The translations under genes and the position numbers were made by a program. Positions 1 through 52,363 of a DNA stretch of 52,363 nucleotides are shown piece after piece. This stretch comes from a virus (taxonomy: Duplodnaviria > Caudoviricetes), in the IMG/VR virus record IMGVR_UViG_3300022177_000001, positions 1-52,363 of that record. One strand, given 5' to 3'. Positions within the stretch are counted from its first letter, which is position 1. Each line of letters begins with the position of its first letter. The notes under the pieces are model-generated. The model saw only the letters and a list, made by a program, of their open reading frames with translations. It made no database searches and was not told where the DNA came from.

Positions 1-3
1 TTC

Positions 4-79
4 TGGAGCCAGCATGGAGACTCGAACTCCAGACCTGCTGATTACGAATCAGCTGCTCTACCAACTGAGCTATGCTGGC
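4..79 (-). tRNA. tRNA-Thr (anticodon CGT)
   Basis: Reverse complement GCCAGCATAGCTCAGTTGGTAGAGCAGCTGATT-CGT-AATCAGCAGGTCTGGAGTTCGAGTCTCCATGCTGGCTCCA: acceptor stem, D arm, TTCGA T-loop and encoded CCA end. Confidence 0.97.
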
Positions 80-95
80 CGACGAAAGGATATGC

Positions 96-124
96 TTGAT
101 ACACGCGGCCTCGCGGGGCGTCAA
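96..124 (-). promoter_or_regulatory. Putative sigma70 promoter of tRNA-Thr
   Basis: TTGACG (124-119), 17-bp spacer, TATCAA (101-96), just upstream of the tRNA 5' end. Confidence 0.55.
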
Positions 125-199
125 GGGCAAATTTGATTTGCTCAAATCTGCCCATTTTTGCCCACGATGGTTTGCGTTTTGCGAACCATCTGCGAACCG

Positions 200-883
200 C
201 TATCCCGGCACCTCGTACCCCACTTCGACCGCCAAAATCCGCAGAGCCTTCACGGTGTCCGGATCGTCTCCGGCCAGGATGTCGTCAACCTGATCCTGGA
301 GCGCCAGCCGTTGCCCGACGATGGCCCCGCATATCGTTGCCCAGGGATCGGGCTTGGCCAGGATGCGTACCGTAAAATCCTCGTGCGACATGCCGCGCGC
401 CGCGCAAGCCGCATCAAGGAACGGCGTTGCTGGGGCCACTGCGCCGGGGTCCGTCTCCAGAGCTGTGAGATATGCCGCGTAGACCGTCGCCTCGCGGACC
501 TGGGTTTCCCAGGAGTCACGCTCCACAGAGTCATATTCGGCCGCATACGGGGCCAGGGCCGCCGCGCAACCGCTCGTGATTTCCGCCTGTTTGGCCGCCG
601 CGACGGTCGCGAGATCAAGCCCGGGCTCTCCGGCGAACACGGGGACGCCCTCGGGTTGGTCCGCAATGACGGTCCCAGCCGAAAACGTCGCCCCGGCCAG
701 GGTGGCGGCGAACTCGGGGGCGCACCGCATGATGAGCCCCACCCCGCCGTCCGGCACCGGGCCGACATAGGACAGCGCCCCGCCCGGCGGCTGCACGAAA
801 TCGCCGTCCTCGACAAGCCCGACCTGCGCCAGATCGACAATCAGAGATTCGCGCATCGGCGCATGGAGGTAAATGTCAAGCAT
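200..883 (-). CDS. Tail fibre-associated/assembly-type protein
   Basis: Last gene of the tail operon; contains an ERDSWETQVREA motif typical of small fibre-associated proteins. Confidence 0.55.
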   Translation of the reverse strand: MLDIYLHAPMRESLIVDLAQVGLVEDGDFVQPPGGALSYVGPVPDGGVGLIMRCAPEFAATLAGATFSAGTVIADQPEGVPVFAGEPGLDLATVAAAKQAEITSGCAAALAPYAAEYDSVERDSWETQVREATVYAAYLTALETDPGAVAPATPFLDAACAARGMSHEDFTVRILAKPDPWATICGAIVGQRLALQDQVDDILAGDDPDTVKALRILAVEVGYEVPG

Positions 884-892
884 GGTTGCCCC

Positions 893-2329
893 CTACTGTG
901 TGATAATTTGCTTTTGTTCGGTCGTGAGCACGCGCGGGAAATACGCGAGGTGCTTTATCGCGCCGAAGAAATTTAGTCCTACTTTGATGGTGGTCACCGC
1001 CGGGATACTGCCGGATGTCGCCACAACAGGCGTGCCGCCGTTCAAGACAGCCTCAAAGGCGTTTGCCTTCCAGGAAAATGCGATGCGGCACATGGTATTG
1101 TTTGCCACGCCGCCAAGGTCCAAAATGCATTGATTTACACCGCCGCTCTCGACTCTGGCAGATAGCACCCCTGCCGCCCGGATTATGCGGATTTGGTTGT
1201 TGGACCCGCCATCGTCGATCCTGACAAAGTATTCATACTGGCCCATCGAGCCCGGTGCCGTTGTAGCTGCAACGAAAAGCGTCCCTTCCGTTGCACTGAA
1301 GTCAATCCCCGATGTTGCCACGTTGCAAACGTCCGCTGCCCGGGTCACCGGCCCACCCTCACCAAGAATCGGAGTTGTGGCGAACGAACCCGTTTCCACC
1401 TGGAGATGCTGAACGGTGCCGGAAGGCGTCAGGGTCAATGTCCCGGCTGCGGGCGTGAACGTGTAACTGGTCCTGGTCGGGAATTCCCCGGCGCCAACCA
1501 CTGTAGCCGAGTGCGCCCCGGACAGGATCATGCTCCCGGTGCCGTAAAATGAGATGGTATGAGCGACGGCCGCGACCGTGACGTTTTCCGGGTCAACGGG
1601 CGCGGCTGCGATGGTGTTCAGGCGGGTGGCCCCCCCCTCCACGCGCAGGCCCAAGAGATTGCCGTCCACGTCGTAGCTGAACCTCGGGGCGTTGGTGGTG
1701 TACGATTTGACGGCCGGGGCTTGGCTCAGGGACCACCCCGTGGATGCCCGGGTGAAGCTCACTGTGCCCGGCAAGGTCAGATTCGGCGCGAACAGATTGA
1801 ACGCGGGCTGAATCAACCCCGGGAAAAGCCCGGCCACGCCCCGGATGTCGGCCGCGTGCTTGCTCCAGGTCACGGGCAGGAACGGAGCGGCAATGCCCGA
1901 GGACGTGACGGGCACCAGAAATGCTGTCCACTCCGCGTGCGTCCCCGCGCCGAGAATGCTGATGACGTTGACCGCCATGGCCCCGCTTGAGGGGGAATAC
2001 GACACGACTTGGCCGAACATGCCAGCCGTCGCCGCCTGATTCCACAGGCAAATGTGCTGCCCCGCCACAAAGCCTTTTCCGGTGCTGACGGTCAACGACT
2101 TGGAGCCGGTGCCGATAGCCACGGAGGACGTGGAGACGGCCGTTATCCCAGAGCCGTAGCTGGCCTCTATCATCGTCGCGAAGGTCTCAAGAGACGTTCT
2201 CCATGCGTTGGCCTGGGTGACGAACGTCTCCATGGCGGCCAGAAAGGCGTCTCCTTCGGCGGCAAATTCGTCGGGCCGGTTACTGCTCGGAGCAGACGGG
2301 AGCGGCGTGATGGTGGAAATGACTGGCAT
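893..2329 (-). CDS. Tail fibre/receptor-binding protein with C-terminal lectin (LamG-like) domain
   Basis: S/T/G-rich beta sequence, FTRAS...PRF...GL.VEG motif, C-terminal concanavalin-like pattern, position after tape measure. Confidence 0.7.
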   Translation of the reverse strand: MPVISTITPLPSAPSSNRPDEFAAEGDAFLAAMETFVTQANAWRTSLETFATMIEASYGSGITAVSTSSVAIGTGSKSLTVSTGKGFVAGQHICLWNQAATAGMFGQVVSYSPSSGAMAVNVISILGAGTHAEWTAFLVPVTSSGIAAPFLPVTWSKHAADIRGVAGLFPGLIQPAFNLFAPNLTLPGTVSFTRASTGWSLSQAPAVKSYTTNAPRFSYDVDGNLLGLRVEGGATRLNTIAAAPVDPENVTVAAVAHTISFYGTGSMILSGAHSATVVGAGEFPTRTSYTFTPAAGTLTLTPSGTVQHLQVETGSFATTPILGEGGPVTRAADVCNVATSGIDFSATEGTLFVAATTAPGSMGQYEYFVRIDDGGSNNQIRIIRAAGVLSARVESGGVNQCILDLGGVANNTMCRIAFSWKANAFEAVLNGGTPVVATSGSIPAVTTIKVGLNFFGAIKHLAYFPRVLTTEQKQIITQ

Positions 2330-2338
2330 AGTATCCCC

Positions 2339-3271
2339 CTAGATGAATGCGATGATCCCGATTCGGATTTTGTTCTTGTTGCTTTCGCTTTTCGTGGTGA
2401 TCACGGTATCAAGAGAGCGCAGATACCCATAAATGGTGAGTATCTGTAGCGCCTTTGCCGACGTTGCCGCATTATCCACAACCCAGACGCACGGGAGCGC
2501 GTCAAGGCTTTCAATAAACTGGTGGATAAGGTCTGTCGCCGTCCCGGGGACCATGATGGTGAAACTGCACTCGTCGCTTCGCGCCCCCTGCTTCAGGTAG
2601 ACTTGACCGAATGTGTCGCGCTCTTTTATCGAAAAGCTGTCCATTGACAGGTCAACGCCTACCTCGGTAGCGCCAAGGTATTTTTCGAGCCCGAACACAA
2701 GGGTGCCAATCTTCGAGACCCCGGAAAGATTGGTCACGGTGATCTTCAACTTCGTGTTGTAGGATATCGGGTACGTCCAGAAAACACGGTTCGTGTACTC
2801 GAATTGCTTATAAAAATACTCGTACAAGTTCGTCACGGTGTGGCGCAAGAGCTTGAACGTCTGTTGAGCAATGACAACATCGCTCATGTTCATGAGCGTG
2901 AACGTGATTTCATCGCCAACCACACCAAGGACCGCGACAGTTGACGTCCGGCCCGCGTTCACAACAACCTCCATGTCGCCTGCATAGGTCGAATAGGTGT
3001 TGTTGTACTTGTCGAACATCTTGTGTCTGTTCAGCGCCTCGACTTCGAGCCATGCCGGGGTCGTCCCCTCGGTATTGTCTTCCGGCGTATTCCCTGTGTT
3101 ACTGTCAACAAGGGATTCGTAAATCATGTATGTCGTTTCGCGATAGCACTTCTCGCCGGTAGCATACGTTGTTGCAGGGTTATACAACGCCGGTTCGCCC
3201 GTGTCCGGCATAGGGATGTTCGAGCTTATCAGCTTGTCATGCAGAGAGCTTGTGTTGTAGATTACTTTCAT
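2339..3271 (-). CDS. Minor tail protein
   Basis: 310 aa, translationally coupled to the tape measure gene (4-bp overlap). Confidence 0.65.
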   Translation of the reverse strand: MKVIYNTSSLHDKLISSNIPMPDTGEPALYNPATTYATGEKCYRETTYMIYESLVDSNTGNTPEDNTEGTTPAWLEVEALNRHKMFDKYNNTYSTYAGDMEVVVNAGRTSTVAVLGVVGDEITFTLMNMSDVVIAQQTFKLLRHTVTNLYEYFYKQFEYTNRVFWTYPISYNTKLKITVTNLSGVSKIGTLVFGLEKYLGATEVGVDLSMDSFSIKERDTFGQVYLKQGARSDECSFTIMVPGTATDLIHQFIESLDALPCVWVVDNAATSAKALQILTIYGYLRSLDTVITTKSESNKNKIRIGIIAFI

Positions 3272-6200
3272 TGCACGCCCCCTGTCTCAAGAAACTTGAG
3301 CATCCGCTTGTTCGTTTGCTTCGTGTCGGACGCATGAACAGCGGTACTGTACGTGTTGTCTCGAATCTCCTTCATGAGCGCCGTGTTCTGCCGCTTCAGG
3401 TCACGGACCTCGGCCACGAGTTCCGCATACCCGTCGCCGGAGTTTTTCCACGGGGCCGTGAGATCGACGGGAATTTTTCCGTTCTTGAGCGGGACGTGGG
3501 CCTCCGGCCCGGTTTCTGCGACGTAGGCGAGCTGTGGAGTCCAGGAAATGCCGCCCTCTGCAAAGCCAGGGATGTCAACTCCAAGTTTCGTCTCGACGCC
3601 CTTCAGTGCCGCATAAAAGTCCGCGAGTTTGGCGTCCAAAAGCATCGCGTACGATGCATCTTGAACCTTCCACGTGCTCATCGACTGGTATCTTGTGATT
3701 TCGTCCTTCAAGGTACTGACAAGGCTGTTCTTCTGCGATGTCGTCAGCCCGGACGCGCTCGCATCGGTGACCAGCTTTGAAATCGCGCTTGAGCGCGAAA
3801 GGATGGTGCTTACAACCTGCTCCGCCGTCTTTCCGGTATCCGTGACACCGCTCACTCCAGACGTTGGGATTTCCATCCCGGTCCACAGCGCCAGCTCTTT
3901 TTCCAGGGTCGCAATTTGCGAGGACAATCCCTGCGCGGTCTGCATGTGCGAGATGGCCGCCATGGGGACGCCCATGATCATGGCCATCATGGCCGAATTG
4001 TTGGCGCTCGACTGAGTGTCCTTCAGTGCCGAAATCTGGGCCGTCAGCGTCTCCACCTTTGTCTGACGCACCAAGTAAGCCTGGATGCCCTTAAAATATT
4101 CCTTCATGTCGCTTTGGACCTGGAGCTGCTTGTCGATCTTGTCTTGCAGCGACCGGGCTTCGCTTTGCCGCGACGTGATGGACGCCTGAATTTTCGCAAC
4201 AACGTCGTCGCGGTACGTGTCCATGGCCTCAATCAGCTTCGCCCAGTCTTCCTGTTGCGCCGTGCCGTCGATCTTGTCCTGCAGTGCATCAAGGAGCGCC
4301 TGGGAAATATCAATGGGCTTCCCGACGGCCAGCGAAACCTGATACAGGGAATCAATCTGCGCCTTTAAAATGCTGGCCTGAGCGGATGAAAGTTGGCTGA
4401 TATCCAGAGTATTCTTCGACAGCGCGGCCTTGAGTTGCGCCTCGGTGTCGATGCTCGCGCCCCGGATCGTCTTCAGGTCGGACCCAAGCAGTTTCTCCGT
4501 GATCTTTACCCGGGCCTCTTCCAAGAGCTTGCGCAGGGCCTCGGACGCGACCGGTGAACCCACGTTCAAAATGTCCTGGATGGCGCTCATTGCGCCCTTG
4601 ACGGCCCCGTCCAGAATGCCAAGCTGGGACTTCTGGATGACCGCCTGAAAGGCCGCAAAATCGGTCTTGCCCAGCTTGTAGTCGGTGACGGCCGTGCGGA
4701 GCGCCACGAGTTCTTCCCGCGCGCCCTTGACGCCCTGGCGGATCAACAGCAGTTGCTGATTCTCCAGGGTCGCTATCCACATCTGGACTTGATCTTGCTC
4801 AACCGCGTAGGCCTTCAGGGTCTCCAGTATCCCCGACAGGACGGCCCGTGCGCCCTTGGCGTTCGTGATAACGAGGTTGTATTGAGCCTTGTTGAGCTGC
4901 GTGATGATCGACGAGGCAACGTCATCCTCAAGCTTGTAGCCCGGGAGCGCGCTTTTGATTTTGTCGATAGCGGCGAGCGCGCCACTGACGTTCCCCTTCG
5001 AAAGGGCCGACTGTGCGGCCGACAAATCCGTTTCAAGCTTTGCCCTGACATCCTCGGGGAGGTCGTAGTCCGCCAGGGCCTTCTGGAGCGACGTAAGGGC
5101 CGCCACAGCCCCTGCGACGTTGGTCACGGAAAGTGCGTCCTGCATGGCGGAAAGCTTGCCCGTGAGGTCTGCCCGCACGGTCGCAGAGAGGTCGTACCCG
5201 GAAAGTGCGTCCCGGAGGCTCATGGACGCCAAGTAGGCGGCCACGGTCCCGGCATAGGTCAAGGCATCCTGGACGGCGGTAAACTCCTGGATCAGAGCGG
5301 ATTTCGTGCCCGCGTCCAGTTCAAGCTTCGATACGGCCAACAGAATTTCATCCAGGGCCTTCTGTGCCGCTGTGGCGTCGGTGACGACAAGCTCGCGCTG
5401 GATGCGCGCCATGTGCTCGAGAAGCGTTGCCTTCATGCTCGCGTCGATGGCATACGCGGCGATGGAGTCCCGCACCTCGGCAAGCTCTTCAAGCGCGGCC
5501 AGTGCCCCCTGCGTGGTCAGCGTGGCCTGCAAATCCGTGAGCTGCCCGATAAGCTGCGCCTGGATGGACGCCGGGAGTCCGAAAGAGCCGATGGCGGCCA
5601 GCAGGGTTTCGATTTCCTTTGCCGCCGCGTCCGTGCTGGTCACGACAAGGCTTTGCTCAAGGGCCGAAATCTTGGATACAAGGGATGATTGGGTGGCGGC
5701 GTCCAGGTCATAAGCGTCGAGGGAATCTCTCAGCACCGCCAGGGCCTCCAGCGCGGCCAGTGCCCCGCCCGAGACAAGGAGGTCTTGCACCCGCTGGAAT
5801 TCCAAGATGGCTTTGGTAGCCGTATTGGGATCGGCCTCATAGGCTGCGATGTCTTTGCGCAGGGATTCCAGTTCCCGCAAAACAGCTTGGTTGCCCGTTG
5901 CGGCAATCTTGTTCTGCGCTTCCTCGAAAAGCACCACCAACGCCGCATACGACTCTTCCCCGGCCACGTACCCTTCGATGGAGGTCTTGACCTTTTCAAG
6001 CACGTCCGTTGCGTTGGTGATGGTGTCCGAGATCAGCCCGTGCTGGAGGTTGGAGAATTTGACGTACATCTCCGCAAACGAGATGTCCCCGGCCGTGTAG
6101 GCGGCAAGGGCCTTTTCAAACCCGTCGAGGGCGCTCAACGCGGTCAGCGTGACCGTATCGACAATCTGGACTTGCGCGTTCTGGAAAGCCCTCGTCAGCC

Positions 6201-9200
6201 CGGCAAGGTCAATGTCGCCTTCCTCGAAATCGGTGACAGCCTGCTCCAGGTCTTTCAGCGACTGGAGCGACGCGGCGGCGGCCGTCCCGGTCAGTTCCAC
6301 GAGCACCGCGCCAAGCTGGTCGGAAAGCGCGGCCGTCGTCGCCGCAGGGAGGCTGTACCCCGGGAGCGCGGCCTGGAACGCCTGGACGGCTTTCACGGCG
6401 TCCTCTGTGGATCGGTTCGCAAGGGCATCCTGGATGGCCCTGATTTGTGCCGTGATGCTGGTGGCGACGCTGCCGGAGATGTTGTAGGATGCAAACGTCT
6501 CCGTAAGTCCCTCAAGTTCGGTCCCGGCAGAGGACAGGACGGCCTCTAAAAACTCGACCTGGGCCGTCTGAATCTTGGTCCGGGTCGCATCGAAATCGAT
6601 GGTGTTTCCCAGGTAGTCGGAAAGGCTCTTGGTCGGGTCTTGCAGGATGGCCAGGAGGTCTTCGGCCTCAAGGAGCAAATCCGGATCGCCGAACGCGGCC
6701 AGGATGCTCTGCATAGTGGACAGCAGCGCGGCCTGGATTTCGGAAAGCGCCTTGAGCAAGTCTTCCTTGTCGGCAAAGTCGTCCGACGTATCCGCAAGGG
6801 AGTTCAACTCGTTCAGGGTCTTGTAGTAGGCCCTGCGGTACTCCAGCGGGTCTGTGGTGGACTTTTGCAGCGCGGAAAGCATGGTCTGCGCCTGCCCGCC
6901 AATCTCCGACAATGCCGTCCTGTTCCCGGTGAGCGCCAGATTGTAGGTAGCCTTGTACGAGTTCAAGGCTTCCTTGTACTTCGCTCCAGGGTCAAGGACG
7001 CTTTCTGCACTCTGCGTGAGGTCTTCAATGACATCGCGGATGGAGTCTGCGGCGCTCCGGTAGGCGTCGGCGGCCTCCTGGGCCAGAAGCGCCTGCTCCT
7101 GCATCAACTGCGCCTGCTTCTTGAAGCTGTTTTCCAGCGTCGTCGCTATGGAGTCGTAGCTTTCCCCCGTAACGTCCAGGTTCAGCATTTTCCGAAGCTG
7201 CGCCTCAAGCTCGTAGATTTGCGTTTCGACCAGCGCGAGCTGCTGGGCGTAGGTCATGCTGCTGGCCCGGGCCTCGGCAAGCTCCTGCTCGGCGTCGATC
7301 AAGGACTTGAGCGCGTCGGCCTCTTTTGTCCGGTCGTCGGCCAGAAGCCGCCGGTGCTCCAGGCCCTTGTCGAATGCCCATTCCTTGAACTCGATGGCCT
7401 CCAGTTGCCGCTGCATCTCTTGGAGCCCCGACACATAGGCCGAGATTTCGGACCACCAGCCGAACGCAGAGGGCGGCATGGCGCTATCCATGGCCTCCTG
7501 ATAGGCGGCCCAAAATGCGTCAACGTTGCCCTTGATCCACGAGACATCGAAGCCGGGAAGATACGACGATGCGTCTTCCGACTTGTTCTTAAATTCCGCA
7601 AGGTAGTAAGAGAGCGCGTTTTCGACCTGTTCACGGCTCGTGAACGCTCCTTCGGAGAAGCGTTCTATGGCCGCCTCGAATGCATCCTCGTCGCCTGCGG
7701 CTTTAACCAGCAGCTCGGAATACTGCGCGGCCAGGATGTTGCTCAGTTGCGTTTTGAACTGCTTGAAGTAGTTGATGACATCAACCGTGGCGTCCGAAAT
7801 GTCGTCGTATCCGAGCGCCTGCCGCTCCATGGCTGCCATCAGCTCGTCTGACGTGGCGCTCAGGCCCTTGGACACGGCGGCATACTGCAATACTTGGTCG
7901 TCGGTGATGCCCGACATTTTCACCAAGTTCATCCCCATGGACTCGACACGGGGCTTGACCGTCGCGAACGCCTCGCCAAGACGGATCAGTACGGCGTCCA
8001 GGGATTCGTAGCCGTCCTGGGCCATCGCGACCGCATTGGCCAGGTCTCCCAGGGCGTAGGCGGCGGCCTGCGACCGCATCACGAATTCCACGGCCCCCTG
8101 AAGCTCGTCCGGAACAGGGATGCCGACGAAGCTGAAGGATCGCTCCCAGCCCTTGGTGAAGTCGATTTCGAGGGCCTTCATGGCCTCGTTCATCGAATCG
8201 ACGTTCTCCTGGAAAGCCTTCCGGGCCGCGTCCAGCTCGGCCGGATCGATGGCGGAGATTTTGTAGCTGCCATCGTCCATTTGGGTGTAGCCGTAGCCGA
8301 GCATCGAACCGCCGAGCCAGGCCGTGGCACGGCCCTGCCAGACGGGCTGGGCCTCCTTCTTTTTTTCCTGCTCGGTCATCCCGCTAAAAATACTAACGAG
8401 TCCGCCGATTCCGGCCACGAGCCCGCCGACAACAGGGTTTACCAATGTCAGCAAAGAGCCAGCCGTCATCAACCCGCCGCCGATGCCCATAAGCGTGTTC
8501 CCGGACGCGAACCCCCCGGCGGCCGTGGCCATACCCGCCGCCGCACCCAATGCCGCCGTTCCGTTTCTGCTCCACCAGCCTCCGGAGGGATTGGCGTACT
8601 GATTCCCCTGGTAGCCGTAAGACAAGGTGCTGCGCCCGTCGTGCGTGGAGTATCCGCCGTTGTACCGGGCGTTGTTGCCGCCCCCAGATAGCGCGGAGAG
8701 GATGTCCCCAACCCCAGCCCCGCCGCCGGAGGACGATCCTCCCAGCAAGGCCCCGAACACGTTCTTTTTCAGCCACTCCGCAAGCATGTCCTCAAGGAAC
8801 GAAATGAAGCTGTCCAGAAGCCGGTTCAGCATCGACTTCCAGGCGTCCTCAAAACTCTTGATGTCGCCCGACGCCAAGCCGCGAAGTGCATCCCCAAGGC
8901 CCTGCGCGATGCCCTCGGAAAGGTCGTTGGACAGCGAAAGCATGCGCTCGGCCGTGCGCTTCCATTCGTCTTGGAGCTGGCCCATGGCCGACTTGTAGGA
9001 ACCGCTGTCGAGGGCAAAGACGGCCTGGATGGCCTCGCCGAGGTTGCGCGGGGCGTTGGCCTGGGCTTCGAGCTTGCGGCGGTTGTAGTCGTCCCACTGT
9101 TGGGCCGCGTAAATCTTGTAGGCCAGTTCGTCTTCGGCGCTCTCTTTGACGACGGCCAGCTTCTCTTCGACCAGGGCCTTTTCGGCGTCCCAATACTTCG

Positions 9201-12200
9201 AGGAGACGGAAGACATGGCCTCGTAGGCGTCGCGGTTGATTTCAAGCCGCTTGAGCGCCACGCCCTGTTCGAGGGCAGTCCGGAGTTCGGCGCGCTGCGC
9301 TTCGTCCTGCGTGGCCTGATCGATGGCTTGCCGGGCCTGCTTCTCCCACGCCTCAAGGTCCATGAGCCCGGCCTTGATCTTGAGGTCAGGGGAGCCGGAG
9401 GCGTCCGCGATGTCGCCCATGATGTCGGCCACGCGCCTCAAGGACTCGGCAAGCGCCTGCGCCTCCACGGATTGGCGTTCAAGTCCGCGCGCCCGGTCTA
9501 TCTGCGCCATGGCCTCGGCGGCCTGTTCGGCGGACAGCTTCGCGCTGCCAACGCGGCGCTCCCACTCGTTCCACCGCTTATCCACCTGGGCCAGCTTGGA
9601 CTGCACGGAATCGCCCGACAGCGCGGCTTCGACCATGGCAATCTGGTCGCTCAGGGAGGCCAGGAAGTTTTCGGCCTGTTGCGCGGCCTTGGCGGCGGAT
9701 GCGCCGGAACGGGAGGCGGCCTTGGCCGCTCGTTCTTCCGCCGTGGCGATGTCGTCCAGACGCCCCTTGCGGGCTTTCTCCGCTGCCGCCAGGGCTTCCT
9801 GCGCCTTGGCGCGTTGCGTCTCGGAAAGCGCGGCGTCGTTGACAAGCGGGGCATATCTTTCGATGGCCTGCTTATACTCGTTCTCCACCTGGATGCGTTT
9901 TTCGGCGGCGGTGTTGTACTGATTGGCGGCGGAAATCTCTTTTTCCGCATGAGCAAGCGCCTGCCCGGCGCTGGTGTTGTCGAAAACGTCTTTTTGCGCC
10001 TTCGCCGCTGCCTCTTGTTTTTCGGCCAGGACTTCAAGGCCACGGGCGTATAGGGCATTCTTTTCTTCGATGGCGGAAAGCGTGCTGAAATACTCTCTTG
10101 GGTCAAGAGCCGTGCCAAGTTTCCCTTGAAGGTCACTGATCTCGGATGCAAGAATTTTCTGAGCGTTCAACCCCGACTCATACGAAGACGCGGCATCTTC
10201 CGCTTTCCCCATAGATGTCTTCGCGAACTCCGAATTGATGTAGGCGATGGCCTTGGACACTTGCGACGTGTTCACGTTGACCGTCACATAGGCATGCCAC
10301 TCCTGGCCGGTCAGGCGGCGAATCTGCGCCTCAAGCTCCTTGATCTTCGCCGCCATTTCGTCGGCGCTTTCGCCGGACGGCGAGAAATCAAGCTGCTTCG
10401 CCTGGATATCGACCAGAATTTTGAAATAATCGTTGGCCTGGTTTTTGAGAGATTCAACCTGTGCTGCACGTATGTCTATCCCTCGTTGAAGTTCCGCAGA
10501 AGAACCTTCGGTATCCGCCACGGCGGCCGAAAGAAAGGTGCTAAGGCCTGGGATTCTTGTTTTCTTGAGGGCTTCAGCTATAAGGGTACGCATCCCGACG
10601 CCGCTAAAGGCATCGCTTTCGCCTGTGTTGATGTTTTCAAAGTGCTGTTCGACAACGCGAGAGGACTTCAACCCCTCTTCAATCCCCTTGAACAACCCGC
10701 CAGCAATTTTCAGCCCTGCGGCAAACGCATCTGTTTCGCCCATTTCAGACAAAATTTTGGTGACACTGTTCTTGATGCGCTCCATGTTCGCATCAATGGA
10801 TTGCGCCCCCTTCTCCCACCCCACGGCAAAGTTCTCCATCTCCATGGCCAACTTGGGGATGAAGTCCTTGGAAATAACCTGCCCTTCCTCCATGAGCTTG
10901 CGAAATTCGGCCACGGTCACACCAACAGCGTTCGCGCCCATCTGCATGGCACCGGGGATGCGCTCGGCGAATTGGGACCGGAACTCTTCGGCGCTCACCG
11001 TGCCCTTTGAAATCATCTGTTGCAGGGCCACCAACGTACCGTTCACGTCCTCCGTGGTGCCGCCCACCTTCGTGACGGTCTTGGACGTGGCCTCGAAAAT
11101 CTTTCGGGCCTGCTCCGTGGAGACGCCCGCATATTCGGCCGACGCGGCGAACTTGAGGTAGGACTTCGATGTCTCGATGAGCCCCTTGCCCATCATGTCG
11201 GCCTGGGTCGTGATGTAGTTCTGCGTTTCCCCGGCACGCGCGCCAAAAACGCCCTCGTAGGACTTGCGGAACTTGTCCATGGCGGCCGTGGCTTCGTAAA
11301 TCTTGACTGGTATTTGCTCAAAAAGACTGATGATCTGGTAAAATCCTCCGTACATGGCCGTGTTGACAAATGCCTGTCCGAACTGCTTCCCGATGCCCCC
11401 AGCCTCGTTCAGGGTCACGCCAAGCTGCTTTTCAAGCGACGCGATCTCTTTCTTGGAAAGCTGTGCATCATCGGCCAGCCGCCGCAAGGCGTCTGTTTTG
11501 ACGCGGACCTCGATGCCGCGTTGGGCTCGGGCCGAAAACCCGGCAAACTCCTTTTCGGCCATACCGAGCGACCCGGCGAGAACCTGAATGTCGGCCTTCG
11601 ACCGCTGCGTGGCGGACTGGACGGAACCCTGGAAAGCCTTGGCGGCGGCGGCGGCAGACCCAAGCGCGGGGGGCACTTCGGCTATTTTGGTGATGAGCGG
11701 ATCAAGGGCCTTCCCGGCGCCCCTGAAAGCCGCCTCGATGTTGGCGGACTCGCGGAACATCGACCCCGCCACGTCCTTGCTTTGGACAACCCCGGAATGC
11801 TGCGTGGCCCGATAGAAATCATCGATGACCCGGGAGAGTTCAACGCCCGTGTTCTTCGCGGCGGCCCTGGTTGTATTTAGGGACCGTTCGATGTTGCTGA
11901 AAAACTGATCGAAATTGGAGTCAAAGCCCGACGCCTTGAAGTTGCTGGCGGGGTCAAAGACCATGGCGGACTGCATTCGCTGTATGGCCTGGGCGGCAGC
12001 CTGGACGGACTGCAAGGCTTTGTCGGCCCCGGCCTTGGCCGAAGCCCCGAAGCTCTGAAACAGCCTGTCCGCAACCCCGAGCTTGGCGGCGAGTTCGGCC
12101 GTGGCGGATGCGGCGAGACGGTTTTTCTCAGAAAAATTGGCCAGGGCCTTGGCCGCCGCATCCATGGCCATGTTCTTTGAAACTTGATCCTGGAGGGCCT

Positions 12201-12390
12201 TGACCTCGGATGTCGTCATCCCCGTGGCCTTACCCATGGCCTCGATGTCGGACTTGACCTTGCCGACGCTTTTGCTCACCTTCTGGGCAAAGGCGTCGGC
12301 CGTCCGGTCGTATTGCGACATGGAGTCAACGAACTCCTTGCCGTCCACGACCAGCTTGGTCTCGATGGTTCCGTCCGACTTGATTTGCAT
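3268..12390 (-). CDS. Tail tape measure protein (3040 aa)
   Basis: Tape_meas-type motif ALQQMISKGTVSAEEFRSQFAERIPGA, Ala-rich helical sequence, C-terminal FAEGG...ETGPEA motif. Start moved to MQIKS, which has a GAGGT RBS. Confidence 0.95.
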   Translation of the reverse strand: MQIKSDGTIETKLVVDGKEFVDSMSQYDRTADAFAQKVSKSVGKVKSDIEAMGKATGMTTSEVKALQDQVSKNMAMDAAAKALANFSEKNRLAASATAELAAKLGVADRLFQSFGASAKAGADKALQSVQAAAQAIQRMQSAMVFDPASNFKASGFDSNFDQFFSNIERSLNTTRAAAKNTGVELSRVIDDFYRATQHSGVVQSKDVAGSMFRESANIEAAFRGAGKALDPLITKIAEVPPALGSAAAAAKAFQGSVQSATQRSKADIQVLAGSLGMAEKEFAGFSARAQRGIEVRVKTDALRRLADDAQLSKKEIASLEKQLGVTLNEAGGIGKQFGQAFVNTAMYGGFYQIISLFEQIPVKIYEATAAMDKFRKSYEGVFGARAGETQNYITTQADMMGKGLIETSKSYLKFAASAEYAGVSTEQARKIFEATSKTVTKVGGTTEDVNGTLVALQQMISKGTVSAEEFRSQFAERIPGAMQMGANAVGVTVAEFRKLMEEGQVISKDFIPKLAMEMENFAVGWEKGAQSIDANMERIKNSVTKILSEMGETDAFAAGLKIAGGLFKGIEEGLKSSRVVEQHFENINTGESDAFSGVGMRTLIAEALKKTRIPGLSTFLSAAVADTEGSSAELQRGIDIRAAQVESLKNQANDYFKILVDIQAKQLDFSPSGESADEMAAKIKELEAQIRRLTGQEWHAYVTVNVNTSQVSKAIAYINSEFAKTSMGKAEDAASSYESGLNAQKILASEISDLQGKLGTALDPREYFSTLSAIEEKNALYARGLEVLAEKQEAAAKAQKDVFDNTSAGQALAHAEKEISAANQYNTAAEKRIQVENEYKQAIERYAPLVNDAALSETQRAKAQEALAAAEKARKGRLDDIATAEERAAKAASRSGASAAKAAQQAENFLASLSDQIAMVEAALSGDSVQSKLAQVDKRWNEWERRVGSAKLSAEQAAEAMAQIDRARGLERQSVEAQALAESLRRVADIMGDIADASGSPDLKIKAGLMDLEAWEKQARQAIDQATQDEAQRAELRTALEQGVALKRLEINRDAYEAMSSVSSKYWDAEKALVEEKLAVVKESAEDELAYKIYAAQQWDDYNRRKLEAQANAPRNLGEAIQAVFALDSGSYKSAMGQLQDEWKRTAERMLSLSNDLSEGIAQGLGDALRGLASGDIKSFEDAWKSMLNRLLDSFISFLEDMLAEWLKKNVFGALLGGSSSGGGAGVGDILSALSGGGNNARYNGGYSTHDGRSTLSYGYQGNQYANPSGGWWSRNGTAALGAAAGMATAAGGFASGNTLMGIGGGLMTAGSLLTLVNPVVGGLVAGIGGLVSIFSGMTEQEKKKEAQPVWQGRATAWLGGSMLGYGYTQMDDGSYKISAIDPAELDAARKAFQENVDSMNEAMKALEIDFTKGWERSFSFVGIPVPDELQGAVEFVMRSQAAAYALGDLANAVAMAQDGYESLDAVLIRLGEAFATVKPRVESMGMNLVKMSGITDDQVLQYAAVSKGLSATSDELMAAMERQALGYDDISDATVDVINYFKQFKTQLSNILAAQYSELLVKAAGDEDAFEAAIERFSEGAFTSREQVENALSYYLAEFKNKSEDASSYLPGFDVSWIKGNVDAFWAAYQEAMDSAMPPSAFGWWSEISAYVSGLQEMQRQLEAIEFKEWAFDKGLEHRRLLADDRTKEADALKSLIDAEQELAEARASSMTYAQQLALVETQIYELEAQLRKMLNLDVTGESYDSIATTLENSFKKQAQLMQEQALLAQEAADAYRSAADSIRDVIEDLTQSAESVLDPGAKYKEALNSYKATYNLALTGNRTALSEIGGQAQTMLSALQKSTTDPLEYRRAYYKTLNELNSLADTSDDFADKEDLLKALSEIQAALLSTMQSILAAFGDPDLLLEAEDLLAILQDPTKSLSDYLGNTIDFDATRTKIQTAQVEFLEAVLSSAGTELEGLTETFASYNISGSVATSITAQIRAIQDALANRSTEDAVKAVQAFQAALPGYSLPAATTAALSDQLGAVLVELTGTAAAASLQSLKDLEQAVTDFEEGDIDLAGLTRAFQNAQVQIVDTVTLTALSALDGFEKALAAYTAGDISFAEMYVKFSNLQHGLISDTITNATDVLEKVKTSIEGYVAGEESYAALVVLFEEAQNKIAATGNQAVLRELESLRKDIAAYEADPNTATKAILEFQRVQDLLVSGGALAALEALAVLRDSLDAYDLDAATQSSLVSKISALEQSLVVTSTDAAAKEIETLLAAIGSFGLPASIQAQLIGQLTDLQATLTTQGALAALEELAEVRDSIAAYAIDASMKATLLEHMARIQRELVVTDATAAQKALDEILLAVSKLELDAGTKSALIQEFTAVQDALTYAGTVAAYLASMSLRDALSGYDLSATVRADLTGKLSAMQDALSVTNVAGAVAALTSLQKALADYDLPEDVRAKLETDLSAAQSALSKGNVSGALAAIDKIKSALPGYKLEDDVASSIITQLNKAQYNLVITNAKGARAVLSGILETLKAYAVEQDQVQMWIATLENQQLLLIRQGVKGAREELVALRTAVTDYKLGKTDFAAFQAVIQKSQLGILDGAVKGAMSAIQDILNVGSPVASEALRKLLEEARVKITEKLLGSDLKTIRGASIDTEAQLKAALSKNTLDISQLSSAQASILKAQIDSLYQVSLAVGKPIDISQALLDALQDKIDGTAQQEDWAKLIEAMDTYRDDVVAKIQASITSRQSEARSLQDKIDKQLQVQSDMKEYFKGIQAYLVRQTKVETLTAQISALKDTQSSANNSAMMAMIMGVPMAAISHMQTAQGLSSQIATLEKELALWTGMEIPTSGVSGVTDTGKTAEQVVSTILSRSSAISKLVTDASASGLTTSQKNSLVSTLKDEITRYQSMSTWKVQDASYAMLLDAKLADFYAALKGVETKLGVDIPGFAEGGISWTPQLAYVAETGPEAHVPLKNGKIPVDLTAPWKNSGDGYAELVAEVRDLKRQNTALMKEIRDNTYSTAVHASDTKQTNKRMLKFLETGGVQ
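4670..6500 (-). repeat. Degenerate 43-aa (129-bp) repeat, about 14 copies, in the tape measure protein
   Basis: Aromatic anchors spaced 43 aa apart (AYDLD, SFGLP, AYAID counted exactly; GYDLS, DYDLP, GYKLE follow the pattern). Confidence 0.7.
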
Positions 12391-12492
12391 GGTCCGACCT
12401 CGCTGTTTGCTTGACAGTCGAGGAAGGGTGTTCGCCGGACTTGCCCCTGGGTTCAGATTTCTGGTATCGGGGCGGGAAAAATGGAGGGCATT

Positions 12493-13119
12493 ATGCCGGT
12501 TAAATGCGACGAACACGGCCAGCCGACCACACCTTTTCGTTTTCAAGGCCGATCCCAACGAACCGTCGATGAACTCATTGGAATCTGCAAAGGCGTGGTG
12601 GCTGACGGCGTTTTCTGTGAAAAGGAAGCCGCGTTTCTCGTTACCTGGATGAACGAAAACGCTTATACGGCAAGCGAAAAATGGCCGGTCAACGTGTTAC
12701 TTGAGCGTTTGGACAGGGCGCTTCGGGATAACGTGATTGATCCCGGAGAACGGACTGAATTGTTTGAGGTCTTGTCAGGGATTGTCGGCGGCGTTCCCGC
12801 TGCGGACAGGGTGGCGAGTTTTTCCGCAACACTGAACCTGGACGCTCCCCATCCGGTTATCTTCTCGGAAATGTCATTTTGCTTTACCGGCCAGTTCGCC
12901 TGCGGAACCAGAAAAGACTGCGAACGGGCCGTTCTTGAGCGTGGTGGAACGGTAGTCCCGGCAATCCGGAGCGGCCTTGACTACCTTGTTGTCGGCCTTG
13001 TGGGTAGTCGGGACTGGGCACATTCGACCTTTGGAAGGAAGATGGAAAAGGCATTCGAGTACAGGGAAAAATTTGACATCATGATAATTGGGGAAGACCA
13101 CTGGGCGAAGTATCTTTAA
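12493..13119 (+). CDS. BRCT domain-containing moron protein with N-terminal helical domain
   Basis: FCFTG.F...R......GG.......LDYLVVG...W.....GRK.EKA...II.E.HW is a BRCT signature. GGAGG RBS. Opposite strand to the tail operon. Confidence 0.85.
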   Translation: MPVKCDEHGQPTTPFRFQGRSQRTVDELIGICKGVVADGVFCEKEAAFLVTWMNENAYTASEKWPVNVLLERLDRALRDNVIDPGERTELFEVLSGIVGGVPAADRVASFSATLNLDAPHPVIFSEMSFCFTGQFACGTRKDCERAVLERGGTVVPAIRSGLDYLVVGLVGSRDWAHSTFGRKMEKAFEYREKFDIMIIGEDHWAKYL

Positions 13120-13134
13120 GAATTGGGGTGGGCA

Positions 13135-13479
13135 ATGAAAAGGCTACTTGTTATATTTATTATGTTGATGTCTTTTTTTACTTCAAACTCAAACGCGGAA
13201 TCCGTAAACTATGATGATCTAAAGGCGCAAATAATGTCGTGCCTTGAAGATATACTTGTTGACCCCGACTCGGCAAAAATTAAATTCGGCCCATACGTGC
13301 AAAGAAAAGAACTGTTTTGTGTTAAAATTAACGCAAAAAATAGAATGGGTGGATACGGCGGATATAAAACAGGATACTTCTTTTTTAAAAACGGAAAACT
13401 TTCAATGTGCAACAATAGTTCTCTTGACCAAAGACTTGGCACATTTATTTTTGATTGCACGGGCGCTACATACGAGTAA
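13135..13479 (+). CDS. Exported moron protein (DPDSA...NAKN.MGGY.G family)
   Basis: N-terminal signal peptide, low GC, conserved-looking motif. Confidence 0.75.
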   Translation: MKRLLVIFIMLMSFFTSNSNAESVNYDDLKAQIMSCLEDILVDPDSAKIKFGPYVQRKELFCVKINAKNRMGGYGGYKTGYFFFKNGKLSMCNNSSLDQRLGTFIFDCTGATYE

Positions 13480-13509
13480 CGCAGCCATGGCAGGTTGCTG
13501 GCCAACACC

Positions 13510-13544
13510 AGCCCCGTGGACTTCTCGCGGGGCTTTCTTTTTTC
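13510..13544 (+). terminator. Rho-independent terminator
   Basis: AGCCCCGTG...CGCGGGGCT hairpin followed by TTCTTTTTT. Confidence 0.8.
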
Positions 13545-13624
13545 TTGACTTCCCGTTTGCGGGCCAAAATTTGGGGTTGACAACCAAGACAACACAGCCT
13601 ACCTATTTAGGCAGGAGGTAGCCC

Positions 13625-13768
13625 GTGGAAACAACAATTCTGAATGTACGCAAATTCCCGGTGGATATTCACCGGGAGGCGAAGGCCGCAGCGGCGAAGG
13701 AGGGGATAACTCTTCGTGAATGGTTCGTGAAAGCCGTCAAGGAGAAACTGGACCGAAGTAAGCCGTAA
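13625..13768 (+). CDS. Arc-like ribbon-helix-helix repressor (47 aa, absent from ORF track)
   Basis: AGGAGG RBS, GTG start, METTILNVRKFPVDIHREAKAAAAKEGITLREWFVKAVKEKLDRSKP; TTGACA at 13577. Confidence 0.8.
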   Translation: METTILNVRKFPVDIHREAKAAAAKEGITLREWFVKAVKEKLDRSKP

Positions 13769-13844
13769 ACACGCGGCCCCGGCCGGAAGTTCGCACCTTC
13801 CAACCAGGGCCTAACCACAACCGAAACCCACGGAGGTTTCCGCC

Positions 13845-14852
13845 ATGGCTGAAGCCATTGTAACCGATCCCACCGTCACGGGCAACGCGCCCGCCCTGCC
13901 CCCGTTCGTTTTCGAGGGGCACAACATCAGGACCGTCAAAGACGACTTCTTCCCCTGGTTCGTCGCCAAGGACGTTTGCGCCGCGCTTGGACTTGTCTGG
14001 AACAGCCGCACGCTTGGCAGCATCCCAAAGGACTGGATTGGGATGGCGAAGCTCGCCACCCCAAAAGTTTGGGATGAGAAAACTTCTCCCCCCAAAAGAG
14101 GTGGCCTGCGCGGGGATATAACCATCATCTCCGAACCCGCCGTCTATAAGCTGGCCTTCCGCTCAAACAAGCCCGAGGCCGACCGCTTCACGAACTGGAT
14201 TGCCTCGGAGGTCATCCCGGCGATCCGTAGGACCGGGCAGTATCAAGTGGCCCAGGCCCCTGCGCCTTCCGATCCCCCGCGCCTGACCACGGCCAAGGAG
14301 CGCAACGCGCTTACCGGGCTGGTCAATCGCTATGTCGGGCTTCTGCCCGGCGGCCCAAACCAGGAAGCCTACAAGGCCGCGTGGCGCAAGCTGCATGACG
14401 TGCTCGGCATCAAGGCCGTGGAGGAACTGACCGTGGAGCAGCTTCCCCGCGCCGTGCTGTTCGTGCAAACCCTTATTGAAGGCGTGGCCGTGAGCGCGAT
14501 TCCGCCCAAAATGCCCCTCAAGGCCCTGCCCACGAACCGGGCAAAGGTCATCGACCTGAACCATCTGGAGATTGAGTCCAGGGTTTCGGTCCTGCGTAGC
14601 ACGGCCGACCGCTTGGCCTTTCAGGTGACGGACCTCGCGGAAGGACTCATGGCCCCGTTCAACACCGTGGCCCGGGACGCCAAAAACTATGACCATGACC
14701 TTGCGAACATGATGAACGCGATCAACTTCGGCGTGCAATCCATGAGCATCGCCATGAACGGTTGCGTCCGGGGCGCTCGGAACCTTGCCGACTTCGCGTA
14801 CAGCGCCATGAGCGCCTTTCGCAAGCTCGACGCCGGGTTGCCCCCAAAGTAG
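13845..14852 (+). CDS. BRO-N domain phage antirepressor
   Basis: F.FEG..IR......PWFVAKDVC..LG and ISEPAVYKLAFRSNKPEA..F..WI..EVIPAIRRTG.Y. Confidence 0.9.
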   Translation: MAEAIVTDPTVTGNAPALPPFVFEGHNIRTVKDDFFPWFVAKDVCAALGLVWNSRTLGSIPKDWIGMAKLATPKVWDEKTSPPKRGGLRGDITIISEPAVYKLAFRSNKPEADRFTNWIASEVIPAIRRTGQYQVAQAPAPSDPPRLTTAKERNALTGLVNRYVGLLPGGPNQEAYKAAWRKLHDVLGIKAVEELTVEQLPRAVLFVQTLIEGVAVSAIPPKMPLKALPTNRAKVIDLNHLEIESRVSVLRSTADRLAFQVTDLAEGLMAPFNTVARDAKNYDHDLANMMNAINFGVQSMSIAMNGCVRGARNLADFAYSAMSAFRKLDAGLPPK

Positions 14853-14869
14853 ATCGCAAAGAAATATGT

Positions 14870-14899
14870 GGGGGTCGGGCCATACCCGGCCCCCCTTTC
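14870..14899 (+). terminator. Probable terminator between convergent genes
   Basis: GGGGTCGGG...CCCGGCCCC hairpin followed by TTT. Confidence 0.55.
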
Positions 14900-14968
14900 A
14901 GCGAACACACTTCCTCGATTGTCAATGACCGCCCGGCACTTCCGGGGGTTGAGGCCAAGGCCAGGAGG

Positions 14969-15322
14969 CTATCCGTCCTGGCCCTGATCCTCTTTTTCTT
15001 TTCGCAGCGCTTCCCATCTCGCCAGCATGTGTCCGGCCACTTTAATGACCTTCTCAAAACACCCCACAGGGTCATCGACGCCGTAAAGGTCTATGGCCTT
15101 GTGAACGGCAAGATGGTTGATATCGATTGGGCCGCCCATGCCTGAAAGAATCAGTTGCTTGTGACACAGCATGTATATTGCGACCGCTTCAGCATTCTGC
15201 GGCATGCACGGGGGACGGCACTCGCTGCACTTTTCGTCCGTCCACCGTGGGCCTCGCAACTCCTTGCACACGTCGCACGGCGGTGCTTCAAAAACCCGCT
15301 CGACGTGCTCTAGGAGTTTTTT
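14969..15322 (-). CDS. Tail assembly chaperone, -1 frameshifted extension (gpT-like)
   Basis: Open in the -1 frame relative to 15310..15732 from the slippery site onward; lies before the tape measure gene. Confidence 0.75.
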   Translation of the reverse strand, partial: KKLLEHVERVFEAPPCDVCKELRGPRWTDEKCSECRPPCMPQNAEAVAIYMLCHKQLILSGMGGPIDINHLAVHKAIDLYGVDDPVGCFEKVIKVAGHMLARWEALRKEKEDQGQDG

Positions 15323-15732
15323 TCAACTTCCACGGCCACGGCCGCTTCGTCGACGCGAAGCGTGTCCAGGCTCTTGGTCACGAACTGCGCGAACTCCGGA
15401 GAGCCGCGCATGAGCGTGACTTTCATGTCCGTGGTGCAGGGGATCGGCTCGCCGGTCTTGGCGTCGGGGATATTCCAGTCGGCGATGTTGTAGTCGGTCA
15501 CTTCCCGGAACGCGCCATCGGCATCCACCTCGACGAACTCGATGCGCTCGTTTCGTCTGGTCTGCGGGTTGACGCGGTACTCGACCTTTTTCTTGCTCCA
15601 CTTCTTGTTGATGTCGTCGGCGGCCCCTCCGTTGAGCGCGCGCAACTCGACCCACCCGCTCTCGCGGTTGTCGTCGTCGAAGTAGAAGCGGACGGCCGGA
15701 TTCAGGTCTTCCAGTGCGATTGCGATCTTCAT
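15310..15732 (-). CDS. Tail assembly chaperone (gpG-like)
   Basis: Follows the tail tube gene; ends GAA AAA AAC TCC TAG with an A-AAA-AAC slippery heptamer. Confidence 0.85.
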   Translation of the reverse strand: MKIAIALEDLNPAVRFYFDDDNRESGWVELRALNGGAADDINKKWSKKKVEYRVNPQTRRNERIEFVEVDADGAFREVTDYNIADWNIPDAKTGEPIPCTTDMKVTLMRGSPEFAQFVTKSLDTLRVDEAAVAVEVEKNS

Positions 15733-15839
15733 GGAAATGTCTCCCGTTGCCCGGTGGTTAAAACCAGGGCTGGAGAGAGGCCGGGGATTCCTCTCGACTC
15801 CGCGCGCGCGGCCAGCCCTGGAAATGCCGAGGAGCTGGC

Positions 15840-16292
15840 CTACACGAGCACCATGACGCCGCTGACCTTGCCGCTGAAGCTGACGGAATCCAGGCCGCCC
15901 TTGTCCTTCTGAATCTGGTAGGACGTGATGGTGACCGAGCTTTTGCAGGTCGGCGCGCCCGTGGTCAGGGTCGGCGAGAAGTAGCCGGTGGTCTGGCAGG
16001 GCTCGAAGTAGGACGTGCTGTCAATGTAGAAACGAAGGTCCTCGAGGTGCGAGTTGTAAAGGTTCGCCTCGTAAACCTTGGCCTGGCCGGTGGAGTCGTC
16101 CGGGTCGAAGTGCCCGTTGAAGGAGACGTCGCCGCCGTCCTTCATCCCGAACTCGTACTGCTTCCATTCGTCGCCCAGGGCGGACGCGTCGATCTGGTCG
16201 GCCTGGATGCCGTTGATGCTCCAGGTTCCTATCCCGACGACGGTGCTTGCCCCGACGGTGACTTTGCCGCGCTTTCCGATACGTTTGGACAT
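15840..16292 (-). CDS. Major tail tube protein
   Basis: W......D..D.SALGD.WK.Y..G.KDGG.VSF pattern; position in operon. Confidence 0.8.
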   Translation of the reverse strand: MSKRIGKRGKVTVGASTVVGIGTWSINGIQADQIDASALGDEWKQYEFGMKDGGDVSFNGHFDPDDSTGQAKVYEANLYNSHLEDLRFYIDSTSYFEPCQTTGYFSPTLTTGAPTCKSSVTITSYQIQKDKGGLDSVSFSGKVSGVMVLV

Positions 16293-16488
16293 GGCTGGTC
16301 CCTCATTTCGAGGGCCGAGCCACTATGTGGTGGGTGGGCCGCTGCTGGTTGGCTAGTGGGCGGGCGACTTGTCGCCGGACCGGACCTGTCTACTCGCCTC
16401 CCGGATGAGCCCCGAGAGGTGCCGCCAAATCCCTGGGGATCGTCGGCGCAAAAGCTCCAGGTCTTCTACTACGCTCTCGACCTGATGC

Positions 16489-17760
16489 TTATTGTCTTTT
16501 GCCTGCATCGTCAACCCCGCAATTGAACTTCTGGAAAAGTTTTGCTATTCCAGTATTTACGCGGAATGTCGTGAGATGATCCACCTCGATACCAGTATCG
16601 ACATGCACGGGGATGCCGCGATTCCTCGCCTTGACGCAGAAATTGAAATCTTCTCCAACAGTCCGGCCATTGAATGTCGTGAATTCGAACCACGGATATG
16701 GCACGTCGAGAAACACGTTCATGTCAAAAAGCACACACCCAGTCCCGGTGGCGTCAACCTCGACAAGCTCGCCGCTATAGGCTTCCTCTTTTGGAACTGG
16801 CGTGAACGCCCCCAACTCCCCGCGCATCATGATCCGCTCAAACGGTGGATATCTACGATGCACAGCCACCCCGACAATAGGCTTGTCATGAGACAGAAGC
16901 CGCGAAAGGGTGTCGCATGGGTAAACTTGGTCCGTATCGGCCATGAGAAGATGGCTGCATCCGTGCTCAAGGGCCTGTTCCACGATGTCGTTGCGCACAC
17001 TGGCGATGGAGTCATGGAACTTCCCAGCCGGGAACCTGGGCACCAACAGCGTCCAGTCGTCGGGCTTGTCCATGGCCAACATGGAGATGGCGAACTGCGC
17101 CGGGACATCCTTGTCAACGAGCGGGAACGCAATGGCCAGCTTAAACCCGTTACGGGCAATTTTGCGCCTCAAGTAAAGGCGCTTGTCGGCCTCGAAAACT
17201 TCTTTGGCGTAGGCCCGCTTGTAGTGTTCGTCGTACTCTTCCCTAGTCCGGTGTGGGTGGTCGTGAACGATAACGGCCTTTTCGGCGTAGACGTATCGGC
17301 CAAGGCTTTGCGCGATGTCGGTCAACTCCCGGTCGCAAAAGCAATGGCTGTATCCGGTATGGAAGAACTCGCCTCCGGTGTGCTCCAGGAGCTTTTTGTG
17401 AGCCAGCCAGTGCGTTGCCAGTCGGCCGTTGTGGATGCCGTCATTGAGCGCCACGAGACCCCAACCGTCCGGCAAAGCCTCCATGGCCGCGAGGGCTTCG
17501 CGGAGAAACCCGGGCTGCGGAATCGTGTCATCACCCAGGAACATGACCATTTCGCCCTGGGCCATGGCCGTGAGTTTTGCGACCATTCTGGGACATCCGA
17601 TGTGGTCGGCGTCTTGCTCGGCCAGGATTTCGAGGGTGTTCCCCCAGAATGGATAGTCCGCGTCCCCATAAAGTTCTTCCGAAGCCAATCTTTGGATAGC
17701 CTCGACGCACCGCATAGCCTTCTCCGGCCGCACAACGGGGATGATGATGCTTACGCGCAT
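16489..17760 (-). CDS. Glycosyltransferase with two GT-A (GT2-like) domains
   Basis: VSIIIP start motif, FLGDD and MADTD DxD-like motifs, G.GC.L and GED..FC motifs. Confidence 0.9.
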   Translation of the reverse strand: MRVSIIIPVVRPEKAMRCVEAIQRLASEELYGDADYPFWGNTLEILAEQDADHIGCPRMVAKLTAMAQGEMVMFLGDDTIPQPGFLREALAAMEALPDGWGLVALNDGIHNGRLATHWLAHKKLLEHTGGEFFHTGYSHCFCDRELTDIAQSLGRYVYAEKAVIVHDHPHRTREEYDEHYKRAYAKEVFEADKRLYLRRKIARNGFKLAIAFPLVDKDVPAQFAISMLAMDKPDDWTLLVPRFPAGKFHDSIASVRNDIVEQALEHGCSHLLMADTDQVYPCDTLSRLLSHDKPIVGVAVHRRYPPFERIMMRGELGAFTPVPKEEAYSGELVEVDATGTGCVLFDMNVFLDVPYPWFEFTTFNGRTVGEDFNFCVKARNRGIPVHVDTGIEVDHLTTFRVNTGIAKLFQKFNCGVDDAGKRQ

Positions 17761-18293
17761 TTGACCCCCCAGAAGTACAGGTCCATACCGTCGGGCGTGG
17801 CCTGAAACTCGTGCTGGTCGAAGATAGTGTCCACGTCCACATGCTTGCGGATATCCTTCACCGAAAGACCCTTGTAGTGGTCGGCCATGGGCTGGATTTG
17901 CGATGTCCCGGACTCGTGCGGGGCCGCCCGTGGCGTCCCGTGCTCGGGACGTTTCGGCCCGGCGCAGGTGATGATGCACAGGCCGCCAGGGGCCAAAAGC
18001 TCCACCATCTTGGCCAGGGTTTGGGGCCAAAACACGTCATGCTCCAGGGACTCGCAGGAAATCACGGTGTCAAATGATCCTGGCCGCATGGGCAACTCGT
18101 GGGCCACGGAAACCACGTCCACGCACGGCCCGGGGATTACATCCACCCCCGTGTAGGCGCAGTGCTCGAAATGCACCCTGGCTGTGCCGTTGACGTTCAA
18201 AGACCCGATCTCCAGGACGTGCGCGCCCCGAAAGTTGTCCGGGAAAAGATCTTTTACCCCGGCCACGAAGGCGTCTTGCTCAATGTGCGCCAT
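17751..18293 (-). CDS. Class I SAM-dependent methyltransferase
   Basis: VLEIGS, YTGVD, FDTVISCESLEH and L.PGG motifs. Confidence 0.9.
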   Translation of the reverse strand: MAHIEQDAFVAGVKDLFPDNFRGAHVLEIGSLNVNGTARVHFEHCAYTGVDVIPGPCVDVVSVAHELPMRPGSFDTVISCESLEHDVFWPQTLAKMVELLAPGGLCIITCAGPKRPEHGTPRAAPHESGTSQIQPMADHYKGLSVKDIRKHVDVDTIFDQHEFQATPDGMDLYFWGVKCA

Positions 18294-18309
18294 GTCTCCT
18301 TCTCCCCGG

Positions 18310-18717
18310 TTAAGGATTCTTCTCAACCCAGCCGATAAATTCCACGCTCACTTGCCATTCCCCGCCGTCTTCTGCGGGCTCAAAAGGGCCGTAGGTTGCG
18401 CCTTCAAGTAGCGTGGCATCCTTGATGCCCGTGGCGGAAATCGCCTTGTCCTTGTAGAGCGTCCGGAACTTCTCCAGAATGCCCGTCACGGCCCCGGCCG
18501 TGGCCCCGAACACGTTCACCTGAAACATGATCTTGTGGATGTCCTCGGTGAAGGTGTCCTTGTTGGTGTTGTAGACGGTGAAAAACACCGCGTACGGCAC
18601 GGCCGCCGCCTGCGGGGCCTTGCGCAAATGCAGCCCCCCGGTCAGGGCGGCCCGTAAGGTCGCACCGGTCGTGGAGTTGTAGCGGGCGAAAAACGCCTTG
18701 AGCGCGGCATCAAGCAT
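18310..18717 (-). CDS. Tail completion/terminator protein
   Basis: AP....PY.V motif; follows the gp10-like gene. Confidence 0.7.
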   Translation of the reverse strand: MLDAALKAFFARYNSTTGATLRAALTGGLHLRKAPQAAAVPYAVFFTVYNTNKDTFTEDIHKIMFQVNVFGATAGAVTGILEKFRTLYKDKAISATGIKDATLLEGATYGPFEPAEDGGEWQVSVEFIGWVEKNP

Positions 18718-19195
18718 CGTCCGCAACCTCCGCAAGCATGCCCCCGGCGCTCCCGGCCGAACCAAGGGCCATGATCTCGGCCGCCAAAATTCCGGCCAAA
18801 TCAATGGTTTCCATTGCCGGGCGCAGAAACGGAGACGGGGAAAAATTCTCTGCTTTCGGCGCGCCAAGCTCCATGAATCTGGCGTAAAAGGCGTCGTGAC
18901 TCCCGGCCGTGACCCACCCGACGCAGGCGCTTTTGTCGCGCCGCCACCTGACGCGGCTGGTGATCGAAAGTTTCATTCTCCCGGGGTCGCGCGAGGTCCA
19001 GGACGCCCCGGCATACGGCCCGGTCTTGTAAACCGGTCTGGACACGGTTCCGACGGGCGCAAGCTGCGTTGCCGTCTCCTCCGCTTTGGCCGTCCCTCGT
19101 TCCACGGCGCGCTGCACGGCCGGTTGTATCCGGTCCCACATCCCGGCCAGCCCGAGAGAACCTGTCACGGTTCCTGCGCCGATCTGGATGCTCAT
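18710..19195 (-). CDS. HK97 gp10 family neck protein
   Basis: APV, FYARFMELG and PFLRPA motifs. Confidence 0.85.
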   Translation of the reverse strand: MSIQIGAGTVTGSLGLAGMWDRIQPAVQRAVERGTAKAEETATQLAPVGTVSRPVYKTGPYAGASWTSRDPGRMKLSITSRVRWRRDKSACVGWVTAGSHDAFYARFMELGAPKAENFSPSPFLRPAMETIDLAGILAAEIMALGSAGSAGGMLAEVADDA

Positions 19196-19521
19196 TGGAC
19201 GATCTCCCGGCAAAGCAGGTAGGTTTCCGTCCCGGCCTCATTGACGTTCTTGGGCGGTGCAACGATTTCCAGCGTCCGGCACTGGTAAACGACACGCATG
19301 GACGGCTTGAGGTCCGACCACCAGGAGCGCAAATAGACCTCGTGGGTCATCGTGGCCTGCGTGCGGGCGTTCTCCCGGGCCTCCTTGCCAGCCAAGGGCC
19401 TGATCTTGGCCCACACAGAGCGCAGGGCGGCCCACGCCTCCACGGTCGCGCCCATATCGTCCTGTGAGGTCGTCAGGGCATGAATGGTGACCCGGTGGGG
19501 GTAGTTGCCCGCGCCGCGCAT
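19192..19521 (-). CDS. Head closure protein (SPP1 gp16-like)
   Basis: RVTI.....D..G.....W......WA.I.P..G.E motif. Confidence 0.9.
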   Translation of the reverse strand: MRGAGNYPHRVTIHALTTSQDDMGATVEAWAALRSVWAKIRPLAGKEARENARTQATMTHEVYLRSWWSDLKPSMRVVYQCRTLEIVAPPKNVNEAGTETYLLCREIVQ

Positions 19522-20129
19522 CACGCCACCTCCAGGATAGTCCAAGGGTCCAAAAGCCCGTCAATGTGGTCCCGGGGCATCACGAATATCTGCCCGGGGC
19601 CGAAATTTTCCCGCTGCGTGTAAAGCCCGGCAATCTTGACCAGCATCCACTGTTTGATGTCCTCGGGAGTCGTGGCCGCGTAAGGACTTCCCACGGTGCC
19701 TTCTCCGGTCACGGGCCAGCCTGCGGTATAGCGAACCCTGACAGCCCAGAGCACGCCCAAGGTTGACGGCCAGACCGCCCCGTAGGCCGGGAACACCACA
19801 GCCGGAACGGAATCCGAAGCATTGACCACGGCATAGTCAGATTCGGCCAGAGTTCGTTCCACGCCGTCCGCATCGTCGTATTTGATGCTCACCACTTCCC
19901 CGAGCGGCGGCCGGGGAATCTCGAAGATGGCCGGAAAAACGTCCAGGGTCAGTTCCCGCGTCTGCTCGACGAAGGCCCGGCCGGTCAGGTGTTCGCCGTG
20001 GCGGCGCGCCGCCGTAATGAGCATGGACAAAAGCGTGTCGTCGTAGGCGTGGTCGATCCGGCAATGCAGCTTGGCTTCGGCCAGGGTCACGGGTTCGCAC
20101 ACGGGGGCGGTGATGAGCCTGTCAGCCAT
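19521..20129 (-). CDS. Head-tail connector protein (gp6-like)
   Basis: EPVTLAEAK.HCRID...DD.LL..LI.AAR motif and P.DIKQ.ML.....Y..RE. Confidence 0.9.
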   Translation of the reverse strand: MADRLITAPVCEPVTLAEAKLHCRIDHAYDDTLLSMLITAARRHGEHLTGRAFVEQTRELTLDVFPAIFEIPRPPLGEVVSIKYDDADGVERTLAESDYAVVNASDSVPAVVFPAYGAVWPSTLGVLWAVRVRYTAGWPVTGEGTVGSPYAATTPEDIKQWMLVKIAGLYTQRENFGPGQIFVMPRDHIDGLLDPWTILEVA

Positions 20130-20604
20130 GGTTCAGCCCCTCCAGGAATTCCCGGGTCCAGCCGGACATGGAAACGACGCGGCCGCGAATCTGGTCCCGC
20201 ATGGCCATCCAGCCGGGATGAAACATGTGATAGGACGGGTCCGACAGGGGCGCGCCGACGATGATGATGTTTTCGTATCCAAACGATAGAGCCGCGCTCA
20301 CTCCGTATAAGGTGGACGAGCCGGAAACGAGCGGCCCACGATGCCTGACGACGGGGAGCTTCAAGGCTGGTTCGTGAACCCTGAAAACCACCTGAAAATC
20401 CATGTTGCCGCCAGCCTCGCCGCGCTTTTCGTCCCATCGGCCGTTCACAAACTCGACATGGTGCAGTGTGGCCCACATGGAAATGTTGGGCGACGCGGCT
20501 ATCCCGGCCGCGTTGATCGCCATAAAGTCGGCATTGATGTCGCCAAGGGCGGCAAGGTCTTGCGCCAAACACGGCGCGGAACCCATGATGACGATGGTGT
20601 TCAT
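20122..20604 (-). CDS. CstII/Maf (DUF115)-like putative glycosyltransferase
   Basis: IVIMGSAPCL, AIN.A and SGSS......A...GY.NI.IVG resemble the sialyltransferase/Maf fold. Confidence 0.55.
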   Translation of the reverse strand: MNTIVIMGSAPCLAQDLAALGDINADFMAINAAGIAASPNISMWATLHHVEFVNGRWDEKRGEAGGNMDFQVVFRVHEPALKLPVVRHRGPLVSGSSTLYGVSAALSFGYENIIIVGAPLSDPSYHMFHPGWMAMRDQIRGRVVSMSGWTREFLEGLNHG

Positions 20605-21893
20605 GCCTTGGCCTCGTTGTCGCCGTCAGCCGCCGGAATTTTTTCGTCCCGCCAGCCGCCCTTGACCCACTCCGAAAGCGGCATCATGTTGACCGGGGCC
20701 ATCATAATGTCACCGTCGGGGCCAAGCGGATTTTCACCTTCGCGCTGGCGGCAATCGTTGGAAGATAGAATTCCCCACTGCCTGCCTTTGGAATAAACCT
20801 CGTAGCGAGTCTTGATGTCCGCCCGCAAAAGCGTCCACGTGTCGAACTCGATCGACAACCCGTCCTTGTGCAGATCAAAGGCGTGGTCGAATGCCGCCTC
20901 AAACCGTTCCAGGTACGGCATAAGGGTTTGGTCGTAGTAAGCCCTGGTCTGCTGTTCGATGCCTGCCCCCCAGGACGTGGATTTTTCCATGTGCTGGAGC
21001 ATATGCAAAGGCACGCGGAACACCCTGGCGATTTCCTCGACCTGAAACTTGCGACTCTCCAGCCATTCGGCGTCAACTGAGGACATGGAGAGCGCCTTAT
21101 AGGCCATGGCCTCTTCGAGGATTATTGTTTTCCCGGTGTTATTGGTGCCCGAGTACATGTCGTTCCACTGTTCCCGGAGCCGAGCCACAACAGCCTCGTT
21201 GAGGCGCTGTGGATGCTCCAGAATGCCGGACGGACGCGCCCCGTTGCGAAACAGATTCGCGCCGTGCTGTTCCGTGGCCATGGCAAGGCCGATGGACTCC
21301 CGAAGCCCGCCGATGATGGACGTACCCATGAGGCCGCCGGTATTCAGGCATCGGACATGTAGGATGTCTCGGGCAGGGATAATCAGCGGCATTTCCCTCA
21401 AAACGGCCATTTCATGCTCGTTTGCCCTGGACACTTGGTAAAACAACGATCCGTCGTCCGGGGAGACCAGGATTGTGACCTGGTTCGGGCGAATCGGAAC
21501 AAGTTGCACGGGGCGTCCCCGGCCGTCGCGCAAGATGGCCGCATAGGCGTTGCCCCACAAAAGAAGGGCAAACATGGCCTGTTCAAAGAAATCGAAGTGC
21601 GTCTGCCAGCCGTTCGGGTGGCGAAGCAGGGAAGACAAAGCATGGCCTGTCGCCTCGACGGACTTTCCGCTTTTTTCGTCGCTGCGATAGATAGAGACGG
21701 GCAGCTTCGCTACATCCTCGGCCAGGATACGGCAGCAGGCCATGACCGTAGCGCACGACAAAGCCGTCTCCGGCGTGACGTTGACCCCGGCCCCGGTTGT
21801 GCCCCCACCCCAAAGCCTGGAAAGAAACCCCGGACTTGTCAGGGTCGCTTCATCTGCCGACTTACGGCGGAAGATGCGCGAAAAAATGCTCAT
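20601..21893 (-). CDS. Portal protein, HK97 family
   Basis: PN..QT..DF, LL.GNAY, F.NGA.PSGIL and IARVFRVP motifs. Confidence 0.97.
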   Translation of the reverse strand: MSIFSRIFRRKSADEATLTSPGFLSRLWGGGTTGAGVNVTPETALSCATVMACCRILAEDVAKLPVSIYRSDEKSGKSVEATGHALSSLLRHPNGWQTHFDFFEQAMFALLLWGNAYAAILRDGRGRPVQLVPIRPNQVTILVSPDDGSLFYQVSRANEHEMAVLREMPLIIPARDILHVRCLNTGGLMGTSIIGGLRESIGLAMATEQHGANLFRNGARPSGILEHPQRLNEAVVARLREQWNDMYSGTNNTGKTIILEEAMAYKALSMSSVDAEWLESRKFQVEEIARVFRVPLHMLQHMEKSTSWGAGIEQQTRAYYDQTLMPYLERFEAAFDHAFDLHKDGLSIEFDTWTLLRADIKTRYEVYSKGRQWGILSSNDCRQREGENPLGPDGDIMMAPVNMMPLSEWVKGGWRDEKIPAADGDNEAKA

Positions 21894-22102
21894 TTTTTGG
21901 CCCGACCCCGGCCCCGACCCCGTGAGGGGGGAGTCATCTGCGTGTTTTCCGGAGATTCCGGGATGTCGGCCGTGGTATAACCATCATCCTTGATCTCGTG
22001 CGCCACTCCACGGGACACGAACCGTTGCGCCTCGGCATCGGGAAATCCGGCGCTCTCTCCGGCGTTGTATGGTCCGACTGGTTTGGTGAACTGGATCAGC
22101 AT
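21890..22102 (-). CDS. Small head-module protein
   Basis: YNAGE.AGF...A......GVA motif; coupled to the portal gene. Confidence 0.65.
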   Translation of the reverse strand: MLIQFTKPVGPYNAGESAGFPDAEAQRFVSRGVAHEIKDDGYTTADIPESPENTQMTPPSRGRGRGRAKK

Positions 22103-22159
22103 GACTTCCCCCGTTGAAGCCGGGCCAAGGTCTTTCCCCTGGCCCGGCCATGTGGTTGT

Positions 22160-22627
22160 CTAGTTGGCCTTGGCGCTCACGGGCTGAACCTGTGCGCCGC
22201 CCAGGATATAGACGGCGGACAGGGTGGCGGTGTCGGTTCCGGAGGCGTTCATGTCCGGCGTGTACTGGACGCGCACGTACTGGTTGGCCCCGGAGATATC
22301 GAAGTCCAACTCCACGACGCCGGTTTCGGTGGAGCCGCCAGCGCCGCCGGTGGCCACAACCCCGGCGGCCTTGGCGGCACCGAAGTCGTCCACGCCAGCG
22401 CCGCCCGAGGAGGTGGCGTCCTGGAGGTTGGCCGCGATGGACAGGGTTTTCCCCTGCGCCAAAACGGCTTTGTAGGCAATGATGACCTTCAGGGAGTCGA
22501 ATCCCTGGCGGTCGATATAGGCCCCGTCCACTTCGGTGGCGTCGCCGGTTCCGCCAGCGGTGGCCGTCGAGATGGCGGCGTACCGTCCGGCCAGAAGTTC
22601 AGCGAGGCCCTGTGCGTTCACATGCAT
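22160..22627 (-). CDS. Putative capsid decoration protein
   Basis: Directly after the capsid gene; G..IDR.GF and YVRV beta-sandwich pattern. Confidence 0.6.
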   Translation of the reverse strand: MHVNAQGLAELLAGRYAAISTATAGGTGDATEVDGAYIDRQGFDSLKVIIAYKAVLAQGKTLSIAANLQDATSSGGAGVDDFGAAKAAGVVATGGAGGSTETGVVELDFDISGANQYVRVQYTPDMNASGTDTATLSAVYILGGAQVQPVSAKAN

Positions 22628-22657
22628 GGTTATTCTCCTTCTTGGGTGGTGGCGCGA

Positions 22658-23941
22658 CTACGCGCCCCAGGTGATGCCGGTGATGATGGCCGCCGAGCGG
22701 TCGTGCCGCAGGCAGAAGTCGTGCTTGGAAATGGCCCGGATGACGGTCTGATCCTGCGAAAAGGCCGCCACAACCTGGGATCCGTCATGGTAGGCGGCCT
22801 CGCTGGAAACCATCAACTCGATACCCTGTTCCTCGCCGATAACGGCGTCGGCCATGTCCACGAGGTAAAGCTCGGTGGCCGTGCCGGACCCCAGGTTGGT
22901 CGGGACCACGTTGGACTCGAAAATCGGATAGCCCTTGAGCTTGCCGTTCTCGACCTCGGGGAACGCCTTGTAGCCCGTGGCGTCGCGCAGGAACTCCAGG
23001 TAGATGCGCGACCGGGGCGGCATGATCCAGGCCGGGGAAATCATCCGGACATCGTTGTTGAGCAGGCTGGCGAGGCAGAACTTGAGGTCCGTCTCGATGT
23101 TGGCCAGGGACGTCCCGGCGGTGGACGTGCGGTTGCTGGACGTGATCCAGTGGTAAATGCCCTTGGGGGCACTGGCCGTGCCGTCGCCGCGCAGGAACTT
23201 GGCGTCTTCGGTCAGGGCCATGCCCGCCACGAGGTCTTCGGCCACGATAGCATCGGCTGCCGGGCCGTTGGCTTTGAGCAGGTCGTTCGAGATGGGCACC
23301 ACGGCGGCCAGCTTGCGGGAGTTCAACTGAATCTGCCCGAAGGCCATGCCGGTCTTGGTGATGTTGTTGTTTTCACCGACGTAGGAGGCGCTGGTTCCGG
23401 CGGTGATGCGCGGGACCAGGAGCGAACCGTTCATGGGCATGGTCCGGGCACCGGCCCGACGCACCACGGCGCGGGCGCGCAAAAGCTCGATGACCTCGCT
23501 GCTATAAGCGGCCGGGACCAGGAACCCGCCAGCGGAGCCGATGGCAGTCGCCAGGGCCTTGGTAATGGGGTGCTGGTCGCCATACAGCTTGGCGGCTGCC
23601 GCGCAAGATTCCATGGGGTTGCCCTTCCCGGCGGCCAGAGCGCGGACGAACTTGCCGAGATTCGCACCCTTCACCTTTTCGCCGGGATCGTCCATGGAGA
23701 TGAACGGCAGCCCGTCGGCCCCTCTCTGCGGCTCGGCTGGGACAGCACCCAGAGCTTTGAGGTCTTCCACGGTCTTCAAGTTCTTGATCTTGCTGTCGAT
23801 GGATTTGACTTCGGCGTCCAGGTCCGCGAACTCCTTGCCCTGTGCCTCGTCCAAGTCCTTTTCGCCAGCCTCGGCCAAAATGGCCTCCATCCGATCCACC
23901 TTCTTGGCCCGCTCCTCGCGGAGCGCCAGAATCTTGTCCAT
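22658..23941 (-). CDS. Major capsid protein, HK97 family
   Basis: N-terminal coiled-coil delta domain, GGFLVP, YVGE, KLAA.VPISN.LL and L.GDG...PKGI. Confidence 0.97.
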   Translation of the reverse strand: MDKILALREERAKKVDRMEAILAEAGEKDLDEAQGKEFADLDAEVKSIDSKIKNLKTVEDLKALGAVPAEPQRGADGLPFISMDDPGEKVKGANLGKFVRALAAGKGNPMESCAAAAKLYGDQHPITKALATAIGSAGGFLVPAAYSSEVIELLRARAVVRRAGARTMPMNGSLLVPRITAGTSASYVGENNNITKTGMAFGQIQLNSRKLAAVVPISNDLLKANGPAADAIVAEDLVAGMALTEDAKFLRGDGTASAPKGIYHWITSSNRTSTAGTSLANIETDLKFCLASLLNNDVRMISPAWIMPPRSRIYLEFLRDATGYKAFPEVENGKLKGYPIFESNVVPTNLGSGTATELYLVDMADAVIGEEQGIELMVSSEAAYHDGSQVVAAFSQDQTVIRAISKHDFCLRHDRSAAIITGITWGA

Positions 23942-23966
23942 CTGGATTCTCCTTTACCTGAGCGGG

Positions 23967-24758
23967 CTACGCCGCCCCTTTGAGTTTCAGAAGCTGAAGC
24001 GTAGCCTCAGCGCGCCGATACGACATCCCGGACGGCGCGGATTCGCCTTCCTGGGAAATGCTGGTTTTTTCCCCGGAATTATTGGCAATCTCGGCCTGTT
24101 TCTGCGCCGAGTTGTCTGCGGTTTGGGCGGTTTCCGTGGTCGGTTCGGGCGTGGTTTCAGCCTGAATTTCGGCCTTTTTGGGGGTCGATTTCAAAGCCCC
24201 AGTGGCCCCTTCGGCCGTGAAGGGGGAGATATCCAGCCCCTTGAAGCTGGCTTGAATCAGGGCGTCCGGATGCGCCGGGATCGGAACCACGGAGATTTCC
24301 AGGAGTTCGGCCTCAAGGATGTCGTAGCCCCACCGGCCGGACTCCTGGTCATCCACCAACTGCCAGCTGATACACATGAACCCGACGGAAACGGCGTTCA
24401 AACAGCCTTCCTCTATGAGCCGGAAGACGTTTTCGGCCGCCGGGTTGGCTTCGGCGGAAGCAAACTGGATTTTGACCACCAGGGCGTCGCCCTTGACCCC
24501 GATGTCTACGGCTTTTCCAATGGGCAGGGTGTGGGAGTCGTGCCCGAAAAGAATCACGGGGTTGGCCTTGAAGCGGTCAAGCCGCCACCCGTCGAGCTTG
24601 ATGGAGTCGCCGTAACGGTCCACAGCCTCGGTGGAGGCGACAAAGGTTACGGTACGGGCCTTGTCGTCGATGCCCTTGACTTCGACGTTATAGCCCTTGT
24701 GGACGGCCTTCCCGTCTTCGGGGCTGGCCCTGAACTGCGCGCTCGTGATGAAGTCCAT
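23967..24758 (-). CDS. Prohead protease, HK97 family
   Basis: DRYGD, NPVILFGHD...PIGK, SVGF and LLEISVV.IPA. Confidence 0.95.
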   Translation of the reverse strand: MDFITSAQFRASPEDGKAVHKGYNVEVKGIDDKARTVTFVASTEAVDRYGDSIKLDGWRLDRFKANPVILFGHDSHTLPIGKAVDIGVKGDALVVKIQFASAEANPAAENVFRLIEEGCLNAVSVGFMCISWQLVDDQESGRWGYDILEAELLEISVVPIPAHPDALIQASFKGLDISPFTAEGATGALKSTPKKAEIQAETTPEPTTETAQTADNSAQKQAEIANNSGEKTSISQEGESAPSGMSYRRAEATLQLLKLKGAA

Positions 24759-24766
24759 GGTGTCTC

Positions 24767-26374
24767 CTACCCCCCGAGGGTTATGAATCCTCGTTCCTCG
24801 TAAACGCTTGGCCCTGGCGCTCCGGCGTCGCCCACCATCGCCCCGTTCATGGCCATGGCCAGGGCCACGATGCCGTCGATGCGCCCCGTGCTCTTGATCT
24901 TGTCGAATTTGCGGTTCCCGGCCGGGTCGGTCTGGACGCGAACATTTGAGGCGCACATGGTCAGCACAGGATGGTTGCCGTGCGAAATCTTCCCCTCGGC
25001 AAGCGCGTCCTCAAGCGTCTCCACGGCCGGGTTCATGTCTTTGAAGCCCTGGCCATGCGGAATGAGCCGGATCGCGCCGTCAATCGGATCATCCTTGCCG
25101 TCGATCCAGACTTCCACGCCCTCTTCGGCCAAGGCGCGCTGCAAATCTTCGATGCGCCAGCGGTCGAAACGAAGGCCGCGCAAGGTGAATTGCGCGTGCA
25201 ACCGCCCGAGTTCTTGCGCCACGTAGCGGTAGTCGATGGTCTTGCCGGGAACGGAGGTCAGGTGGCCTTGTCTGGCCCACAAATCGTAAGGAACCTTGTC
25301 CTTGTCGGATCGGTCGCGGATGTTGTCGGCCGGGGTCCAGAAGAATGGCAGGATGTGCCACATGCCAGCGAGGTCGCGCGTCACGCATACCAGGGATGTC
25401 AGGTCGTTTTTCCCTGACAGGTCCAGCCCGGCATAAACCTGGAAGTCCTCGAAGGCGGACAAGTCCGGATGCGTCCCGTTGGCCCGCCACACATCCGGCG
25501 TGATGAAGTGCGCGGTCGCGTCGATGCGCTGATTCAGGTGCAGATTGCGGAACGCGGCTTCGGCCGAAGGCATCCGCCGGGCCTTGGTCGCCGTCTCGCG
25601 CATGGTCTTGAGCGAACAGAAATCGTCCAGGGCCGGGTTGCAGGCGAACCAAGTCTTTTCGTCCCACGGGTCGGCGTCTTTGGGCGCGGCGAACAGGCAG
25701 CACACCACCGTTGGGTCTTCGATTTCGCCGCTTTCGGCCTTCGTCCCGTAGTCGATGAGTTCCGACAGAAGCGCCTTGTCGTCCGGGGCCTGCGTGGAGA
25801 ACACGAACACCAGCGGTTCGGCGTGCGCGCCCCGGGAGGTCATGAGCGCGTCGTAAAGCGTCCGGTCACGGCCAAATTCGGCCAGTTCGTCAAAAAAGAT
25901 GACGGACGCGGACTTGCCCATCTTCCCCTTTTTCTCGCCGGAAAGGACTTGGTAGACGGACCCGGAAACGGGATCGATGATCTTCTTGCGGGACTCGACC
26001 ACATTCAGGCGCGCCGAAAGTTCTTCGTCGGCGTAGACCATGGCGGTCATGTATTTGAACAGGATTCCGGCCTGATCGGAGTCGATGGACAGGCTGTAAA
26101 GCTGGCCGTTGCGGATGGCTTCCGGGCCACACAGGTGCGCCAGTCCGAGCCCAGCCACCAAGGCGCTTTTCCCGTTCTTCCGGGGGATGGAAAACGTGGC
26201 TTCGCGGACCAGCCTCTTCCCGTCAGGCCCGACGGGCGCGTAGACGCGGCGGATGAACTTCTTTTGCCAGTCGCGCAACACAAGCGGTTGCCCTGCGTTC
26301 GCCCCGTCCGGGCACCGCAGGGTTTCCAGGAAGTCAATGACATCCTGGGCGCGCTTGTGGTTCATGTCAGCCAC
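24767..26374 (-). CDS. terL: Terminase large subunit
   Basis: PRKNGKS Walker A, FFDE Walker B, GLDLS nuclease motif, RIDG.VA. Confidence 0.97.
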   Translation of the reverse strand: MADMNHKRAQDVIDFLETLRCPDGANAGQPLVLRDWQKKFIRRVYAPVGPDGKRLVREATFSIPRKNGKSALVAGLGLAHLCGPEAIRNGQLYSLSIDSDQAGILFKYMTAMVYADEELSARLNVVESRKKIIDPVSGSVYQVLSGEKKGKMGKSASVIFFDELAEFGRDRTLYDALMTSRGAHAEPLVFVFSTQAPDDKALLSELIDYGTKAESGEIEDPTVVCCLFAAPKDADPWDEKTWFACNPALDDFCSLKTMRETATKARRMPSAEAAFRNLHLNQRIDATAHFITPDVWRANGTHPDLSAFEDFQVYAGLDLSGKNDLTSLVCVTRDLAGMWHILPFFWTPADNIRDRSDKDKVPYDLWARQGHLTSVPGKTIDYRYVAQELGRLHAQFTLRGLRFDRWRIEDLQRALAEEGVEVWIDGKDDPIDGAIRLIPHGQGFKDMNPAVETLEDALAEGKISHGNHPVLTMCASNVRVQTDPAGNRKFDKIKSTGRIDGIVALAMAMNGAMVGDAGAPGPSVYEERGFITLGG

Positions 26375-26804
26375 CGAACATCTTCCTTGCCGGGCGTTTC
26401 TCTATCTCCCCGGGCTCTTTGGCCGCCTGCTTGATCGAAACGCGGCTGTTGGCGCAGATGCGGAGCTTGGTGGCCAGGGCCGCCATGGTCGCGGCGGACT
26501 TCTCCATGATCTTGAACCAGGGGTTTTCGCGCGGGACCGGGCCGTTTTGCGTCATGACCACGATCACGGCTTCGTCGCCGTCGCACCGCTCACAGGCCAG
26601 GAAATGCTTCGCCTCGGCTTCGCAGTAGGCCCGCAAAAGCGGCAAATCTCCGGCCTTGAAGTGGTCCACGGCGTAGTCCTTGACGATGGAAAGCCAGCGG
26701 CCCCTGGCGCGCGGAGACATTCCGGCCGGAGGCCCTGGACGCTTCGCCGTCTTCGTGGCGACAACGGAGAGTTTCCCTGCCGGGGTCGGGCCGCGCTTAC
26801 CCAT
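26367..26804 (-). CDS. terS: Terminase small subunit (P27 family)
   Basis: GKRGP start, L..YC, ENPW, L.I...SR; overlaps the terL start. Confidence 0.9.
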   Translation of the reverse strand: MGKRGPTPAGKLSVVATKTAKRPGPPAGMSPRARGRWLSIVKDYAVDHFKAGDLPLLRAYCEAEAKHFLACERCDGDEAVIVVMTQNGPVPRENPWFKIMEKSAATMAALATKLRICANSRVSIKQAAKEPGEIEKRPARKMFGG

Positions 26805-27102
26805 GGGCCGCCTGCCTCCAGGGATGGTTCGGGGAAAGCGGGATGCCGTTCACGTCGCACCCCTTCACCAGAAATTCGTCTTCGGTCTGGTCGCGCTTCG
26901 AGTAGTTGCAATTCTCGCAAGCGGAACGGAGATTCGCCCGGTCAAAGAACTCCCCGCCCCGGGCAATCGGCGTGGCGTGGTCAACGGTCGTCGCCACGGT
27001 CACGCGCCCGGCTTGTTTGCAGTAGTGGCAAAGCGGGCTCTCGCGTAGGACGATGGCGCGAAGCTTTTTCCACTGCGCGGTGTGGTAGCGGGGATCGTCC
27101 AT
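26797..27102 (-). CDS. Terminase-associated HNH endonuclease (gp74-like)
   Basis: W..LR..VL...PLC..C, VDH..P...GG, NL...C..CN..K. Confidence 0.92.
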   Translation of the reverse strand: MDDPRYHTAQWKKLRAIVLRESPLCHYCKQAGRVTVATTVDHATPIARGGEFFDRANLRSACENCNYSKRDQTEDEFLVKGCDVNGIPLSPNHPWRQAAHG

Positions 27103-27225
27103 GCCTTTTCCTCTGTGCCGAAAAACAAAAAGCCGTGAATCTGGATGGTTCACGGCGGATGGTACAAGAGAAAAATAGAATGATGCTAGATAGTCGTTAC
27201 CATGCACGGTAACAAGTTCGCCCCA

Positions 27226-27253
27226 AAACAAAAGGGCGGCCAGAAGACCGCCC
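27226..27253 (-). terminator. Rho-independent terminator closing the TIGR operon
   Basis: Minus strand GGGCGGTC-TTCT-GGCCGCCC followed by TTTTGTTTT. Confidence 0.8.
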
Positions 27254-27283
27254 CTGTGATGGTGAAATGCTTGCGCGTGAGGG

Positions 27284-27910
27284 CTACTGTGCCATGGCCT
27301 CCCGTCGCGGGCAGTCCAGGTTGACCGGCACAAACGCCGCACTGTGGCCCTTGGTTTTCGCCAGCGCCGCCCGCAGGCGTTCGATGGTCTTGTCTTTTTC
27401 GGCCAATTCGGCGCGCAAAACCTGGATTTCCTCGGCGGCCTCGCGATACCTGGCCTCCCAATTGATGTACCGGATGACCTTTTTCGGCCTCGCGTGGGCG
27501 TCCAGAATCGCGTCCTTGACCTCGGAAGAAACCGGTGTGCTCCGCTTGTTTTCCTCGCGACGTAGGGCGTTGAAGATGATTGGGAGCTTGTCCTGGCCGC
27601 ACTGTTTGGCCGCCCGGGACACGAAGCCGATGCCGTATTTTTCGGCCTGATCGGGGAACTTGACGTAAAGCAACTTCGATTCCCGAAACTTGGTCATGGA
27701 GATGTCGAAGCACTCCCTGAGGTAGATGTCAAAATCGGCCTTGGCGTAGACCGGGTTTTCCTTGAACCGCCCGGTGTGCTCCAGATAGGCCAGGATGCCG
27801 ATGTACTTCCGGTGGGCGGTCAATTCGTCGGACTGGCAGGCCCGGATTGCGGCCTCAATGTCCGCAATGGGCTTGCTGTCGTACTTCGCTTTCAACTGAT
27901 TGATCTTCAT
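27284..27910 (-). CDS. Hypothetical protein, weakly DUF3102-like HTH plus C-terminal coiled coil (208 aa)
   Basis: AGGAGG RBS before MKINQ; F..YL.E.F.IS......LY..F pattern; co-oriented with tas. Confidence 0.7.
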   Translation of the reverse strand: MKINQLKAKYDSKPIADIEAAIRACQSDELTAHRKYIGILAYLEHTGRFKENPVYAKADFDIYLRECFDISMTKFRESKLLYVKFPDQAEKYGIGFVSRAAKQCGQDKLPIIFNALRREENKRSTPVSSEVKDAILDAHARPKKVIRYINWEARYREAAEEIQVLRAELAEKDKTIERLRAALAKTKGHSAAFVPVNLDCPRREAMAQ

Positions 27911-28037
27911 GGGGCCTCCTTTTCTCAAGCAAAAAGGCGATTGTTTCTCCGATGGTTTTGCCGAGCGTGGCGGAAAGTATTTTAATCTGCCTGTAAACCT
28001 CTGTATCTATAGGAAAGTTTACATTTTTCTTTGGCAT
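27855..28037 (-). CDS. Ribbon-helix-helix-like small DNA-binding protein
   Basis: KNVNFPIDTEVYRQIKILSATLGKTIGETIAFLL has a strand-helix-G-helix pattern; AAGGA RBS at the array end. Confidence 0.7.
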   Translation of the reverse strand: MPKKNVNFPIDTEVYRQIKILSATLGKTIGETIAFLLEKRRPHEDQSVESEVRQQAHCGH

Positions 28038-28050
28038 GGGCTTCCTTTAA

Positions 28051-28449
28051 GGGCGCATAGTCTTCATGGGCTTCAATGATCCTGTGGCTCGCACCATCCG
28101 ATTGGGTTTCACCGCCTTGGTGGCTCGCATGCTTAAAATGGGTTTCAAAGGCCCTCTGGCTCGCACGGCAGCGATGAGTTTCACGCTAGCAACGGCTCGC
28201 AGGCACGTAATGGGTTTCACAAGCACCCTGGCTCGCAACGCATCCCTGGGCTTCGCTGTGGTTTTCGACTCGCACCACCATAGTGGGTTTCCTGGTCTTC
28301 CTGGCTCGCATACTCCCAGTGGGGTTCAACGCATACTGGATCGCACGGCGACATTGGATTTCACACGTCCTTTGGCTCGCACGCCGCTTCTGGGTTTCAC
28401 TCAGACGCTTGGCTCGCAGTCTTCACCTGGGTTTCATGGTCATGGTGGC
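28051..28449 (-). ncRNA. TIGR-type dual-repeat guide array 2 (11 units of about 36 nt)
   Basis: Alternating TGCGAGCCA and TGAAACCCA repeats separated by unique spacers, mostly 9 nt (one 8 nt, two 10 nt). Confidence 0.93.
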
Positions 28450-28455
28450 AAAAAC

Positions 28456-29295
28456 TTACGCCGCCTTCTTCGCCTCGAAATAGAACGGCTCAACGATCCC
28501 GGTATGCCCCATGATCGTGCCCGCGTAGGGAGGCGTCACGGTCAACCCGTCCAGGGTCCGGGCCACGGCCCAGAAGTGGGCCAGGAACAGTTTCGCCGCC
28601 TCGTGCCGGGCGCGGTTCAGACGATGCCCCTTCTTGACCTCGGGTTGCAGCCGCTCAATGCGCGCCTTGCGCTCAAGCAGGAACGCGCCGTAGGGGGTCT
28701 TGGTGGTCTGGCGGTTGAACTGGTCCCCGATGAGGTAGCAGGTGGCGCGGCCAACGCTTGACCAGTTTTGCCGCTTGCCCTTCTCGCGGCGCGGCTTCTT
28801 TCCGTCCAGGACGGCCATGCCCATGAAGGCCCACCACTTGGAGATGTTCGGGAAATCCCGAAGCTCGATCCGGTGCTTGGTCACACCGTCGCCCTTGACG
28901 GACTTCTCGCACGCCGGGCACCAGAAAGTGCCGTCCTTCTTTTCGAGGACCGCCCCGCATGTGCAAACAGGCGTAAACCTGTAGTAGTACAACATGATGA
29001 GCCGCCCCGCGATGGCCGGGCCGATGCCGGGAACGTGCCGCATCCAATCCGTGTAGATCGGCCACGCCAGCAAATCCTTCTCGATGGCCCGGGACAGCCG
29101 GGACTTGATCTGCTCAAGCCCGGAGGATTGCTTGGTACCGTTCAAGAACGGGTCATGTTTCGGATCGGCGTCCGGGTTCAGGGCGTGAAGGCGGTTTTTC
29201 ATGCCCGTGATGACTTTGTTCAGGGCGTCATAGTCGCGGATCGACTTGTTCAGCCGCTGAATCGCCAGTTCGCGTTCCGGGGTGTCGGGCTTCAT
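28456..29295 (-). CDS. tasA: TasA-like Nop-domain RNA-guided DNA-binding protein with Zn-ribbon insertion (279 aa)
   Basis: Coiled coil, VPGIGP..A..LI, F.NISK.WAF.G, and GH..NRA.....KLFL.HFW. No N-terminal DEDD RuvC domain. AGGAGG RBS before MKPDT. Flanked by 36-nt arrays. Confidence 0.85.
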   Translation of the reverse strand: MKPDTPERELAIQRLNKSIRDYDALNKVITGMKNRLHALNPDADPKHDPFLNGTKQSSGLEQIKSRLSRAIEKDLLAWPIYTDWMRHVPGIGPAIAGRLIMLYYYRFTPVCTCGAVLEKKDGTFWCPACEKSVKGDGVTKHRIELRDFPNISKWWAFMGMAVLDGKKPRREKGKRQNWSSVGRATCYLIGDQFNRQTTKTPYGAFLLERKARIERLQPEVKKGHRLNRARHEAAKLFLAHFWAVARTLDGLTVTPPYAGTIMGHTGIVEPFYFEAKKAA

Positions 29296-29310
29296 TGGTC
29301 CTCCTGGGTT

Positions 29311-29640
29311 TGGGGTCGCACAAGGACAAGGGGTTTCATGCCCGGCATGGCTCGCATAGTGGTTACGGGGTTCAAGGTCGGGTTGACTCGCACTGGCGGT
29401 CTGGGTTTCACGCAAAAGCTGGCTCACACGACGGGCCTGTGGTCAAAGGAAACCGTGGCGCATATAGGGGCTGGACTTCATCGTAACCTTGGCTTGCATT
29501 GTCTTCCTGGGGTTCAACGCGCCTTTGGCTCGCACCATCCCTTCGGGTTTCAGTCTCCACATGACTCGCACCCCGCTACTGGGTTTCACCCTCCACTTGG
29601 CTCGCACGACATGGATGGGTTTCATGCCTCTCCGGGCAAC
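29311..29640 (-). ncRNA. TIGR-type dual-repeat guide array 1 (9 units, one degenerate)
   Basis: Same two 9-nt repeats with 9-nt unique spacers and 36-nt period. Confidence 0.92.
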
Positions 29641-29647
29641 CGATGAA

Positions 29648-29676
29648 ATAATACTTTCAGCAAAAATCCATGTCAA
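29648..29676 (-). promoter_or_regulatory. Sigma70 promoter of the TIGR-Tas operon
   Basis: TTGACA, 17 bp, TATTAT; the predicted start near 29641 falls at the first partial repeat. Confidence 0.85.
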
Positions 29677-29719
29677 GCACGGGTTGCGGTTTTTTGCAAA
29701 AAGATTTATTCCTGCCGCC

Positions 29720-29980
29720 ATGCCCACAGACAACAAAATCCTTGCCTCTGAAGAAGAAAAATTTCAGGTGTGGTGCGTGAAAAGCCGGATAGATGAATTT
29801 GCCCGCATGAGAGGGCTTCGCATGGATGAACTGGCCGAAGCGTCTGGCCTGTCCGTCGTGACAATTCGGAAAGCTCGCCGGGACGGCCCGGATGGAATCG
29901 ACACGTTGACGCTCAAGAATCTTCAAAAAATCGCCCGCGCCCTTGACCTTCGCCCAAAAGACCTCTTCTTTGACGACTAA
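29720..29980 (+). CDS. XRE-family HTH regulator
   Basis: RGLRMDELAEASGLSVVTIRK...TLKNLQKIARALD...DLF. Confidence 0.9.
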   Translation: MPTDNKILASEEEKFQVWCVKSRIDEFARMRGLRMDELAEASGLSVVTIRKARRDGPDGIDTLTLKNLQKIARALDLRPKDLFFDD

Positions 29981-30204
29981 ACCCGCGCCTCCATCCCCGC
30001 CCCGCGCCCGGCGTCCATGGCTGGAACGTCAAATTCGATGCTCCGGAAGTTACGACCGCAGTTTGGGCACTTGTGGTAGCGGAACCGCGTCGCGCCGTCC
30101 CATTTTCTGACCTTGTAAGCCGGGACAGAAGTCGCCCCGCACCCAGGGCACCGCGCCCCACTCTTCGGACTGTAGGTGACGCCGTAGTCTCCGGAATCAG
30201 GCAT
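29977..30204 (-). CDS. Ogr/Delta-like zinc-finger protein
   Basis: CPGCG...RYHKCPNCG..F.SIE. Confidence 0.6.
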   Translation of the reverse strand: MPDSGDYGVTYSPKSGARCPGCGATSVPAYKVRKWDGATRFRYHKCPNCGRNFRSIEFDVPAMDAGRGAGMEARV

Positions 30205-30748
30205 TCCGCTCCCCCCTAATCTCTTCCCGCCGCTTTTCGGCCAGGATCATCCGGCGGCGCGTGTTGCGGTTCGTGTTGGGGCGGTGGAAAGTAGGGCGAA
30301 GACGGGATGCGCGCACAGCCTCGGCCATCGCTTTTCTCAAGTCTCGGAGCCTTGAGGACACTTCTTCGCGAATCGTCCCCTTCATCGGCTCAAAATCACG
30401 CATGAATTTGTTTCTGTGCCGCTTTTCGTCGGCCTCCCGGGCGAAGTTGCGCATCCAGAGGGGGGTAAGGACGCCCCCGGCGAGGAACAGGGAGGAGCGG
30501 GGTATCGGGGCACCAGCCAGTTCGTCGAGGCGCAAAATTTTCTCCCACGTCTCCTTGCTCACAAGGCCGCCCGTGGCAAAGCCGTGAGGGTTGCCGCTGG
30601 CGCAAACCGCCGCCCTGTCATCGCCTTGAGCATGGTCAACGCCCATTACGCGGGCCAAATCGTCGGCCTTGGCATCCGCTTGGCGCAACCCGGTTTCGAT
30701 CTCCTGGCCGTCCACGAAAACTTTTCCATCCGCTATGATATTGGGCAT
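30197..30748 (-). CDS. Hypothetical phage protein
   Basis: Coupled ORF in the minus-strand operon. Confidence 0.6.
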   Translation of the reverse strand: MPNIIADGKVFVDGQEIETGLRQADAKADDLARVMGVDHAQGDDRAAVCASGNPHGFATGGLVSKETWEKILRLDELAGAPIPRSSLFLAGGVLTPLWMRNFAREADEKRHRNKFMRDFEPMKGTIREEVSSRLRDLRKAMAEAVRASRLRPTFHRPNTNRNTRRRMILAEKRREEIRGERNA

Positions 30749-31002
30749 CAGTCAACACCTTCCCATTGAACGCATCCAAATTCGGGGCGCGTCGCCAAAA
30801 AACCATAGTAATCATCGCGGTCACCTGACACCGCCAAAGAATCCGGGTGTTCAGGGTCTCCATCGAGAGTTTCTGTCAAAAGGCACTTCCCGAGCCCGTC
30901 ATAAGAGAACGCCCCTGGCGCGGTATAGACGCCTGGGAAAACAAACGCATCTTTCTCCCAATGTTTGCAGTCTTTACACCTGTCCACTTCCCCATCCCCC
31001 AT
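30748..31002 (-). CDS. Cys-rich hypothetical phage protein
   Basis: CKDCKHW...G.C...T...FGC..W pattern. Confidence 0.65.
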   Translation of the reverse strand: MGDGEVDRCKDCKHWEKDAFVFPGVYTAPGAFSYDGLGKCLLTETLDGDPEHPDSLAVSGDRDDYYGFLATRPEFGCVQWEGVD

Positions 31003-31483
31003 CTTTTTCTCTTTTCTCCCGGCTGTCGCGCCGCACCGCCTCCATGAACTCCAGGTCGTTGGTAACGGCGTATTCCATGGTCGCACACCCGTCGTCAGCC
31101 CTGGACGTGAGTTCACGCCTGATCTTGGGATAGCGGGGCTTTTTGCGAGGTTTTCCGATGGTCCTCATGGGGACCGTCTGATGGTCCTCATCGGGACCAT
31201 CTTTATTATCTCCACATATTTCTTCCAGGGCGGGCGCAAATTTGTATATCGTTGCCCTCACCGTCCTGGTTGCGGTGACAACTCCTTTTTGAACCAGCCC
31301 CGCTATCGCCCGCCGCAGACTCCCGCCTTTCAAGCTGGTGGCCGTGGACATCCATTCCCTGCTACGGATCACCCTGCCCGTGCGACGGTCCCGGGCGTGG
31401 GCGAGGCACAGTGCCAAACATTTTTCAGGTGCCGTCAGGTCTTGTCTCGCCATAATCATCGCCTGGATCGAGTACGTGTCCAC
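30974..31483 (-). CDS. Winged-HTH DNA-binding protein
   Basis: LT..EK..L...S.......T.L....L.RAI..L..KG.V. Confidence 0.7.
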   Translation of the reverse strand: MDTYSIQAMIMARQDLTAPEKCLALCLAHARDRRTGRVIRSREWMSTATSLKGGSLRRAIAGLVQKGVVTATRTVRATIYKFAPALEEICGDNKDGPDEDHQTVPMRTIGKPRKKPRYPKIRRELTSRADDGCATMEYAVTNDLEFMEAVRRDSREKREKDGGWGSGQV

Positions 31484-31722
31484 ATTTCGCGCTCCCCGGT
31501 GCGCCTCTCACCATCCTGGAAAGTTTTGCCGGGGCAGGCGGGCCAGGGAACCCGCTTTTCAATTGGCCGATCTAGCCCCGGGCAAAATCTGAAATCTGGC
31601 CAGGGGGATTTCTCCCCCCGGCAGAGGCCGCCCTTTGGTGTGGAGGGGGCACCTGGACGGCCGAATGTCAGGCTTGGGCAGAGCCCGCGCCCATCGCTTT
31701 GACCCATGGGGTCATGCGAAAA

Positions 31723-32109
31723 TCAGCCCCCGGCCGCCTTCACGGCCATGTGTGCGGCCACGGATGACCAGACGGTGTTGCCGATCATGGTGATGGTCGC
31801 CGCCGCAATGACCCACCCGAATTTGACCAGAAAGCCCACAATGACCTCCAGCCGGGTCAGCCGGGCGTCGTTGTCGGCGGCCGACTTCCGCGAGTCTTTG
31901 AGGTCGCGTATCTCGCGGTCCCGGGCGACGTTCGCGGCCTCTTCGGACGCACACCGCTTGTCCCGATCCGACTGCTTGGCCTCGATGCGCGCCACGGCGG
32001 CGGCCGTGTCCTTGCGCACCCCCTCGATGGCGGCCAAAATGCGCGCCTCCATGGCCGTCATCTTGTCTTCCAAGCGCCTGACCTCAGTTTGCAGTTGTTC
32101 CGGCGGCAT
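31723..32109 (-). CDS. Coiled-coil protein with C-terminal membrane anchor (lysis-cassette associated)
   Basis: MPPEQ start, heptad pattern, terminal hydrophobic segment. Confidence 0.65.
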   Translation of the reverse strand: MPPEQLQTEVRRLEDKMTAMEARILAAIEGVRKDTAAAVARIEAKQSDRDKRCASEEAANVARDREIRDLKDSRKSAADNDARLTRLEVIVGFLVKFGWVIAAATITMIGNTVWSSVAAHMAVKAAGG

Positions 32110-32120
32110 TGTCCCGGCCC

Positions 32121-32513
32121 CTAGAGCAACGCGCCAATCAGGTACGGCATAGCCGCGCTCATGAGCGACGTGACAAGTGCCCTGGCCGTGGTCCATGTCG
32201 TCGCGCCCACTTCCACGTCCTGCGCGGCCAGAGCGGCCTTGAAGGTCGCTGTCGCGGCCCGCAGCTCGGTCAAAACGGGATCGATGTCCTGTTCGATGTG
32301 CGCGGCCTTCTCGGGGTACTTGATCTTCGCCCCGGCGACGGCCCCGGCCACAGTCGCCAGCGTCGAATCCAGGTATTCGGCCCCGGCCTGCATCTGGGCC
32401 AACGTGGTGGGCGTGGTTGTGCCGGTGGTCAGTCCGGCACATCCCGGCAGGCACAGCGTCAGGGACAGGACCAGGGCAAAGGCGGCCAGGGTTTTGAAGG
32501 TGGTGCGCTTCAT
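32121..32513 (-). CDS. Lipoprotein, possible spanin component
   Basis: Signal peptide with LPGC lipobox, hydrophobic C-terminus, lysis context. Confidence 0.7.
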   Translation of the reverse strand: MKRTTFKTLAAFALVLSLTLCLPGCAGLTTGTTTPTTLAQMQAGAEYLDSTLATVAGAVAGAKIKYPEKAAHIEQDIDPVLTELRAATATFKAALAAQDVEVGATTWTTARALVTSLMSAAMPYLIGALL

Positions 32514-32845
32514 GGGTTCTCCCCCAGGTAGTATTTGGCCCCGCCCTCGCGGACAGCCGTGAACATAGCGAATGCGCGAAGCATCCGCAGCGGCAACAGC
32601 CACCGCGAACCCTGCGCAATCAAAAGGCACATATTGGCGAAAAACCGCGCATCGGCCGATGAGCGGCTGTTTCCGAAGGCATATTCCACATCATGGCAGT
32701 TGCAGGCGGGGGAGACGTCAAGGCCCCAAATCGTGTTGAGCTTGAGCTTCCACGAGGCGGGTCCGCACCCGTTCATCTGGGCGTCACGGTGCGCCTTGGG
32801 GATGGTTTCCCACCAGGAGGGAAGGGCGAGGGTCACGTCAGGCAT
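32510..32845 (-). CDS. Phospholipase A2-like protein
   Basis: NGCG, AC..HD..Y and R..AD..F..NM motifs. Confidence 0.6.
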   Translation of the reverse strand: MPDVTLALPSWWETIPKAHRDAQMNGCGPASWKLKLNTIWGLDVSPACNCHDVEYAFGNSRSSADARFFANMCLLIAQGSRWLLPLRMLRAFAMFTAVREGGAKYYLGENP

Positions 32846-33068
32846 TTTCGCTTTCCTTGCCCACGAGCGGCCCCTTGGCGGTCGCACGCCCCCAGAAAAT
32901 CACGGGGATGGCCGCAAGCGTCAGGTCTTGGAGCGGATAAATCTCCGTTCCGATGCGGATGGCGATGCCCCATTCCTGGGGAACATGCTGATTGATCCAG
33001 CCGAGAAGGACTGCCAATCCAGCCCACACGGTCTTCGACTTGAGCAGCTTTTCAAGATCGATGGTCAT
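32838..33068 (-). CDS. Putative holin
   Basis: KSKTVW motif, two hydrophobic segments, GR..A..P charged tail. Confidence 0.7.
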   Translation of the reverse strand: MTIDLEKLLKSKTVWAGLAVLLGWINQHVPQEWGIAIRIGTEIYPLQDLTLAAIPVIFWGRATAKGPLVGKESENA

Positions 33069-33207
33069 CCGAGCACCCTCCGGTAAATCAGCCGTTCGTA
33101 CCTGAAGGCCCATTTGTTCGCAGTCACGTCGGAGCATCCCATATCTTTAAGGCGGCAGTAGACGTGCAAAGGGCAAAAAACGTGCTGTAACCACCCGCGA
33201 AGGTTCA

Positions 33208-33624
33208 TCACTTTTTTACCGCCAACTCCACGGCCTGGGCGATGGTCACGGAGTTATAGGGCTGCATCCCGTTTTCCATCTGGATGAACGCGGGGATCAT
33301 CGCCGGGAGCATGTCACGCACAACGATTTTCGCGTCAGGCGAAACCCCCGCCCGGGAAGCAACGAAGTTGGCGTAGGCCGTGGTGTCGTTTTCGTTCGGG
33401 GGAGCCCACCGGCTGACCAGCTTGCGGATCGTGTCCAGGCCGTAGTTTTTTTGGTAGTTCAAAAGGATTCGAGCCATGGCCCGGATGCCGTTGACAGGGG
33501 AGTCGAACGTGACAAACGCCCCGTCGTCGCCCACCTTGCCCCGCCAGTCCGTGGCCGACTTCCGGATGTTGCCGGGGTTGTTGTTGCGGATGCCACGAGG
33601 AAGTTTTTTTTCAGCGCGGGTCAT
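33208..33624 (-). CDS. Lysozyme-like protein (RGIRNNNPGNIR family)
   Basis: RGIRNNNPGNIR, F.....GIRA, RWAP..ENDT..Y and ENG motifs. Confidence 0.85.
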   Translation of the reverse strand: MTRAEKKLPRGIRNNNPGNIRKSATDWRGKVGDDGAFVTFDSPVNGIRAMARILLNYQKNYGLDTIRKLVSRWAPPNENDTTAYANFVASRAGVSPDAKIVVRDMLPAMIPAFIQMENGMQPYNSVTIAQAVELAVKK

Positions 33625-34024
33625 GTTTTTTTACCTCCCCGGCCAGTTCGACCGGCGTCATGTAGCGGTAGATGCCCTTGATCCTGGTCCACCGAACCAG
33701 ATTTCCGGCGCGGATATCGACATGAAACCCGGGGCGTGGCCGCCACTCGGGATAGAAGCCGATGCCGCCGAAGCCAACGGTTTCCAGGATTTCAAGTTCT
33801 CGGGAATGATCCAGGCCGGACGCGAAGTGCAGGTCTGCGGCCATGCCGCGATAGTGGTAGGAGTTGGGCGAATGCCCGTCGTTGTCCCAGGCGACATGGA
33901 TGTGGATGGGCAGCCCGGCGAGGTCTCTGACTGCGTCCAACTTGTGAAGCAACGCATCCGCAACGCGGGAGGGGTCTTTTGGGAACTCGGATGCCTTGAA
34001 ATATTTGAGCGGGGGAAAGGACAT
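33611..34024 (-). CDS. Peptidase M15 family endolysin
   Basis: YF...EF, S.H..G.AAD, GGIG.Y and FHVD.R zinc-peptidase motifs. Confidence 0.88.
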   Translation of the reverse strand: MSFPPLKYFKASEFPKDPSRVADALLHKLDAVRDLAGLPIHIHVAWDNDGHSPNSYHYRGMAADLHFASGLDHSRELEILETVGFGGIGFYPEWRPRPGFHVDIRAGNLVRWTRIKGIYRYMTPVELAGEVKKHDPR

Positions 34025-34451
34025 ACGACGCCTCCCAAGGGTGGGCCGCCGCGACCTCGTGATGACGACGGGCGGCCCCTTTTGGGAAGGCATCTTACAG
34101 CGGAATCAAGAGGGCGTGGTGTCTTAAATTGTCTAATATTGTTCAAAATTGTGCAGTGAGGGCTGGCACTTTTGCGTGAAAATGTGGCCGAAACTCTGTA
34201 TGAAGGGGCACACTCGGTTACCAGCTATACCCCCCCAGGGTTTCACCCCCCCCACCTCCCCCTCGCGCGCGCGTGAGACGGCTACCGCGTCGGGACGAGC
34301 TTGCCGCCGTCCTGGTCCAGGCCGTGACCGCCCACGAGCTAGCCGCGCCTGACTCCTGCCTGCCGTTGACCATCATTTGCGGATCATTCCGGTTTAACCT
34401 CGTGCCGTCCTGGTCCGCGTCTTGCTTTGGCCCTGAGCAGGAGGAACGACC

Positions 34452-34691
34452 ATGACCACCACACCCGAGCTTGACCACACCCAAAGCCAGGCCCCGGCTT
34501 GTGATCTGCTTTCGGCCGCTGAGGCCGCGCGACTGATCGGATTTCGAGCGGTGCAAATGGTTTACCGCCTCGCGGACCTCAAGCCCGCGCGGACCAAACC
34601 CCGGCTTTACCACCTCGCGGACGTGCAGCGGATCGCGGGGGAGTACGAGCGGGCAGGCCGGAGCGGCACCATGCGACGTACAAAATCTTGA
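34452..34691 (+). CDS. Small HTH protein (excisionase/MerR-like)
   Basis: LLSAAEAARLIG......VYRL...LY.L.DV; GAGGA RBS. Confidence 0.65.
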   Translation: MTTTPELDHTQSQAPACDLLSAAEAARLIGFRAVQMVYRLADLKPARTKPRLYHLADVQRIAGEYERAGRSGTMRRTKS

Positions 34692-34768
34692 ACCTTTGCC
34701 CGGCGAAATTCCCCCGCAAACCCGCATGGCATGGCTACATCTTATTGAAATGATTGAAGTATAATTAT

Positions 34769-34784
34769 TTGTACCGAAGTACAA
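34769..34784. promoter_or_regulatory. Palindromic operator-like site in an AT-rich leader
   Basis: TTGTAC-CGAA-GTACAA next to TATAAT, upstream of the plus-strand operon. Confidence 0.5.
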
Positions 34785-34928
34785 TTTTTTTTACGAGCTT
34801 GCCCGGCTATCGTTTGCAAATACCTGAAATCATTCATCGGTTAAATGCTTGTACGAGTGGCACGCCTCTTGCTTTACCTTTGGCATAGGCGAACGGGATC
34901 GGCCCGGGGCCACAAACAGGAGACCGCC

Positions 34929-35393
34929 ATGCTCTCGACCACCGACCACGCCACCCCCGATCCCCTGGTGCCGACGCACCACGGCGCAGAGCACTACGTC
35001 AGCCTAGACGCCATCCGTCGCGCGGCCGTGCGGCTGCATCTGATCGACCCGGCCGATGCCGACCGGCTGGTATCGCCTCACGACCTGCATCAGGACGGCG
35101 GACGCCGCCCAAGCCTGATGGCGGAATTTTTCGACAACTCGCCCGTAGAATACGACTCACGGTGGCTGCGCGTCGGCCACACCGGTCCCACCGTGCGCAC
35201 CATCGCGCGCCCCCTAGGCCGCATCGTGCTCGTAGACGATGACCAGCCCCAGGTATGGGACGGCGACGTCGGCACCAGCGAGGCGCATTTCGCCGCCGAG
35301 GCCGCCCAGACCGAGGCCATCCGGACGTGGTACATGCTGGCCAGCGTGGCCATGGCCTACGAGGGGGCGACCCTCGGCGACATCATGATGTAG
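34929..35393 (+). CDS. Hypothetical protein
   Basis: AGGAG RBS; first gene of an orphan operon. Confidence 0.7.
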   Translation: MLSTTDHATPDPLVPTHHGAEHYVSLDAIRRAAVRLHLIDPADADRLVSPHDLHQDGGRRPSLMAEFFDNSPVEYDSRWLRVGHTGPTVRTIARPLGRIVLVDDDQPQVWDGDVGTSEAHFAAEAAQTEAIRTWYMLASVAMAYEGATLGDIMM

Positions 35394-35402
35394 GAGACCA
35401 CC

Positions 35403-35687
35403 ATGGCAATCGACAGGAGACAGGACATGCACCGCAACACCGCTATCGACCAGATCAATGCCGCCATGCGCGCCCATGAATTCACTCGGGCGGACGAAGT
35501 CGCCCTGGAATACTACCGCGCCCGATTTGCCGACGGCTGGCGGCCCAGCTACGGAGACCTTGGCCGTATCGGCGTGCGTGACGGGGTATACGAGTGCCAC
35601 GTCGCTGATAAGTATGTGGCTGTGTTCGCGGCGCACGAAATAGGAGGGGGCTTTGGCCGCGTGCGCGGAATCGGGACCGTCGCCTAA
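35403..35687 (+). CDS. Hypothetical protein
   Basis: AGGAG RBS overlapping the previous stop codon. Confidence 0.7.
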   Translation: MAIDRRQDMHRNTAIDQINAAMRAHEFTRADEVALEYYRARFADGWRPSYGDLGRIGVRDGVYECHVADKYVAVFAAHEIGGGFGRVRGIGTVA

Positions 35688-35759
35688 CCCCCAGCCGCCT
35701 GCCCGGCGGCACTATGCCCGGGACGCCTGGGCATACACTGCCGAGCAACCGAGGACCAC

Positions 35760-36890
35760 ATGGACATTTTCGACGCCGCCGAAAAAATAACCGAGGCCGC
35801 CCAGGCCATGGGCTACGGCGCGCGGACCCACGTCGCGGAAACCGGATCGGTCTATCTGGATTTTGCCCGTGACCGCGCCGACGGCGGACTTGATGAATTA
35901 ACCGTGAGGGTTTCGACGCATGGCGAGTGCTACCCCCCGGCGGCCGGAGTGCGGCAAATCTCCGTGGACCCGGACGGCATGACTGTGGATCAGGCCGCGG
36001 ACTGCCTTCGCGACCCTTCGCGGGTGACGCCGGAAGCCCCGGCCGCGCACGCCCCGGCGATCACGCACTACTCGTGCCAGGGTGGATCACAGACCTGGTT
36101 GCCTACGCGGCACCCCTGCGTTTCCTACGACTCGGACGCCCAGAACGTGCGCGGCGCGACAGACCCCTATTTGATCCAGGCCAGGGCGCTACGCGCACGC
36201 CCGCAAATCCTGGAGGACACGCCGCCCGGGGCCGCCGTAAGGTGGTTTTCGGCGCGCGGCTCACAGGCTGTGATTGCGCAAATGCACGAGGGCCGATTTC
36301 CATGGAATCCGGATATTCCGCCGGAAATTTTCGTCATCTACTCCGAAACCTCGAAAACCGTTGTTCCCAAGGCTGTTGGCGTGGCGCTCTATGGAAAACC
36401 GAGCATCGGGATTGATCGAAAACAGCAAATATCGAAATGGGGCGACAGCACGTTGCGGGCCGAGGTTGTGACCGCCGTGCAGCACGCGCTCAATCCGTTC
36501 ATGCGCTCGGCATTGGCTGGAGAATTGAGCCCACAGGATTTTTACCATGCGGCGTGGTATAATGGAATTCGAATTTTCAATAAATACGCCGAACACAAAA
36601 ACATTGTCACGCACGGAAAACAATATGCGGACGGCCTGTCATGGTTCAAAACGCTGATGGCGAAATTGCGTCGTGAACTCGGGATTCCGTCGCCGTTTGA
36701 CGTGTGGGGAAAGAAAATTGCCGTGGCCCGGGCAAATGGACGACGGGGGGGCCGCCGCCAGACCATACCGTGGAACAAATACGATGCCCGGATTCTGGCC
36801 GGGGAAAACGTCGCGGCCCTCGCGGACGAGATAGGGTGTTCCCGTCAGATGGTTTACAATAGGAAGTTTCAGTTGAAAAAAATCACATAG
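35760..36890 (+). CDS. Hypothetical protein with C-terminal HTH
   Basis: GAGGA RBS; AR.NG..GGR and VAALADEIGCSRQMVYN. Confidence 0.7.
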   Translation: MDIFDAAEKITEAAQAMGYGARTHVAETGSVYLDFARDRADGGLDELTVRVSTHGECYPPAAGVRQISVDPDGMTVDQAADCLRDPSRVTPEAPAAHAPAITHYSCQGGSQTWLPTRHPCVSYDSDAQNVRGATDPYLIQARALRARPQILEDTPPGAAVRWFSARGSQAVIAQMHEGRFPWNPDIPPEIFVIYSETSKTVVPKAVGVALYGKPSIGIDRKQQISKWGDSTLRAEVVTAVQHALNPFMRSALAGELSPQDFYHAAWYNGIRIFNKYAEHKNIVTHGKQYADGLSWFKTLMAKLRRELGIPSPFDVWGKKIAVARANGRRGGRRQTIPWNKYDARILAGENVAALADEIGCSRQMVYNRKFQLKKIT

Positions 36891-36904
36891 AAAGATAGAT
36901 TAAA

Positions 36905-36974
36905 TCGTTCCCCGCAGTGCGGGGGTGGACCGTAGAAAAGAGTTTTGTGTTCCCCTGCGTGCGGGGGATAGGCG
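36905..36974 (+). CRISPR. Two degenerate type I-E-like CRISPR repeats separated by 14 nt (solitary repeat units, no cas genes)
   Basis: TCGTTCCCCGCAGTGCGGGGGTGGACCG and GTGTTCCCCTGCGTGCGGGGGATAGGCG resemble the E. coli I-E repeat GTGTTCCCCGCGCCAGCGGGGATAAACCG. Confidence 0.65.
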
Positions 36975-37011
36975 CAAACAATCCCTACGCAGCAACCCGC
37001 CGGTCCCTGGG

Positions 37012-37239
37012 CTACTGCCTCGCCCGGCGCGCGCGCCACGCCGCAAGCTCACACGACGACGCGCGCATGGTCGATCCCGGGCCGCCGTCCTGGTAGACCG
37101 GGGGCGGATCGTCGCCCCGAAGGAGCACGTAGAGTGTGCCTCGTGAAATACCAAGCTCATCGGCCACCTGTTTGGCCGTCGTCAGGTCGCACGCCTGGAC
37201 AGGCCCGAACCCGACAACGGGGGCTTTATCGGTCTGCAT
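37012..37239 (-). CDS. AlpA/excisionase-like HTH protein
   Basis: TAKQVADELGISRGTLY..L....P; L.AW. Confidence 0.75.
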   Translation of the reverse strand: MQTDKAPVVGFGPVQACDLTTAKQVADELGISRGTLYVLLRGDDPPPVYQDGGPGSTMRASSCELAAWRARRARQ

Positions 37240-37495
37240 CGCGCCCTCCTGGCCGGTCCTGTTTGACCCGGCCCTTGAAATTGCCCCGGGCGTCGAAAAC
37301 CTTGCCGTCGCGAATGCGCCCTTGGAACTGGCCCCTGGAATCGAACACCCTGCCGTCGTAGACGCGGCCCTGGTAGCGGCCCTGGGTGTCGTAGATGCGA
37401 CTGGACTCCCTACGCGGCACCTCGCCGGTCCCTGAATCGGCCAGAGCGCAGGAAGCGGACAGGGCCAGGATGATGATGGCGATGATAAGTTTCAC
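37226..37495 (-). CDS. Exported protein with short beta repeats
   Basis: Signal peptide; three (Y/F)D..G.(Y/F).GR repeats. Confidence 0.7.
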   Translation of the reverse strand: MKLIIAIIILALSASCALADSGTGEVPRRESSRIYDTQGRYQGRVYDGRVFDSRGQFQGRIRDGKVFDARGNFKGRVKQDRPGGRDADR

Positions 37496-37938
37496 GGCCT
37501 TTCCTCCCTACGCGGCATGTCGCCGGTTCCCGTCCACTCCCCTTTCTTCCCCCCGTCGTACTCCCTCGCCAGCCCAAGCCCCAGGAGCGCCGACCCCACG
37601 TCGATGCCGCCGCACTCGACCCGCGCCAGAAGCCGAAAATACTTGTCCCGGGCCACGTCACGCAGTTCCGCCACGCTCCCGGCCGGGCACCAGCCTCGCA
37701 CCTGATCCCGGGCCTGGACGGCAATCTGGCGCGTTTCATGCGTACCCCCGCGCATCTCGGGCGTGTCGATGCCTCGCACGCGGACGCCGATCCGCTCCCC
37801 GAAAACCGCAGGCGCATCCGGAATATCCACGGTCAACGTGTCGCCATCGTAGACCGAGACGACTACGGCCGACAGGTCTGCGGCGTGGACGGGCCAGGGC
37901 AGACAGGCCAGGACAAAAAATAGAGCGATGGACTTCAT
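37492..37938 (-). CDS. Thermonuclease (SNase) with signal peptide
   Basis: V.DGDT, R.RGIDTPE, DKY.RLLA and GLA..Y motifs. Confidence 0.92.
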   Translation of the reverse strand: MKSIALFFVLACLPWPVHAADLSAVVVSVYDGDTLTVDIPDAPAVFGERIGVRVRGIDTPEMRGGTHETRQIAVQARDQVRGWCPAGSVAELRDVARDKYFRLLARVECGGIDVGSALLGLGLAREYDGGKKGEWTGTGDMPRREERP

Positions 37939-38240
37939 GGCGACTCCGTTTTCTCGACCCGCACAACCCTTTCCCGTCTCCCCCACTCCCTGGCCGTGGC
38001 TTCGTCCTCGACGCACAGGTCGATGGTGCGCCGGGCATCAGGGCCGGTCAAGTCTTGGATAAAAACCCAACCTACGCCATCCACATGGATTTCTTGGCCT
38101 AAAAGATCACGCATGTCACGACTTACAGCAGCAGTCAGCCCCGGGCGCACCTCGTGCCCCATGGCCCCGATGCCGTTGCTGCCACCCTGGCCCGGATGGT
38201 AGGCGGTTATCATGAGCAGGCCGAGGGCGAGGGCTTTCAC
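37935..38240 (-). CDS. 3D domain-containing protein
   Basis: TAY, AVS.D, G..I...G.G....D and IDL motifs. Confidence 0.75.
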   Translation of the reverse strand: MKALALGLLMITAYHPGQGGSNGIGAMGHEVRPGLTAAVSRDMRDLLGQEIHVDGVGWVFIQDLTGPDARRTIDLCVEDEATAREWGRRERVVRVEKTESP

Positions 38241-38470
38241 GAGCCTTCCCCCGTCAGCACATAGCTGTGAACGTTTTGTTGCGTCCCTGCCATTGTGACG
38301 ATGGTCTTGCGTGCCGGGCGGCAACGGCCCTCTTTGATAGCCATTTTGAGCAATTTTCGTACCTTCTCTTCGCCGCACATCATGGCTTCGGCTATCTCGG
38401 CAGTGGTCATCCCTTCGCCCTGGCTGGCCTCGTTAAGCCTCGAAAGAAGGTCAACCATGTCCACGGTCAA
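38237..38470 (-). CDS. Small winged-HTH protein
   Basis: GMTT.EIA........VR..LK....G; start codon uncertain. Confidence 0.6.
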   Translation of the reverse strand: MTVDMVDLLSRLNEASQGEGMTTAEIAEAMMCGEEKVRKLLKMAIKEGRCRPARKTIVTMAGTQQNVHSYVLTGEGS

Positions 38471-39279
38471 AGTTGCTCCACAGGGGGCACCGCCGCCCGA
38501 ACATTGAGGATGTGGCGTTTCCATTGGATTTCTCCTGTCTTGAAAATGTCGAAATGCATGAACCCGAAATGCACGATCCCGCTGCAACGGCGGCCTCCGA
38601 ACTTGGTTTGTGCGGCCTGGAGCGCAGGGAGACAAAACCCCATGCGCGGGCCTCCCCTGGGGCCTATGTCGTCGATCCCGATGTATCGGTGGGTATGGCC
38701 GCGAAGGTAAACGTTGGCCTTCGGTTGCGCCTCCATCTCGGCCCACAGGAGATTCCAAAGCATGTCCTTCATCAGGGCCGTGCCTTTGCCGTGCGGGATG
38801 CTGGTGCCGCCGATGTGGTGCTTGAGGTGAAACACGATGCCGTGGCGCTCAATCCAAGCCTGATCCGTGATCTTGGCATCAAAGGCGTCGGCCACAATTT
38901 TTTCAAAGTCCTCGGCATCCCCGGTGTGGTACGGTGTGCCGTAGACGAATCGGTTGTACTTGGCCCCGACATGGCGAACCACGGCCTTGGCCATCTCACA
39001 TTGCTCGTACCTGTCCGTGGTAATGAGTTCGGTTCCGCCCGAGCGATGCCCGGCACCGTCAATGAGGTCAGCAATCCACGCCGCGCCGTCGAATGGTTTG
39101 AGCGCGTCCACGGTGCCGGTAAACCAGCCCCAGAGTTCACGCTGGAGTTGCCCGATTTCGGCCCTGGCCCCGTCGAGGGGGAAATGCCACTCCGGGGGCG
39201 TCAATCCCGCGAAGTGACCGCAATGCGTGTCATTCCCCACAAAGAGGCGGTAGAAGTCGCGTCCGCCGAAGAACCTCAT
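38467..39279 (-). CDS. Calcineurin-like metallophosphoesterase
   Basis: D.HCG, DLIDG, GT.YH, HH and RGH.H motifs. Confidence 0.8.
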   Translation of the reverse strand: MRFFGGRDFYRLFVGNDTHCGHFAGLTPPEWHFPLDGARAEIGQLQRELWGWFTGTVDALKPFDGAAWIADLIDGAGHRSGGTELITTDRYEQCEMAKAVVRHVGAKYNRFVYGTPYHTGDAEDFEKIVADAFDAKITDQAWIERHGIVFHLKHHIGGTSIPHGKGTALMKDMLWNLLWAEMEAQPKANVYLRGHTHRYIGIDDIGPRGGPRMGFCLPALQAAQTKFGGRRCSGIVHFGFMHFDIFKTGEIQWKRHILNVRAAVPPVEQL

Positions 39280-39671
39280 TTCTTGGCCTCGCCCATTTCA
39301 CGCAGCCGAATGGCCATAGCCGCCGCGTAGTTGATGGCCCCCATCGTTTCCTTGACCGCAGCGGCAGGCCCATGAAGCGTGTAGAGCCGCCCGGCCTCGA
39401 TGATTTTCTTGATGGCCTGATAGGCCAGCGCGCCCACCGGGTGCCCGTCCAGGAGCCGCGTGATCTGCATTATGGGCTGGTTTTCGAAAGGCTGGTTGTT
39501 CGCGTGGCGCTCCGCTCCCTTTCCGGAACTGGCCTGGAGCAATGCGGCGTCCAAGACCTGGGCCAGGGAGTCGTAGGGGGTGGAGGCTGGACAAACACAC
39601 ACCCGGCTCCGCACTCCTTGGCGTATCGCGCCGCCGTTCTCCTCGTCTTCCGTGAAGCGTTTACGACCCAT
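39276..39671 (-). CDS. Conserved hypothetical phage protein
   Basis: QA..GKG.ERHA....F..QP and GAINY.A motifs. Confidence 0.65.
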   Translation of the reverse strand: MGRKRFTEDEENGGAIRQGVRSRVCVCPASTPYDSLAQVLDAALLQASSGKGAERHANNQPFENQPIMQITRLLDGHPVGALAYQAIKKIIEAGRLYTLHGPAAAVKETMGAINYAAAMAIRLREMGEAKK

Positions 39672-39922
39672 AATCGCTTCATCCTCCTTCGCCAGTGCAT
39701 CGCGCGTTGCTTCGTCAGCTATTCCCACGTTCCTTCTCCTTCGCCCACCTTTGGGCCGTTTCCGCGCCGTGCGCGCACACACCAACCGGCCTATGCCTGC
39801 ACAACATCGCTGCCGTGTCTGCAATACAGCCCCGAGATTTGTCCCACATCGTGCAAACCAGGGCGCAGACTGCCGGGGGCGGGGCGTCTTTCAAAAGATA
39901 GAACCCTCTTCCTCTTGCCTCT

Positions 39923-40189
39923 TTAGACGTTTATCAATCCCCTGGCTGTTATTTCCCGCCACTCCACCACGTCGCCCTCGTTCCACCACGCCGTTCCATG
40001 CCGGTTATGGTGGTCCGGCAGTTTCCACGGCCTGAGGGCATCAAATTCCAGGATGATGGACCGTCCATGGCGAACGGCCCAATGCTTCGCAGCCTCCGGC
40101 GTTGTGAACCCCCGCACAGGCTGGATGATACGCCCCGAGGCTATGTATCTGGCCAATTTTCGTGGCGTGGTGGCGTGGTAAAGTTTCAT
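39923..40189 (-). CDS. Hypothetical protein (LYH.T N-terminal motif)
   Basis: 88-aa ORF co-oriented with the early operon. Confidence 0.6.
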   Translation of the reverse strand: MKLYHATTPRKLARYIASGRIIQPVRGFTTPEAAKHWAVRHGRSIILEFDALRPWKLPDHHNRHGTAWWNEGDVVEWREITARGLINV

Positions 40190-40250
40190 CGTATTTTCCC
40201 AGAATTGAACTATCCAGCGCGATTAGTTAAAGTATGGTTTGACAAATGCG

Positions 40251-40709
40251 TCACGCCGCTTCGCCATCTTCCGGCTCCAAAAGCCCGAGCGGAGCGACAG
40301 CCGCAGCGCGAACGTCAATGTCAATGTGATCCCTGGTTCCGTACCACTTGCGCACCACCAATTCCGCGACTTGCTTGTCGTCGTGCCAGAACTGGAGTTG
40401 CGTCATCACGTCTTTGATATGCTTGGCAATGTTGTCGGCGTCCGGCTTCGTTGTGGGCCGGATGCGCCCGGTCAGCGCCTCAAATTTCCACTTCTTGGGT
40501 TTGCTGGCCGGGCAAGCAAACACCGCGTTGACGTAGAGCAATACAGGCCCGTCCAAGGGGGCTTGGGGCTTGTGTTCGATCATCAACGCGGCCAAGGTTT
40601 GCTCTCGCTGTTCCTGTTTTGCGGCCTTGTAGACCGTGGCGTGACGCCCCCGGATTGTTGCCCTGGACCTCATTTGTCCGACTGGCCGAGTGTAGACTGT
40701 AAATTTCAT
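40251..40709 (-). CDS. rusA: RusA family Holliday junction resolvase
   Basis: KPD.DN..K...D and W.DD.QV.....K.Y. Confidence 0.93.
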   Translation of the reverse strand: MKFTVYTRPVGQMRSRATIRGRHATVYKAAKQEQREQTLAALMIEHKPQAPLDGPVLLYVNAVFACPASKPKKWKFEALTGRIRPTTKPDADNIAKHIKDVMTQLQFWHDDKQVAELVVRKWYGTRDHIDIDVRAAAVAPLGLLEPEDGEAA

Positions 40710-40843
40710 CCCGCCCTAACCTCCCATATGCCTCTATTTCGCACTACGCGGCGCGTGGGGGCGCGTTCTTCATTTTTACGGCTACGCCTCGTCCTGGCCT
40801 GTCGCGTCACCCACAGGTACGTTCTCGGACTTTTCCGGCTTGC

Positions 40844-41068
40844 TCATCTTGCGCCACTCCTCACCAGCCTTGCCCACTCCCCCGGCTCGCACTCGTACAC
40901 CCTGGCCCGGCAGATGCCGCAGAACCACACCTCCCGCATATAGCGATAATGCGACAGGGCATGTTCGTGACGGCCTCCCCACCAGATGCGTTCCCAGGGG
41001 CGAAGGCCCTCGTGCCAGAGCCAGGAATAGTAGGTGCGGAGGAGGGTCATATTGGCTCCCTTGCTCAA
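40844..41068 (-). CDS. Hypothetical protein
   Basis: Coupled to the ssb stop codon. Confidence 0.45.
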   Translation of the reverse strand: MSKGANMTLLRTYYSWLWHEGLRPWERIWWGGRHEHALSHYRYMREVWFCGICRARVYECEPGEWARLVRSGAR

Positions 41069-41451
41069 AAGGGAACGTCGTCCATACCCTGGGAATCACT
41101 CGGAAACGCCGGGCCATTGTCGTCCTGCGCCGATCTCTGACCCTGGTTGCGTGCCTGTCCCTGCTGGAACTCGACCTCGTTGCAAATGACCTCGGGCATG
41201 GAATGCTTCTGGCCGTCCTTTTCCCACTCGTTGATAGTCAGTTCGCCGCGAACCATGATCGGCTTGCCCTTGGTCAGGTGTTGCCCCAGGTTTTCACGCT
41301 TAAAGACCTTGCAACGAAGCCACATCGTTTTTTTCTTGTCTCCAAAACCCGTATCGACAGCCAATGAAAACGTGGTGACGGCCATTCCGCCGCTGGTGTA
41401 TTTCGTTTCGGCATCTTTCCCGATGCGGCCTGATGCGATAAAAAGATTCAT
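41065..41451 (-). CDS. ssb: Single-stranded DNA-binding protein
   Basis: OB-fold motifs and DDVPF C-terminus. Confidence 0.97.
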   Translation of the reverse strand: MNLFIASGRIGKDAETKYTSGGMAVTTFSLAVDTGFGDKKKTMWLRCKVFKRENLGQHLTKGKPIMVRGELTINEWEKDGQKHSMPEVICNEVEFQQGQARNQGQRSAQDDNGPAFPSDSQGMDDVPF

Positions 41452-41463
41452 TGATGTCTCCTT

Positions 41464-43173
41464 TTACTCGAAATATACTCCGCACTCGCGGGCGTACTTC
41501 AGTTCTGCCTTTCCGGGCTTTCCAATCTCACGGAAGCGAACCTTTTGGATGTAAACCTCAGTCACATCGCGCTCTATGTCAGGACGGTGGACACATATTC
41601 CGTTGTCCGCTTTGTTCCTCCAGTGACTACTTCCGGAAATGTCATACATCGTCGGAACGGGATAATCCCCGCTGTCCTTATTTTTTTGCAGCTTGGTAGG
41701 GTGCGCGACAAGCCACACATGAACATTGTTTATCCTTGCGAATCGACGAATCTTTGTTAAACATTGTGAAATGTAGTCCGTTTCGCTCATTTTGTCGCCA
41801 CGATTATGCTCTATTTCATTCCATGGGTCAATAACAACACCACGGCAACCAAAACGATATATCGCGGCACGAGCCTTTTGCAAAATGCTATCAAGGGACA
41901 TTTCGTCTTCTGGCGGCATGATGAAATGGAAAAATCCGTCCATGTATTGCATTCCCGAGGCCACTTCATCTTCTCGCATCCGTTCCGTGTAGCTGTACTT
42001 CGTCGAGAACGGCTTTCGGATGATCTTTTCCAGGATGTTGGCAACATGCCTCTCAGGCGGCCAGTTCTCAGGTGAGAACAGCGCAAACGCCCATTCCTGT
42101 TCCCGGTGGAGGTTGACCAGGAGCGCGTCCAGCCAGTTTGACTTCCCTGAACCTGGGATGCCGGTCACAATCGTCATCTCGCCCGGGCGAACGGTGTAGA
42201 ACTCATCCAGGCACGCCCACCCAGTGGAAACGCCAGGACGCATCCCCTCGGCGTAAAGCAAGTCCACATCCCCGGCGAGGTCGGGAATCCCAAACAGCCC
42301 CACCACGGGCATCGGAACCGCGTTGGTAATGACCGCCGCCGCAGCGTCCTTGCCGTGCTTGACCAGGACTTCGTTGATGTCCTTGCACCCGTCGGGGTAT
42401 GTGACGCGCCAACACTTTTCGACGCCGATGCGTCGGGCAAGCTCACGCTCAAGCGTCTGGCCGGGCAGGTCATTGTCCACGCACAGGATCACGCGGCCAT
42501 AGGCGGCAAGGATTTCTTCGGCGGGCTCCAAGAAGCTGAATTTCTTCTCGTACTGCTTCGTATCCGGAGATGGCGCGCCGTCGGGGACGCTAGTTACGGC
42601 GTTGATGCCGATGCTCACCAGGGACAGGGCGTCCATCTCGCCCTCGGTGATGACCAGGAACCTACTCGCGCTGGCCCGGGATGCGATTTCGTCAAAGCGG
42701 TACAGGCATTTTTCGGCATCTTTGGCCTGCCGAAACCTCTTTTTCCCGTCGCGAAACTTGATGTTCACGACTTCGCCGCCCTTGACGTAGGGGAACTGGA
42801 TGCACGTCACTTCCCCGTCCGCCCCGGGCATCCAGGCCATGCCATAGCCCACCCGATTCGCCTTCAACGCCTCGGGCGTGATCCCGCGCCCGGAGAAGTA
42901 CGCCAGCACCTTCTCGGGCAAGTCCACGCTGGCCTTGTAGGCAGGCTTGACTGGCCGCTTCGGCGTTGGTTCTTTCTTCTCCGAAGCGATTTTCAGCCCG
43001 CCCGTCCAGCCGCAATGCCAGCAATTCCAGACGCCGTCGTCCACGTTCACGCTCAAGCACGGGTCCGTGGATTTTTTCCTGGACGGCGAACACTGCGGGC
43101 ATGTCGTCTTCACGTCGCCCGTAGCATCCGAAGGCACCTCAATCCCAAAATCGGTAAATGATTTCAGAACCAC
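41464..43173 (-). CDS. Bifunctional primase-helicase (T7 gp4/Twinkle-like)
   Basis: CP.C/C.HC zinc finger, EGE.D and D.D TOPRIM motifs, G.PGSGKS, IDP and AHP.K. Confidence 0.93.
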   Translation of the reverse strand: MVLKSFTDFGIEVPSDATGDVKTTCPQCSPSRKKSTDPCLSVNVDDGVWNCWHCGWTGGLKIASEKKEPTPKRPVKPAYKASVDLPEKVLAYFSGRGITPEALKANRVGYGMAWMPGADGEVTCIQFPYVKGGEVVNIKFRDGKKRFRQAKDAEKCLYRFDEIASRASASRFLVITEGEMDALSLVSIGINAVTSVPDGAPSPDTKQYEKKFSFLEPAEEILAAYGRVILCVDNDLPGQTLERELARRIGVEKCWRVTYPDGCKDINEVLVKHGKDAAAAVITNAVPMPVVGLFGIPDLAGDVDLLYAEGMRPGVSTGWACLDEFYTVRPGEMTIVTGIPGSGKSNWLDALLVNLHREQEWAFALFSPENWPPERHVANILEKIIRKPFSTKYSYTERMREDEVASGMQYMDGFFHFIMPPEDEMSLDSILQKARAAIYRFGCRGVVIDPWNEIEHNRGDKMSETDYISQCLTKIRRFARINNVHVWLVAHPTKLQKNKDSGDYPVPTMYDISGSSHWRNKADNGICVHRPDIERDVTEVYIQKVRFREIGKPGKAELKYARECGVYFE

Positions 43174-44111
43174 GACGGGTGCCCTCCGGAAACTTTCGCC
43201 ACCTGCGTTGGCTCGTCCTCCCATCTCTCGCCGTTAAGCCAAGTCGCCGGGTATGGGATGTACTTTCCGCCGTCCTTTTGCCAATCATGGCCCGCCTTTG
43301 CGGCTGCTATGGCTTGCAACATCGTGGGAAGCGGTGGAAGTTTTTTCTCCTTGCGGAGCTTGTCCCATGCCTTTTTGGCTTGGCCCTTGGATTTCTTTTT
43401 GGGGAACGCCTGCCAAAACTCGTCAAACTCGCGATCCGCCGCAGGCGGTCGCGTCACCCCCCGAGAGGGGGGAGGGGGGGTGTTTCTTTCTTTATTCTTT
43501 TCTTCTCTTATCTCCTCTCCTCTAGGCGTTTCTTGGCGTTGCGTGGCGTTACATGGCGTTACATTGTCGTAAACATCAGTATTTATTTGATTTTCGTTGT
43601 TAAGTTCGCCTTCGATTTCTTGATTGCTATCCTCGAAAACACCCTGGTTAAGGGGGTTGTTTTCGGACTTTTCGATGATCTCGTTACAAGCCCCCGTTAC
43701 ACGGGTTTCTTGGCGTTTCATGGCGTTACATGGCGTTACATTGTCGCAAGTGGCGATACTTGCTAGCTTTTGGCGTTCCCTAAACGCTTTGACCCTGTTT
43801 GAGCTGTCTTCCTCGCGTTCTCGTTTGGGCTGCCTCTTTTCCCACGCGGCGACTCTCCCGGACACGATCAAACCCTTAGACTCCATCGCGGCAAAAATTT
43901 TACAAGCTGACCCGTCATCAAGGTCCAGCAGCGCGTCCGCGCCTTCACAGTCAAACCCGTCAACTCGGCCCCGCTCGGCCGACGCGCACGCCCTCTCCAG
44001 GATCATCTGCCAGACAGACAGCACGTCCCCCAGTCGCGATCCTGCCTTCTTAGCCACGACGCGGAATTTCGGGTCCGTGGTTGTGCCGACGTAAAAGCGG
44101 AACCATTCCAT
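43164..44111 (-). CDS. Phage replication initiator protein
   Basis: W.R......DPK N-terminus, W.KRQP.RE..S, F..FW..FPKK..K and P.TWLN.ERW.D. Confidence 0.88.
   Translation of the reverse strand: MEWFRFYVGTTTDPKFRVVAKKAGSRLGDVLSVWQMILERACASAERGRVDGFDCEGADALLDLDDGSACKIFAAMESKGLIVSGRVAAWEKRQPKREREEDSSNRVKAFRERQKLASIATCDNVTPCNAMKRQETRVTGACNEIIEKSENNPLNQGVFEDSNQEIEGELNNENQINTDVYDNVTPCNATQRQETPRGEEIREEKNKERNTPPPPSRGVTRPPAADREFDEFWQAFPKKKSKGQAKKAWDKLRKEKKLPPLPTMLQAIAAAKAGHDWQKDGGKYIPYPATWLNGERWEDEPTQVAKVSGGHPSWF
43528..43746. repeat. Iterons / probable phage origin
   Basis: Two blocks of tandem 10-bp TGGCGTTACA-like repeats flanking an AT-rich stretch inside the initiator gene. Confidence 0.8.
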
Positions 44112-44112
44112 G

Positions 44113-44283
44113 CTATATCCCCATCTCCTTCGCCAACTGCATCACACGAATCTCGTAGTCCGTGGCATCTATAGCTTCGTCCGCGATGGCGCGCTTTCGC
44201 CGCTCGTATTCGGCCCACCGGAGATGTTGAACGTCGGCGTCGTCCCGTTCGCGGCGACGGTGGTCACGGGATTCATAGAGCAT
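44113..44283 (-). CDS. Small phage protein (56 aa, absent from ORF track)
   Basis: MLYES...WAEYERRK..I......DYE......A.EMGI; fills the gap and abuts the initiator start. Confidence 0.65.
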   Translation of the reverse strand: MLYESRDHRRRERDDADVQHLRWAEYERRKRAIADEAIDATDYEIRVMQLAKEMGI

Positions 44284-44554
44284 CGGTGTGGCCCCCCATC
44301 CTCTTCTCCAGCCTCGCCAGCTTTTCCCGCTTCACCTCGTCCACGTCGGCCTCGCCGAACAAAAACCGCATCTGTTCCAGCATGATTTGCACATCAGCCA
44401 GTTCCTCGATGACCTGCGCCTCTTTTGCCCGGCCACGCATGTGATGCCGCAGCGCCACAATGAGTTCGGCGCACTCCTCGATGGTCTGGTCGATCTGGGC
44501 GCGAGAGCCGTAGTGGGCCAGGGCGCGGGCGTAGATGGACAAAATTTCGCTCAT
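44273..44554 (-). CDS. MazG-like nucleotide pyrophosphohydrolase
   Basis: EEC.EL and EELADV motifs. Confidence 0.85.
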   Translation of the reverse strand: MSEILSIYARALAHYGSRAQIDQTIEECAELIVALRHHMRGRAKEAQVIEELADVQIMLEQMRFLFGEADVDEVKREKLARLEKRMGGHTDAL

Positions 44555-44763
44555 TGCCTCTCCACCCGCTCCAAGGTCACATCGATTATTTCCACGGCTT
44601 GACGTGCCGCCACATCATCGCCCTCGGCGCTGGACAAAATCGTCTTGAGCGTCCGCAACGTCCTGGTCGCCTCCCGCAACTTCGCGCACGTCCCGGTCAT
44701 CCCGAGGTGGTCAACCCACGGGACGCCGCAGGAGGGGCAAACAAGCGTGTGTTGGGTGGTCAT
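44551..44763 (-). CDS. Hypothetical protein
   Basis: Overlaps both neighbours by 4 bp; C..C...H....C motif. Confidence 0.6.
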   Translation of the reverse strand: MTTQHTLVCPSCGVPWVDHLGMTGTCAKLREATRTLRTLKTILSSAEGDDVAARQAVEIIDVTLERVERQ

Positions 44764-45094
44764 GATGGCACCTTGAGATATTCCACCGGCTTTCCCATCT
44801 TTTTGGCGATCCGGACTTCTTTCTCGACCCCCACGCTTTCATCCCATCCTGAAATCATCGCCACATAAAGCGCATCGCACCACTCGATAAACGCGCGGTC
44901 TTGAGCCTCCCAAAAGTCAAAACCAAGAGGCAAGTCGCACATCGTGGCTATCGGGTGAGTCATGGATATGGGCGAAAAAACGATATTGCCCTGGGCCAGG
45001 AGAAGTCCGGAAAGCACATTGAGCTTTACAAACCGCTCATGGCGCACGGATTTGTCAGGATGCGATATGGGCCTGCAAGGTAGATTTTACGCAT
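44760..45094 (-). pseudogene. DUF1937-family gene with a 1-nt frameshift
   Basis: MRKIYLAGPY in one frame continues as HPDKSVRHERF...SPI...H...W..S.GV..E in another. Confidence 0.7.
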
Positions 45095-46040
45095 TGCTGA
45101 CCTCCAAAAGAGATGGCCTTGACGACTCCATTTCGATGGCCCGCAGGTTCTTCACGGCCTGTGCAAAGTATTCCGGCTTGAGTTCAATCCCCACGGCCTT
45201 GCGCTTGCGCGAGACGGCCCCGTAAAGCTCCGAACCGATGCCCGCGAACGGGGTGAAAACGACTTCTCCGGGAAGGGTCCACAACTCGATGGCGCGTTCG
45301 ATCACGTCCAGTTGAAGGGGGCAGAGGTGTCGTTCGTCTTTCTCGCTTCGGGCCACTCGGACGTTGAGCGTCCTGGTTTGGTTGATGTCGAACCAGACCG
45401 GAGAGGCGTACCGCTGCCACACGTCGATGCTCGTTTGCATCGGGACCACATCGCCACGGGATGGCGTCGGATCACCAGTCCCAACATATTCTGACGGGTC
45501 AAGTCCTCCCGGACGATGGACTGGAACGTCTTCGCCAGGGGCGCGAAAAACCAGAAGCACGTCAGATATTCCCTGACGAACCATCGCAGAGTTCTTGCAA
45601 AGCTGTTTGTGAAGAAGCCCAACGGATTTCGTGCGCTGCATCTCCACTACGGGGTCTTTCCATATCGTCACACGGGAATGATAGATCCACCCATGGGATG
45701 AAAACAGGCGGATCAACTCGCCGGGGAAGTCCTTCAACCCCACGTTGCCGTCCTTGTACTTGAACATCGGCAGGTCTGAGCAATGGACAGCGCACAACCT
45801 GCCCGGGCGGGTAACGCGCAAGAGTTCAGGGACCAGGAACCCGAAGTGCTTGTAAAACTCGTCGTCCGTGGCGCAGTTCCCCATGTCGCGCTCGGAATCC
45901 GAATAGACGAAGATGGACGAAAACGGCGGGGAGAAAACCGAAAAATCCATGCACCCGTCAGGGATTCCCTTGATGACCTCGCATGAATCCCCAAGGTAGA
46001 TTGACCAGTTCTTGCCGTGGGCCTGATTTTCACATTGCAT
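45087..46040 (-). CDS. DNA methyltransferase (N4/N6 type)
   Basis: FSPPF catalytic motif, H.CPLQ and PFAGIGSE SAM motif. Confidence 0.92.
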   Translation of the reverse strand: MQCENQAHGKNWSIYLGDSCEVIKGIPDGCMDFSVFSPPFSSIFVYSDSERDMGNCATDDEFYKHFGFLVPELLRVTRPGRLCAVHCSDLPMFKYKDGNVGLKDFPGELIRLFSSHGWIYHSRVTIWKDPVVEMQRTKSVGLLHKQLCKNSAMVRQGISDVLLVFRAPGEDVPVHRPGGLDPSEYVGTGDPTPSRGDVVPMQTSIDVWQRYASPVWFDINQTRTLNVRVARSEKDERHLCPLQLDVIERAIELWTLPGEVVFTPFAGIGSELYGAVSRKRKAVGIELKPEYFAQAVKNLRAIEMESSRPSLLEVSNA

Positions 46041-47415
46041 GGCTATCGCTCCTGATAAAAGACGGCAGTTTTATTTGCTGAATAGGTCGGTATTCTTTTA
46101 ACTCGCGTCGTCTCGCCACAGACAAATCATGCCCGACCTCGCGCATCGCGTCGGCCATGGATTGATGCTGCACTTCTTTTGATTGTGCGACCTCGAAAAC
46201 CGCCGACTCACGGCGGGTCATGACAACGTGATCCTCGACTTGGCGTTTTTGGCCGAAACGCCAGCAACGGCGGATTGCTTGGTATCTGGACTCAAAGGAA
46301 TACGAAGGCCCGACAGTGGCGATGTTTGCGCAGTGTTGCCAGTTTAACCCCCATCCCGCGATTTTGGGCTTGGTGACGATGGTGCGAGCGCCCCCGCTGC
46401 TAAACGCCGCGAGGTTGTCCACCTTGCGCTGTATCGGCATAGACCCTTTTACCTCTACGGCGTCGGGTATGCGATTCATGAGTTCGTCGGACTCCGCGTC
46501 CGTATGGCACCACACAACCCACGGCTCGGTTGATTGATTGCAAAGGATGGCCACCTTTTCAGCGCGCTGCGGGGCCGTTTCGCGAAGTTCTTGGTGAAGC
46601 GCCGTCGCGGAAAGCTTCTGCATGTTGACCAGCGTACCTTGGCCGTCCTTAAACTCATCCACAGCGACAACGTGTTGATGCGTAACAAGAGGCGGGAGGA
46701 CAAAGGCGGACCCATCGAAACCAAGATCGGCCGGCGTCTGGATGCAAACAGCCCAAGATCCAACCCACTGCCAGAAATCATACGCGGCGTGCTTCTTGAG
46801 CCGATACGATCCGGCATCAAATCCGTCGTTGACGAACCACCGGGACTGCATTTCCTGGAGAGAGAATAGCCCAAGAAATTCAGAGTGATTGCCAAGTTCA
46901 CACAAATCGTTCGGGGCAGGCGTAGCCGTGCATGCAAGACGATATGGGACGCATGAAAACATCTCGACCAAGAGTCGTTTCGTCTTACCCATGAACGCCT
47001 TTAGAATCGACGATTCGTCGAGCACGACGCCCCCAAACTCCCGAGGGTTGAAATGCTCCACCATCTCATAGTTTGTGACGTAGACGCCGGGCGAGGTGAC
47101 TCCCTGTTGCCCGCGAACCTGCGCCACGGGGAGGTCAATTTCCATGCCTTCGGCCACGGTTTGCGCGCCAACTGCAAGCGGGGCAACGATCAGCACGGGG
47201 CGGCCAGTGTGATGAACGACTTGACGCGCCCACTCCAATTGTTGCCTCGTTTTCCCAAGCCCGCAGTCCTCAAAAAGTGCGGCCCGACCCTTGCGACATG
47301 CCCACTCGACGATGGCGCGCTGCCAGTCAAAAAGGGAACAATGCATTTCTCCAGGGGTAAAGCCGACTTCGCCAACCCGCACATGCTTCGATTTGATAAA
47401 GTCCTGGTATTTCAT
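46030..47415 (-). CDS. SNF2-like helicase
   Basis: GLGKT, LDESS, TATPAPND and QA.RR.WRFGQ motifs. Confidence 0.92.
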   Translation of the reverse strand: MKYQDFIKSKHVRVGEVGFTPGEMHCSLFDWQRAIVEWACRKGRAALFEDCGLGKTRQQLEWARQVVHHTGRPVLIVAPLAVGAQTVAEGMEIDLPVAQVRGQQGVTSPGVYVTNYEMVEHFNPREFGGVVLDESSILKAFMGKTKRLLVEMFSCVPYRLACTATPAPNDLCELGNHSEFLGLFSLQEMQSRWFVNDGFDAGSYRLKKHAAYDFWQWVGSWAVCIQTPADLGFDGSAFVLPPLVTHQHVVAVDEFKDGQGTLVNMQKLSATALHQELRETAPQRAEKVAILCNQSTEPWVVWCHTDAESDELMNRIPDAVEVKGSMPIQRKVDNLAAFSSGGARTIVTKPKIAGWGLNWQHCANIATVGPSYSFESRYQAIRRCWRFGQKRQVEDHVVMTRRESAVFEVAQSKEVQHQSMADAMREVGHDLSVARRRELKEYRPIQQIKLPSFIRSDSHAM

Positions 47416-48434
47416 CCCACCCTCGCCACGAGCACGCCGGGTTGCGGCTGCTTCAGCGGCCACGGCCCTTTGCCCTTGAGGTCCAAGCCGAAGGCGCTCA
47501 TGAAGCCCTGCGCGCCGATGCGCTTACGGGTTCGGTCTTTGGAGTCCGTGGCCCTGACACCGTGGCCGCTGGCCGGGGAATCCTCGGAGAATTTGAAAGC
47601 GACGGATTTGCGGTCGGCGCTGGCAAAAAGTTCGACGTAGGCGAACCGGGCGAGGCCGAAGGTTTCAATGGCCCCGGTGTTGAAGCTGAACACCCTTCCG
47701 GACTGGACAGAGAGAAGCGGCGTCGGACTGACTTTGGCCCTGGTGGAGGTGAACGCCTCAAACTCCATGCCGTCGATGACCAGGGGCCCGGCCGTCTCCG
47801 GCCAACCCTGGCAGGCGTCGGGCAAAGGATCTTCATCACCAACAAGCTGTCCCTCGGGCGGCACGGACTCCGGCACGGTGAGCGCGGAAAAGGTGTTCAC
47901 CAGGGGGCGCAAGCCTTCCGCCGTGGCGTTCAGCCTCTCCCCCGCCTCCTCGACGCGCGGGCCGACTTGCTGGCCGTCGTCGAGCTCCTGCGTTTCCTGG
48001 ATGGCCGCGACGGGCTTGGGCGGGGCATCGGGCGCCGGACCAATCACGCGGGTCTTGCGCTCCTCTTTCGCAGCCTCCCGAATGGCCTCCTGACATTTGT
48101 AGCAGCGTCCGTTCTTGTCGAGCTTCACGCCGGTCTTTCCACACGAGCAGTCGCCGTATTTGTCCTTGTAACCCATGGTTTCCTCGGCTGTTGGATTTTT
48201 CTCCACGGCCCTCTTCCCCAAGCTGCACCCGCAGTCCCGGGCGCAAACCGGATGGCCGCCCAAAAACCGCTCCAAGCACTGGGCCAGCGTCAAGCGGCCC
48301 TGGCCACGGACACAGTTGAAGGGCTGTCCCTTCGCCATGGCCCGGCCTGTGCCCTCGGCGTCAGCCCCGGCCTGATTCATGGTCGGCTGGTTCCCCAAAA
48401 TCAGGGCCGTGATGTGCGGCTGGCCTTCGATCAT
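47412..48434 (-). CDS. Hypothetical protein with Cys clusters
   Basis: Overlaps both neighbours by 4 bp. Confidence 0.65.
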   Translation of the reverse strand: MIEGQPHITALILGNQPTMNQAGADAEGTGRAMAKGQPFNCVRGQGRLTLAQCLERFLGGHPVCARDCGCSLGKRAVEKNPTAEETMGYKDKYGDCSCGKTGVKLDKNGRCYKCQEAIREAAKEERKTRVIGPAPDAPPKPVAAIQETQELDDGQQVGPRVEEAGERLNATAEGLRPLVNTFSALTVPESVPPEGQLVGDEDPLPDACQGWPETAGPLVIDGMEFEAFTSTRAKVSPTPLLSVQSGRVFSFNTGAIETFGLARFAYVELFASADRKSVAFKFSEDSPASGHGVRATDSKDRTRKRIGAQGFMSAFGLDLKGKGPWPLKQPQPGVLVARVG

Positions 48435-48967
48435 TGCCGTCCCTCAAAAATTTCGACCTTCACCCATTTCCCACCCTTGTACATCTGCCCGGCAATCGGC
48501 TCCAAAGCGCCCATCAAGCGCGTGGCGGCGTCGCGGACTTCGCGGGCATGCAGCAAGATATCGTTCGCCTCTTGCGGCGACGTGTGGCCGTCGGCCATGG
48601 CCTCGGTAGTGGCCCGGGCGGTGTTCGCAAACGATTCGGAGAGGCGGCAGAACTGGCCGGGAACGGACGTTGGGGCTTCCACCGGAAGGATTTCGACCTG
48701 TGCGGCCAGCCAGTCGAGAAGAAAGGTGTTGCCGAGCGCATTGCAAATTTCGACGACTTCAAGGATGTCCGGCAGACGATCCTGGTGTTCGGCAAAAAGT
48801 TTTTTGACCACGGAATGATGGATGCCCATGCGCGTCGCGATGGTGCGATAATCCAGCCCTGACTTGATTTTCGCCTGTTGGATGGCCGCGCCGACGGGCA
48901 TTGTTTTCAGGTCGAGTTCCATTTGATACCCCTGCATTCCTTGAAGTTCCTTGAGGTCCGTGAGCAC
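48431..48967 (-). CDS. Phage regulatory CII-like protein
   Basis: IA..MG HTH, LL.WL..Q, DG.....E pattern; downstream of cro. Confidence 0.65.
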   Translation of the reverse strand: MLTDLKELQGMQGYQMELDLKTMPVGAAIQQAKIKSGLDYRTIATRMGIHHSVVKKLFAEHQDRLPDILEVVEICNALGNTFLLDWLAAQVEILPVEAPTSVPGQFCRLSESFANTARATTEAMADGHTSPQEANDILLHAREVRDAATRLMGALEPIAGQMYKGGKWVKVEIFEGRQ

Positions 48968-49459
48968 TCGTTTATGCTCTCTGCATGGAAAACAATTTAT
49001 CCGTCACCTGCGAAGTCCTGCCCGGCGCAGTCCTTGTCACGATGCGCGTGATTCGGGCCGCCGAAATCTTTTGGAGGCGCTTCCCTGTTCCGCCGGGCAC
49101 AAGCCTGGAAGCGATGCTTGCGCGGGCCTCGGGCATGGTGGCTGAACGCTGGCCCGGGAGCGTGATGTACCAGCTTGCGCTCCCCGAAATGGGCATAAGC
49201 CATGAAACTCGAACCACGTCCTGAGCAACCGCCCTTCGGCCCGAGTTTCGGCCCCGCAGATCGTGCAACGGTGCATGTCGCCCGACTCGATGACGTGGGC
49301 CGGGCGGGAAACGGGGTCATGATAGATGCGTCCGGTGCGGTCGTGGCGCATGATTCACGCCTCCTGGGGTTGGGAGTTCAAACCAACAGCCTTGACAGAG
49401 CGGCAAGGCCGATGGACACGAGGGTTGCAAGGAAAAGCCATTCTTTGGAGGTCATACCT

Positions 49460-49909
49460 ATGCCCCTCGACTTCGTTCATGTTTACGGCCCAATTGCCTC
49501 GTGCGTTGCAGCCGTGGCGGCCCTGTCCGGTGGCGTGTTCGCCTTCCTGAATTGGGCGCGGAACCGGAGCCAGGATAGGCCGCGAGTCCGCCTTGACCGG
49601 ACAAGCCCGATTTCCGGCATGATCGAGACGAAAATTCACATCGAGAACCGGGGGCAGAAAGATATCCTGGTGACGACCGTAGAGCTTCAATGCGGAACCT
49701 TCGCCGGGCAAAGCGAGCATGACACTCTTGGCGGCGTCGCCGGGTATGTCAGGACGGAAGAGACGCGAAAAAGCATCTCCCTTTTGGTCCCGTCCGGCCT
49801 CACGAAGTCCGCGCCTGTGCTTTTTCATACCGATGCCCCGTTGATTCATGTGTTCCTGGTCCGTCGCCATAAGGATTATGCGGCCGTTATCAGCGCGCAC
49901 CAAGGATGA
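49460..49909 (+). CDS. Membrane-anchored moron protein
   Basis: GGAGG RBS, N-terminal transmembrane helix, Ig-like I.N.G motif, upstream TTGACA. Confidence 0.65.
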   Translation: MPLDFVHVYGPIASCVAAVAALSGGVFAFLNWARNRSQDRPRVRLDRTSPISGMIETKIHIENRGQKDILVTTVELQCGTFAGQSEHDTLGGVAGYVRTEETRKSISLLVPSGLTKSAPVLFHTDAPLIHVFLVRRHKDYAAVISAHQG

Positions 49910-49995
49910 TGCACAGATTGGCGACGAGGTTGGAAAGCTGGCCGAGGATGACGCAGATCATCGTGGCCGCGGCCAAGGGATGGTCGAGAAGGTCA

Positions 49996-50220
49996 TCAAA
50001 CATTGGGGGCCTCCTGGGGCTGGGCGGGGGCGGGGAGAGGCTGGCTTGCGCGCACCCTGGCCGCAGCCTCGGCAATGGCCTGGAGGGTCCACTTGTTTTT
50101 GTGCTCTCCAGCCCGGACGCGCCGATAGTGTCGTCCGTCCATCCCAAGGATGGCCGCAACACGAAGGTGGGAGCCGTAAGCCTCGCGCAGGGTGGTGAAA
50201 TCCTCTTCGATTGTGCTCAT
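49996..50220 (-). CDS. Cro-like repressor
   Basis: YGSH..VA..LG...R.YR.VR HTH; divergent from the repressor-like gene. Confidence 0.7.
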   Translation of the reverse strand: MSTIEEDFTTLREAYGSHLRVAAILGMDGRHYRRVRAGEHKNKWTLQAIAEAAARVRASQPLPAPAQPQEAPNV

Positions 50221-50228
50221 GGCGATAA

Positions 50229-50249
50229 TTTAGGGCAATCCACCCTAAA
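50229..50249. promoter_or_regulatory. OR-like operator overlapping the cro promoter
   Basis: TTTAGGG-N7-CCCTAAA within minus-strand TTGCAT-17-TAAATT. Confidence 0.75.
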
Positions 50250-50314
50250 ATGCAAGCGGGAATTTTGGGGGAAATAGACCTTGAAGGTTTGGCCGCCCAT
50301 GGTATGGGCAAAGG

Positions 50315-50647
50315 ATGGATATTATGTGCCAAGCAATTTTAGAGGTTATTTACCAGGAGGCCCCTGGCGTCCCGACCCTAAAGCGTGAAGGGCGCGGGCG
50401 GCCCGGCTCAGACCCATTCAATGTCTCTGCGTTTTGCAGGGCCATGTGGGGGAAGGCGGATAAAACGAGGTGGGATGCAATCAAGTCCAATCCAGAAGGG
50501 ATTACGTTTTCAGAGGTTTTACGGCTAAGCGAGGTCCTGAAGAAAAACCCAGAAGACACTTTTTTTGACTTTATCGCAAAAGCAAGGTCTGTGGCCAAAG
50601 AAATTGAAAAGCGCCAGCCCCCTAAAAAGCTCCCTGTCTCCGCGTAA
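50315..50647 (+). CDS. Putative immunity repressor (XRE-like HTH)
   Basis: Divergent from cro; IT..E...L...L pattern; no peptidase domain. Confidence 0.55.
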   Translation: MDIMCQAILEVIYQEAPGVPTLKREGRGRPGSDPFNVSAFCRAMWGKADKTRWDAIKSNPEGITFSEVLRLSEVLKKNPEDTFFDFIAKARSVAKEIEKRQPPKKLPVSA

Positions 50648-50735
50648 TTCCGGGCGGGGGCCGGGGTTCAGATAGGCAAAAAAATTTTCCCCAACGTCCG
50701 CAAATTGTTTGCATACCAAAAACGGAGGGAATGAC

Positions 50736-51167
50736 ATGAGCAACAACCCCCTTGTGTCTTTGGAAAAGAAAAAGTGCCGATGCGGCGAACTGGCGAAAAT
50801 ATTTTTTATTTCGAGCTTGCCGCTTGAACCTGGATGGTTTGCTGTAAACGCCTACATCAATCGCGACGAAAAGAAACATCTTCCTATCATCCCACATCCG
50901 TTTTCGCAAAGCGAACTACGGTTTTTGTCTTTTTTCACTGTTTGCGACGAATGTGGAAGCGTTTCGCAGTGGGTTTTGTCAAAGGAAGAGCTTGACGCGC
51001 TATACGAAACAAACATTCAAGAATTAGGATACAGATTGGTTGACTTGACGAATCTAAAATGGGTTGAATCCGTATATAAAGACTATGGCGGAGAAAAAAT
51101 GAGATCAACAATTATTGAAATCGCCAAGTCAATCCAGTCTCCGGGGACCAAAAATGAAACCCCATGA
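50736..51167 (+). CDS. Hypothetical protein with CxC and CxxC motifs, low GC
   Basis: GGAGG RBS; immunity-region accessory gene. Confidence 0.65.
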   Translation: MSNNPLVSLEKKKCRCGELAKIFFISSLPLEPGWFAVNAYINRDEKKHLPIIPHPFSQSELRFLSFFTVCDECGSVSQWVLSKEELDALYETNIQELGYRLVDLTNLKWVESVYKDYGGEKMRSTIIEIAKSIQSPGTKNETP

Positions 51168-51261
51168 CCAACGACTCATTTTCGCGCTTATGAGCCTGCC
51201 TCCGGATCGCGGGGTTGACGCTGACGCCATGCCATCTTATGATTTTGGCGGAGGCTGTGAC

Positions 51262-51546
51262 ATGGACACCAGGGTTGCTAAGCTAGAGGCTTTTGCCGAG
51301 TCTTCGGACAGACGCCTGTCCCTTATTGAGCAGGACATAAGGCAAATTTCTTCAAAAATGGATAAACATTTCATTATCTTCGCCTCGACCGTCGCTGTTC
51401 TTTTCTTGGTGTTGGCCGGAGCTATGTGGCAAGGATACACCAAACTTGAAGAGAAAATATCCGCAAGCGAAAGTCGGTCAATTGCCAGCTTTGACAAGGT
51501 TGAGGCCAAGTTAGACACGCTGCTAGACCGACTTCCTAAAAAATAG
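51262..51546 (+). CDS. XhlA-like membrane protein
   Basis: GGAGG RBS; M..RV.KLE coiled coil plus a single transmembrane helix. Confidence 0.65.
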   Translation: MDTRVAKLEAFAESSDRRLSLIEQDIRQISSKMDKHFIIFASTVAVLFLVLAGAMWQGYTKLEEKISASESRSIASFDKVEAKLDTLLDRLPKK

Positions 51547-51711
51547 TCCGCACCCAATCGGGTGATTAAGTCCTTGGGGTTCGTCCGCAAGGCCGCCGCG
51601 CACAGGAGAACGCAATCCAACGCGGCGCAAGCTTTAAGGCCCGCCCACGCGGGCCTTTTTCTTGCCATCCCGCCAGGGCGAACCACCAGCCAACCACCCA
51701 GCCCCCCCCCG

Positions 51712-51733
51712 CCGCCGAAAGGCGGTTTTTTTT
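51712..51733 (+). terminator. Rho-independent terminator
   Basis: CCGCC-GAAA-GGCGG followed by a long T run. Confidence 0.85.
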
Positions 51734-51748
51734 GCGCTCAATTTTTTA

Positions 51749-51805
51749 TTTTGGGCAAAAAACCCAAAATTCATCTGGACAATTTAGGGTGAATCGCCCT
51801 ATATT
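51749..51805 (+). promoter_or_regulatory. OL-like operators and early promoter
   Basis: TTTTGGG-N7-CCCAAAA and TTTAGGG-N7-CCCTATA around TGGACA-18-TATATT. Confidence 0.7.
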
Positions 51806-51870
51806 GCCATCAACGACGAACGCGGCCCACGGGCCGAAGCGGGAATCTCAAAAACACGGGGAGATATACA

Positions 51871-52363
51871 ATGTCAAAAAACAAGAAAAAGCCTGAAGCG
51901 CAAACGGTGACGGGCTTCAAGGGTTTCGACAAGGACTTGCGGTGCCGAGGGCTCCAGTACGAAGTGGGGCAAACGCACGAGCACGACGGAGACTTGTCGT
52001 TATGTGAATCCGGCCTCCATTTTTGTGAGCATCCTCTCGACTGCTTTAGCTACTACCCTCCCGCCACCAGCCGGTATTGCGAGGTGTCCACCGATTGCGC
52101 CTCAACCGAGAAGAGCAACGACACAAAACGAGTCACGAAGAAATTGACAATCGGGGCGGAAATTTCCCTCGCCGGGCTGGTTAAGGCGGCCGTTGCCTAC
52201 ACATGGGAGCGTGCCACGCTTGAAGATTCCGCGTCCGCCACGGGGCCACGGGGAGCCGCGTCCGCCACGGGGCCACGGGGAGCCGCGTCCGCCACGGGTG
52301 ACCAGGGAGCCGCGTCCGCCACGGGGCCACGGGGAGCCGCGTCCGCCACGGGGCCACGGGGAG
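51871..52363 (+). CDS. Conserved phage early protein (YKGF/C..GLH.C family) with SATG..GAA repeats, truncated by the window
   Basis: FKGFDKDL.CRG.QYEVG, C.SGLHFC..P and K....K.TI..EI. Confidence 0.85.
   Translation, partial: MSKNKKKPEAQTVTGFKGFDKDLRCRGLQYEVGQTHEHDGDLSLCESGLHFCEHPLDCFSYYPPATSRYCEVSTDCASTEKSNDTKRVTKKLTIGAEISLAGLVKAAVAYTWERATLEDSASATGPRGAASATGPRGAASATGDQGAASATGPRGAASATGPRG
52229..52363 (+). repeat. 27-bp coding tandem repeat, at least 5 copies
   Basis: CCGCGTCCGCCACGGGGCCACGGGGAG with one variant unit encoding GDQ. Confidence 0.95.

What the first reader, a model, noticed from the sequence alone, without database searches (positions are those of the whole stretch)
27226..29980. 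Prophage-encoded TIGR-Tas-type RNA-guided module: two dual-repeat guide arrays around a Nop/IS110-like gene
Seen: on the minus strand, a TTGACA-17-TATTAT promoter is followed by array 1 (9 units), a 279-aa gene, array 2 (11 units), two small genes and a terminator. Each unit is TGCGAGCCA, 9-nt unique spacer, TGAAACCCA, 9-nt unique spacer (36 nt). Known: this architecture, with UG...CCA box C/D-like motifs and a Nop-domain protein, defines TIGR-Tas (Faure et al., Science 2025), where 36-nt guides pair their two spacers with opposite DNA strands without a PAM. It is not CRISPR, and no cas genes are present. Inference: a lysogen-expressed moron giving about 20 guides against competing mobile elements or host genes, inserted upstream of the packaging genes.
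Basis: partly seen in the sequence, partly recalled or inferred. Interest (0 to 1): 0.96.

Follow-up and report, generated by a model that had tools for sequence, protein, structure and literature searches.

The report
Phage TIGR-TasA guide RNA module
A viral contig carries a typical TIGR-TasA system: two arrays of short dual-spacer guide RNAs around a nuclease-free RNA-guided DNA-binding protein, so it is a new example of a kind first described in 2025, not a new kind.

Summary
On the minus strand, a sigma-70-like promoter is followed by a 9-unit array, a 279-aa gene, an 11-unit array, two ORFs and a hairpin terminator. Units alternate TGCGAGCCA (edge) and TGAAACCCA (loop) with mostly 9-nt unique spacers.

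The protein is a Tas protein. Its best solved relative by sequence and by fold is TIGR-TasR (9mty), followed by TasH and then IS110-family recombinases. It has no nuclease domain, so it is TasA-type. It keeps the Tyr/His pair that processes pre-tigRNA in SpTasH, and it carries a family-invariant four-Cys insertion.

The 208-aa downstream gene is a conserved partner, found next to tasA in 50 of 64 related loci. It is probably the "TasParB" of Faure 2025, but the ParB likeness is inconclusive.

Contigs from four metatranscriptome runs cover the operon.

"Prophage" and "lysogen-expressed" are not shown. The record is a linear viral fragment, estimated 67% complete, with no integrase found.

I found no target. 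There are no self-matches above control, no cross-matches to related loci, and only chance-like hits for 7 of 20 guides in IMG/VR.

A relative with 95%-identical TasA shares almost no spacers.

Verdict: a new member of a known kind, of moderate interest.

The parts
29720..29980 (+). Divergent XRE/Cro-C1-type HTH regulator gene (86 aa)
   Evidence: Pfam HTH_26 E 1.2e-8 and HTH_3 E 8.9e-7. PHROG repressor families reach E 1e-4 to 3e-3. A 51%-identical homologue sits in the same divergent position in L001, but a homologue was found in only 1 of 64 related loci.
29648..29676 (-). Sigma-70-like promoter TTGACA-17-TATTAT
   Evidence: It matches 11 of 12 positions and is the only promoter-like site in 27000..30300. 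RNA-library contigs of three runs have upstream ends at 29625, 29634 and 29643. This is only a weak hint of a transcription start.
29312..29642 (-). TIGR array 1: 9 units (unit 6 degenerate), from a 5'-truncated edge repeat to a degenerate last edge repeat 6 nt before the tasA ribosome-binding site
   Evidence: Unit table, repeat positions, period 36, exact repeat counts against shuffles.
28456..29295 (-). tasA: 279-aa nuclease-free Tas protein with coiled-coil N-terminus, four-Cys insertion (C111, C113, C126, C129), Nop-type C-terminal domain and Y257/H264
   Evidence: Translation. PDB phmmer gives 9mty E 3.5e-29 and TasH E 1.5e-7. AF2 pLDDT 86.9. Foldseek top hits are 9mty and TasH entries. 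Invariant residues in 29 family members. PHROG 4285 E 1.5e-20.
28049..28454 (-). [quoted passage not shown]
   Evidence: Unit table, repeat positions, period 36.
27855..28037 (-). 60-aa ORF, possibly a small ribbon-helix-helix-like regulator; not conserved
   Evidence: ORF list. No Pfam or PHROG hit. No homologue in 0 of 64 related loci. The close relative L001 lacks the corresponding 127 nt. The ribbon-helix-helix reading is my inference from the sequence pattern only.
27284..27910 (-). p208: 208-aa conserved TasA partner with a helical N-terminal domain and a C-terminal coiled coil; candidate TasParB
   Evidence: A homologue lies beside tasA in 50 of 64 related loci. Alignment A2. AF2 pLDDT 87.1. 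Weak ParB/KorB/Spo0J DNA-binding-domain matches, Z 4.8-5.4, over residues 27-144. No Pfam or PHROG family.
27232..27255 (-). Intrinsic terminator closing the operon
   Evidence: 10-pair stem with 7 G-C pairs, a 4-nt loop and a T-rich tail. One RNA-library contig begins at 27251.

Best explanation
This is a dual-repeat TIGR-TasA system carried by a tailed-phage genome, next to its packaging genes.

One promoter most likely drives a transcript of about 2.4 kb: array 1, tasA, array 2, a small ORF, p208, terminator (inferred from the anatomy).

TasA has a coiled-coil N-terminus and a Nop-type C-terminal domain, and should dimerise like other Tas proteins (inferred by homology). It should bind the UG (box D) and CCA (box C) motifs of the edge and loop repeats. 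It should cut the precursor inside the edge repeats with its Tyr257/His264 pair. That would release up to 20 tigRNAs of 36 nt, each made of half an edge repeat, spacer A, the loop repeat, spacer B and half an edge repeat (inferred).

Each ribonucleoprotein should recognise an 18-bp DNA site that reads spacer A followed by the reverse complement of spacer B, with no adjacent motif required.

TasA has no nuclease domain. The expected outcome is therefore stable binding and bending of the DNA, blocking transcription or replication, rather than cleavage.

p208 is a conserved co-factor of unknown role.

Shown here: the array anatomy, the family membership of the protein, the conserved residues, the partner gene, and the presence of the operon in RNA libraries. 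Not shown here: processing, DNA binding, and the identity of the targets.
For: Anatomy.

Both repeats start with UG and end with CCA. The loop repeat is A-rich. The edge repeat can form the extra C3:G6 pair. These are the rules given for TaTasR (PMC12045711 section 8).

Protein, by sequence: phmmer against the PDB gives 9mty (TIGR-TasR) E 3.5e-29 over residues 65-102 and 147-273, and TasH E 1.5e-7.

Protein, by fold: the AF2 model has pLDDT 86.9 and pTM 0.85. All ten best Foldseek hits are TasR or TasH chains, followed by ISCro4 and IS621.

No nuclease domain: only 64 residues precede the first aligned block, against 154 in TasR. Pfam gives only one sub-threshold zinc-finger hit.

Processing residues: the ungapped alignment to SpTasH places Y257 and H264 on Y289 and H296. 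Those are the published pre-tigRNA processing residues. Both are invariant in 29 of 29 family members.

Published behaviour of the kind: TasA RNPs hold 36-nt RNAs. A TasA represses transcription in a guide-dependent way and binds target DNA in EMSA.

Transcription: contigs of four metatranscriptome runs lie on the operon. In run X3 two overlapping contigs tile 27251..29634. Bins at 30007..31340 are empty in three of the four runs.
Against: No target was found, so the biological role is open.

Repression was shown for a stem-loop-type TasA (MbTasA), not for a dual-repeat TasA with this four-Cys insertion and this partner.

Contigs from RNA libraries cannot show 36-nt RNAs, strand or level. The tool also warns that DNA may be present in such libraries.

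Four of 20 units depart from 9+9 geometry and may be inactive.

The role of p208 is unknown, and its conservation suggests that simple steric repression by TasA alone is not the whole mechanism.
Confidence: 0.75

Rival explanations
1. RNA-guided tethering or partition. TasA-tigRNA marks DNA sites, and the ParB-like partner p208 loads, bridges or spreads there. This would serve maintenance or segregation of an extrachromosomal prophage, or silencing of a domain, rather than point repression.
For: p208 sits beside tasA in 50 of 64 loci. Three ParB-family DNA-binding domains (ParB 6s6h Z 5.4, KorB Z 4.9, Spo0J Z 4.8) are among the ten best VIA matches and cover the longest stretch, residues 27-144. 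The Atlas points to Plasmid_parti_N, DUF3102 and HTH_ParB clusters. Faure 2025 reports tasA operons with a ParB-like gene. No integrase was found in the contig.
Against: All structural scores are in the range the tool calls uninformative for helical proteins. There is no Pfam or PHROG ParB hit for any of 30 members. No N-terminal ParB CTPase domain is evident. No guide matches the contig itself above control, although the contig is only about 67% complete.
Confidence: 0.12
2. Self-regulation. The guides target the phage's own genome to time its life cycle, for example by repressing lytic or packaging genes.
For: Xu 2026 lists regulation of the viral life cycle as one possible role. The operon sits at the early/late boundary beside a divergent XRE regulator.
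Against: None of the 40 target words (20 guides, both orders) matches the 52-kb contig with 2 or fewer mismatches. With 3 or fewer mismatches the real words gave 5 hits from 40 queries and the mispaired controls gave 75 from 760. A relative with 95%-identical TasA has almost wholly different spacers, which fits poorly with fixed self-sites.
Confidence: 0.07
3. Guide-directed cleavage in trans. TasA only finds the site, and a separate nuclease (the adjacent HNH protein or a host enzyme) cuts it.
For: An HNH endonuclease gene lies directly downstream, at 27102..26797.
Against: The HNH gene lies after the operon's terminator. It belongs to the common HNH-TerS-TerL packaging set. A homologue is near tasA in only 6 of 64 loci.
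Confidence: 0.04
4. A decaying, non-functional remnant of a TIGR locus.
For: One degenerate unit, three units with 8- or 10-nt spacers, and several variant repeats.
Against: tasA and p208 have intact reading frames with all family-invariant residues. 18 repeats are exact. The promoter and terminator are intact. The operon is present in RNA libraries.
Confidence: 0.02

Closest known systems
TIGR-TasA systems, including the tasA-tasParB operons of Faure et al. 2025 (PMC12045711; e.g. FpTasA of Flavonifractor plautii)
   Same: Dual-repeat array with a 36-nt period, UG...CCA repeats and 9-nt spacer pairs. Arrays lie on both sides of the gene. The protein is a solo-Nop type without a nuclease. The system is on a phage. 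A co-transcribed partner gene is separated from tasA by an array.
   Different: I could not compare sequences with FpTasA or TasParB, because the supplements (fig. S14, table S1) are closed. This clade has an invariant CxC...CxxC insertion that the main texts do not mention. The ParB likeness of p208 is inconclusive here.
TaTasR (PDB 9mty), the RuvC-bearing Tas nuclease
   Same: It is the best sequence and fold match. The repeat logic is the same. The coiled coil and Nop domain are shared.
   Different: TasR has an N-terminal RuvC domain of about 150 aa and cuts both strands. The window protein has 64 residues in that place and no nuclease domain. It carries a 44-residue four-Cys insertion (residues 103-146) where TasR has 5 residues.
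SpTasH of Salicola phage CGphi29 (PDB 9w03, 21kl)
   Same: Dual-repeat system on a phage. The C-terminal loop with the Tyr/His RNA-processing pair is shared: Y289/H296 aligns with Y257/H264.
   Different: TasH has an N-terminal HNH nuclease. Only the last 58 residues align significantly by sequence.
MbTasA and inactive TasR repressors (Xu et al. 2026, bioRxiv 10.64898/2026.09.09.750476)
   Same: Nuclease-free Tas proteins acting as RNA-guided DNA binders and reversible transcriptional repressors. This is the mechanism I propose here.
   Different: Those are stem-loop-type systems that lack the Tyr/His processing loop. The window system is dual-repeat and keeps it.
IS110-family bridge-RNA recombinases (IS621, ISCro4) and box C/D snoRNP Nop5
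   Same: A shared RNA-binding Nop-type fold. IS621 and ISCro4 chains follow the Tas chains in Foldseek (E 7e-3 to 1e-2). PHROG 4285, which the protein matches, is labelled "transposase".
   Different: No DEDD/RuvC-like recombinase domain, no bridge RNA and no transposon ends. Guides come in arrays. No Nop5 chain appears in the Foldseek rows shown.
CRISPR-Cas, especially nuclease-free type IV and V-M interference
   Same: Arrays of repeats and unique spacers are processed into guides. Interference without cleavage is the analogy drawn in Faure 2025.
   Different: Here there are two alternating 9-nt repeats and split 9+9-nt spacers that pair with opposite strands, with no PAM. No Cas family appeared among the window proteins I scanned.

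Membership tests
TIGR-Tas (dual-repeat type) | Array of two distinct alternating 8-12-nt repeats separated by ~9-nt spacers, with a unit of ~36 nt repeated about 5-15 times | tested here: met
   There are 9 and 11 units. The repeats are 9 nt. 16 of 20 units have 9+9-nt spacers. The period is 36. Exact repeat counts are 10 and 8, against 0.60 and 0.49 expected. Definition.
TIGR-Tas (dual-repeat type) | Both repeats begin with UG (box D) and end with CCA (box C); the loop repeat is A-rich; the edge repeat has one extra base pair | tested here: met
   The repeats are TGCGAGCCA and TGAAACCCA. C3:G6 can pair in the edge repeat. The variant TGTGAGCCA keeps a wobble pair there, and in TGCGAGTCA the box-pair position C7 becomes U, which would give G2:U7. 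The pairing is read from sequence and was not measured.
TIGR-Tas (dual-repeat type) | [quoted passage not shown] | tested here: met
   Starts: CGGTTGCCC and TTTTTGCCA. Ends: TGCGACCCC and TGCGCCCTT. The terminator that the paper places after the array lies here after the two downstream genes.
TIGR-Tas (dual-repeat type) | Adjacent gene encodes a Tas protein (Nop-type RNA-binding domain plus coiled coil) | tested here: met
   phmmer gives 9mty E 3.5e-29. Foldseek gives 9mty E 1.3e-11, TM 0.59, and the ten best hits are all TasR or TasH chains. The AF2 model has long N-terminal helices 6-39 and 60-75. Dimerisation itself was not tested.
TIGR-Tas (dual-repeat type) | Tyr/His processing pair on the C-terminal loop (SpTasH Y289/H296) | tested here: met
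   Y257 and H264 align to Y289 and H296 without gaps (residues named). Both are invariant in 29 of 29 family members.
TIGR-Tas (dual-repeat type) | Array is processed into 36-nt tigRNAs bound by the Tas protein | not testable with these tools
   Only assembled contigs of RNA libraries were available. They show that the operon is present in RNA libraries, not small RNAs.
TIGR-Tas (dual-repeat type) | Guide-dependent binding of an 18-bp DNA target by tandem spacers on opposite strands | not testable with these tools
   No natural target was found by computation. This needs EMSA or a reporter assay.
TasA subtype | No HNH or RuvC nuclease domain fused to the Nop domain | tested here: met
   Only 64 residues precede the first block aligned to TasR residue 155. 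Pfam gives no nuclease family at E up to 10. The model shows only helices there.
tasA-tasParB operon (Faure 2025, fig. S14) | Co-transcribed partner gene homologous to ParB, dimerising through its C-terminus | tested here: inconclusive
   The partner is conserved in 50 of 64 loci and has a C-terminal coiled coil. ParB, KorB and Spo0J DNA-binding domains reach only Z 4.8-5.4. Foldseek finds nothing at E 0.001 or below. None of 30 members hit a ParB Pfam family. I could not see the published TasParB sequences.
CRISPR-Cas | One repeat of 25-36 nt alternating with single spacers of similar size, with cas genes nearby | tested here: not met
   Two alternating 9-nt repeats and 9-nt spacers. The neighbouring genes are XRE, a zinc-ribbon protein, HNH, TerS and TerL.
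IS110-family transposase | N-terminal DEDD/RuvC-like catalytic domain plus C-terminal domain with catalytic serine, and a single bridge RNA | tested here: not met
   No IS110 Pfam family is reported at E up to 10. No N-terminal catalytic domain. IS621 and ISCro4 chains match only at Foldseek E 7e-3 to 1e-2, after all the Tas chains.

The most novel reading that the evidence does not exclude
TasA and its conserved partner p208 form a two-protein RNA-guided machine that does more than block a promoter. The tigRNA-TasA dimer bends DNA at an 18-bp site. The ParB-like, coiled-coil p208 then nucleates there to bridge, spread or tether DNA. This would give the phage programmable silencing or partition-like control over host or rival DNA. 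Its guide set would turn over quickly by an unknown mechanism.
Probability: 0.12. Interest if true: 0.7.

Novelty: new member of a known kind. Interest (0 to 1): 0.35.

Why it matters
TIGR-Tas is a recent discovery. Both papers that I read for its biology say that the natural targets, the way spacers are acquired, and the role of nuclease-free TasA in its native setting are unknown.

This locus does not answer those questions, but it is a good place to ask them:
- It is a complete, intact TasA operon with its conserved partner gene.
- It lies on a 52-kb phage contig.
- Its DNA and RNA both occur in a maintained mixed culture that has several metatranscriptome runs.
- A sister locus has 95%-identical TasA but an almost wholly different guide set.

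The partner gene family has no entry in Pfam or PHROGs. "TasParB" appears in only one paper of the searched library. Any function assigned to it would therefore be new.

Tried and rejected
Self-targeting. All 20 guides were searched in both half-site orders against the contig with the arrays masked. There were 0 hits at 2 or fewer mismatches. At 3 or fewer mismatches there were 5 hits from 40 queries, against 75 from 760 mispaired controls. Rejected for the 52 kb available.

Cross-targeting of related phages. 371 distinct spacer pairs from 65 sources (64 loci plus the window) gave 742 queries against all loci. One-mismatch hits numbered 3 and two-mismatch hits 60. The 2214 mispaired controls gave 5 and 152. 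There is no enrichment. My parser found units in only 49 of the 65 sources, and loci cover at most 10 kb on each side of tas.

IMG/VR scans. I scanned 7 of the 20 guides as spacer A plus the reverse complement of spacer B. One scan was ungapped and six allowed a 0-2-nt gap. The scans returned 0, 10, 0, 2, 7, 9 and 0 loci. Only one guide had ungapped 18/18 matches. Six of those were homologous contigs of 42-50% G+C, hit at codons 11-17 of a small gene, plus one unrelated contig. No contig was hit by two guides. Only one hit locus (L090) shows any similarity to the window: a weak tblastx match to 20889-21338. I read all of these hits as chance. The other 13 guides, metagenome contigs and host genomes were not scanned.

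Half-site order. I deduced spacer A plus the reverse complement of spacer B from the published 8-nt 3' overhang and the C-5 rule. The figure itself was not visible.

Palindromic or repeat-derived spacers. Across the family, same-unit spacer A and spacer B similarity matched the control (1.6% against 1.6% at 3 or fewer differences). Similarity of spacers to the loop repeat was 13 of 742 against 0.9% in the control. Nothing usable came of this.

p208 identity. A PDB profile search gave only coiled-coil hits. Foldseek gave nothing at E 0.001 or below. Pfam on 30 members and PHROGs on 30 members gave no shared family. A profile search of the 5.8-billion set returned 9 unannotated proteins. Cultured phages gave no match.

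TasA-p208 binding. Complex prediction returned no verdict, with score 0.00 against a mark of 0.32. This is no evidence either way.

Rfam. No family matched at E up to 1 in 26800..30300 or in 34000..38200.

Cultured phages. TasA has only two weak partial matches (30-31% identity over 35-46% of the protein) among 50,697 records.

Parts of the stretch without RNA-contig cover (30007..31340 in three runs) are holes in contig data, not proof of silence.

Host. I did not identify the host.

Full report
WHAT IS THERE. The window is the whole of a 52,363-base virus record. It is classed as linear, with a CheckV completeness estimate of 67.

On the minus strand I read the following, in order:
- a TTGACA-17-TATTAT promoter (29676..29648, 11 of 12 positions);
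- array 1 (29642..29312, 9 units);
- a 279-aa gene (29295..28456) behind AGGAGG;
- array 2 (28454..28049, 11 units), which starts 2 nt after the stop codon;
- a 60-aa ORF (28037..27855);
- a 208-aa ORF (27910..27284);
- a 10-pair hairpin terminator (27255..27232).

A divergent XRE-type regulator gene lies upstream (29720..29980, plus strand; Pfam HTH_26 E 1.2e-8). HNH endonuclease, small terminase and large terminase genes follow downstream on the same strand.

THE ARRAYS ARE REAL. TGCGAGCCA occurs exactly 10 times and TGAAACCCA exactly 8 times in the window. All copies lie in the two arrays on the minus strand. Shuffles give 0.60 and 0.49 expected, and none of 100 shuffles reaches the observed number.

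[quoted passage not shown] Sixteen of 20 units have 9+9-nt spacers. Three units of array 2 have an 8- or 10-nt spacer A. Unit 6 of array 1 is degenerate. [quoted passage not shown]

All of this matches the description of dual-repeat TIGR arrays in Faure et al. 2025. That includes the UG start and CCA end of both repeats, the A-rich loop repeat, and an extra pair in the edge repeat. From that paper (PMC12045711) I read sections 4, 5, 6, 8, 10, 44 and the figure legends, plus passages.

THE PROTEIN IS A TasA.
- Pfam gives nothing but a sub-threshold zinc-finger hit.
- A sequence search of the PDB gives 9mty chain A at E 3.5e-29. Foldseek titles that entry "TIGR-TasR in complex with tigRNA and target DNA". 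TasH follows at E 1.5e-7.
- An AlphaFold2 model built on 29 family members has pLDDT 86.9.
- Its ten best Foldseek matches in the PDB are all TasR or TasH chains. IS110-family recombinases (ISCro4, IS621) follow at E near 1e-2.
- Only 64 residues precede the first block that aligns with TasR residue 155, so there is no room for the RuvC domain. The model shows a helical hairpin there. The protein is therefore the nuclease-free TasA type.
- The ungapped alignment to SpTasH puts Y257 and H264 on Y289 and H296. Two papers name those as the catalytic pair for pre-tigRNA processing. One is PMC13421893, where I read passages only. The other is Xu et al. 2026 bioRxiv, where I read sections 5, 10, 12 and 13 plus passages.
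- Both residues are invariant in 29 of 29 family members.
- C111, C113, C126 and C129 are also invariant. They lie in a 44-residue beta-rich insertion (residues 103-146) where TasR has 5 residues.
- The word "zinc" does not occur in the main text of the three Tas papers I opened. The four listed of the five papers that hold both "tigRNA" and "zinc" are, by title, one methods preprint and three reviews (listing only). I could not see any supplements.

THE FAMILY.
- The 5.8-billion-protein set holds at least 193 relatives at E 0.001 or below, among 1110 candidates scored. None listed carries a functional name: the few names given are "hypothetical protein", one automatic DUF983 label and one uninformative MGnify tag.
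- IMG/VR holds 54 related loci.
- GTDB genomes hold 10 related loci, in MAGs labelled Desulfobacula, Smithella, Desulfobacteraceae, Methanoperedens and others.
- The edge and loop repeats are nearly the same across loci whose TasA is only 45-50% identical.
- Among 50,697 cultured-phage records there are only two weak partial matches.

THE PARTNER GENE. A tblastn search of the window's neighbouring proteins against the 64 loci gave these counts:
- the 208-aa protein: 50 of 64 loci, nearly always just downstream of tasA with an array between them;
- the 60-aa ORF: 0 of 64;
- the XRE regulator: 1 of 64;
- the HNH protein: 6 of 64;
- the large terminase: 20 of 64.

So p208 is a family-wide partner, the 60-aa ORF is local, and the module often sits by the packaging genes.

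Faure 2025 reports tasA operons with a ParB-like gene, tasParB. Arrays lie upstream, downstream or between the two genes, and the partner dimerises through its C-terminus. p208 fits that picture in position and in having a C-terminal coiled coil.

My own tests of ParB likeness are inconclusive:
- Foldseek finds nothing at E 0.001 or below.
- The exhaustive aligner puts ParB, KorB and Spo0J DNA-binding domains at Z 5.4, 4.9 and 4.8 over residues 27-144. That is within the range the tool calls common for helical proteins.
- The protein atlas gives only leads: DUF3102, Plasmid_parti_N and HTH_ParB.
- None of 30 members hit a ParB family in Pfam or any shared family in PHROGs.

"TasParB" occurs in only one paper of the searched library.

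EXPRESSION. Twelve public runs hold part of the stretch. Two DNA runs of a mixed culture may be its source. Four metatranscriptome runs of mixed cultures hold 34-85% of its sampled words.

I laid those four runs on 18001..38000:
- In run X3, two overlapping contigs tile 27251..29634. That is from the terminator to about 14 nt below the -10 box.
- Runs X4 and X5 have contigs over array 1 ending at 29625 and 29643.
- Three of the four runs have no cover at 30007..31340, so the libraries are not uniformly contaminated with phage DNA.
- Capsid-region bins (22003..24003) have word depths similar to the TIGR bins.
- The 34.4-38 kb region has far higher word depth.

I take this as evidence that the operon is transcribed in a culture where the phage is active. 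It is not evidence for lysogen-specific expression, strand, ends or small RNAs.

LIFESTYLE. No tyrosine or serine recombinase family matches the contig. There are no host flanks. A CII-like regulator (Pfam Phage_CP76, E 2.7e-12) lies at 48434..48967 and hints at a temperate phage. "Prophage" is therefore unproven.

TARGETS. The published 8-nt 3' overhang and the C-5 rule fix the target as spacer A followed by the reverse complement of spacer B (my deduction).
- No guide matches the contig itself above the mispaired control.
- 371 spacer pairs from the family do not match the 64 loci plus the window above control.
- Seven of the 20 guides scanned in IMG/VR gave 0 to 10 loci each, with no convergence.
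- The one ungapped family of hits lies in unrelated contigs of 42-50% G+C, against 59.5% for the window.

The targets remain unknown, as both source papers say for the family at large.

ARRAY TURNOVER. Locus L001, on a 65.5-kb contig, has a TasA that is 95% identical in protein, and the tasA DNA aligns at 89%. Its p208 is 89% identical, the repeats are the same, and a similar XRE gene sits in the same position. Its flanks are otherwise unrelated.

Its arrays have 6 and 13 units and share no identical spacer pair with the window. Aligned unit by unit, one register (offset -1) shows clearly homologous spacers: 7 of 9 in one unit, and 8 of 9 plus 7 of 9 in another. The other spacers in that register are at or near the random level of about 2.4 of 9.

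The scaffold is thus inherited while most guides have been replaced or changed beyond recognition. This change is much faster than in the genes beside them. The mechanism is unknown.

HOW IT MOST LIKELY WORKS. One transcript carries both arrays and both genes. TasA dimers bind the UG/CCA motifs and cut within the edge repeats using Tyr257/His264. This would also separate the tasA and p208 messages from the arrays and could feed back on their expression (inference).

The resulting RNPs, with up to 20 guides of 36 nt, bind matching 18-bp sites. Having no nuclease, they block transcription or replication there. This was shown for a stem-loop-type TasA, and only RNA binding has been shown for a dual-repeat TasA. 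p208 acts with TasA in a way not yet known.

I put 0.97 on membership of TIGR-TasA.

COMPARISON AND NOVELTY. The locus meets every sequence-level defining feature of dual-repeat TIGR-Tas and of the TasA subtype. It fails those of CRISPR-Cas and of IS110 transposases.

The kind has been known since 2025, with 20,096 tas loci and 6,685 arrays catalogued from public data. This contig may already be among them, but I could not check. It is a new member of a known kind.

Modestly new points are the invariant four-Cys insertion of this clade, the breadth of the p208 partnership (50 of 64 loci), the near-complete guide turnover between sister loci, and the native RNA evidence.

Noticed in passing
window 25917-25948, and RNA-library contigs of runs X3 and X4: Contigs in two metatranscriptome runs match only these 32 bases of the large terminase gene. 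On both sides they continue into the same repeat of about 27-29 nt, of the CCCCGCG...CGCGGGGAAC type (loose ends). This looks like a transcribed CRISPR spacer against this phage in the same culture, and could identify the host.
   Followed up: partly
window 36907-36975: Two copies of a repeat very like that CRISPR repeat lie about 15 nt apart on the minus strand. They fall inside the stretch with by far the highest RNA-contig word depth, 34.4-38 kb. No Rfam family matches. They could be a phage-borne mini-array or an RNA decoy for Cas proteins; RNA anti-CRISPRs are recalled from memory, not checked.
   Followed up: partly
window arrays, spacers at 28427-28419, 28301-28293, 28066-28058 and 29507-29499: GAAGAC occurs in 4 of the 40 spacers. 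Random 9-mers of the same strand give 0.098 expected, and 0 of 5000 resamples reach 4. Two of these spacers also lie within 2 mismatches of their neighbouring loop repeat. I have no explanation. No comparable signal appears family-wide: GAAGAC occurs 6 times in 742 spacers (0.93 expected), 4 of them from the window.
   Followed up: partly
window 33293-33313 and 37709-37729: All four RNA runs hold one high-depth contig (word depth 88-172) that joins these two places, skipping 4395 bases. Only 21 letters fit on the shorter side, and long unlike sequence lies beyond. It may belong to another organism or reflect a short repeat. Not resolved.
   Followed up: no
L001 (IMG/VR contig of 65,547 nt) and L002: The block of XRE 3' end, arrays, tasA and p208 is 87-93% identical in DNA to the window, while the DNA on both sides is mostly unrelated. 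The module seems to move between phage genomes as a cassette.
   Followed up: partly
window 3268-12558, minus strand: A single ORF of 3096 aa lies within the stretch of minus-strand ORFs upstream of the packaging genes. I did not examine it.
   Followed up: no
window 48434-48967, minus strand: A CII-like regulator (Pfam Phage_CP76, E 2.7e-12). No integrase or serine recombinase was found on the contig.
   Followed up: partly
related loci L005, L038, L007, L055, L008-L010, L012 and others: Repeat variants differ between loci. For example, edge ...GCTA occurs with loop ...CCTA in L005 and L038, and edge ...GCGA with loop ...CCCA in many loci. [quoted passage not shown]
   Followed up: no

What the first reader, a model, noticed from the sequence alone, without database searches (positions are those of the whole stretch)
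27284..28037. Two accessory genes co-transcribed with the TIGR arrays
Seen: an RHH-like 60-aa gene starts right after array 2 and is followed by a 208-aa HTH-like/coiled-coil gene. A terminator then insulates them from HNH-terS-terL. Inference: these are candidate effectors or partners for a nuclease-less Tas, for example in silencing, partition or toxicity, and could define a new subtype.
Basis: inference. Interest (0 to 1): 0.7.

Follow-up and report, generated by a model that had tools for sequence, protein, structure and literature searches.

The report
Conserved partner gene of phage TasA
Of the two small genes that follow the guide-RNA array of this phage's non-cutting RNA-guided system (TIGR-TasA), the 208-residue one is a conserved companion of TasA that looks like a paired DNA-binding protein, while the 60-residue one is a one-off insertion seen only in this phage.

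Summary
Both ORFs exist as described, on the minus strand: a 60-aa RHH-like ORF (27855-28037) and a 208-aa ORF (27284-27910, "p208"). One predicted unit runs promoter (29676-29648), array 1, tasA, array 2, RHH, p208, terminator (27255-27232). Metatranscriptome contigs bridge array 2, RHH and p208.

p208 is tied to TasA. A homologue lies next to tasA in 31 of 35 IMG/VR loci found through TasA, 11 of 11 found through p208, and 5 of 5 genome loci. A 36-nt-period array usually lies between the two genes. TasA and p208 co-diverge (r 0.87). A 2.8-kb module ending at the p208 terminator sits in an unrelated phage backbone.

The RHH ORF is a 127-nt, low-GC insertion found in no other locus.

The closest published thing is tasParB (Faure 2025). 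I could not settle whether p208 is tasParB, because supplements were closed. This scan has reported similar unnamed TasA partner genes on other DNA. Function is untested.

The parts
29648..29676 (-). Promoter-like site (TTGACA-17-TATTAT) upstream of array 1. It is the predicted start of the TIGR operon.
   Evidence: it is the only site found on either strand of 26700-30100 and matches 11 of 12 consensus positions. RNA-library contigs of X3, X4 and X6 end at 29634, 29625 and 29643, which is a weak hint of a transcript 5' end.
29311..29634 (-). TIGR array 1: dual-repeat units with edge repeat TGCGAGCC and loop repeat TGAAACCC at a period of about 36 nt. It runs into the tasA RBS.
   Evidence: period 36 at 29529-29607; repeat positions; sequence.
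28456..29295 (-). tasA: a 279-aa nuclease-less Tas protein with a coiled coil, a CxC...CxxC zinc ribbon and a Nop-type C-terminal domain.
   Evidence: NCBIfam NF052498 TIGR_Tas_endo E 1.4e-27, 97.1 bits against a cut-off of 100. The A2 profile hits the PDB chains 9mty_A (3.8e-41) and TasH 21kl_A (1.6e-12). There is no Pfam nuclease domain. 193 relatives were found.
28051..28440 (-). TIGR array 2: 11 units, ending in a truncated edge repeat (TGCGCCC, 28057-28051).
27855..28037 (-). 60-aa RHH-like ORF. Its own sequence (27911-28037, 127 nt, GC 42.5%) is an insertion relative to sister loci. Its last 56 nt overlap p208 in another frame.
   Evidence: It has no homologue in the 50 loci held, in IMG/VR or in GenBank phages. 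The only plasmid hit has E 0.1.
27284..27910 (-). p208: a 208-aa basic protein (pI 9.4) with a helical HTH-like N-domain (residues 1-145) and a C-terminal long helix (151-190). It belongs to a conserved TasA-partner family.
   Evidence: (300 cluster representatives at E <= 0.001); linkage.
27232..27255 (-). Intrinsic-terminator-like hairpin that closes the operon and marks the end of the shared module.
   Evidence: Homology with L002 ends at 27250. The X3 RNA-library contig starts at 27251.
29655..29980 (+). Divergent XRE-type HTH gene (context). Its 3' end is part of the module shared with L002.
   Evidence: Pfam HTH_26 5.8e-08; blastn block 29927-30030 at 88% identity.

Best explanation
The stretch is the 3' end of a roughly 2.8-kb mobile phage module: divergent XRE gene, promoter, TIGR array 1, tasA, TIGR array 2, p208, terminator.

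p208 is a dedicated second protein of this branch of dual-repeat TIGR-TasA systems. It is small, basic and all-helical. Its N-terminal domain contains a helix-turn-helix-like core with a weak resemblance to ParB/KorB DNA-binding domains and to DUF3102-type phage proteins. Its 40-residue C-terminal helix most likely forms a coiled-coil dimer.

p208 is translated from the part of the pre-tigRNA transcript that lies behind the array, and its ribosome-binding site abuts the array's last truncated repeat. Its synthesis is therefore coupled to guide expression.

The most likely job, which is inferred and not shown, is that of a dimeric DNA-binding partner acting together with the TasA-tigRNA complex on bound DNA, for example by stabilising or extending silencing or by bridging DNA. 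It is not a nuclease.

The 60-aa RHH-like ORF is a recent insertion specific to this phage, placed between the array and p208. If it is expressed, it is probably a small DNA-binding regulator added to the operon and not a conserved Tas accessory.

Shown: gene structure, operon layout, linkage, co-divergence, module mobility and fold class. Inferred: DNA binding, dimerisation and cooperation with TasA.
For: Linkage:
- Of the 35 IMG/VR loci found with a TasA profile, 31 have a p208 homologue on the same strand, 70-1820 nt behind tasA (E 1e-15 to 1e-31 with the narrow profile, 6e-39 or better with the wide one).
- All 11 loci found with a p208-family profile carry tasA next to it. Six of these are contigs not found through TasA.
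- All 5 loci found in GTDB genome contigs have p208.
- L004, a 64%-identical homologue on a 1.2-kb contig, has a TIGR array running straight into its RBS.
- The tasA-p208 gap has its best autocorrelation at lag 36 or 37 in 25 of 27 distinct loci.

Unit of inheritance:
- TasA and p208 pairwise identities correlate at r = 0.873 over 406 pairs from 29 loci; 0 of 2000 permutations reach that value.
- The window and L002 share only 27250-27923, parts of the arrays, 28446-29459 and 29927-30030. Their flanks are unrelated: HNH-terS-terL here, portal/MuF and scaffold/capsid there.

Operon:
- One promoter-like site and one strong terminator bracket the unit.
- An X3 contig covers 27251-28231 and bridges p208, RHH and array 2. 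A second X3 contig covers 28204-29634. X4 (27425-27978) and X6 (27833-28122) also bridge the RHH/p208 junction.

Protein:
- The family has 300 representatives at E <= 0.001, almost all about 200 aa long.
- AlphaFold2 gives pLDDT 93.0 for the whole protein and 92.3 for residues 1-145, all helical, with helix 151-190.
- pI is 9.2-9.9 in all 29 homologues.
- BFVD and the ESM Atlas give weak DUF3102 leads.

RHH insertion:
-.
Against: - No direct evidence of DNA binding, dimerisation or contact with TasA.
- Three loci with enough downstream sequence (L007, L010, L037) have tasA and an array but no p208. TasA can therefore exist without it.
- A stem-loop-type TasA represses transcription on its own in E. 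coli (preprint 10.64898/2026.09.09.750476, passages read).
- Co-divergence and shared mobility follow from physical linkage alone and do not prove joint function.
- No sequence profile links p208 to any DNA-binding family.
- RNA-library contigs are at low depth (3-5) and, as the tool warns, do not prove a single transcript.
Confidence: 0.55

Rival explanations
1. p208 is simply the published TasParB, that is, a diverged ParB that has kept the DNA-binding and dimerisation parts. The finding would then be a new member of an already described tasParB-tasA operon type.
For: Faure et al. [quoted passage not shown] All of this fits the layout here. ParB/KorB DNA-binding domains recur in the structure search. 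In the neighbour census, no ParB family appears among the 25 families shown, and p208 is the only constant neighbour.
Against: - The paper's HHpred matches included ParB-like CTPases and cite the ParB/Srx domain. p208 has no beta strand at all and no Pfam ParB hit at E <= 1.
- None of 97 full-length members at E <= 0.01 or 29 N-domains at E <= 10 shows a ParB family among the families listed.
- HTH_ParB finds nothing in the window at E <= 10.
- hhalign of the p208 profiles against 30 chromosomal ParB proteins gives probability 0.6-0.7%, against 0.2-0.3% for controls.
- The paper calls the association 'occasional' and says TasA lacks clear associations with other proteins, whereas p208 is nearly universal in this clade.
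- Earlier notes of this scan report genuine ParB-like partners in other loci, separate from an unnamed ~200-aa family (unchecked).
Confidence: 0.3
2. p208 is a transcription factor that regulates the module itself, or neighbouring phage genes such as the packaging operon just downstream. It would not be a working partner of TasA on guide-specified targets.
For: p208 has an HTH-like basic dimer architecture. These modules often lie next to terminase genes: among 149 neighbouring ORFs, TerL_nuclease was found in 7, TerL_ATPase in 6 and Terminase_4 in 5. In the window, p208 is the last gene before HNH-terS-terL.
Against: The module already carries a divergent XRE regulator that travels with it. 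p208 stays with tasA when the flanks change completely. It co-diverges with TasA. A regulator of packaging genes would be expected to stay with those genes.
Confidence: 0.2
3. The 60-aa RHH-like ORF is not a gene. It would be an open frame in a short piece of inserted non-coding DNA that merely supplies a new ribosome-binding site for p208.
For: It is a singleton: no homologue in 50 loci, in IMG/VR or in GenBank phages, and one plasmid hit at E 0.1. All Pfam hits are under cut-off. Its last 18 codons are an out-of-frame reading of p208.
Against: It has an ATG 5 nt after AAAGGAAG. Residues 1-40 show a clean strand-helix-helix pattern, read from the sequence. The ESM recognition value is 3369, a level reached by 91 in 100 proteins of known families and 9 in 100 shuffled ones, and it has 0.93 feature hits to small viral proteins. 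It is covered by RNA-library contigs.
Confidence: 0.3
4. p208 is an ordinary phage gene that happens to sit beside the TIGR locus and has no functional tie to it.
For: No interaction has been shown. Three tasA loci lack it.
Against: Two-way co-occurrence is 31 of 35, 11 of 11 and 5 of 5. The array lies between the two genes. The shared module has exact boundaries in an unrelated backbone.
Confidence: 0.04

Closest known systems
tasParB-tasA operons of dual-repeat TIGR systems (Faure et al. [quoted passage not shown]
   Same: A nuclease-less TasA sits in one operon with a second, non-enzymatic-looking protein that is predicted to dimerise through its C-terminal part. Dual-repeat arrays lie before, after and between the genes. 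The setting is a phage.
   Different: p208 shows no ParB/Srx domain and no profile similarity to ParB. Only a weak structural likeness to the ParB/KorB DNA-binding domain was found.
ParB/KorB centromere- and operator-binding proteins (PDB 6s6h, 1vz0, 1zx4, 1r71, 8qa8)
   Same: A helical HTH-containing DNA-binding domain followed by a C-terminal dimerisation element, a basic protein, and carriage on a mobile element.
DUF3102 (PF11300) phage and plasmid proteins with a coiled-coil tail
   Same: The ESM Atlas feature search scored 0.91 to clusters carrying DUF3102 or Plasmid_parti_N. Three DUF3102 rows appear among weak BFVD matches. Size and helical-plus-coiled-coil layout are similar.
   Different: The PF11300 profile finds nothing in the window at E <= 10. 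All structural matches are above E 0.3. The function of DUF3102 itself is not established.
TasA acting alone as an RNA-guided repressor (MbTasA; preprint 10.64898/2026.09.09.750476, passages read)
   Same: A nuclease-less Tas that binds DNA by guide and silences transcription. This is the activity p208 would most plausibly assist.
   Different: That TasA is of the stem-loop type and needed no partner in E. coli. The word search of that preprint found 'ParB', 'accessory', 'associated gene' and 'neighbor' zero times.

Membership tests
Dual-repeat TIGR-Tas system | A Tas protein with the Nop-type guide-binding domain | tested here: met
   NF052498 TIGR_Tas_endo E 1.4e-27, 97.1 bits, just under the curated cut-off of 100. 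The A2 profile matches TasH structures at 1.6e-12 and 9mty_A at 3.8e-41.
Dual-repeat TIGR-Tas system | Arrays of alternating edge and loop repeats with two short spacers per 36-nt unit | tested here: met
   Period 36 by TRF. There are 11 units in array 2 and about 8-9 in array 1, with edge repeat TGCGAGCC and loop repeat TGAAACCC.
Dual-repeat TIGR-Tas system | The array is transcribed and processed into 36-nt tigRNAs bound by Tas | not testable with these tools
   Only assembled RNA-library contigs were available. They cover the arrays but cannot show processing.
TasParB (Faure 2025) | Operonic with tasA, with TIGR arrays around or between the two genes | tested here: met
TasParB (Faure 2025) | Profile-level homology to ParB domains, including ParB-like CTPases | tested here: not met
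   No ParB family for p208 in Pfam at E <= 1. None among the families listed for 97 members or for 29 N-domains. hhalign against 30 ParB proteins gives probability 0.6-0.7%, like the controls. Caveat: HHpred against PDB/Pfam, the method the paper used, was not available.
TasParB (Faure 2025) | Sequence identity with the published TasParB set | not testable with these tools
   Supplements (fig.
ParB/KorB family | N-terminal ParB/Srx nucleotide-binding domain (a mixed alpha/beta fold; recalled) | tested here: not met
   Both AlphaFold2 models have no strand. There is no ParB-type Pfam hit.
ParB/KorB family | HTH DNA-binding domain of the ParB type | tested here: inconclusive
DUF3102 (PF11300) | Match to the family profile | tested here: inconclusive
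   No match in the window at E <= 10. The only leads are ESM feature scores (0.91) and weak BFVD rows (E 0.8-5.3).
Ribbon-helix-helix (MetJ/Arc/CopG) regulators, for the 60-aa ORF | Match to an RHH profile and an N-terminal strand followed by two helices | tested here: inconclusive
   MatP_C RHH E 0.018 (15.8 bits, cut-off 24) and Omega_Repress E 0.12. One Atlas cluster has RHH_1 in 26% of members.

The most novel reading that the evidence does not exclude
A large branch of the supposedly single-protein TIGR-TasA systems is in fact a two-protein machine. p208 would be an obligatory, guide-coupled DNA-binding subunit, a ParB/KorB-like dimer without the CTPase domain. It would convert short TasA-tigRNA recognition events into stable silencing, bridging or tethering of target DNA. 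In this phage the subunit would be acquiring an extra RHH DNA-binding head: one RNA-library contig already carries a 1-nt deletion that fuses the RHH ORF in frame to p208.
Probability: 0.25. Interest if true: 0.8.

Novelty: new variant of a known kind. Interest (0 to 1): 0.55.

Why it matters
TIGR-Tas systems are presented as single-effector RNA-guided systems, and the role of the nuclease-less TasA is an open question. PMC12045711 states that TasA lacks clear associations with other proteins apart from an occasional ParB-like gene.

A conserved second protein that is encoded on the guide transcript itself, and that co-diverges with TasA across phages and prophage-like loci in Desulfobacterota-type genome bins, would have three consequences:

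- It would change how dual-repeat TasA systems should be reconstituted. Tests with TasA alone may miss the native activity.
- It gives a concrete handle on what TasA does in phages.
- It could add a compact DNA-binding module to TasA-based repression tools.

If p208 turns out to be the published TasParB, the finding is only a good new example.

Tried and rejected
- **Complex prediction of TasA with p208** (alignments A2 and A3): the verdict was 'no answer', score 0.00 against a mark of 0.32. It counts neither for nor against binding.
The only indirect hint is that P0003/P0007 and P0005/P0008 report the same longest-contig lengths, 4281 and 10894.
- **Sequence routes to a name for p208 all failed.** These were Pfam and PHROGs, PDB sequence profiles, which gave only coiled-coil or albumin noise, Pfam on 97 members and on 29 N-domains, Pfam on ten longer representatives, NCBIfam and PADLOC, tblastn against GenBank phages, and a last protein search with A3 that returned only family members.
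- **Foldseek** against PDB and BFVD gave nothing at E <= 0.001.
- **DUF3102 sequences for a profile comparison** could not be obtained. PF11300 was not found in 401 genomes of the phylum of G001, and nothing matched in the control genomes either.
- **Plasmid NZ_CP065724.1**, the only RHH hit, was read in the hope of a ParB gene. None is annotated there.
- **Self-targets of the guides:** I searched the window and L002/L003 for pairs of the 16 spacer pairs lying within 30 nt. There was no perfect hit and five one-mismatch hits, roughly what chance predicts by my own estimate.
- **Parts without RNA-contig cover:** the gap 27009-27251 in X3 and the bins at 30718-31368 carry no weight, as the tool instructs.
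- **My first reading, 'p208 = TasParB',** was downgraded after the hhalign controls and the earlier notes of this scan.
- **Literature:** the searches 'TasParB', 'TasA + ParB + tigRNA' and 'TIGR-Tas + ParB' each returned only PMC12045711. I found no paper in the library describing a non-ParB partner of TasA. Supplements that may bear on this were closed.
Full report
**What is there**

The minus strand of 27232-29676 holds one compact unit. A strong sigma-70-like site (TTGACA-17-TATTAT, 29676..29648) is the only promoter-like site found in 26700-30100. A 10-bp GC-rich hairpin with a T-run (27255..27232) is the only strong terminator on that strand. Between them lie five elements:

- TIGR array 1.
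- tasA (28456-29295, 279 aa).
- TIGR array 2, with 11 units at a period of about 36 nt.
- A 60-aa ORF (27855-28037).
- A 208-aa ORF (27284-27910), here called p208.

The tasA call is sound. NCBIfam's TIGR-Tas model hits it at 1.4e-27 (97.1 bits, cut-off 100). Its family profile matches solved TasH chains. No nuclease domain is detected. Behind the terminator come HNH, terS and terL.

**Co-transcription**

Four metatranscriptome runs from mixed cultures hold the locus as assembled contigs.

- In X3, one contig spans 27251-28231. It starts in the terminator hairpin and bridges p208, the 60-aa ORF and part of array 2.
- A second X3 contig spans 28204-29634, covering the rest of array 2, tasA and array 1.
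- Contigs of X3, X4 and X6 end at 29634, 29625 and 29643, a few bases downstream of the -10 box.
- X4 (27425-27978) and X6 (27833-28122) also bridge the junction between the two ORFs.

Depth is low (3-5). Contigs cannot prove one transcript, and the four runs may belong to one campaign. This is supporting evidence, not proof.

**p208 belongs to the TIGR-TasA module**

A word-based protein search found only four relatives at 62-64% identity. A full profile search found 300 cluster representatives at E <= 0.001 and 248 at E <= 1e-10, nearly all about 200 aa long.

I tested linkage in both directions.

- *Starting from TasA.* A 30-sequence profile (A2) retrieved 35 IMG/VR loci. In 31 of them a p208 homologue lies on the same strand behind tasA. 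The four without are L009, which has only 698 nt of sequence behind tasA, and L007, L010 and L037, which carry other genes there. Several of the 35 are duplicates of one another.
- *Starting from p208.* An 18-sequence profile (A4) retrieved 11 loci, six of them on contigs not found before. All 11 have tasA adjacent: ten upstream and one (L050) downstream.
- *GTDB genome contigs.* The TasA profile found five loci, in genome bins labelled Desulfobacula, Smithella and 'Deltaproteobacteria'. All five carry p208. In L052 the order is p208 then tasA.

Across 27 distinct loci, the DNA between the two genes has its strongest autocorrelation at lag 36 or 37 in 25. The guide array normally sits between tasA and p208. 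The exceptions are L034, which has a 1.8-kb insertion including a DNA methylase-like gene, and L050, where the order is reversed.

In the window, in L002 and in the 64%-identical L004, the last truncated edge repeat is followed within about 14-20 nt by an AGGAG-type RBS and an ATG.

**Inheritance as a unit**

Pairwise identities of TasA and p208 across 29 loci correlate at r = 0.873 over 406 pairs, and 0 of 2000 label permutations reach this value. The correlation is r = 0.754 when only pairs with TasA identity below 70% are kept. p208 evolves faster, with a median identity of 31% against 50% for TasA.

blastn of the whole window against the 16.6-kb locus L002 finds homology only at 27250-27923, parts of array 2, 28446-29459 and 29927-30030. 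The flanks are unrelated. Here they are a zinc-ribbon gene on one side and HNH-terS-terL on the other. In L002 they are portal/MuF on one side and an opposite-strand gene pair plus scaffold/capsid on the other.

A module of about 2.8 kb, comprising the XRE gene, the arrays, tasA and p208 and ending at the p208 terminator, has therefore moved between phage backbones. Linkage alone would produce both observations. They show joint inheritance, not joint function.

**What p208 looks like**

AlphaFold2 with the 97-sequence alignment gives pLDDT 93.0 and pTM 0.71. The protein is all helical, with a compact N-domain (residues 1-145) and a single long helix at 151-190. The N-domain modelled alone gives pLDDT 92.3. 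All 29 homologues are basic, with pI 9.2-9.9. The most conserved positions are E19, L40, Y42, L43, R48, E51, F60, Y63, G93, G95 and C104.

No sequence library names the protein.

Structure searches are weak.

- Foldseek finds nothing at E <= 0.001 in PDB or BFVD.
- The ESM Atlas feature search (0.91) and three weak BFVD rows point to DUF3102 proteins. The PF11300 and PF17762 profiles find nothing in the window at E <= 10.

I built a 30-sequence alignment of chromosomal ParB proteins and ran hhalign against the p208 profiles. The probability was 0.7% for the N-domain and 0.6% for the full length. Control comparisons (reversed ParB, TasA against either profile) gave 0.2-0.3%. p208 is therefore not detectably ParB at the profile level, and it has no ParB/Srx domain.

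**Relation to the literature**

Faure et al. 2025 (PMC12045711; passages and section 44 read) report a parB-like gene, tasParB. [quoted passage not shown] They predict dimerisation through the C-terminal region and report HHpred matches to ParB domains, including CTPases. The same paper says TasA lacks clear associations with other proteins and calls the ParB association occasional.

The 2026 preprint on TasA as an RNA-guided repressor was searched by words, and 'ParB', 'accessory', 'associated gene' and 'neighbor' do not occur in it (passages read). The preprint on asymmetric targeting contains no 'ParB' either. Library searches for TasParB, or for TIGR-Tas together with ParB, return only the 2025 paper.

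The layout here fits tasParB, but the defining homology was tested and not met. Supplements were closed, so I cannot say whether p208 is the same protein seen through a more sensitive method (I put this at about 0.3) or a separate partner family.

Earlier notes of this scan are AI notes that I have not checked. They describe several unnamed 160-230-aa 'conserved partner genes of phage TasA', and separately some loci with genuine ParB-like partners. One of them, e1-6220470, concerns the 89%-identical sister gene.

**The 60-aa ORF**

Relative to L002 and L004, the window carries 127 extra nucleotides (27911-28037) between the array's last repeat and the p208 start. They bring a new AAAAGGAGG site for p208. 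Their GC content is 42.5%, against 58.5% for p208 and 62.4% for tasA.

The ORF has a good RBS and a strand-helix-helix pattern in its first 40 residues. Its RHH profile hits are sub-threshold. The ESM Atlas places it close to small viral proteins.

No homologue exists in the 50 loci held at the time, in IMG/VR or in GenBank phages. The only plasmid hit has E 0.1. It is a lineage-specific addition and not a conserved accessory of TIGR-Tas. Whether it is translated is open.

One X6 contig (depth 3.2) lacks base 27924, which would fuse the RHH frame to p208 without a stop. At that depth it may be an error.

**Mechanism**

Shown:

- The operon layout.
- Placement of p208 on the guide transcript behind the array.
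- Conservation, co-divergence and module mobility.
- A basic, helical protein with a long C-terminal helix.

Inferred:

- p208 dimerises through that helix and binds nucleic acid, most likely DNA, through an HTH-like core around residues 60-84.
- It works with the TasA-tigRNA complex on bound DNA.

Dual-repeat pre-tigRNA is reported to be cut within the edge repeats (preprint 10.64898/2026.09.09.750476, passage read). The p208 message would therefore be released as the 3' remnant of array processing, tying its dose to guide production. This too is inference.

I put linkage at about 0.95, DNA binding at about 0.6 and direct cooperation with TasA at about 0.4. The main functional rival is a module or phage regulator. 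These modules often lie next to terminase genes, which may simply mark a common insertion spot.

**Verdict**

The 208-aa gene is a real, conserved partner of a phage TasA clade. Its nearest published analogue is tasParB, and it fails the ParB homology tests available here. The 60-aa gene is a one-off insertion. I rate the finding a new variant of a known kind, of moderate interest, with the caveat that closed supplements could turn it into a known member.

Noticed in passing
window 25917-25948 (inside terL): In RNA runs X3 and X4, contigs that match only this 32-nt stretch of terL continue on both sides into the same roughly 27-nt GC-rich sequence with an internal palindrome (loose ends at 25917 and 25948). 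It looks like a CRISPR repeat on each side of a spacer. If so, an organism in the same culture carries and transcribes a CRISPR spacer against this phage's terminase gene.
   Followed up: no
window 34450-38320: All four RNA-library runs have contigs here with word depth 22-122, against 0-10 over the virion, packaging and TIGR regions (table 2). This region, which another first-stage note calls a counter-oriented orphan operon next to CRISPR-like repeats, may be the most highly expressed part of the phage in these cultures. Contig depth is a poor measure of expression, so this is only a lead.
   Followed up: no
window 27924: One X6 RNA-library contig (289 nt, depth 3.2) lacks this base. The deletion puts the 60-aa RHH ORF in frame with p208 and gives a 250-aa RHH-linker-p208 reading with no stop. 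It could be a real variant or an assembly or sequencing error.
   Followed up: partly
window 28038-28057; L002 7975-8003; L004 262-287: The ribosome-binding site and start codon behind the array resemble a degenerate loop repeat (AGGAAGCCCA-TG here, against the loop repeat TGAAACCCA). The truncated last edge repeat lies just before it. The gene start therefore looks as if it was built from the array's own repeat unit.
   Followed up: partly
loci L002-L050 (IMG/VR): In a census of 149 ORFs within about 3 kb of tasA in 29 loci, the commonest Pfam families were terminase large subunit (7 and 6 members for its two domains, plus gpA-type 3 and 2), terminase small subunit (5 and 3), portal (4 and 3), DNA methylase (5) and HNH (3 and 2). 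TIGR-tasA-p208 modules seem to sit preferentially at the packaging-gene boundary of phage genomes.
   Followed up: partly
L034 5976-7794: In this locus 1.8 kb has been inserted between tasA and the p208 homologue. The insert includes a 264-aa ORF with a DPPY motif typical of DNA methyltransferases, and the 36-nt periodicity is lost in the gap.
   Followed up: no
L050 3995-5629; L052 1589-3278: Two loci have the reverse gene order, p208 homologue first and tasA second. L043 has a second Tas-like fragment on the opposite strand just behind the p208 homologue.
   Followed up: no
L052-L056 (GTDB genome contigs): The only genomes in the species collection that carry this TasA clade are labelled Desulfobacula, Smithella and unclassified 'Deltaproteobacteria' or Proteobacteria bins. 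This hints that the hosts of this module are sulfate-reducing or syntrophic anaerobes. All are short contigs or metagenome bins.
   Followed up: no

Follow-up and report, generated by a model that had tools for sequence, protein, structure and literature searches.

Programmable DNA binders of very small size are being developed from TIGR-Tas effectors, among which the nuclease-less TasA proteins have a natural role that is still debated. The locus described here puts this question in a particular form: how would a Tas protein that carries no cutting domain make use of a Cys4 zinc ribbon set into its Nop domain? The window analyzed is the whole of one viral record, 52,363 bases long and 67% complete as estimated by CheckV, and the features of interest are collected in Table 1. 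Terminase, HNH, and XRE genes lie near tasA.

Table 1. Features of the tasA locus, in the numbering of the window
Feature	Position	Strand	Details
Sigma-70-like promoter of the TIGR operon, TTGACA-17-TATTAT	29648..29676	(-)	11/12 matches
Upstream TIGR array, ~9 units plus one degenerate 34-nt unit	29312..29642	(-)	36-nt period
tasA, 279 aa	28456..29295	(-)	Coiled coil ~residues 6-75, then Nop domain
Cys4 zinc-ribbon insert, residues 103-146 (44 aa)	28858..28989	(-)	C111, C113, C126, C129
Wedge loop, residues 159-179	28759..28821	(-)	21 residues, equal to TaTasR G210-K230
Y257...H264	28504..28527	(-)	Aligns to the SpTasH Y289/H296 guide-processing pair
Downstream TIGR array, 11 units	28049..28455	(-)	36-nt period
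p208, all-helical partner gene, 208 aa	27284..27910	(-)	Helical/HTH-like body plus long C-terminal helix
Intrinsic terminator closing the operon	27232..27255	(-)	10-bp stem, 7 GC pairs, then T run

Identity of the Tas protein and its arrays

We read tasA from an ATG that is preceded by AGGAGG, and P0005, the closest among the homologues listed, starts at the same Met as the 279-residue protein. A longer reading from a GTG at 29427 was rejected because it would run through the array repeats. When the protein was compared with PDB chains by phmmer, it matched TaTasR (9mty) with an E-value of 3.5e-29 and TasH chains with an E-value of 1.5e-7, and the alignment to TaTasR pairs residues 65–102 with TaTasR 155–192 and residues 147–273 with TaTasR 198–321. 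An AlphaFold2 model built from 80 homologues (mean pLDDT 91.2) was then used with Foldseek, where 9mty_A was matched at E 1.8e-11 (TMq 0.60), the TasH entries (9w04) were matched too, and ISCro4 (9t56, E 1.6e-3) and IS621 (8wt9, E 2.2e-3) were matched more weakly. Both the coiled coil and the Nop domain are homologous to those of solved Tas proteins, as expected of a member of the family. The NCBIfam model NF052498 ('TIGR-Tas system RNA-guided endonuclease', TIGR_Tas_endo) matches the protein at E 1.4e-27; since the insert breaks this match into two stretches, the score of 97.1 bits falls slightly below the 100-bit cut-off. For annotation, this means that the NCBI Tas model places the ribbon clade described below slightly under its cut-off. 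PHROG 4285 also matches (E 1.5e-20), and its name, 'transposase', is a label only.

The search with Pfam on TasA gave nothing at E<=1 save a noise match to zf-UDP (E 0.19), so no RuvC, HNH, or IS110 model was matched. In the predicted structure the coiled coil begins at residue 6, and the alignment to TaTasR opens inside the coiled coil of that protein. Because the chain starts only five residues ahead of its first coiled-coil helix, TasA has no RuvC or HNH domain in front of the coiled coil, which is what defines the TasA subtype at its N terminus and is what an earlier note on this DNA had reported in describing a nuclease-less Tas protein with no N-terminal DEDD RuvC and no HNH. At the other end, the chain stops 9 residues past the Y/H loop, and thus there is no room for the C-terminal serine domain of IS110; neither that domain nor an N-terminal DEDD RuvC, the two marks of an IS110 transposase, was found in TasA. 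From the homology searches and the predicted structure, we conclude that the 279-residue protein is a nuclease-less Tas protein of the TasA subtype.

Two elements of the Nop domain could be placed by alignment to solved relatives. The wedge loop was delimited following the segment definition in the relevant part of a preprint (10.64898/2026.09.09.750476). Y257 and H264 are invariant in 80 of the 80 rows of alignment A1, and since the residues to which they align, SpTasH Y289 and H296, are described as cutting pre-tigRNA (PMC13421893), the two form a predicted guide-processing pair.

The gene is flanked by two arrays. On the tas strand, each unit alternates two 9-nt repeats with two spacers, in the order edge repeat (UGCGAGCCA), first spacer, loop repeat (UGAAACCCA), second spacer, and both repeats carry UG at the 5′ end and CCA at the 3′ end when read on the gene's strand. 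Alternating short repeats, spacers of ~9 nt, and UG...CCA ends are the marks of dual-repeat TIGR arrays. In the guides of TaTasR, as described in the section of PMC12045711 that deals with them, the UG start and the CCA end of the repeats correspond to box D and box C, and the truncated edge repeats that we see at the ends of the arrays match a description in the same source. Spacer A of the downstream array is 10, 8, and 10 nt long in units 2, 4, and 6, and 17 nt separate the end of the upstream array from the tasA ATG. Arrays are also present at 8 of the 8 ribbon-clade loci that were taken from genomes.

In a promoter scan, the site listed in Table 1, which reads from 29676 to 29648, was the sole promoter-like site found within 26700–30100, and both this site and the terminator are strong signals. 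Promoter, first array, tasA, second array, p208, and terminator would together make up one operon, a phage-borne dual-repeat TIGR-TasA system, and we hold this view as part of the overall explanation set out below, with the same confidence, a little above even. A 60-aa RHH-like ORF at 27855–28037 was considered as a further member of the system and rejected, since it is unconserved even in 95%-identical relatives.

The operon is covered by contigs from four metatranscriptome libraries, and in the best run two contigs span 27251–29634. The upstream contigs from these RNA libraries stop at 29625–29643 in 4 of 4 runs, and one contig ends at 27251. These stops near the promoter and the terminator may be transcript ends, which is a weak hint only, because such libraries can contain DNA and the data are assembled contigs; contigs of this kind are unable to prove transcription or to reveal 36-nt guides, and the parts of the window that they leave uncovered give no evidence of silence.

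Targets for the guides were sought with 20 spacer pairs. In the 52-kb contig, we used both opposite-strand geometries, with the two same-strand geometries as controls, and no match with two or fewer mismatches was found for the opposite-strand geometries. In 986 kb of related loci, where opposite-strand geometries only were used, there was one 2-mismatch match among the 20 pairs, which is the chance level. The best spacer match in the contig was 16/18 at 32063–32080, in a same-strand and hence invalid geometry. PADLOC gave zero matches.

Structure, conservation, and distribution of the zinc ribbon

The alignment of TasA to TaTasR breaks between query residues 102 and 147, opposite TaTasR 192–198, and it follows from this break that ~44 residues stand in for a 5-residue TaTasR linker. 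The insert of about 40 residues that the earlier note had placed between VPGIG and FPNISK, near 28860–28985, thus coincides with a gap in the alignment to the closest solved relative. The site lies between the VPGIG helix-hairpin-helix and the FPNISK(WW) helix and is separate from the wedge, which comes later in the chain.

In the AlphaFold2 model, the insert has strands at residues 105–110, 118–120, 123–126, and 140–145 and zero helix. A CxC knuckle follows the first strand and a CxxC knuckle follows the third, giving the pattern CxC-12-CxxC. By its sequence pattern and its predicted fold, the insert is a zinc ribbon in layout, with two knuckles around a beta hairpin, and the motif and the fold together suggest that it would bind zinc. 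The four cysteines are invariant in 120 of the 120 homologues listed and in all 80 rows of A1, and as judged from these alignments, the invariance is far beyond chance. Among distinct ribbon-clade loci that cover the site, 46 of 47 have the four cysteines, and the 47th has CxxC...CxxH. On each of these counts, the reading of the gene as a nuclease-less TasA with a Cys4 ribbon in its Nop domain was upheld: by the phmmer, Foldseek, and NCBIfam matches, by the invariant cysteines, and by the model.

Outside the cysteines, the second half of the insert is the more regular part of the alignment in length, with the segment from C129 to D147 being 17 residues long in 64 of the 80 rows and 16 residues long in 15. 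A conserved K-x-x-K-G-D/E-G loop follows the second knuckle, and at each of the positions of K119, K131, and K134, lysine is the most frequent residue, in at least 94 of the 120 homologues listed. The hairpin tip varies in length, from 8 to 22 residues and to more than 40 in some representatives. The net charge of the ribbon is modest (median +2, range −3 to +7), and at position 141, 50 of the 120 homologues listed have H and 57 have Y. No His, Asn, or Asp inside the insert is invariant among these 120 homologues, bar the border residue D147.

A survey of the insertion among Tas homologues, which the earlier note had proposed, was carried out by a HMMER scan of 1.84 billion 50%-identity representatives. 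It returned 1302 proteins at E<=1e-3, 61 of them at E<=1e-30, and the representatives examined were the best 150 of the 1302 together with the query. The site is spanned by 94 of the best 150 plus the query, and all four cysteines are present in 61 of these 94. In 29 more distant representatives having both flanking motifs, the linker is exactly 16 residues long. The ribbon is thus, by these comparisons, a trait of one clade comprising about 60 of the 1302 Tas representatives, or roughly a twentieth, a fraction that rests on the break in E-values with the inspected sequences being the best 150 of the 1302. N-terminal extensions within the ribbon clade reach ~69 residues at most, and therefore all of its members are TasA-type.

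Genes of the ribbon clade are carried by 54 IMG/VR viral contigs, and they are found on MAG contigs labeled Desulfobacula, Desulfobacterales, Smithella, Deltaproteobacteria, and a Methanoperedens bin. The isolated phages of INPHARED include zero members of the clade and four distant records, among them two SpTasH records at 25% identity.

At the ribbon's own site, other lineages (P0190, P0193, P0214, P0221, and P0259) have zinc-type motifs of different kinds. Zinc ribbons of the Cys4 type are also seen in the wedge of L009, L087, P0155, and P0172, and L012 and L076 have a Cys4 ribbon in the loop before the terminal helix.

Possible roles of the ribbon and the partner gene

The published binding mode is the default expectation for TasA, which keeps those parts of the published Tas machine that were checked: the coiled coil and the wedge, and also the Y/H pair and the region of the aromatic/basic pair. 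In that mode, as given in the part of PMC12045711 on target binding, a Tas dimer binds one guide, and spacers A and B pair with opposite strands of an 18-bp site. The explanation that we favor for the whole locus, and that we consider slightly better than an even bet, is a guide-cutting, DNA-binding, non-cleaving TasA dimer in which the ribbon serves as a brace. TasA would dimerize via its coiled coil, and its conserved Tyr/His pair would cut its own 36-nt guides. The two 9-nt spacers of a guide, one per strand, would bind 18-bp DNA targets, and TasA, with no nuclease domain, would block or repress at these targets with no cleavage. The Cys4 ribbon would be a rigid zinc-held module projecting from the helix-hairpin-helix, where its K-x-x-K-G-D/E-G loop would lean on the coiled coil of the other protomer and its basic face would contact the guide repeat, the heteroduplex, or flanking DNA. 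In this way, the ribbon would supply part of the grip that TasR gets from its RuvC domain.

The dimer was examined by prediction. For the TasA homodimer, ESMFold2 gave an ipSAE of 0.77 (median of three runs), with 0.00 for the best of 3 controls; the runs agreed in at least 97% of contacts, and the partner pLDDT was at least 80. Of 30 proteins solved as same-chain pairs, 20 reached the mark for a dimer, as did 1 of 23 whose structures are of single chains, and the pass of TasA may reflect likeness since TasR and TasH dimers are already solved. The predicted interface consists of the antiparallel coiled coil and ribbon residues 137–140, the invariant-glycine loop, so that the coiled-coil dimer that belongs to the TasA subtype is predicted here as well.

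For DNA binding and repression, we look to relatives. Stem-loop TasA proteins are described as binding DNA and repressing transcription without cutting (10.64898/2026.09.09.750476; 10.64898/2026.08.11.744272), and for MbTasA the evidence described is reporter repression and EMSA (10.64898/2026.09.09.750476). TasA repression itself is thus already published for other clades, and by analogy ribbon-clade TasA would be expected to repress too. The inference of the earlier note, a variant that binds rather than cuts, fits these published results. The structure of PlTasA has been solved, PlTasA binds DNA as a dimer, and its 12-residue 'hairpin B' (198–209) adjoins the box D motifs (10.64898/2026.08.11.744272). 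By residue offset from the alpha4 aromatic residue, the ribbon probably occupies the site of this hairpin B, and the position proposed for the ribbon relative to RNA and DNA rests on this offset. In stem-loop TasR, according to the account of box D contacts in 10.64898/2026.09.09.750476, the RuvC domain also touches box D. From the position of hairpin B and this contact of RuvC, we infer that the ribbon may act as a brace near box D, with contacts to nucleic acid, and may compensate there for the missing nuclease domain.

The earlier note had proposed that the ribbon may recruit a partner or add DNA contacts, and two findings bear on this, a clade-specific partner gene and the predicted contact of ribbon residues 137–140 with the other protomer. 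A role other than the brace is suggested by the last gene of the operon. Here, the ribbon would dock p208, and an RNA-guided TasA dimer would recruit a dimeric HTH/coiled-coil protein for silencing, bridging, partition, or exclusion, a reading that we consider rather unlikely. It draws on the presence of p208 in the same operon as tasA and on an association that is a new finding of the present analysis: by profile, a p208 homologue lies beside tas at 44 of 51 distinct ribbon-clade loci versus 0 of 42 distinct other-Tas loci, with a Fisher p of 1.6e-19, which overstates independence since the loci are relatives. The homologue is on the tas strand at every locus with a tblastn match and is mostly downstream. 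Because the partner gene, like the ribbon, is a trait of the clade, a docking role for the ribbon still fits, and in their section on accessory genes, Faure et al. report TasA-'TasParB' operons and a modeled 2+2 complex (PMC12045711). Seven ribbon-clade loci lack p208, two of which end just past tas and five of which have 3–4 kb of flank. In these five, tas is followed directly by other phage genes with no p208 nearby, yet the cysteines are kept at 36–60% identity to the query, and three of the five keep the K..KG(D/E)G loop, which argues against docking as what holds the ribbon in place. The tolerance of the hairpin tip for 8 to more than 40 residues also speaks against it. Loci of the P0259, P0221, and P0190 lineages were sought as an independent test of the link between ribbon and partner, and the viral scans for them found no relatives.

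The nature of p208 bears on what such a complex might do. In its AlphaFold2 model (pLDDT 90.8), p208 consists of helices only, the C-terminal one being long. The family profile found coiled-coil matches only among PDB sequences, Pfam on 40 members did likewise, Foldseek found nothing at E<=0.001, and a large protein search gave 8 relatives, none with a name. In VIA-align, p208 matched the ParB HTH entries 6s6h_B (Z 5.4, rmsd 8.2, 113 aligned) and 1vz0_A (Z 4.8, rmsd 3.1, 87 aligned), both within the noise range for helical models, and a structure search gave DnaA domain IV weakly, at Z 5.8. An Atlas lead pointed to DUF3102/Plasmid_parti_N at 0.91. The Pfam models ParB_N, HTH_ParB, and DUF3102 gave nothing against p208 at E<=10, ParB_N and HTH_ParB had no match at E<=10 anywhere in the window, and hhalign of the p208 alignment A2 against 4 chromosomal ParBs gave a probability of 0.2%. 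The p208 protein may be the published 'TasParB'.

Taken further, ribbon-TasA and p208 might form a distinct three-part TIGR subtype in which the ribbon couples RNA-guided recognition to a dimeric DNA-binding protein, a proposal that we regard as unlikely and put forward tentatively. If it were true, the phage would have in its programmable guides a means of bridging, silencing, or partitioning DNA, as opposed to simply occupying it, and more broadly, zinc ribbons would be a recurrent route by which Tas proteins gain loop contacts.

The ribbon might also be a plug that stabilizes the fold with no specific contact, for example, to suit a host environment, having been fixed early in the clade and merely retained since; we find this quite unlikely. 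The zinc-type modules at other loops of other Tas lineages, and the other motifs at the same site, are in its favor, and their recurrence across lineages and loops suggests that Tas loops readily accept zinc modules. However, a mere plug would not account well for the tightly conserved length and K..KGDG loop after the second knuckle, nor for the predicted contact of that loop with the other protomer. A remnant of a nuclease, with the protein still nicking or cutting DNA, was the alternative that the earlier note had named as a degenerate HNH, and it is very improbable: Cys4 knuckles are present in some HNH domains and TasH does have an HNH domain, though an N-terminal one at a different position in the chain, but the four strands and zero helix predicted for residues 103–146 are not beta-beta-alpha-metal, the insert has no invariant His or Asn, and no Pfam HNH model was matched at E<=1, so this reading fails. 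The brace remains the role that we favor for the ribbon.

Relation to known TIGR-Tas systems

Dual-repeat TasA proteins with the ribbon make up a large phage clade, whose partner gene is exclusive to it, and ribbon and partner together offer a handle on how a nuclease-less Tas protein holds its guide and target and on whether TasA works with accessory proteins. The 20,096 published tas loci almost certainly include this clade. A 2026 survey, in whose partition of the Nop core the named parts are the tip, the wedge, and insertions 1 and 2, describes dual-repeat Tas proteins as a 'compact core' with minimal variation; the ribbon falls in the segment that this survey calls 'CTD1', outside all four. 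The word 'zinc' is absent from the main texts of the Science TIGR paper, several 2026 TIGR-Tas preprints, and the NAR TasH paper, and a literature search on TasA, tigRNA, or TIGR-Tas together with zinc gave reviews and unrelated subjects, with no primary TIGR-Tas study among the results. These main texts agree with the earlier note, according to which the insertion is not known to have been characterized.

Among known systems, the IS110/IS621 bridge-RNA recombinases and archaeal Nop5 are distant fold kin of the RNA-binding domain. Unlike IS110/IS621, TasA has neither a DEDD RuvC nor a C-terminal serine domain, and it adjoins arrays, not transposon ends. SpTasH (PDB 9w03/9w04) is nearer, sharing the Nop domain and the Y289/H296 pair, which corresponds to Y257/H264 here, but it differs in having an HNH nuclease at its N terminus, in its 8-nt spacers, and in lacking the ribbon.

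The TasA-TasParB operons, as presented in the part of Faure et al. 2025 (PMC12045711) devoted to them, resemble the present operon in combining tasA with one conserved accessory gene, in having dual-repeat arrays upstream, downstream, and between both genes, and in encoding an accessory protein that is predicted to dimerize via its C-terminal part. They differ in that Faure et al. give 10-nt repeats, whereas the repeats here are 9 nt, and in that p208 shows no ParB signal by Pfam or hhalign and only weak fold matches to the ParB HTH. The described TasA proteins, which are dual-repeat FpTasA and stem-loop PlTasA, MbTasA, and BlTasA, are all nuclease-less, as is the protein here. An insert of this kind is not common to them so far as PlTasA goes: the text on PlTasA describes the 12-residue 'hairpin B' at what is probably the corresponding site and leaves zinc unmentioned.

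By sequence, the closest solved relative is TaTasR (PDB 9mty; Faure et al. 2025, PMC12045711). The two proteins share the coiled coil, the Nop fold, and a wedge of 21 residues, and the guide unit of 9+9+9+9 nt and the UG...CCA repeats described for TaTasR in that paper are those of the arrays here. TaTasR differs in carrying its own N-terminal RuvC nuclease and in having 5 residues at the place where the TasA described here has a 44-residue ribbon.

Turnover of TIGR spacers

To compare spacers between close relatives, we used two viral contigs, L013 and L014, whose TasA proteins are 95% identical to the window TasA (about 90% at the nucleotide level), and set both window arrays against positions 3300-5400 of L013 and 815-1400 of L014. 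The spacers are almost entirely different. One unit only, with 3 differences in 18, and a degenerate 34-nt unit are recognisably common, and the remaining best spacer matches carry 8-11 differences, which is the level of shuffled controls. From this comparison, we conclude that the tasA gene drifts far more slowly than the spacers turn over. Within the downstream array, three of the units have a spacer A of 10, 8 and 10 nt, spacer B is 9 nt throughout, and the most degenerate repeats are those of the middle units.

Neighbouring genes and presence in culture

Features of the TIGR locus (window coordinates)
Feature	Position	Strand	Remark
p208, 208-aa helical protein	27284-27910	-	no recognised family
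60-aa RHH-like ORF	27855-28037	-	begins directly after the downstream array
Downstream TIGR array	28049-28455	-	
tasA	28456-29295	-	
Upstream TIGR array	29312-29642	-	
XRE/Cro-type HTH gene	29720-29980	+	Pfam HTH_26, E 1.2e-8

The 208-aa gene p208 is an almost constant, clade-specific neighbour, as it lies beside a ribbon-type tasA in 44 of 51 loci, whereas it is found in none of the 42 loci of other Tas. It may be the published 'TasParB'; tests for a ParB signal in p208 were negative or weak. The start of p208 is overlapped by 56 nt by the RHH-like ORF, for which no family match was found, and the first ~38 codons of this ORF lie in a stretch of 127 nt that is absent from the 95%-identical relatives. 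The XRE/Cro-type gene is transcribed divergently relative to the TIGR promoter region, and L013 carries a relative of it (51% identity) in the equivalent place.

Comparison of window 26300-30700 with a mixed culture gave contigs identical to the TIGR operon in four metatranscriptome libraries, and the whole stretch is present in two DNA runs. The phage was present in this culture and was probably active there.

Annotation and zinc-type inserts among Tas proteins

Since the ribbon divides the match to the NCBIfam Tas model in two, the window TasA scores 97.1 bits with this model, under its cut-off of 100. In routine annotation, the ribbon clade would probably be left as 'hypothetical'.

Unrelated Tas lineages repeatedly show inserts of zinc type (loci L009, L087, L012 and L076; representatives P0155, P0172, P0190, P0193, P0214, P0221 and P0259). 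In these other lineages, Cys4 ribbons occupy the wedge loop and the position before the terminal helix, and the post-HhH site holds C2H2-like or H/C...CxC motifs. In two proteins of the ribbon clade itself, the wedge contains a further ribbon.

What the first reader, a model, noticed from the sequence alone, without database searches (positions are those of the whole stretch)
36905..36974. Two CRISPR type I-E-like repeats without cas genes: candidate RNA anti-CRISPR
Seen: two 28-nt units with the GTTCCCC..GC...GCGGGG stem of I-E repeats, 14 nt apart, 15 nt after the stop of an orphan operon. Known: phage solitary repeat units can act as crRNA mimics that inhibit Cascade (Racrs; Camara-Wilpert et al., Nature 2023). 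Inference: the short pseudo-spacer would give an aberrant crRNA after Cas6e cleavage.
Basis: partly seen in the sequence, partly recalled or inferred. Interest (0 to 1): 0.78.

Follow-up and report, generated by a model that had tools for sequence, protein, structure and literature searches.

The report
Phage-borne two-repeat CRISPR RNA decoy
A prophage of sulfate-reducing bacteria carries two worn copies of its host's CRISPR repeat set only 14 bases apart, most likely a small RNA that mimics a CRISPR guide to blunt the host's immunity; this kind of trick is already known, so it is a good new candidate rather than a new principle.

Summary
U1 (36905-36932) and U2 (36947-36975) are the only two exact matches to GTTCCCC-N6-CGGGGG in the window (0 in 100 shuffles). 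They copy the type I-E repeat of Desulfovibrionaceae arrays.

The phage belongs to that family. Its primase is 66-70% identical to the four best named genome records. Eleven I-E spacers from three genomes that share one repeat match the window, eight of them with AAG, AGG or ATG PAMs.

U1 keeps the 8-nt part that becomes a crRNA 5' handle. U2 keeps the 5' flank and a hairpin with compensatory changes. That is the psiR1-psiS-psiR2 pattern of regulatory mini-arrays, which I also found between cas3 and cas8e in host genomes.

A promoter-like site ends 5 nt before U1. Contigs from four RNA libraries bridge the units.

Best reading: an RNA anti-CRISPR of the Racr/Cracr kind, with a 14-nt pseudo-spacer shorter than the ranges I read in print. 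I found no target for that pseudo-spacer, no relatives of the locus, and no functional data. It is a new variant of a known kind; interest is moderate.

The parts
36873..36901 (+). sigma-70-like promoter match: TTGAAA, 17 nt, TAGATT. It would start transcription at about 36907-36909, the first bases of the U1 core.
   Evidence: Consensus scan, 9 of 12 positions. It is a pattern match only; 3 such sites were found in 34000-38500 against 1.2 expected.
36905..36932 (+). U1 (psiR1): a degenerate I-E repeat with a canonical CCCCGC/GCGGGG stem, a 3-nt loop and an intact handle-coding tail.
   Evidence: Best covariance-model hit in the window (19.0 bits). It folds as a 7-bp hairpin, -11.9 kcal/mol. 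It is identical except for the loop to psiR1 of viral locus L363.
36925..36932 (+). Predicted 8-nt crRNA 5' handle, GTGGACCG.
   Evidence: 7 of 8 identical to the handle part ATGGACCG of the G046 array repeat, and 5 of 8 to ATGATCCG of the G120/G175/G072 repeat. The cleavage position is inferred from what is established for Cas6e (recalled).
36933..36946 (+). Pseudo-spacer (psiS), 14 nt: TAGAAAAGAGTTTT.
   Evidence: No convincing PAM-flanked target in 42 host cas loci, in the window or in 133 related phage loci.
36947..36975 (+). U2 (psiR2): canonical 5' GTGTT, a 6-bp stem whose two top pairs are changed in a compensatory way, a 4-nt loop and a degenerate 3' tail.
   Evidence: -11.1 to -13.5 kcal/mol. 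The tail ATAGGCGCAAAC shares 9 of 12 letters with the tail of the CreR-like psiR2 of G120/G193.
36925..36967 (+). Predicted mature 43-nt crRNA-like RNA: 8-nt handle, 14-nt psiS and 21-nt 3' hairpin.
   Evidence: Inference from U1/U2 anatomy. The fold keeps the 3' hairpin. Processing is not shown.
34452..36890 (+). Upstream plus-strand accessory operon of four ORFs (79, 182, 94 and 376 aa) that runs against the flanking phage genes; the mini-array follows it. A fifth candidate ORF of 60 aa (34273-34455) lies just upstream.
   Evidence: No Pfam or PHROG family for any of the five ORFs. The 376-aa protein has one relative among 5.8 billion clusters. One RNA-library contig per run spans from 34447/34453 to 37532 or further.
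37012..37239 (-). Convergent 75-aa HTH (excisionase/AlpA-like) gene; its stop lies 36 nt beyond U2.
   Evidence: Weak HTH_17 match (E 2.5e-4, below the Pfam cut-off) and phrog_66.
34487..34518 (+). Protospacer inside the accessory operon, matched by a G175 I-E spacer (2 mismatches, PAM AAG).
41961..41992 (+). Protospacer (G175 spacer, 2 mismatches, PAM AGG) in the primase-helicase gene.
42023..42054 (+). Protospacer (G175 contig 64 spacer, PAM ATG).
42317..42348 (-). Protospacer (G175 spacer, 3 mismatches, PAM AAG).
11036..11067 (-). Protospacer (G175 spacer, 2 mismatches, PAM AAG) in the tape-measure gene.
10283..10314 (-). Protospacer (G120 spacer, 2 mismatches, PAM position reads CGC).
41186..41217 (-). 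Protospacer (G120 spacer, 2 mismatches, PAM AAG).
41231..41262 (-). Protospacer (G120 spacer, 4 mismatches, PAM AAG).
45594..45625 (-). Protospacer (G120 spacer, 4 mismatches, PAM position reads AAT).
32679..32710 (+). Protospacer (G120 spacer, 4 mismatches, PAM AAG).
8513..8544 (+). Protospacer (G072 spacer, 4 mismatches, PAM position reads AAC).

Best explanation
U1, the 14-nt pseudo-spacer and U2 form a phage-encoded mimic of a type I-E crRNA gene, used as an RNA anti-CRISPR.

Proposed mechanism (every step is inferred):
1. The element is transcribed on the + strand, from the promoter-like site that abuts U1 and/or as the tail of the accessory operon.
2. Each unit folds into the hairpin that host Cas6e recognises.
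3. Cleavage at the base of both hairpins (after 36924 and after 36967) would release a 43-nt mini-crRNA: handle GUGGACCG, 14 nt, then the 3' hairpin.
4. A 14-nt guide segment can hold only about two Cas7e subunits instead of six. The RNA would therefore tie up Cas6e, Cas5e and Cas7e in stunted, useless complexes and compete with the host's phage-targeting crRNAs. That is Racr-like competitive inhibition.

Shown here: the anatomy, the likeness to host repeats, I-E targeting of this phage lineage, and presence of the region in RNA-library contigs. Inferred: transcription start, processing, complex formation and inhibition.
For: - Repeat identity. 30 of 401 genomes of the host family have 10 or more matches to GTTCCCCGC-N3-4-GCGGGG at 61-nt spacing. 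The consensus is GTGTTCCCCGC-N4-GCGGGG-ATGNNCCG. U1 is the top model hit in the window.
- Complementary conservation. U1 has lost the 5' GT but keeps the handle-coding tail. U2 keeps GTGTT and a 6-bp stem with a tetraloop (top pairs G-C to U.G and C-G to G-C) but has lost the handle. The CreR preprint states the same rule for psiR1 and psiR2 (10.1101/2023.03.10.532045, passages seen). I see it in the CreR-like elements of host genomes.
- Loop length. 3-nt loops like U1's occur in four host or viral psiR units, but in 0 of the 38 array consensus repeats.
- Selective pressure. 11 of 1747 spacers (1701 distinct spacers from 38 genomes plus 46 from G175 contig 64) match the window with 4 or fewer mismatches. 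All 11 come from G175, G120 and G072, which share one repeat. PAM positions read AAG x6, AGG and ATG. The G120 locus is I-E by Pfam: Cas3, Cse1, Cse2, Cas5, PF08798, Cas1.
- Expression hints. The promoter-like site is at 36873-36901. In 4 of 4 RNA libraries laid, one contig bridges the units.
- No U-tract terminator was called at the units on either strand.
- Precedent. In IMG/VR, 11 of 114 groups of such I-E units have short spacing (gaps 36-54 nt), including two canonical repeats 7 nt apart in L339.
Against: - There is no comparative support. None of 133 related phage loci, 401 family genomes or the IMG/VR and JGI metagenome scans has this mini-array, so conservation and covariation across relatives cannot be tested.
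- U2 alone is not a significant repeat match (E 1.6), and Rfam finds no CRISPR-DR family.
- U1 has a loop one base shorter than every array repeat seen. Liu et al. attribute poor Cas6 processing of one psiR to exactly such a deletion (section 8).
- U1's handle differs from the probable host clade's repeat at 3 of 8 positions, including the base next to the cleavage site.
- As a whole 88-nt RNA, the two units can pair with each other instead of folding locally, and the fold is not exceptional (z -1.95).
- The RNA evidence comes from contigs only. It gives no strand, no ends and no small RNA, and DNA carry-over in the libraries is not excluded.
Confidence: 0.42

Rival explanations
1. Cracr-type guide. 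The same mini-crRNA is a working regulatory guide. Its 14-nt psiS pairs with a PAM-flanked site in a host promoter (the cas operon, cas3 or a CRISPR-guarding toxin), so that Cascade silences host immunity without cutting, as described for viral crRNA-like RNAs.
For: - The layout psiR1-psiS-psiR2 with a shortened psiS is that of Cracrs (Liu et al., sections 3, 7, 8 and 11).
- The host family uses such circuits. 6 of 10 CreR-like mini-arrays between cas3 and cas8e have a PAM plus 9-18 nt of PAM-proximal match 57-166 nt downstream; in G120, G193 and G063 the mismatches fall at every sixth position.
- U2's tail resembles the psiR2 tail of the G120/G193 CreR-like element (9 of 12), which suggests descent from a host regulatory mini-array.
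- U1 equals psiR1 of the two-spacer viral array L363 apart from the loop.
Against: - The psiS resembles none of the 10 host psiS sequences.
- In 42 cas loci of 38 genomes, the 14-nt register has no run of 9 or more. In the 13-nt register the best hit is AAG plus 10 nt at the cas3 start codon of G052, and an equal or better hit arises in 4 of 60 shuffled psiS.
- Hits in the window and in related phage loci are at shuffle level.
- 14 nt lies below the psiS sizes I read for viral Cracrs: 21-24 nt for the I-E example and 17-21 nt for I-F.
- The true host genome was not available, so the test is incomplete.
Confidence: 0.2
2. Inert or merely structural. The units are a decayed scrap of a host array or CreR-like element picked up by recombination. 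At most the two GC hairpins stabilise the 3' end of the operon mRNA or damp convergent transcription.
For: - The locus is unique to this record in all collections searched, as expected for a recent accident.
- It sits exactly between convergent genes.
- Both units depart from the canonical repeat.
- GC hairpins of the form GTTCCCC...GGGG are common singletons in GC-rich genomes and viral contigs.
Against: - Decay is not random. The parts kept are those a mature crRNA would contain, and the stem changes in U2 are compensatory.
- There is no U-tract on either strand, and no terminator was called there.
- RNA-library contigs run through the units for about 560-600 nt more in X5 and X6, and beyond 38200 in X3 and X4.
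- A promoter-like site abuts U1.
Confidence: 0.3
3. Mini-CRISPR array for inter-virus competition. The phage borrows host Cas proteins and uses its single spacer to attack related phages.
For: Viral mini-arrays with repeats like the host's are known (review PMC11656645, passages seen). 84 of 114 groups of I-E units in IMG/VR have normal 61-nt spacing.
Against: A 14-nt spacer is far below the 32 nt of every array seen here. Matches of the psiS in 133 related phage loci are at shuffle level: 46 against 41.4 expected.
Confidence: 0.03

Closest known systems
Racr, RNA anti-CRISPRs made of solitary repeat units (Camara-Wilpert et al., Nature 2023, PMC10651486; passages seen)
   Same: A repeat mimic on a phage, away from cas genes, with a predicted promoter directly upstream. 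Two I-E Racrs were shown to inhibit a Pseudomonas I-E system. The proposed action is competition for Cas proteins and formation of aberrant subcomplexes.
   Different: Racrs are single repeats with a 3' extension. Here two units flank a 14-nt segment, so a defined mini-crRNA is expected. The host phylum is Thermodesulfobacteriota. No functional test exists.
Cracr, viral crRNA-like regulatory RNAs and Cracr arrays (Liu et al., bioRxiv 10.1101/2024.10.29.618823; sections 3, 7, 8 and 11 read)
   Same: The psiR-psiS-psiR mini-array sits on a prophage. The psiS is shorter than a normal spacer. psiR1 keeps the 5' handle and psiR2 keeps the hairpin. One psiR has a 1-nt loop deletion. The authors also propose competition with crRNAs.
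   Different: Cracrs were defined by at least 9 PAM-proximal matches to a host CreR/CreA spacer; none was found here. The psiS sizes I read are 21-24 nt (I-E example) and 17-21 nt (I-F); here it is 14. The phyla they name are Pseudomonadota, Bacillota and Actinomycetota.
CreR/CreA, host regulatory mini-CRISPRs (bioRxiv 10.1101/2023.03.10.532045; passages seen)
   Same: The same degenerate two-repeat design. I found such elements between cas3 and cas8e in the host family. U2's tail resembles that of the G120/G193 element.
   Different: The host elements lie inside cas loci, have a psiS of 22-32 nt, and 6 of the 10 examined have a PAM-flanked target next to them. The phage element has none of these.
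Virus-borne mini-CRISPR arrays used in inter-viral conflict (as reviewed in PMC11656645; passages seen)
   Same: Host-like repeats on a virus without cas genes.
   Different: Those carry full-length spacers against related viruses. Here the spacer is 14 nt and has no enriched target.
Short-spaced I-E units in other IMG/VR contigs (L339, L283, L282, L330, L380)
   Same: I-E-type units closer together than 61 nt. L339 has two canonical repeats 7 nt apart.
   Different: They are unrelated phages. L363, the one locus tested, shares nothing with the window beyond the unit. All but L339 have a psiS of about 19-25 nt. None has been studied, as far as I saw.

Membership tests
Type I-E CRISPR repeat (Desulfovibrionaceae form) | 5' GTGTT, a 6-bp CCCCGC/GCGGGG stem, a 4-nt loop and the 3' tail ATGNNCCG (29 nt) | tested here: inconclusive
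   U1: stem exact, loop 3 nt, tail 7 of 8 against G046 and 5 of 8 against G120/G175, 5' GT lost; 19.0 bits, E 0.042. U2: 5' part exact, stem kept by compensatory changes, tail 3 of 8 against ATGAACCG (2 of 8 against the host clade's ATGATCCG); 11.8 bits, E 1.6. Both are degenerate copies, not canonical repeats. No Rfam CRISPR-DR hit.
CRISPR array | Three or more repeats at regular spacing of about 61 nt, with spacers of about 32 nt | tested here: not met
   Two units 42 nt apart start to start. Nothing repeat-like at +/-61 nt.
Racr (solitary repeat unit RNA anti-CRISPR) | A single repeat unit on a mobile element, similar in sequence and fold to the host's repeat | tested here: not met
   Similarity is met, but there are two units, not one.
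Racr (solitary repeat unit RNA anti-CRISPR) | Not associated with cas genes; a promoter within 250 bp upstream | tested here: met
   No Cas among 30 ORFs scanned and none by tblastn. Promoter-like site at 36873-36901 (consensus match only).
Racr (solitary repeat unit RNA anti-CRISPR) | Expressed as a small RNA that inhibits the cognate CRISPR-Cas system | not testable with these tools
   Contigs from RNA libraries cover the locus, but they show neither a small RNA nor inhibition.
Cracr (viral crRNA-like regulatory RNA) | A psiR-psiS-psiR mini-array on a virus or plasmid, outside CRISPR-Cas loci | tested here: met
   The window is phage: portal, capsid, TerL, tape measure.
Cracr (viral crRNA-like regulatory RNA) | [quoted passage not shown] | tested here: inconclusive
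   Not met against 10 CreR-like elements and 42 cas loci of 38 genomes of the family. The phage's own host genome was not at hand.
Cracr (viral crRNA-like regulatory RNA) | Cas-dependent maturation and repression of the target promoter | not testable with these tools
   Needs small-RNA sequencing and reporter assays.
Intrinsic (rho-independent) terminator | A GC-rich hairpin followed at once by a U-tract | tested here: not met
   None of the 4 terminator-like sites called in 34000-38500 lies at the units. No run of T follows either stem on either strand.
Viral mini-CRISPR array for inter-viral conflict | A full-length spacer that matches related viruses | tested here: not met
   14 nt. Hits in 133 related loci are at shuffle level.

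The most novel reading that the evidence does not exclude
The mini-array encodes the shortest natural type I guide yet described (14 nt). It would build a minimal Cascade (Cas5e, about two Cas7e, Cas6e). That complex either silences a host promoter not yet identified, or acts as a two-hairpin Cas6e sponge expressed from the prophage during lysogeny. Either way, lysogens would tolerate the I-E spacers that this bacterial clade demonstrably acquires against the phage. This would be an ultra-short-spacer subclass of RNA anti-CRISPRs, with L339 (7-nt gap) as a second example, and the first in Thermodesulfobacteriota.
Probability: 0.2. Interest if true: 0.7.

Novelty: new variant of a known kind. 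Interest (0 to 1): 0.5.

Why it matters
If it works, RNA-based anti-CRISPRs extend to phages of sulfate-reducing bacteria, a phylum not named in the two studies I read. It would also test how short a crRNA-like RNA can be and still engage Cascade.

The system is unusually ready for experiment:
- The probable host clade is marked by 11 spacers against the phage.
- Its I-E locus and its own regulatory mini-array are in hand.
- Mixed-culture RNA libraries that contain the locus already exist.

A decoy versus guide experiment (scramble or lengthen the 14 nt) would say whether spacer content matters at this length. That bears on the design of compact guides and of CRISPR-resistant phages. If it does not work, it is simply a decayed repeat scrap between two operons.

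Tried and rejected
- Rfam at E<=10 on 36860-37010 gave no CRISPR-DR match on the units.
- Relatives of the locus were sought and not found:
  - The 376-aa protein as a query found nothing in viral or genome contigs.
  - blastn of 34800-38100 against GenBank phages found no match.
  - None of 133 primase-anchored loci holds the units (6 or fewer substitutions) or the island genes.
  - A DNA search of 401 family genomes gave only short hits, none over the units.
  - A scan for the U1 tail, a gap, then GTTCCCC gave 11 metagenome hits, all without hairpins and apparently chance matches inside GC-rich coding-like sequence, and 0 viral hits.
- The first loose pattern scan of IMG/VR (53 loci) gave mostly unrelated hairpins and is near the chance expectation by my own rough estimate. 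Only L005 was a true I-E-like unit.
- G120 at about 1.38 Mb looked like a related element, but it shares only a small beta-flower-like gene.
- The psiS target searches were negative or at shuffle level. The AAG + 10-nt site at the cas3 start of G052 depends on the 13-nt register and is matched by 4 of 60 shuffles. An exact 13-nt match with ATG in L081, a Nitrospinaceae MAG, I take as chance.
- Folding the whole 88-nt RNA or the minus strand gave no exceptional structure.
- RNA libraries: the first 247 bases of the laid stretch (34200-34446) have no cover in any of the four runs. I draw nothing from that beyond the weak hint of a common contig end given in the full report.
- Supplementary tables of Liu et al. 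(S1-S3) and of Camara-Wilpert et al. were not open to me. They may list this record or similar ones.
- 'Not in print': three searches (the terms are in those calls) gave no paper on RNA anti-CRISPRs in Desulfovibrio phages. I saw listings only for the 12 papers.
Full report
WHAT IS THERE

The window is an IMG/VR virus record of 52,363 bases, linear and about 67% complete. It is a siphovirus-like temperate phage. It carries:
- tRNA-Thr at 4-79;
- a 3096-aa tape-measure protein, a portal, a capsid protein, TerL, a primase-helicase, RusA and a CII-like regulator, all on the minus strand.

Between the lysis genes and the early genes lies a plus-strand island of five orphan ORFs: four at 34452-36890 and a 60-aa candidate at 34273-34455. 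None of the five has a Pfam or PHROG family. The last ORF (376 aa) has a single relative among 5.8 billion protein clusters.

Fourteen bases after its stop codon come the following:
- U1, 36905-36932: TCGTTCCCCGCAGTGCGGGGGTGGACCG
- 14 bases, 36933-36946: TAGAAAAGAGTTTT
- U2, 36947-36975: GTGTTCCCCTGCGTGCGGGGGATAGGCGC

A convergent 75-aa HTH gene ends 36 bases further on.

IS IT MORE THAN CHANCE?

The exact pattern shared by both units occurs twice in the window and never in 100 shuffles. At two mismatches the pattern is at chance level (11 against 13.4), so only these two sites stand out. Hairpins of the type GTTCCCC...GGGG are common singletons in GC-rich DNA. The claim 'I-E repeat' therefore had to be tested against real repeats.

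WHOSE REPEATS?

The primase-helicase places the phage with Desulfovibrionaceae:
- 86% identity to two IMG/VR contigs;
- 66-70% to the four best named genome records: two Desulfovibrio MAGs, a Desulfovibrionales MAG and Solidesulfovibrio aerotolerans.

I sampled 401 genomes of that family.
- 30 have 10 or more matches to GTTCCCCGC-N3-4-GCGGGG at 61-nt spacing.
- 38 have an I-E-type Cas3 at E<1e-130.
- The G120 locus is I-E by Pfam: Cas3_HD, Cse1, Cse2, Cas5, PF08798, Cas1.

The 15 distinct repeats I aligned read GTGTTCCCCGC-N4-GCGGGG-ATGNNCCG. A covariance model built from them ranks U1 first in the window (19.0 bits, rough E 0.042) and gives U2 11.8 bits (E 1.6). Rfam finds no CRISPR-DR family.

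IS THE PHAGE UNDER I-E PRESSURE?

Yes. Of 1701 distinct spacers from 38 genomes plus 46 from a second G175 array, 11 match the window with 4 or fewer mismatches: five from G175, five from G120 and one from G072. These three genomes share the repeat GTGTTCCCCGCGCTCGCGGGGATGATCCG. The PAM positions read AAG six times, AGG once and ATG once; the other three read AAT, AAC and CGC. One protospacer (34487-34518) lies in the accessory island itself. These genomes mark the probable host clade.

ANATOMY READ AGAINST THE REPEAT

- U1 has the canonical stem, a loop one base short, and the tail GTGGACCG. That tail is 7 of 8 identical to the handle part of the G046 repeat and 5 of 8 to that of the host clade. 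U1 has lost the 5' GT.
- U2 has the canonical 5' GTGTT and four canonical C-G pairs. Its two top pairs are changed on both sides so that pairing is kept. It has a 4-nt loop. After GGGG-AT, its tail is degenerate.

Both units fold as 7-bp hairpins like the host repeat: -11.9, -11.1 to -13.5 and -14.3 kcal/mol.

What is conserved is therefore what a single mature crRNA would contain: a 5' handle from U1 and a 3' hairpin from U2. The CreR preprint states this rule for psiR1 and psiR2.

I found the same design in the host family, between cas3 and cas8e. Of 10 such elements examined, 6 have a PAM and a 9-18-nt PAM-proximal match 57-166 nt downstream. In G120, G193 and G063 the mismatches fall at every sixth position.

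Two further links:
- Three-base loops occur in four of these psiR units, but in 0 of the 38 array consensus repeats.
- U2's tail shares 9 of 12 letters with the psiR2 tail of the G120/G193 element. I chose this element post hoc among about nine tails.

U1 equals psiR1 of a two-spacer viral array, L363, except for the loop.

EXPRESSION

A sigma-70-like match (TTGAAA, 17 nt, TAGATT; 36873-36901) would start RNA at the first bases of the U1 core. This is a consensus match only.

Nine RNA-seq runs of a mixed culture (9 study codes, all from 2018, possibly one campaign) hold 41-93% of the words of 34200-38200. I laid four of them, and each gave one contig that bridges the units:
- X3 and X4: from 34447 to beyond 38200.
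- X5: 34447-37580.
- X6: 34453-37532.

Three contigs share the left end 34447, with no loose end. X6 has 25 loose letters there that look like adapter sequence (my recall). I take the common left end as a weak hint of an RNA end 5 nt before the ATG at 34452.

These are contigs. They show no strand, no local depth and no small RNA, and DNA in the libraries is not excluded.

No terminator-like site was called at the units on either strand, and no U-tract follows either stem.

MECHANISM

Most likely (0.42): an RNA anti-CRISPR that works by mimicry. Cas6e binds and cuts both hairpins. The 43-nt product (36925-36967), with only 14 nt between the handle and the hairpin, cannot carry a full Cas7 backbone and so ties up Cas6e, Cas5e and Cas7e. 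All of these steps are inferred.

Rival 1 (0.2): the 14 nt guide a small Cascade to a host promoter, as Cracrs do. I found no target. The 14-nt register has no run of 9 or more in 42 cas loci. The 13-nt register gives AAG plus 10 nt at the cas3 start codon of G052, which 4 of 60 shuffled spacers equal. Nothing is enriched in the window or in related phages. The host genome itself was not available.

Rival 2 (0.3): an inert scrap, or hairpins of merely structural use. The uniqueness of the locus speaks for this. The ordered pattern of decay speaks against it.

Rival 3 (0.03): a mini-array against other phages. The spacer is too short.

COMPARISON WITH WHAT IS KNOWN

Racrs are solitary repeats, and two I-E Racrs have been shown to work in Pseudomonas (PMC10651486, passages seen). 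The element here has two units, so it fails that defining feature although it may work like a Racr.

Cracrs have this very layout (bioRxiv 10.1101/2024.10.29.618823, sections 3, 7, 8 and 11). However, they are defined by a match to a host CreR/CreA target. I could not find one, and their psiS sizes as I read them (21-24 nt for the I-E example, 17-21 nt for I-F) are longer.

In IMG/VR, 111 loci carry I-E units of this sequence type. Of 114 strand groups, 84 have 61-nt spacing, 19 are single units and 11 are short-spaced (gaps 36-54). Only L339, with a 7-nt gap, is tighter than the 42 nt here.

VERDICT

The element is a new variant of a known kind: a two-repeat RNA anti-CRISPR candidate with an ultra-short pseudo-spacer, in a phage of Thermodesulfobacteriota. 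It is untested and has no relatives to compare. Interest 0.5.

Earlier notes of this scan on the same window had flagged the upstream operon as anti-defence-like. My calls add that it is orphan, that it is targeted by a host spacer, and that it is present in RNA libraries.

Noticed in passing
window 28137-28237 and 29529-29607, flanking ORF 28456-29427 (-): Two tandem arrays of 36-nt period lie on either side of a 323-aa ORF that has no Pfam family. I only confirmed that the repeats exist.
   Followed up: partly
L243:13372-13460 (G120), L245 (G193), L239 (G063), L236 (G059), L389 (G046), L393 (G017), L409 (G072), L411 (G079), L240 (G052), L387 (G226): Type I-E loci of Desulfovibrionaceae carry CreR-like degenerate mini-arrays between cas3 and cas8e. 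6 of 10 have a PAM-flanked partial target 57-166 nt downstream. Several psiR1 stems are rebuilt with fully compensatory changes, for example CTCGAA/TTCGAG in G120. I did not see this family named in the passages of the CreR preprint that I read; 'Desulfovibrio' has 0 occurrences in its main text.
   Followed up: partly
L339 (IMGVR_UViG_3300035130_000021), units at about 1273-1335: Two canonical I-E repeats are separated by only 7 nt in a viral contig. This is the tightest pair among the 111 loci and a possible second example of a tandem-hairpin decoy.
   Followed up: no
L005:4340-4440 (IMGVR_UViG_2597490209_000001): A single I-E-like unit with tail GTGAGCCG is followed about 22 nt later by a hairpin with a T-run, between convergent genes. 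This is a textbook solitary repeat unit in an unrelated phage.
   Followed up: partly
window 34447-34453: Contigs from four RNA libraries share a left end 5 nt (X6: 1 nt after) the ATG of the first island gene, downstream of its GGAGGA. This may be a leaderless start or a processing site. It is a weak hint only.
   Followed up: no
window 31514-31582 (-): Rfam int-alpA RNA match above the gathering score (49.2 bits) in the middle of the phage.
   Followed up: no
window 52238-52363 (+): The open-ended last ORF (from 51871) runs into 27-nt coding repeats, seen as repeated matches on the minus strand.
   Followed up: no
window 17636-17660 (+): Second-best hit of the I-E repeat model: GTGTTCC, 8 nt, GGATAGTCCG; 16.1 bits, E 0.18. 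It lies mostly inside an ORF (17429-17656) and lacks the stem, so it is probably chance.
   Followed up: no
L240:15284-15299 (G052): AAG followed by 10 nt identical to positions 2-11 of the phage pseudo-spacer lies right at the start codon of cas3. Equal or better hits arise in 4 of 60 shuffles, so I treat it as chance, but it is worth a look once the real host is known.
   Followed up: partly
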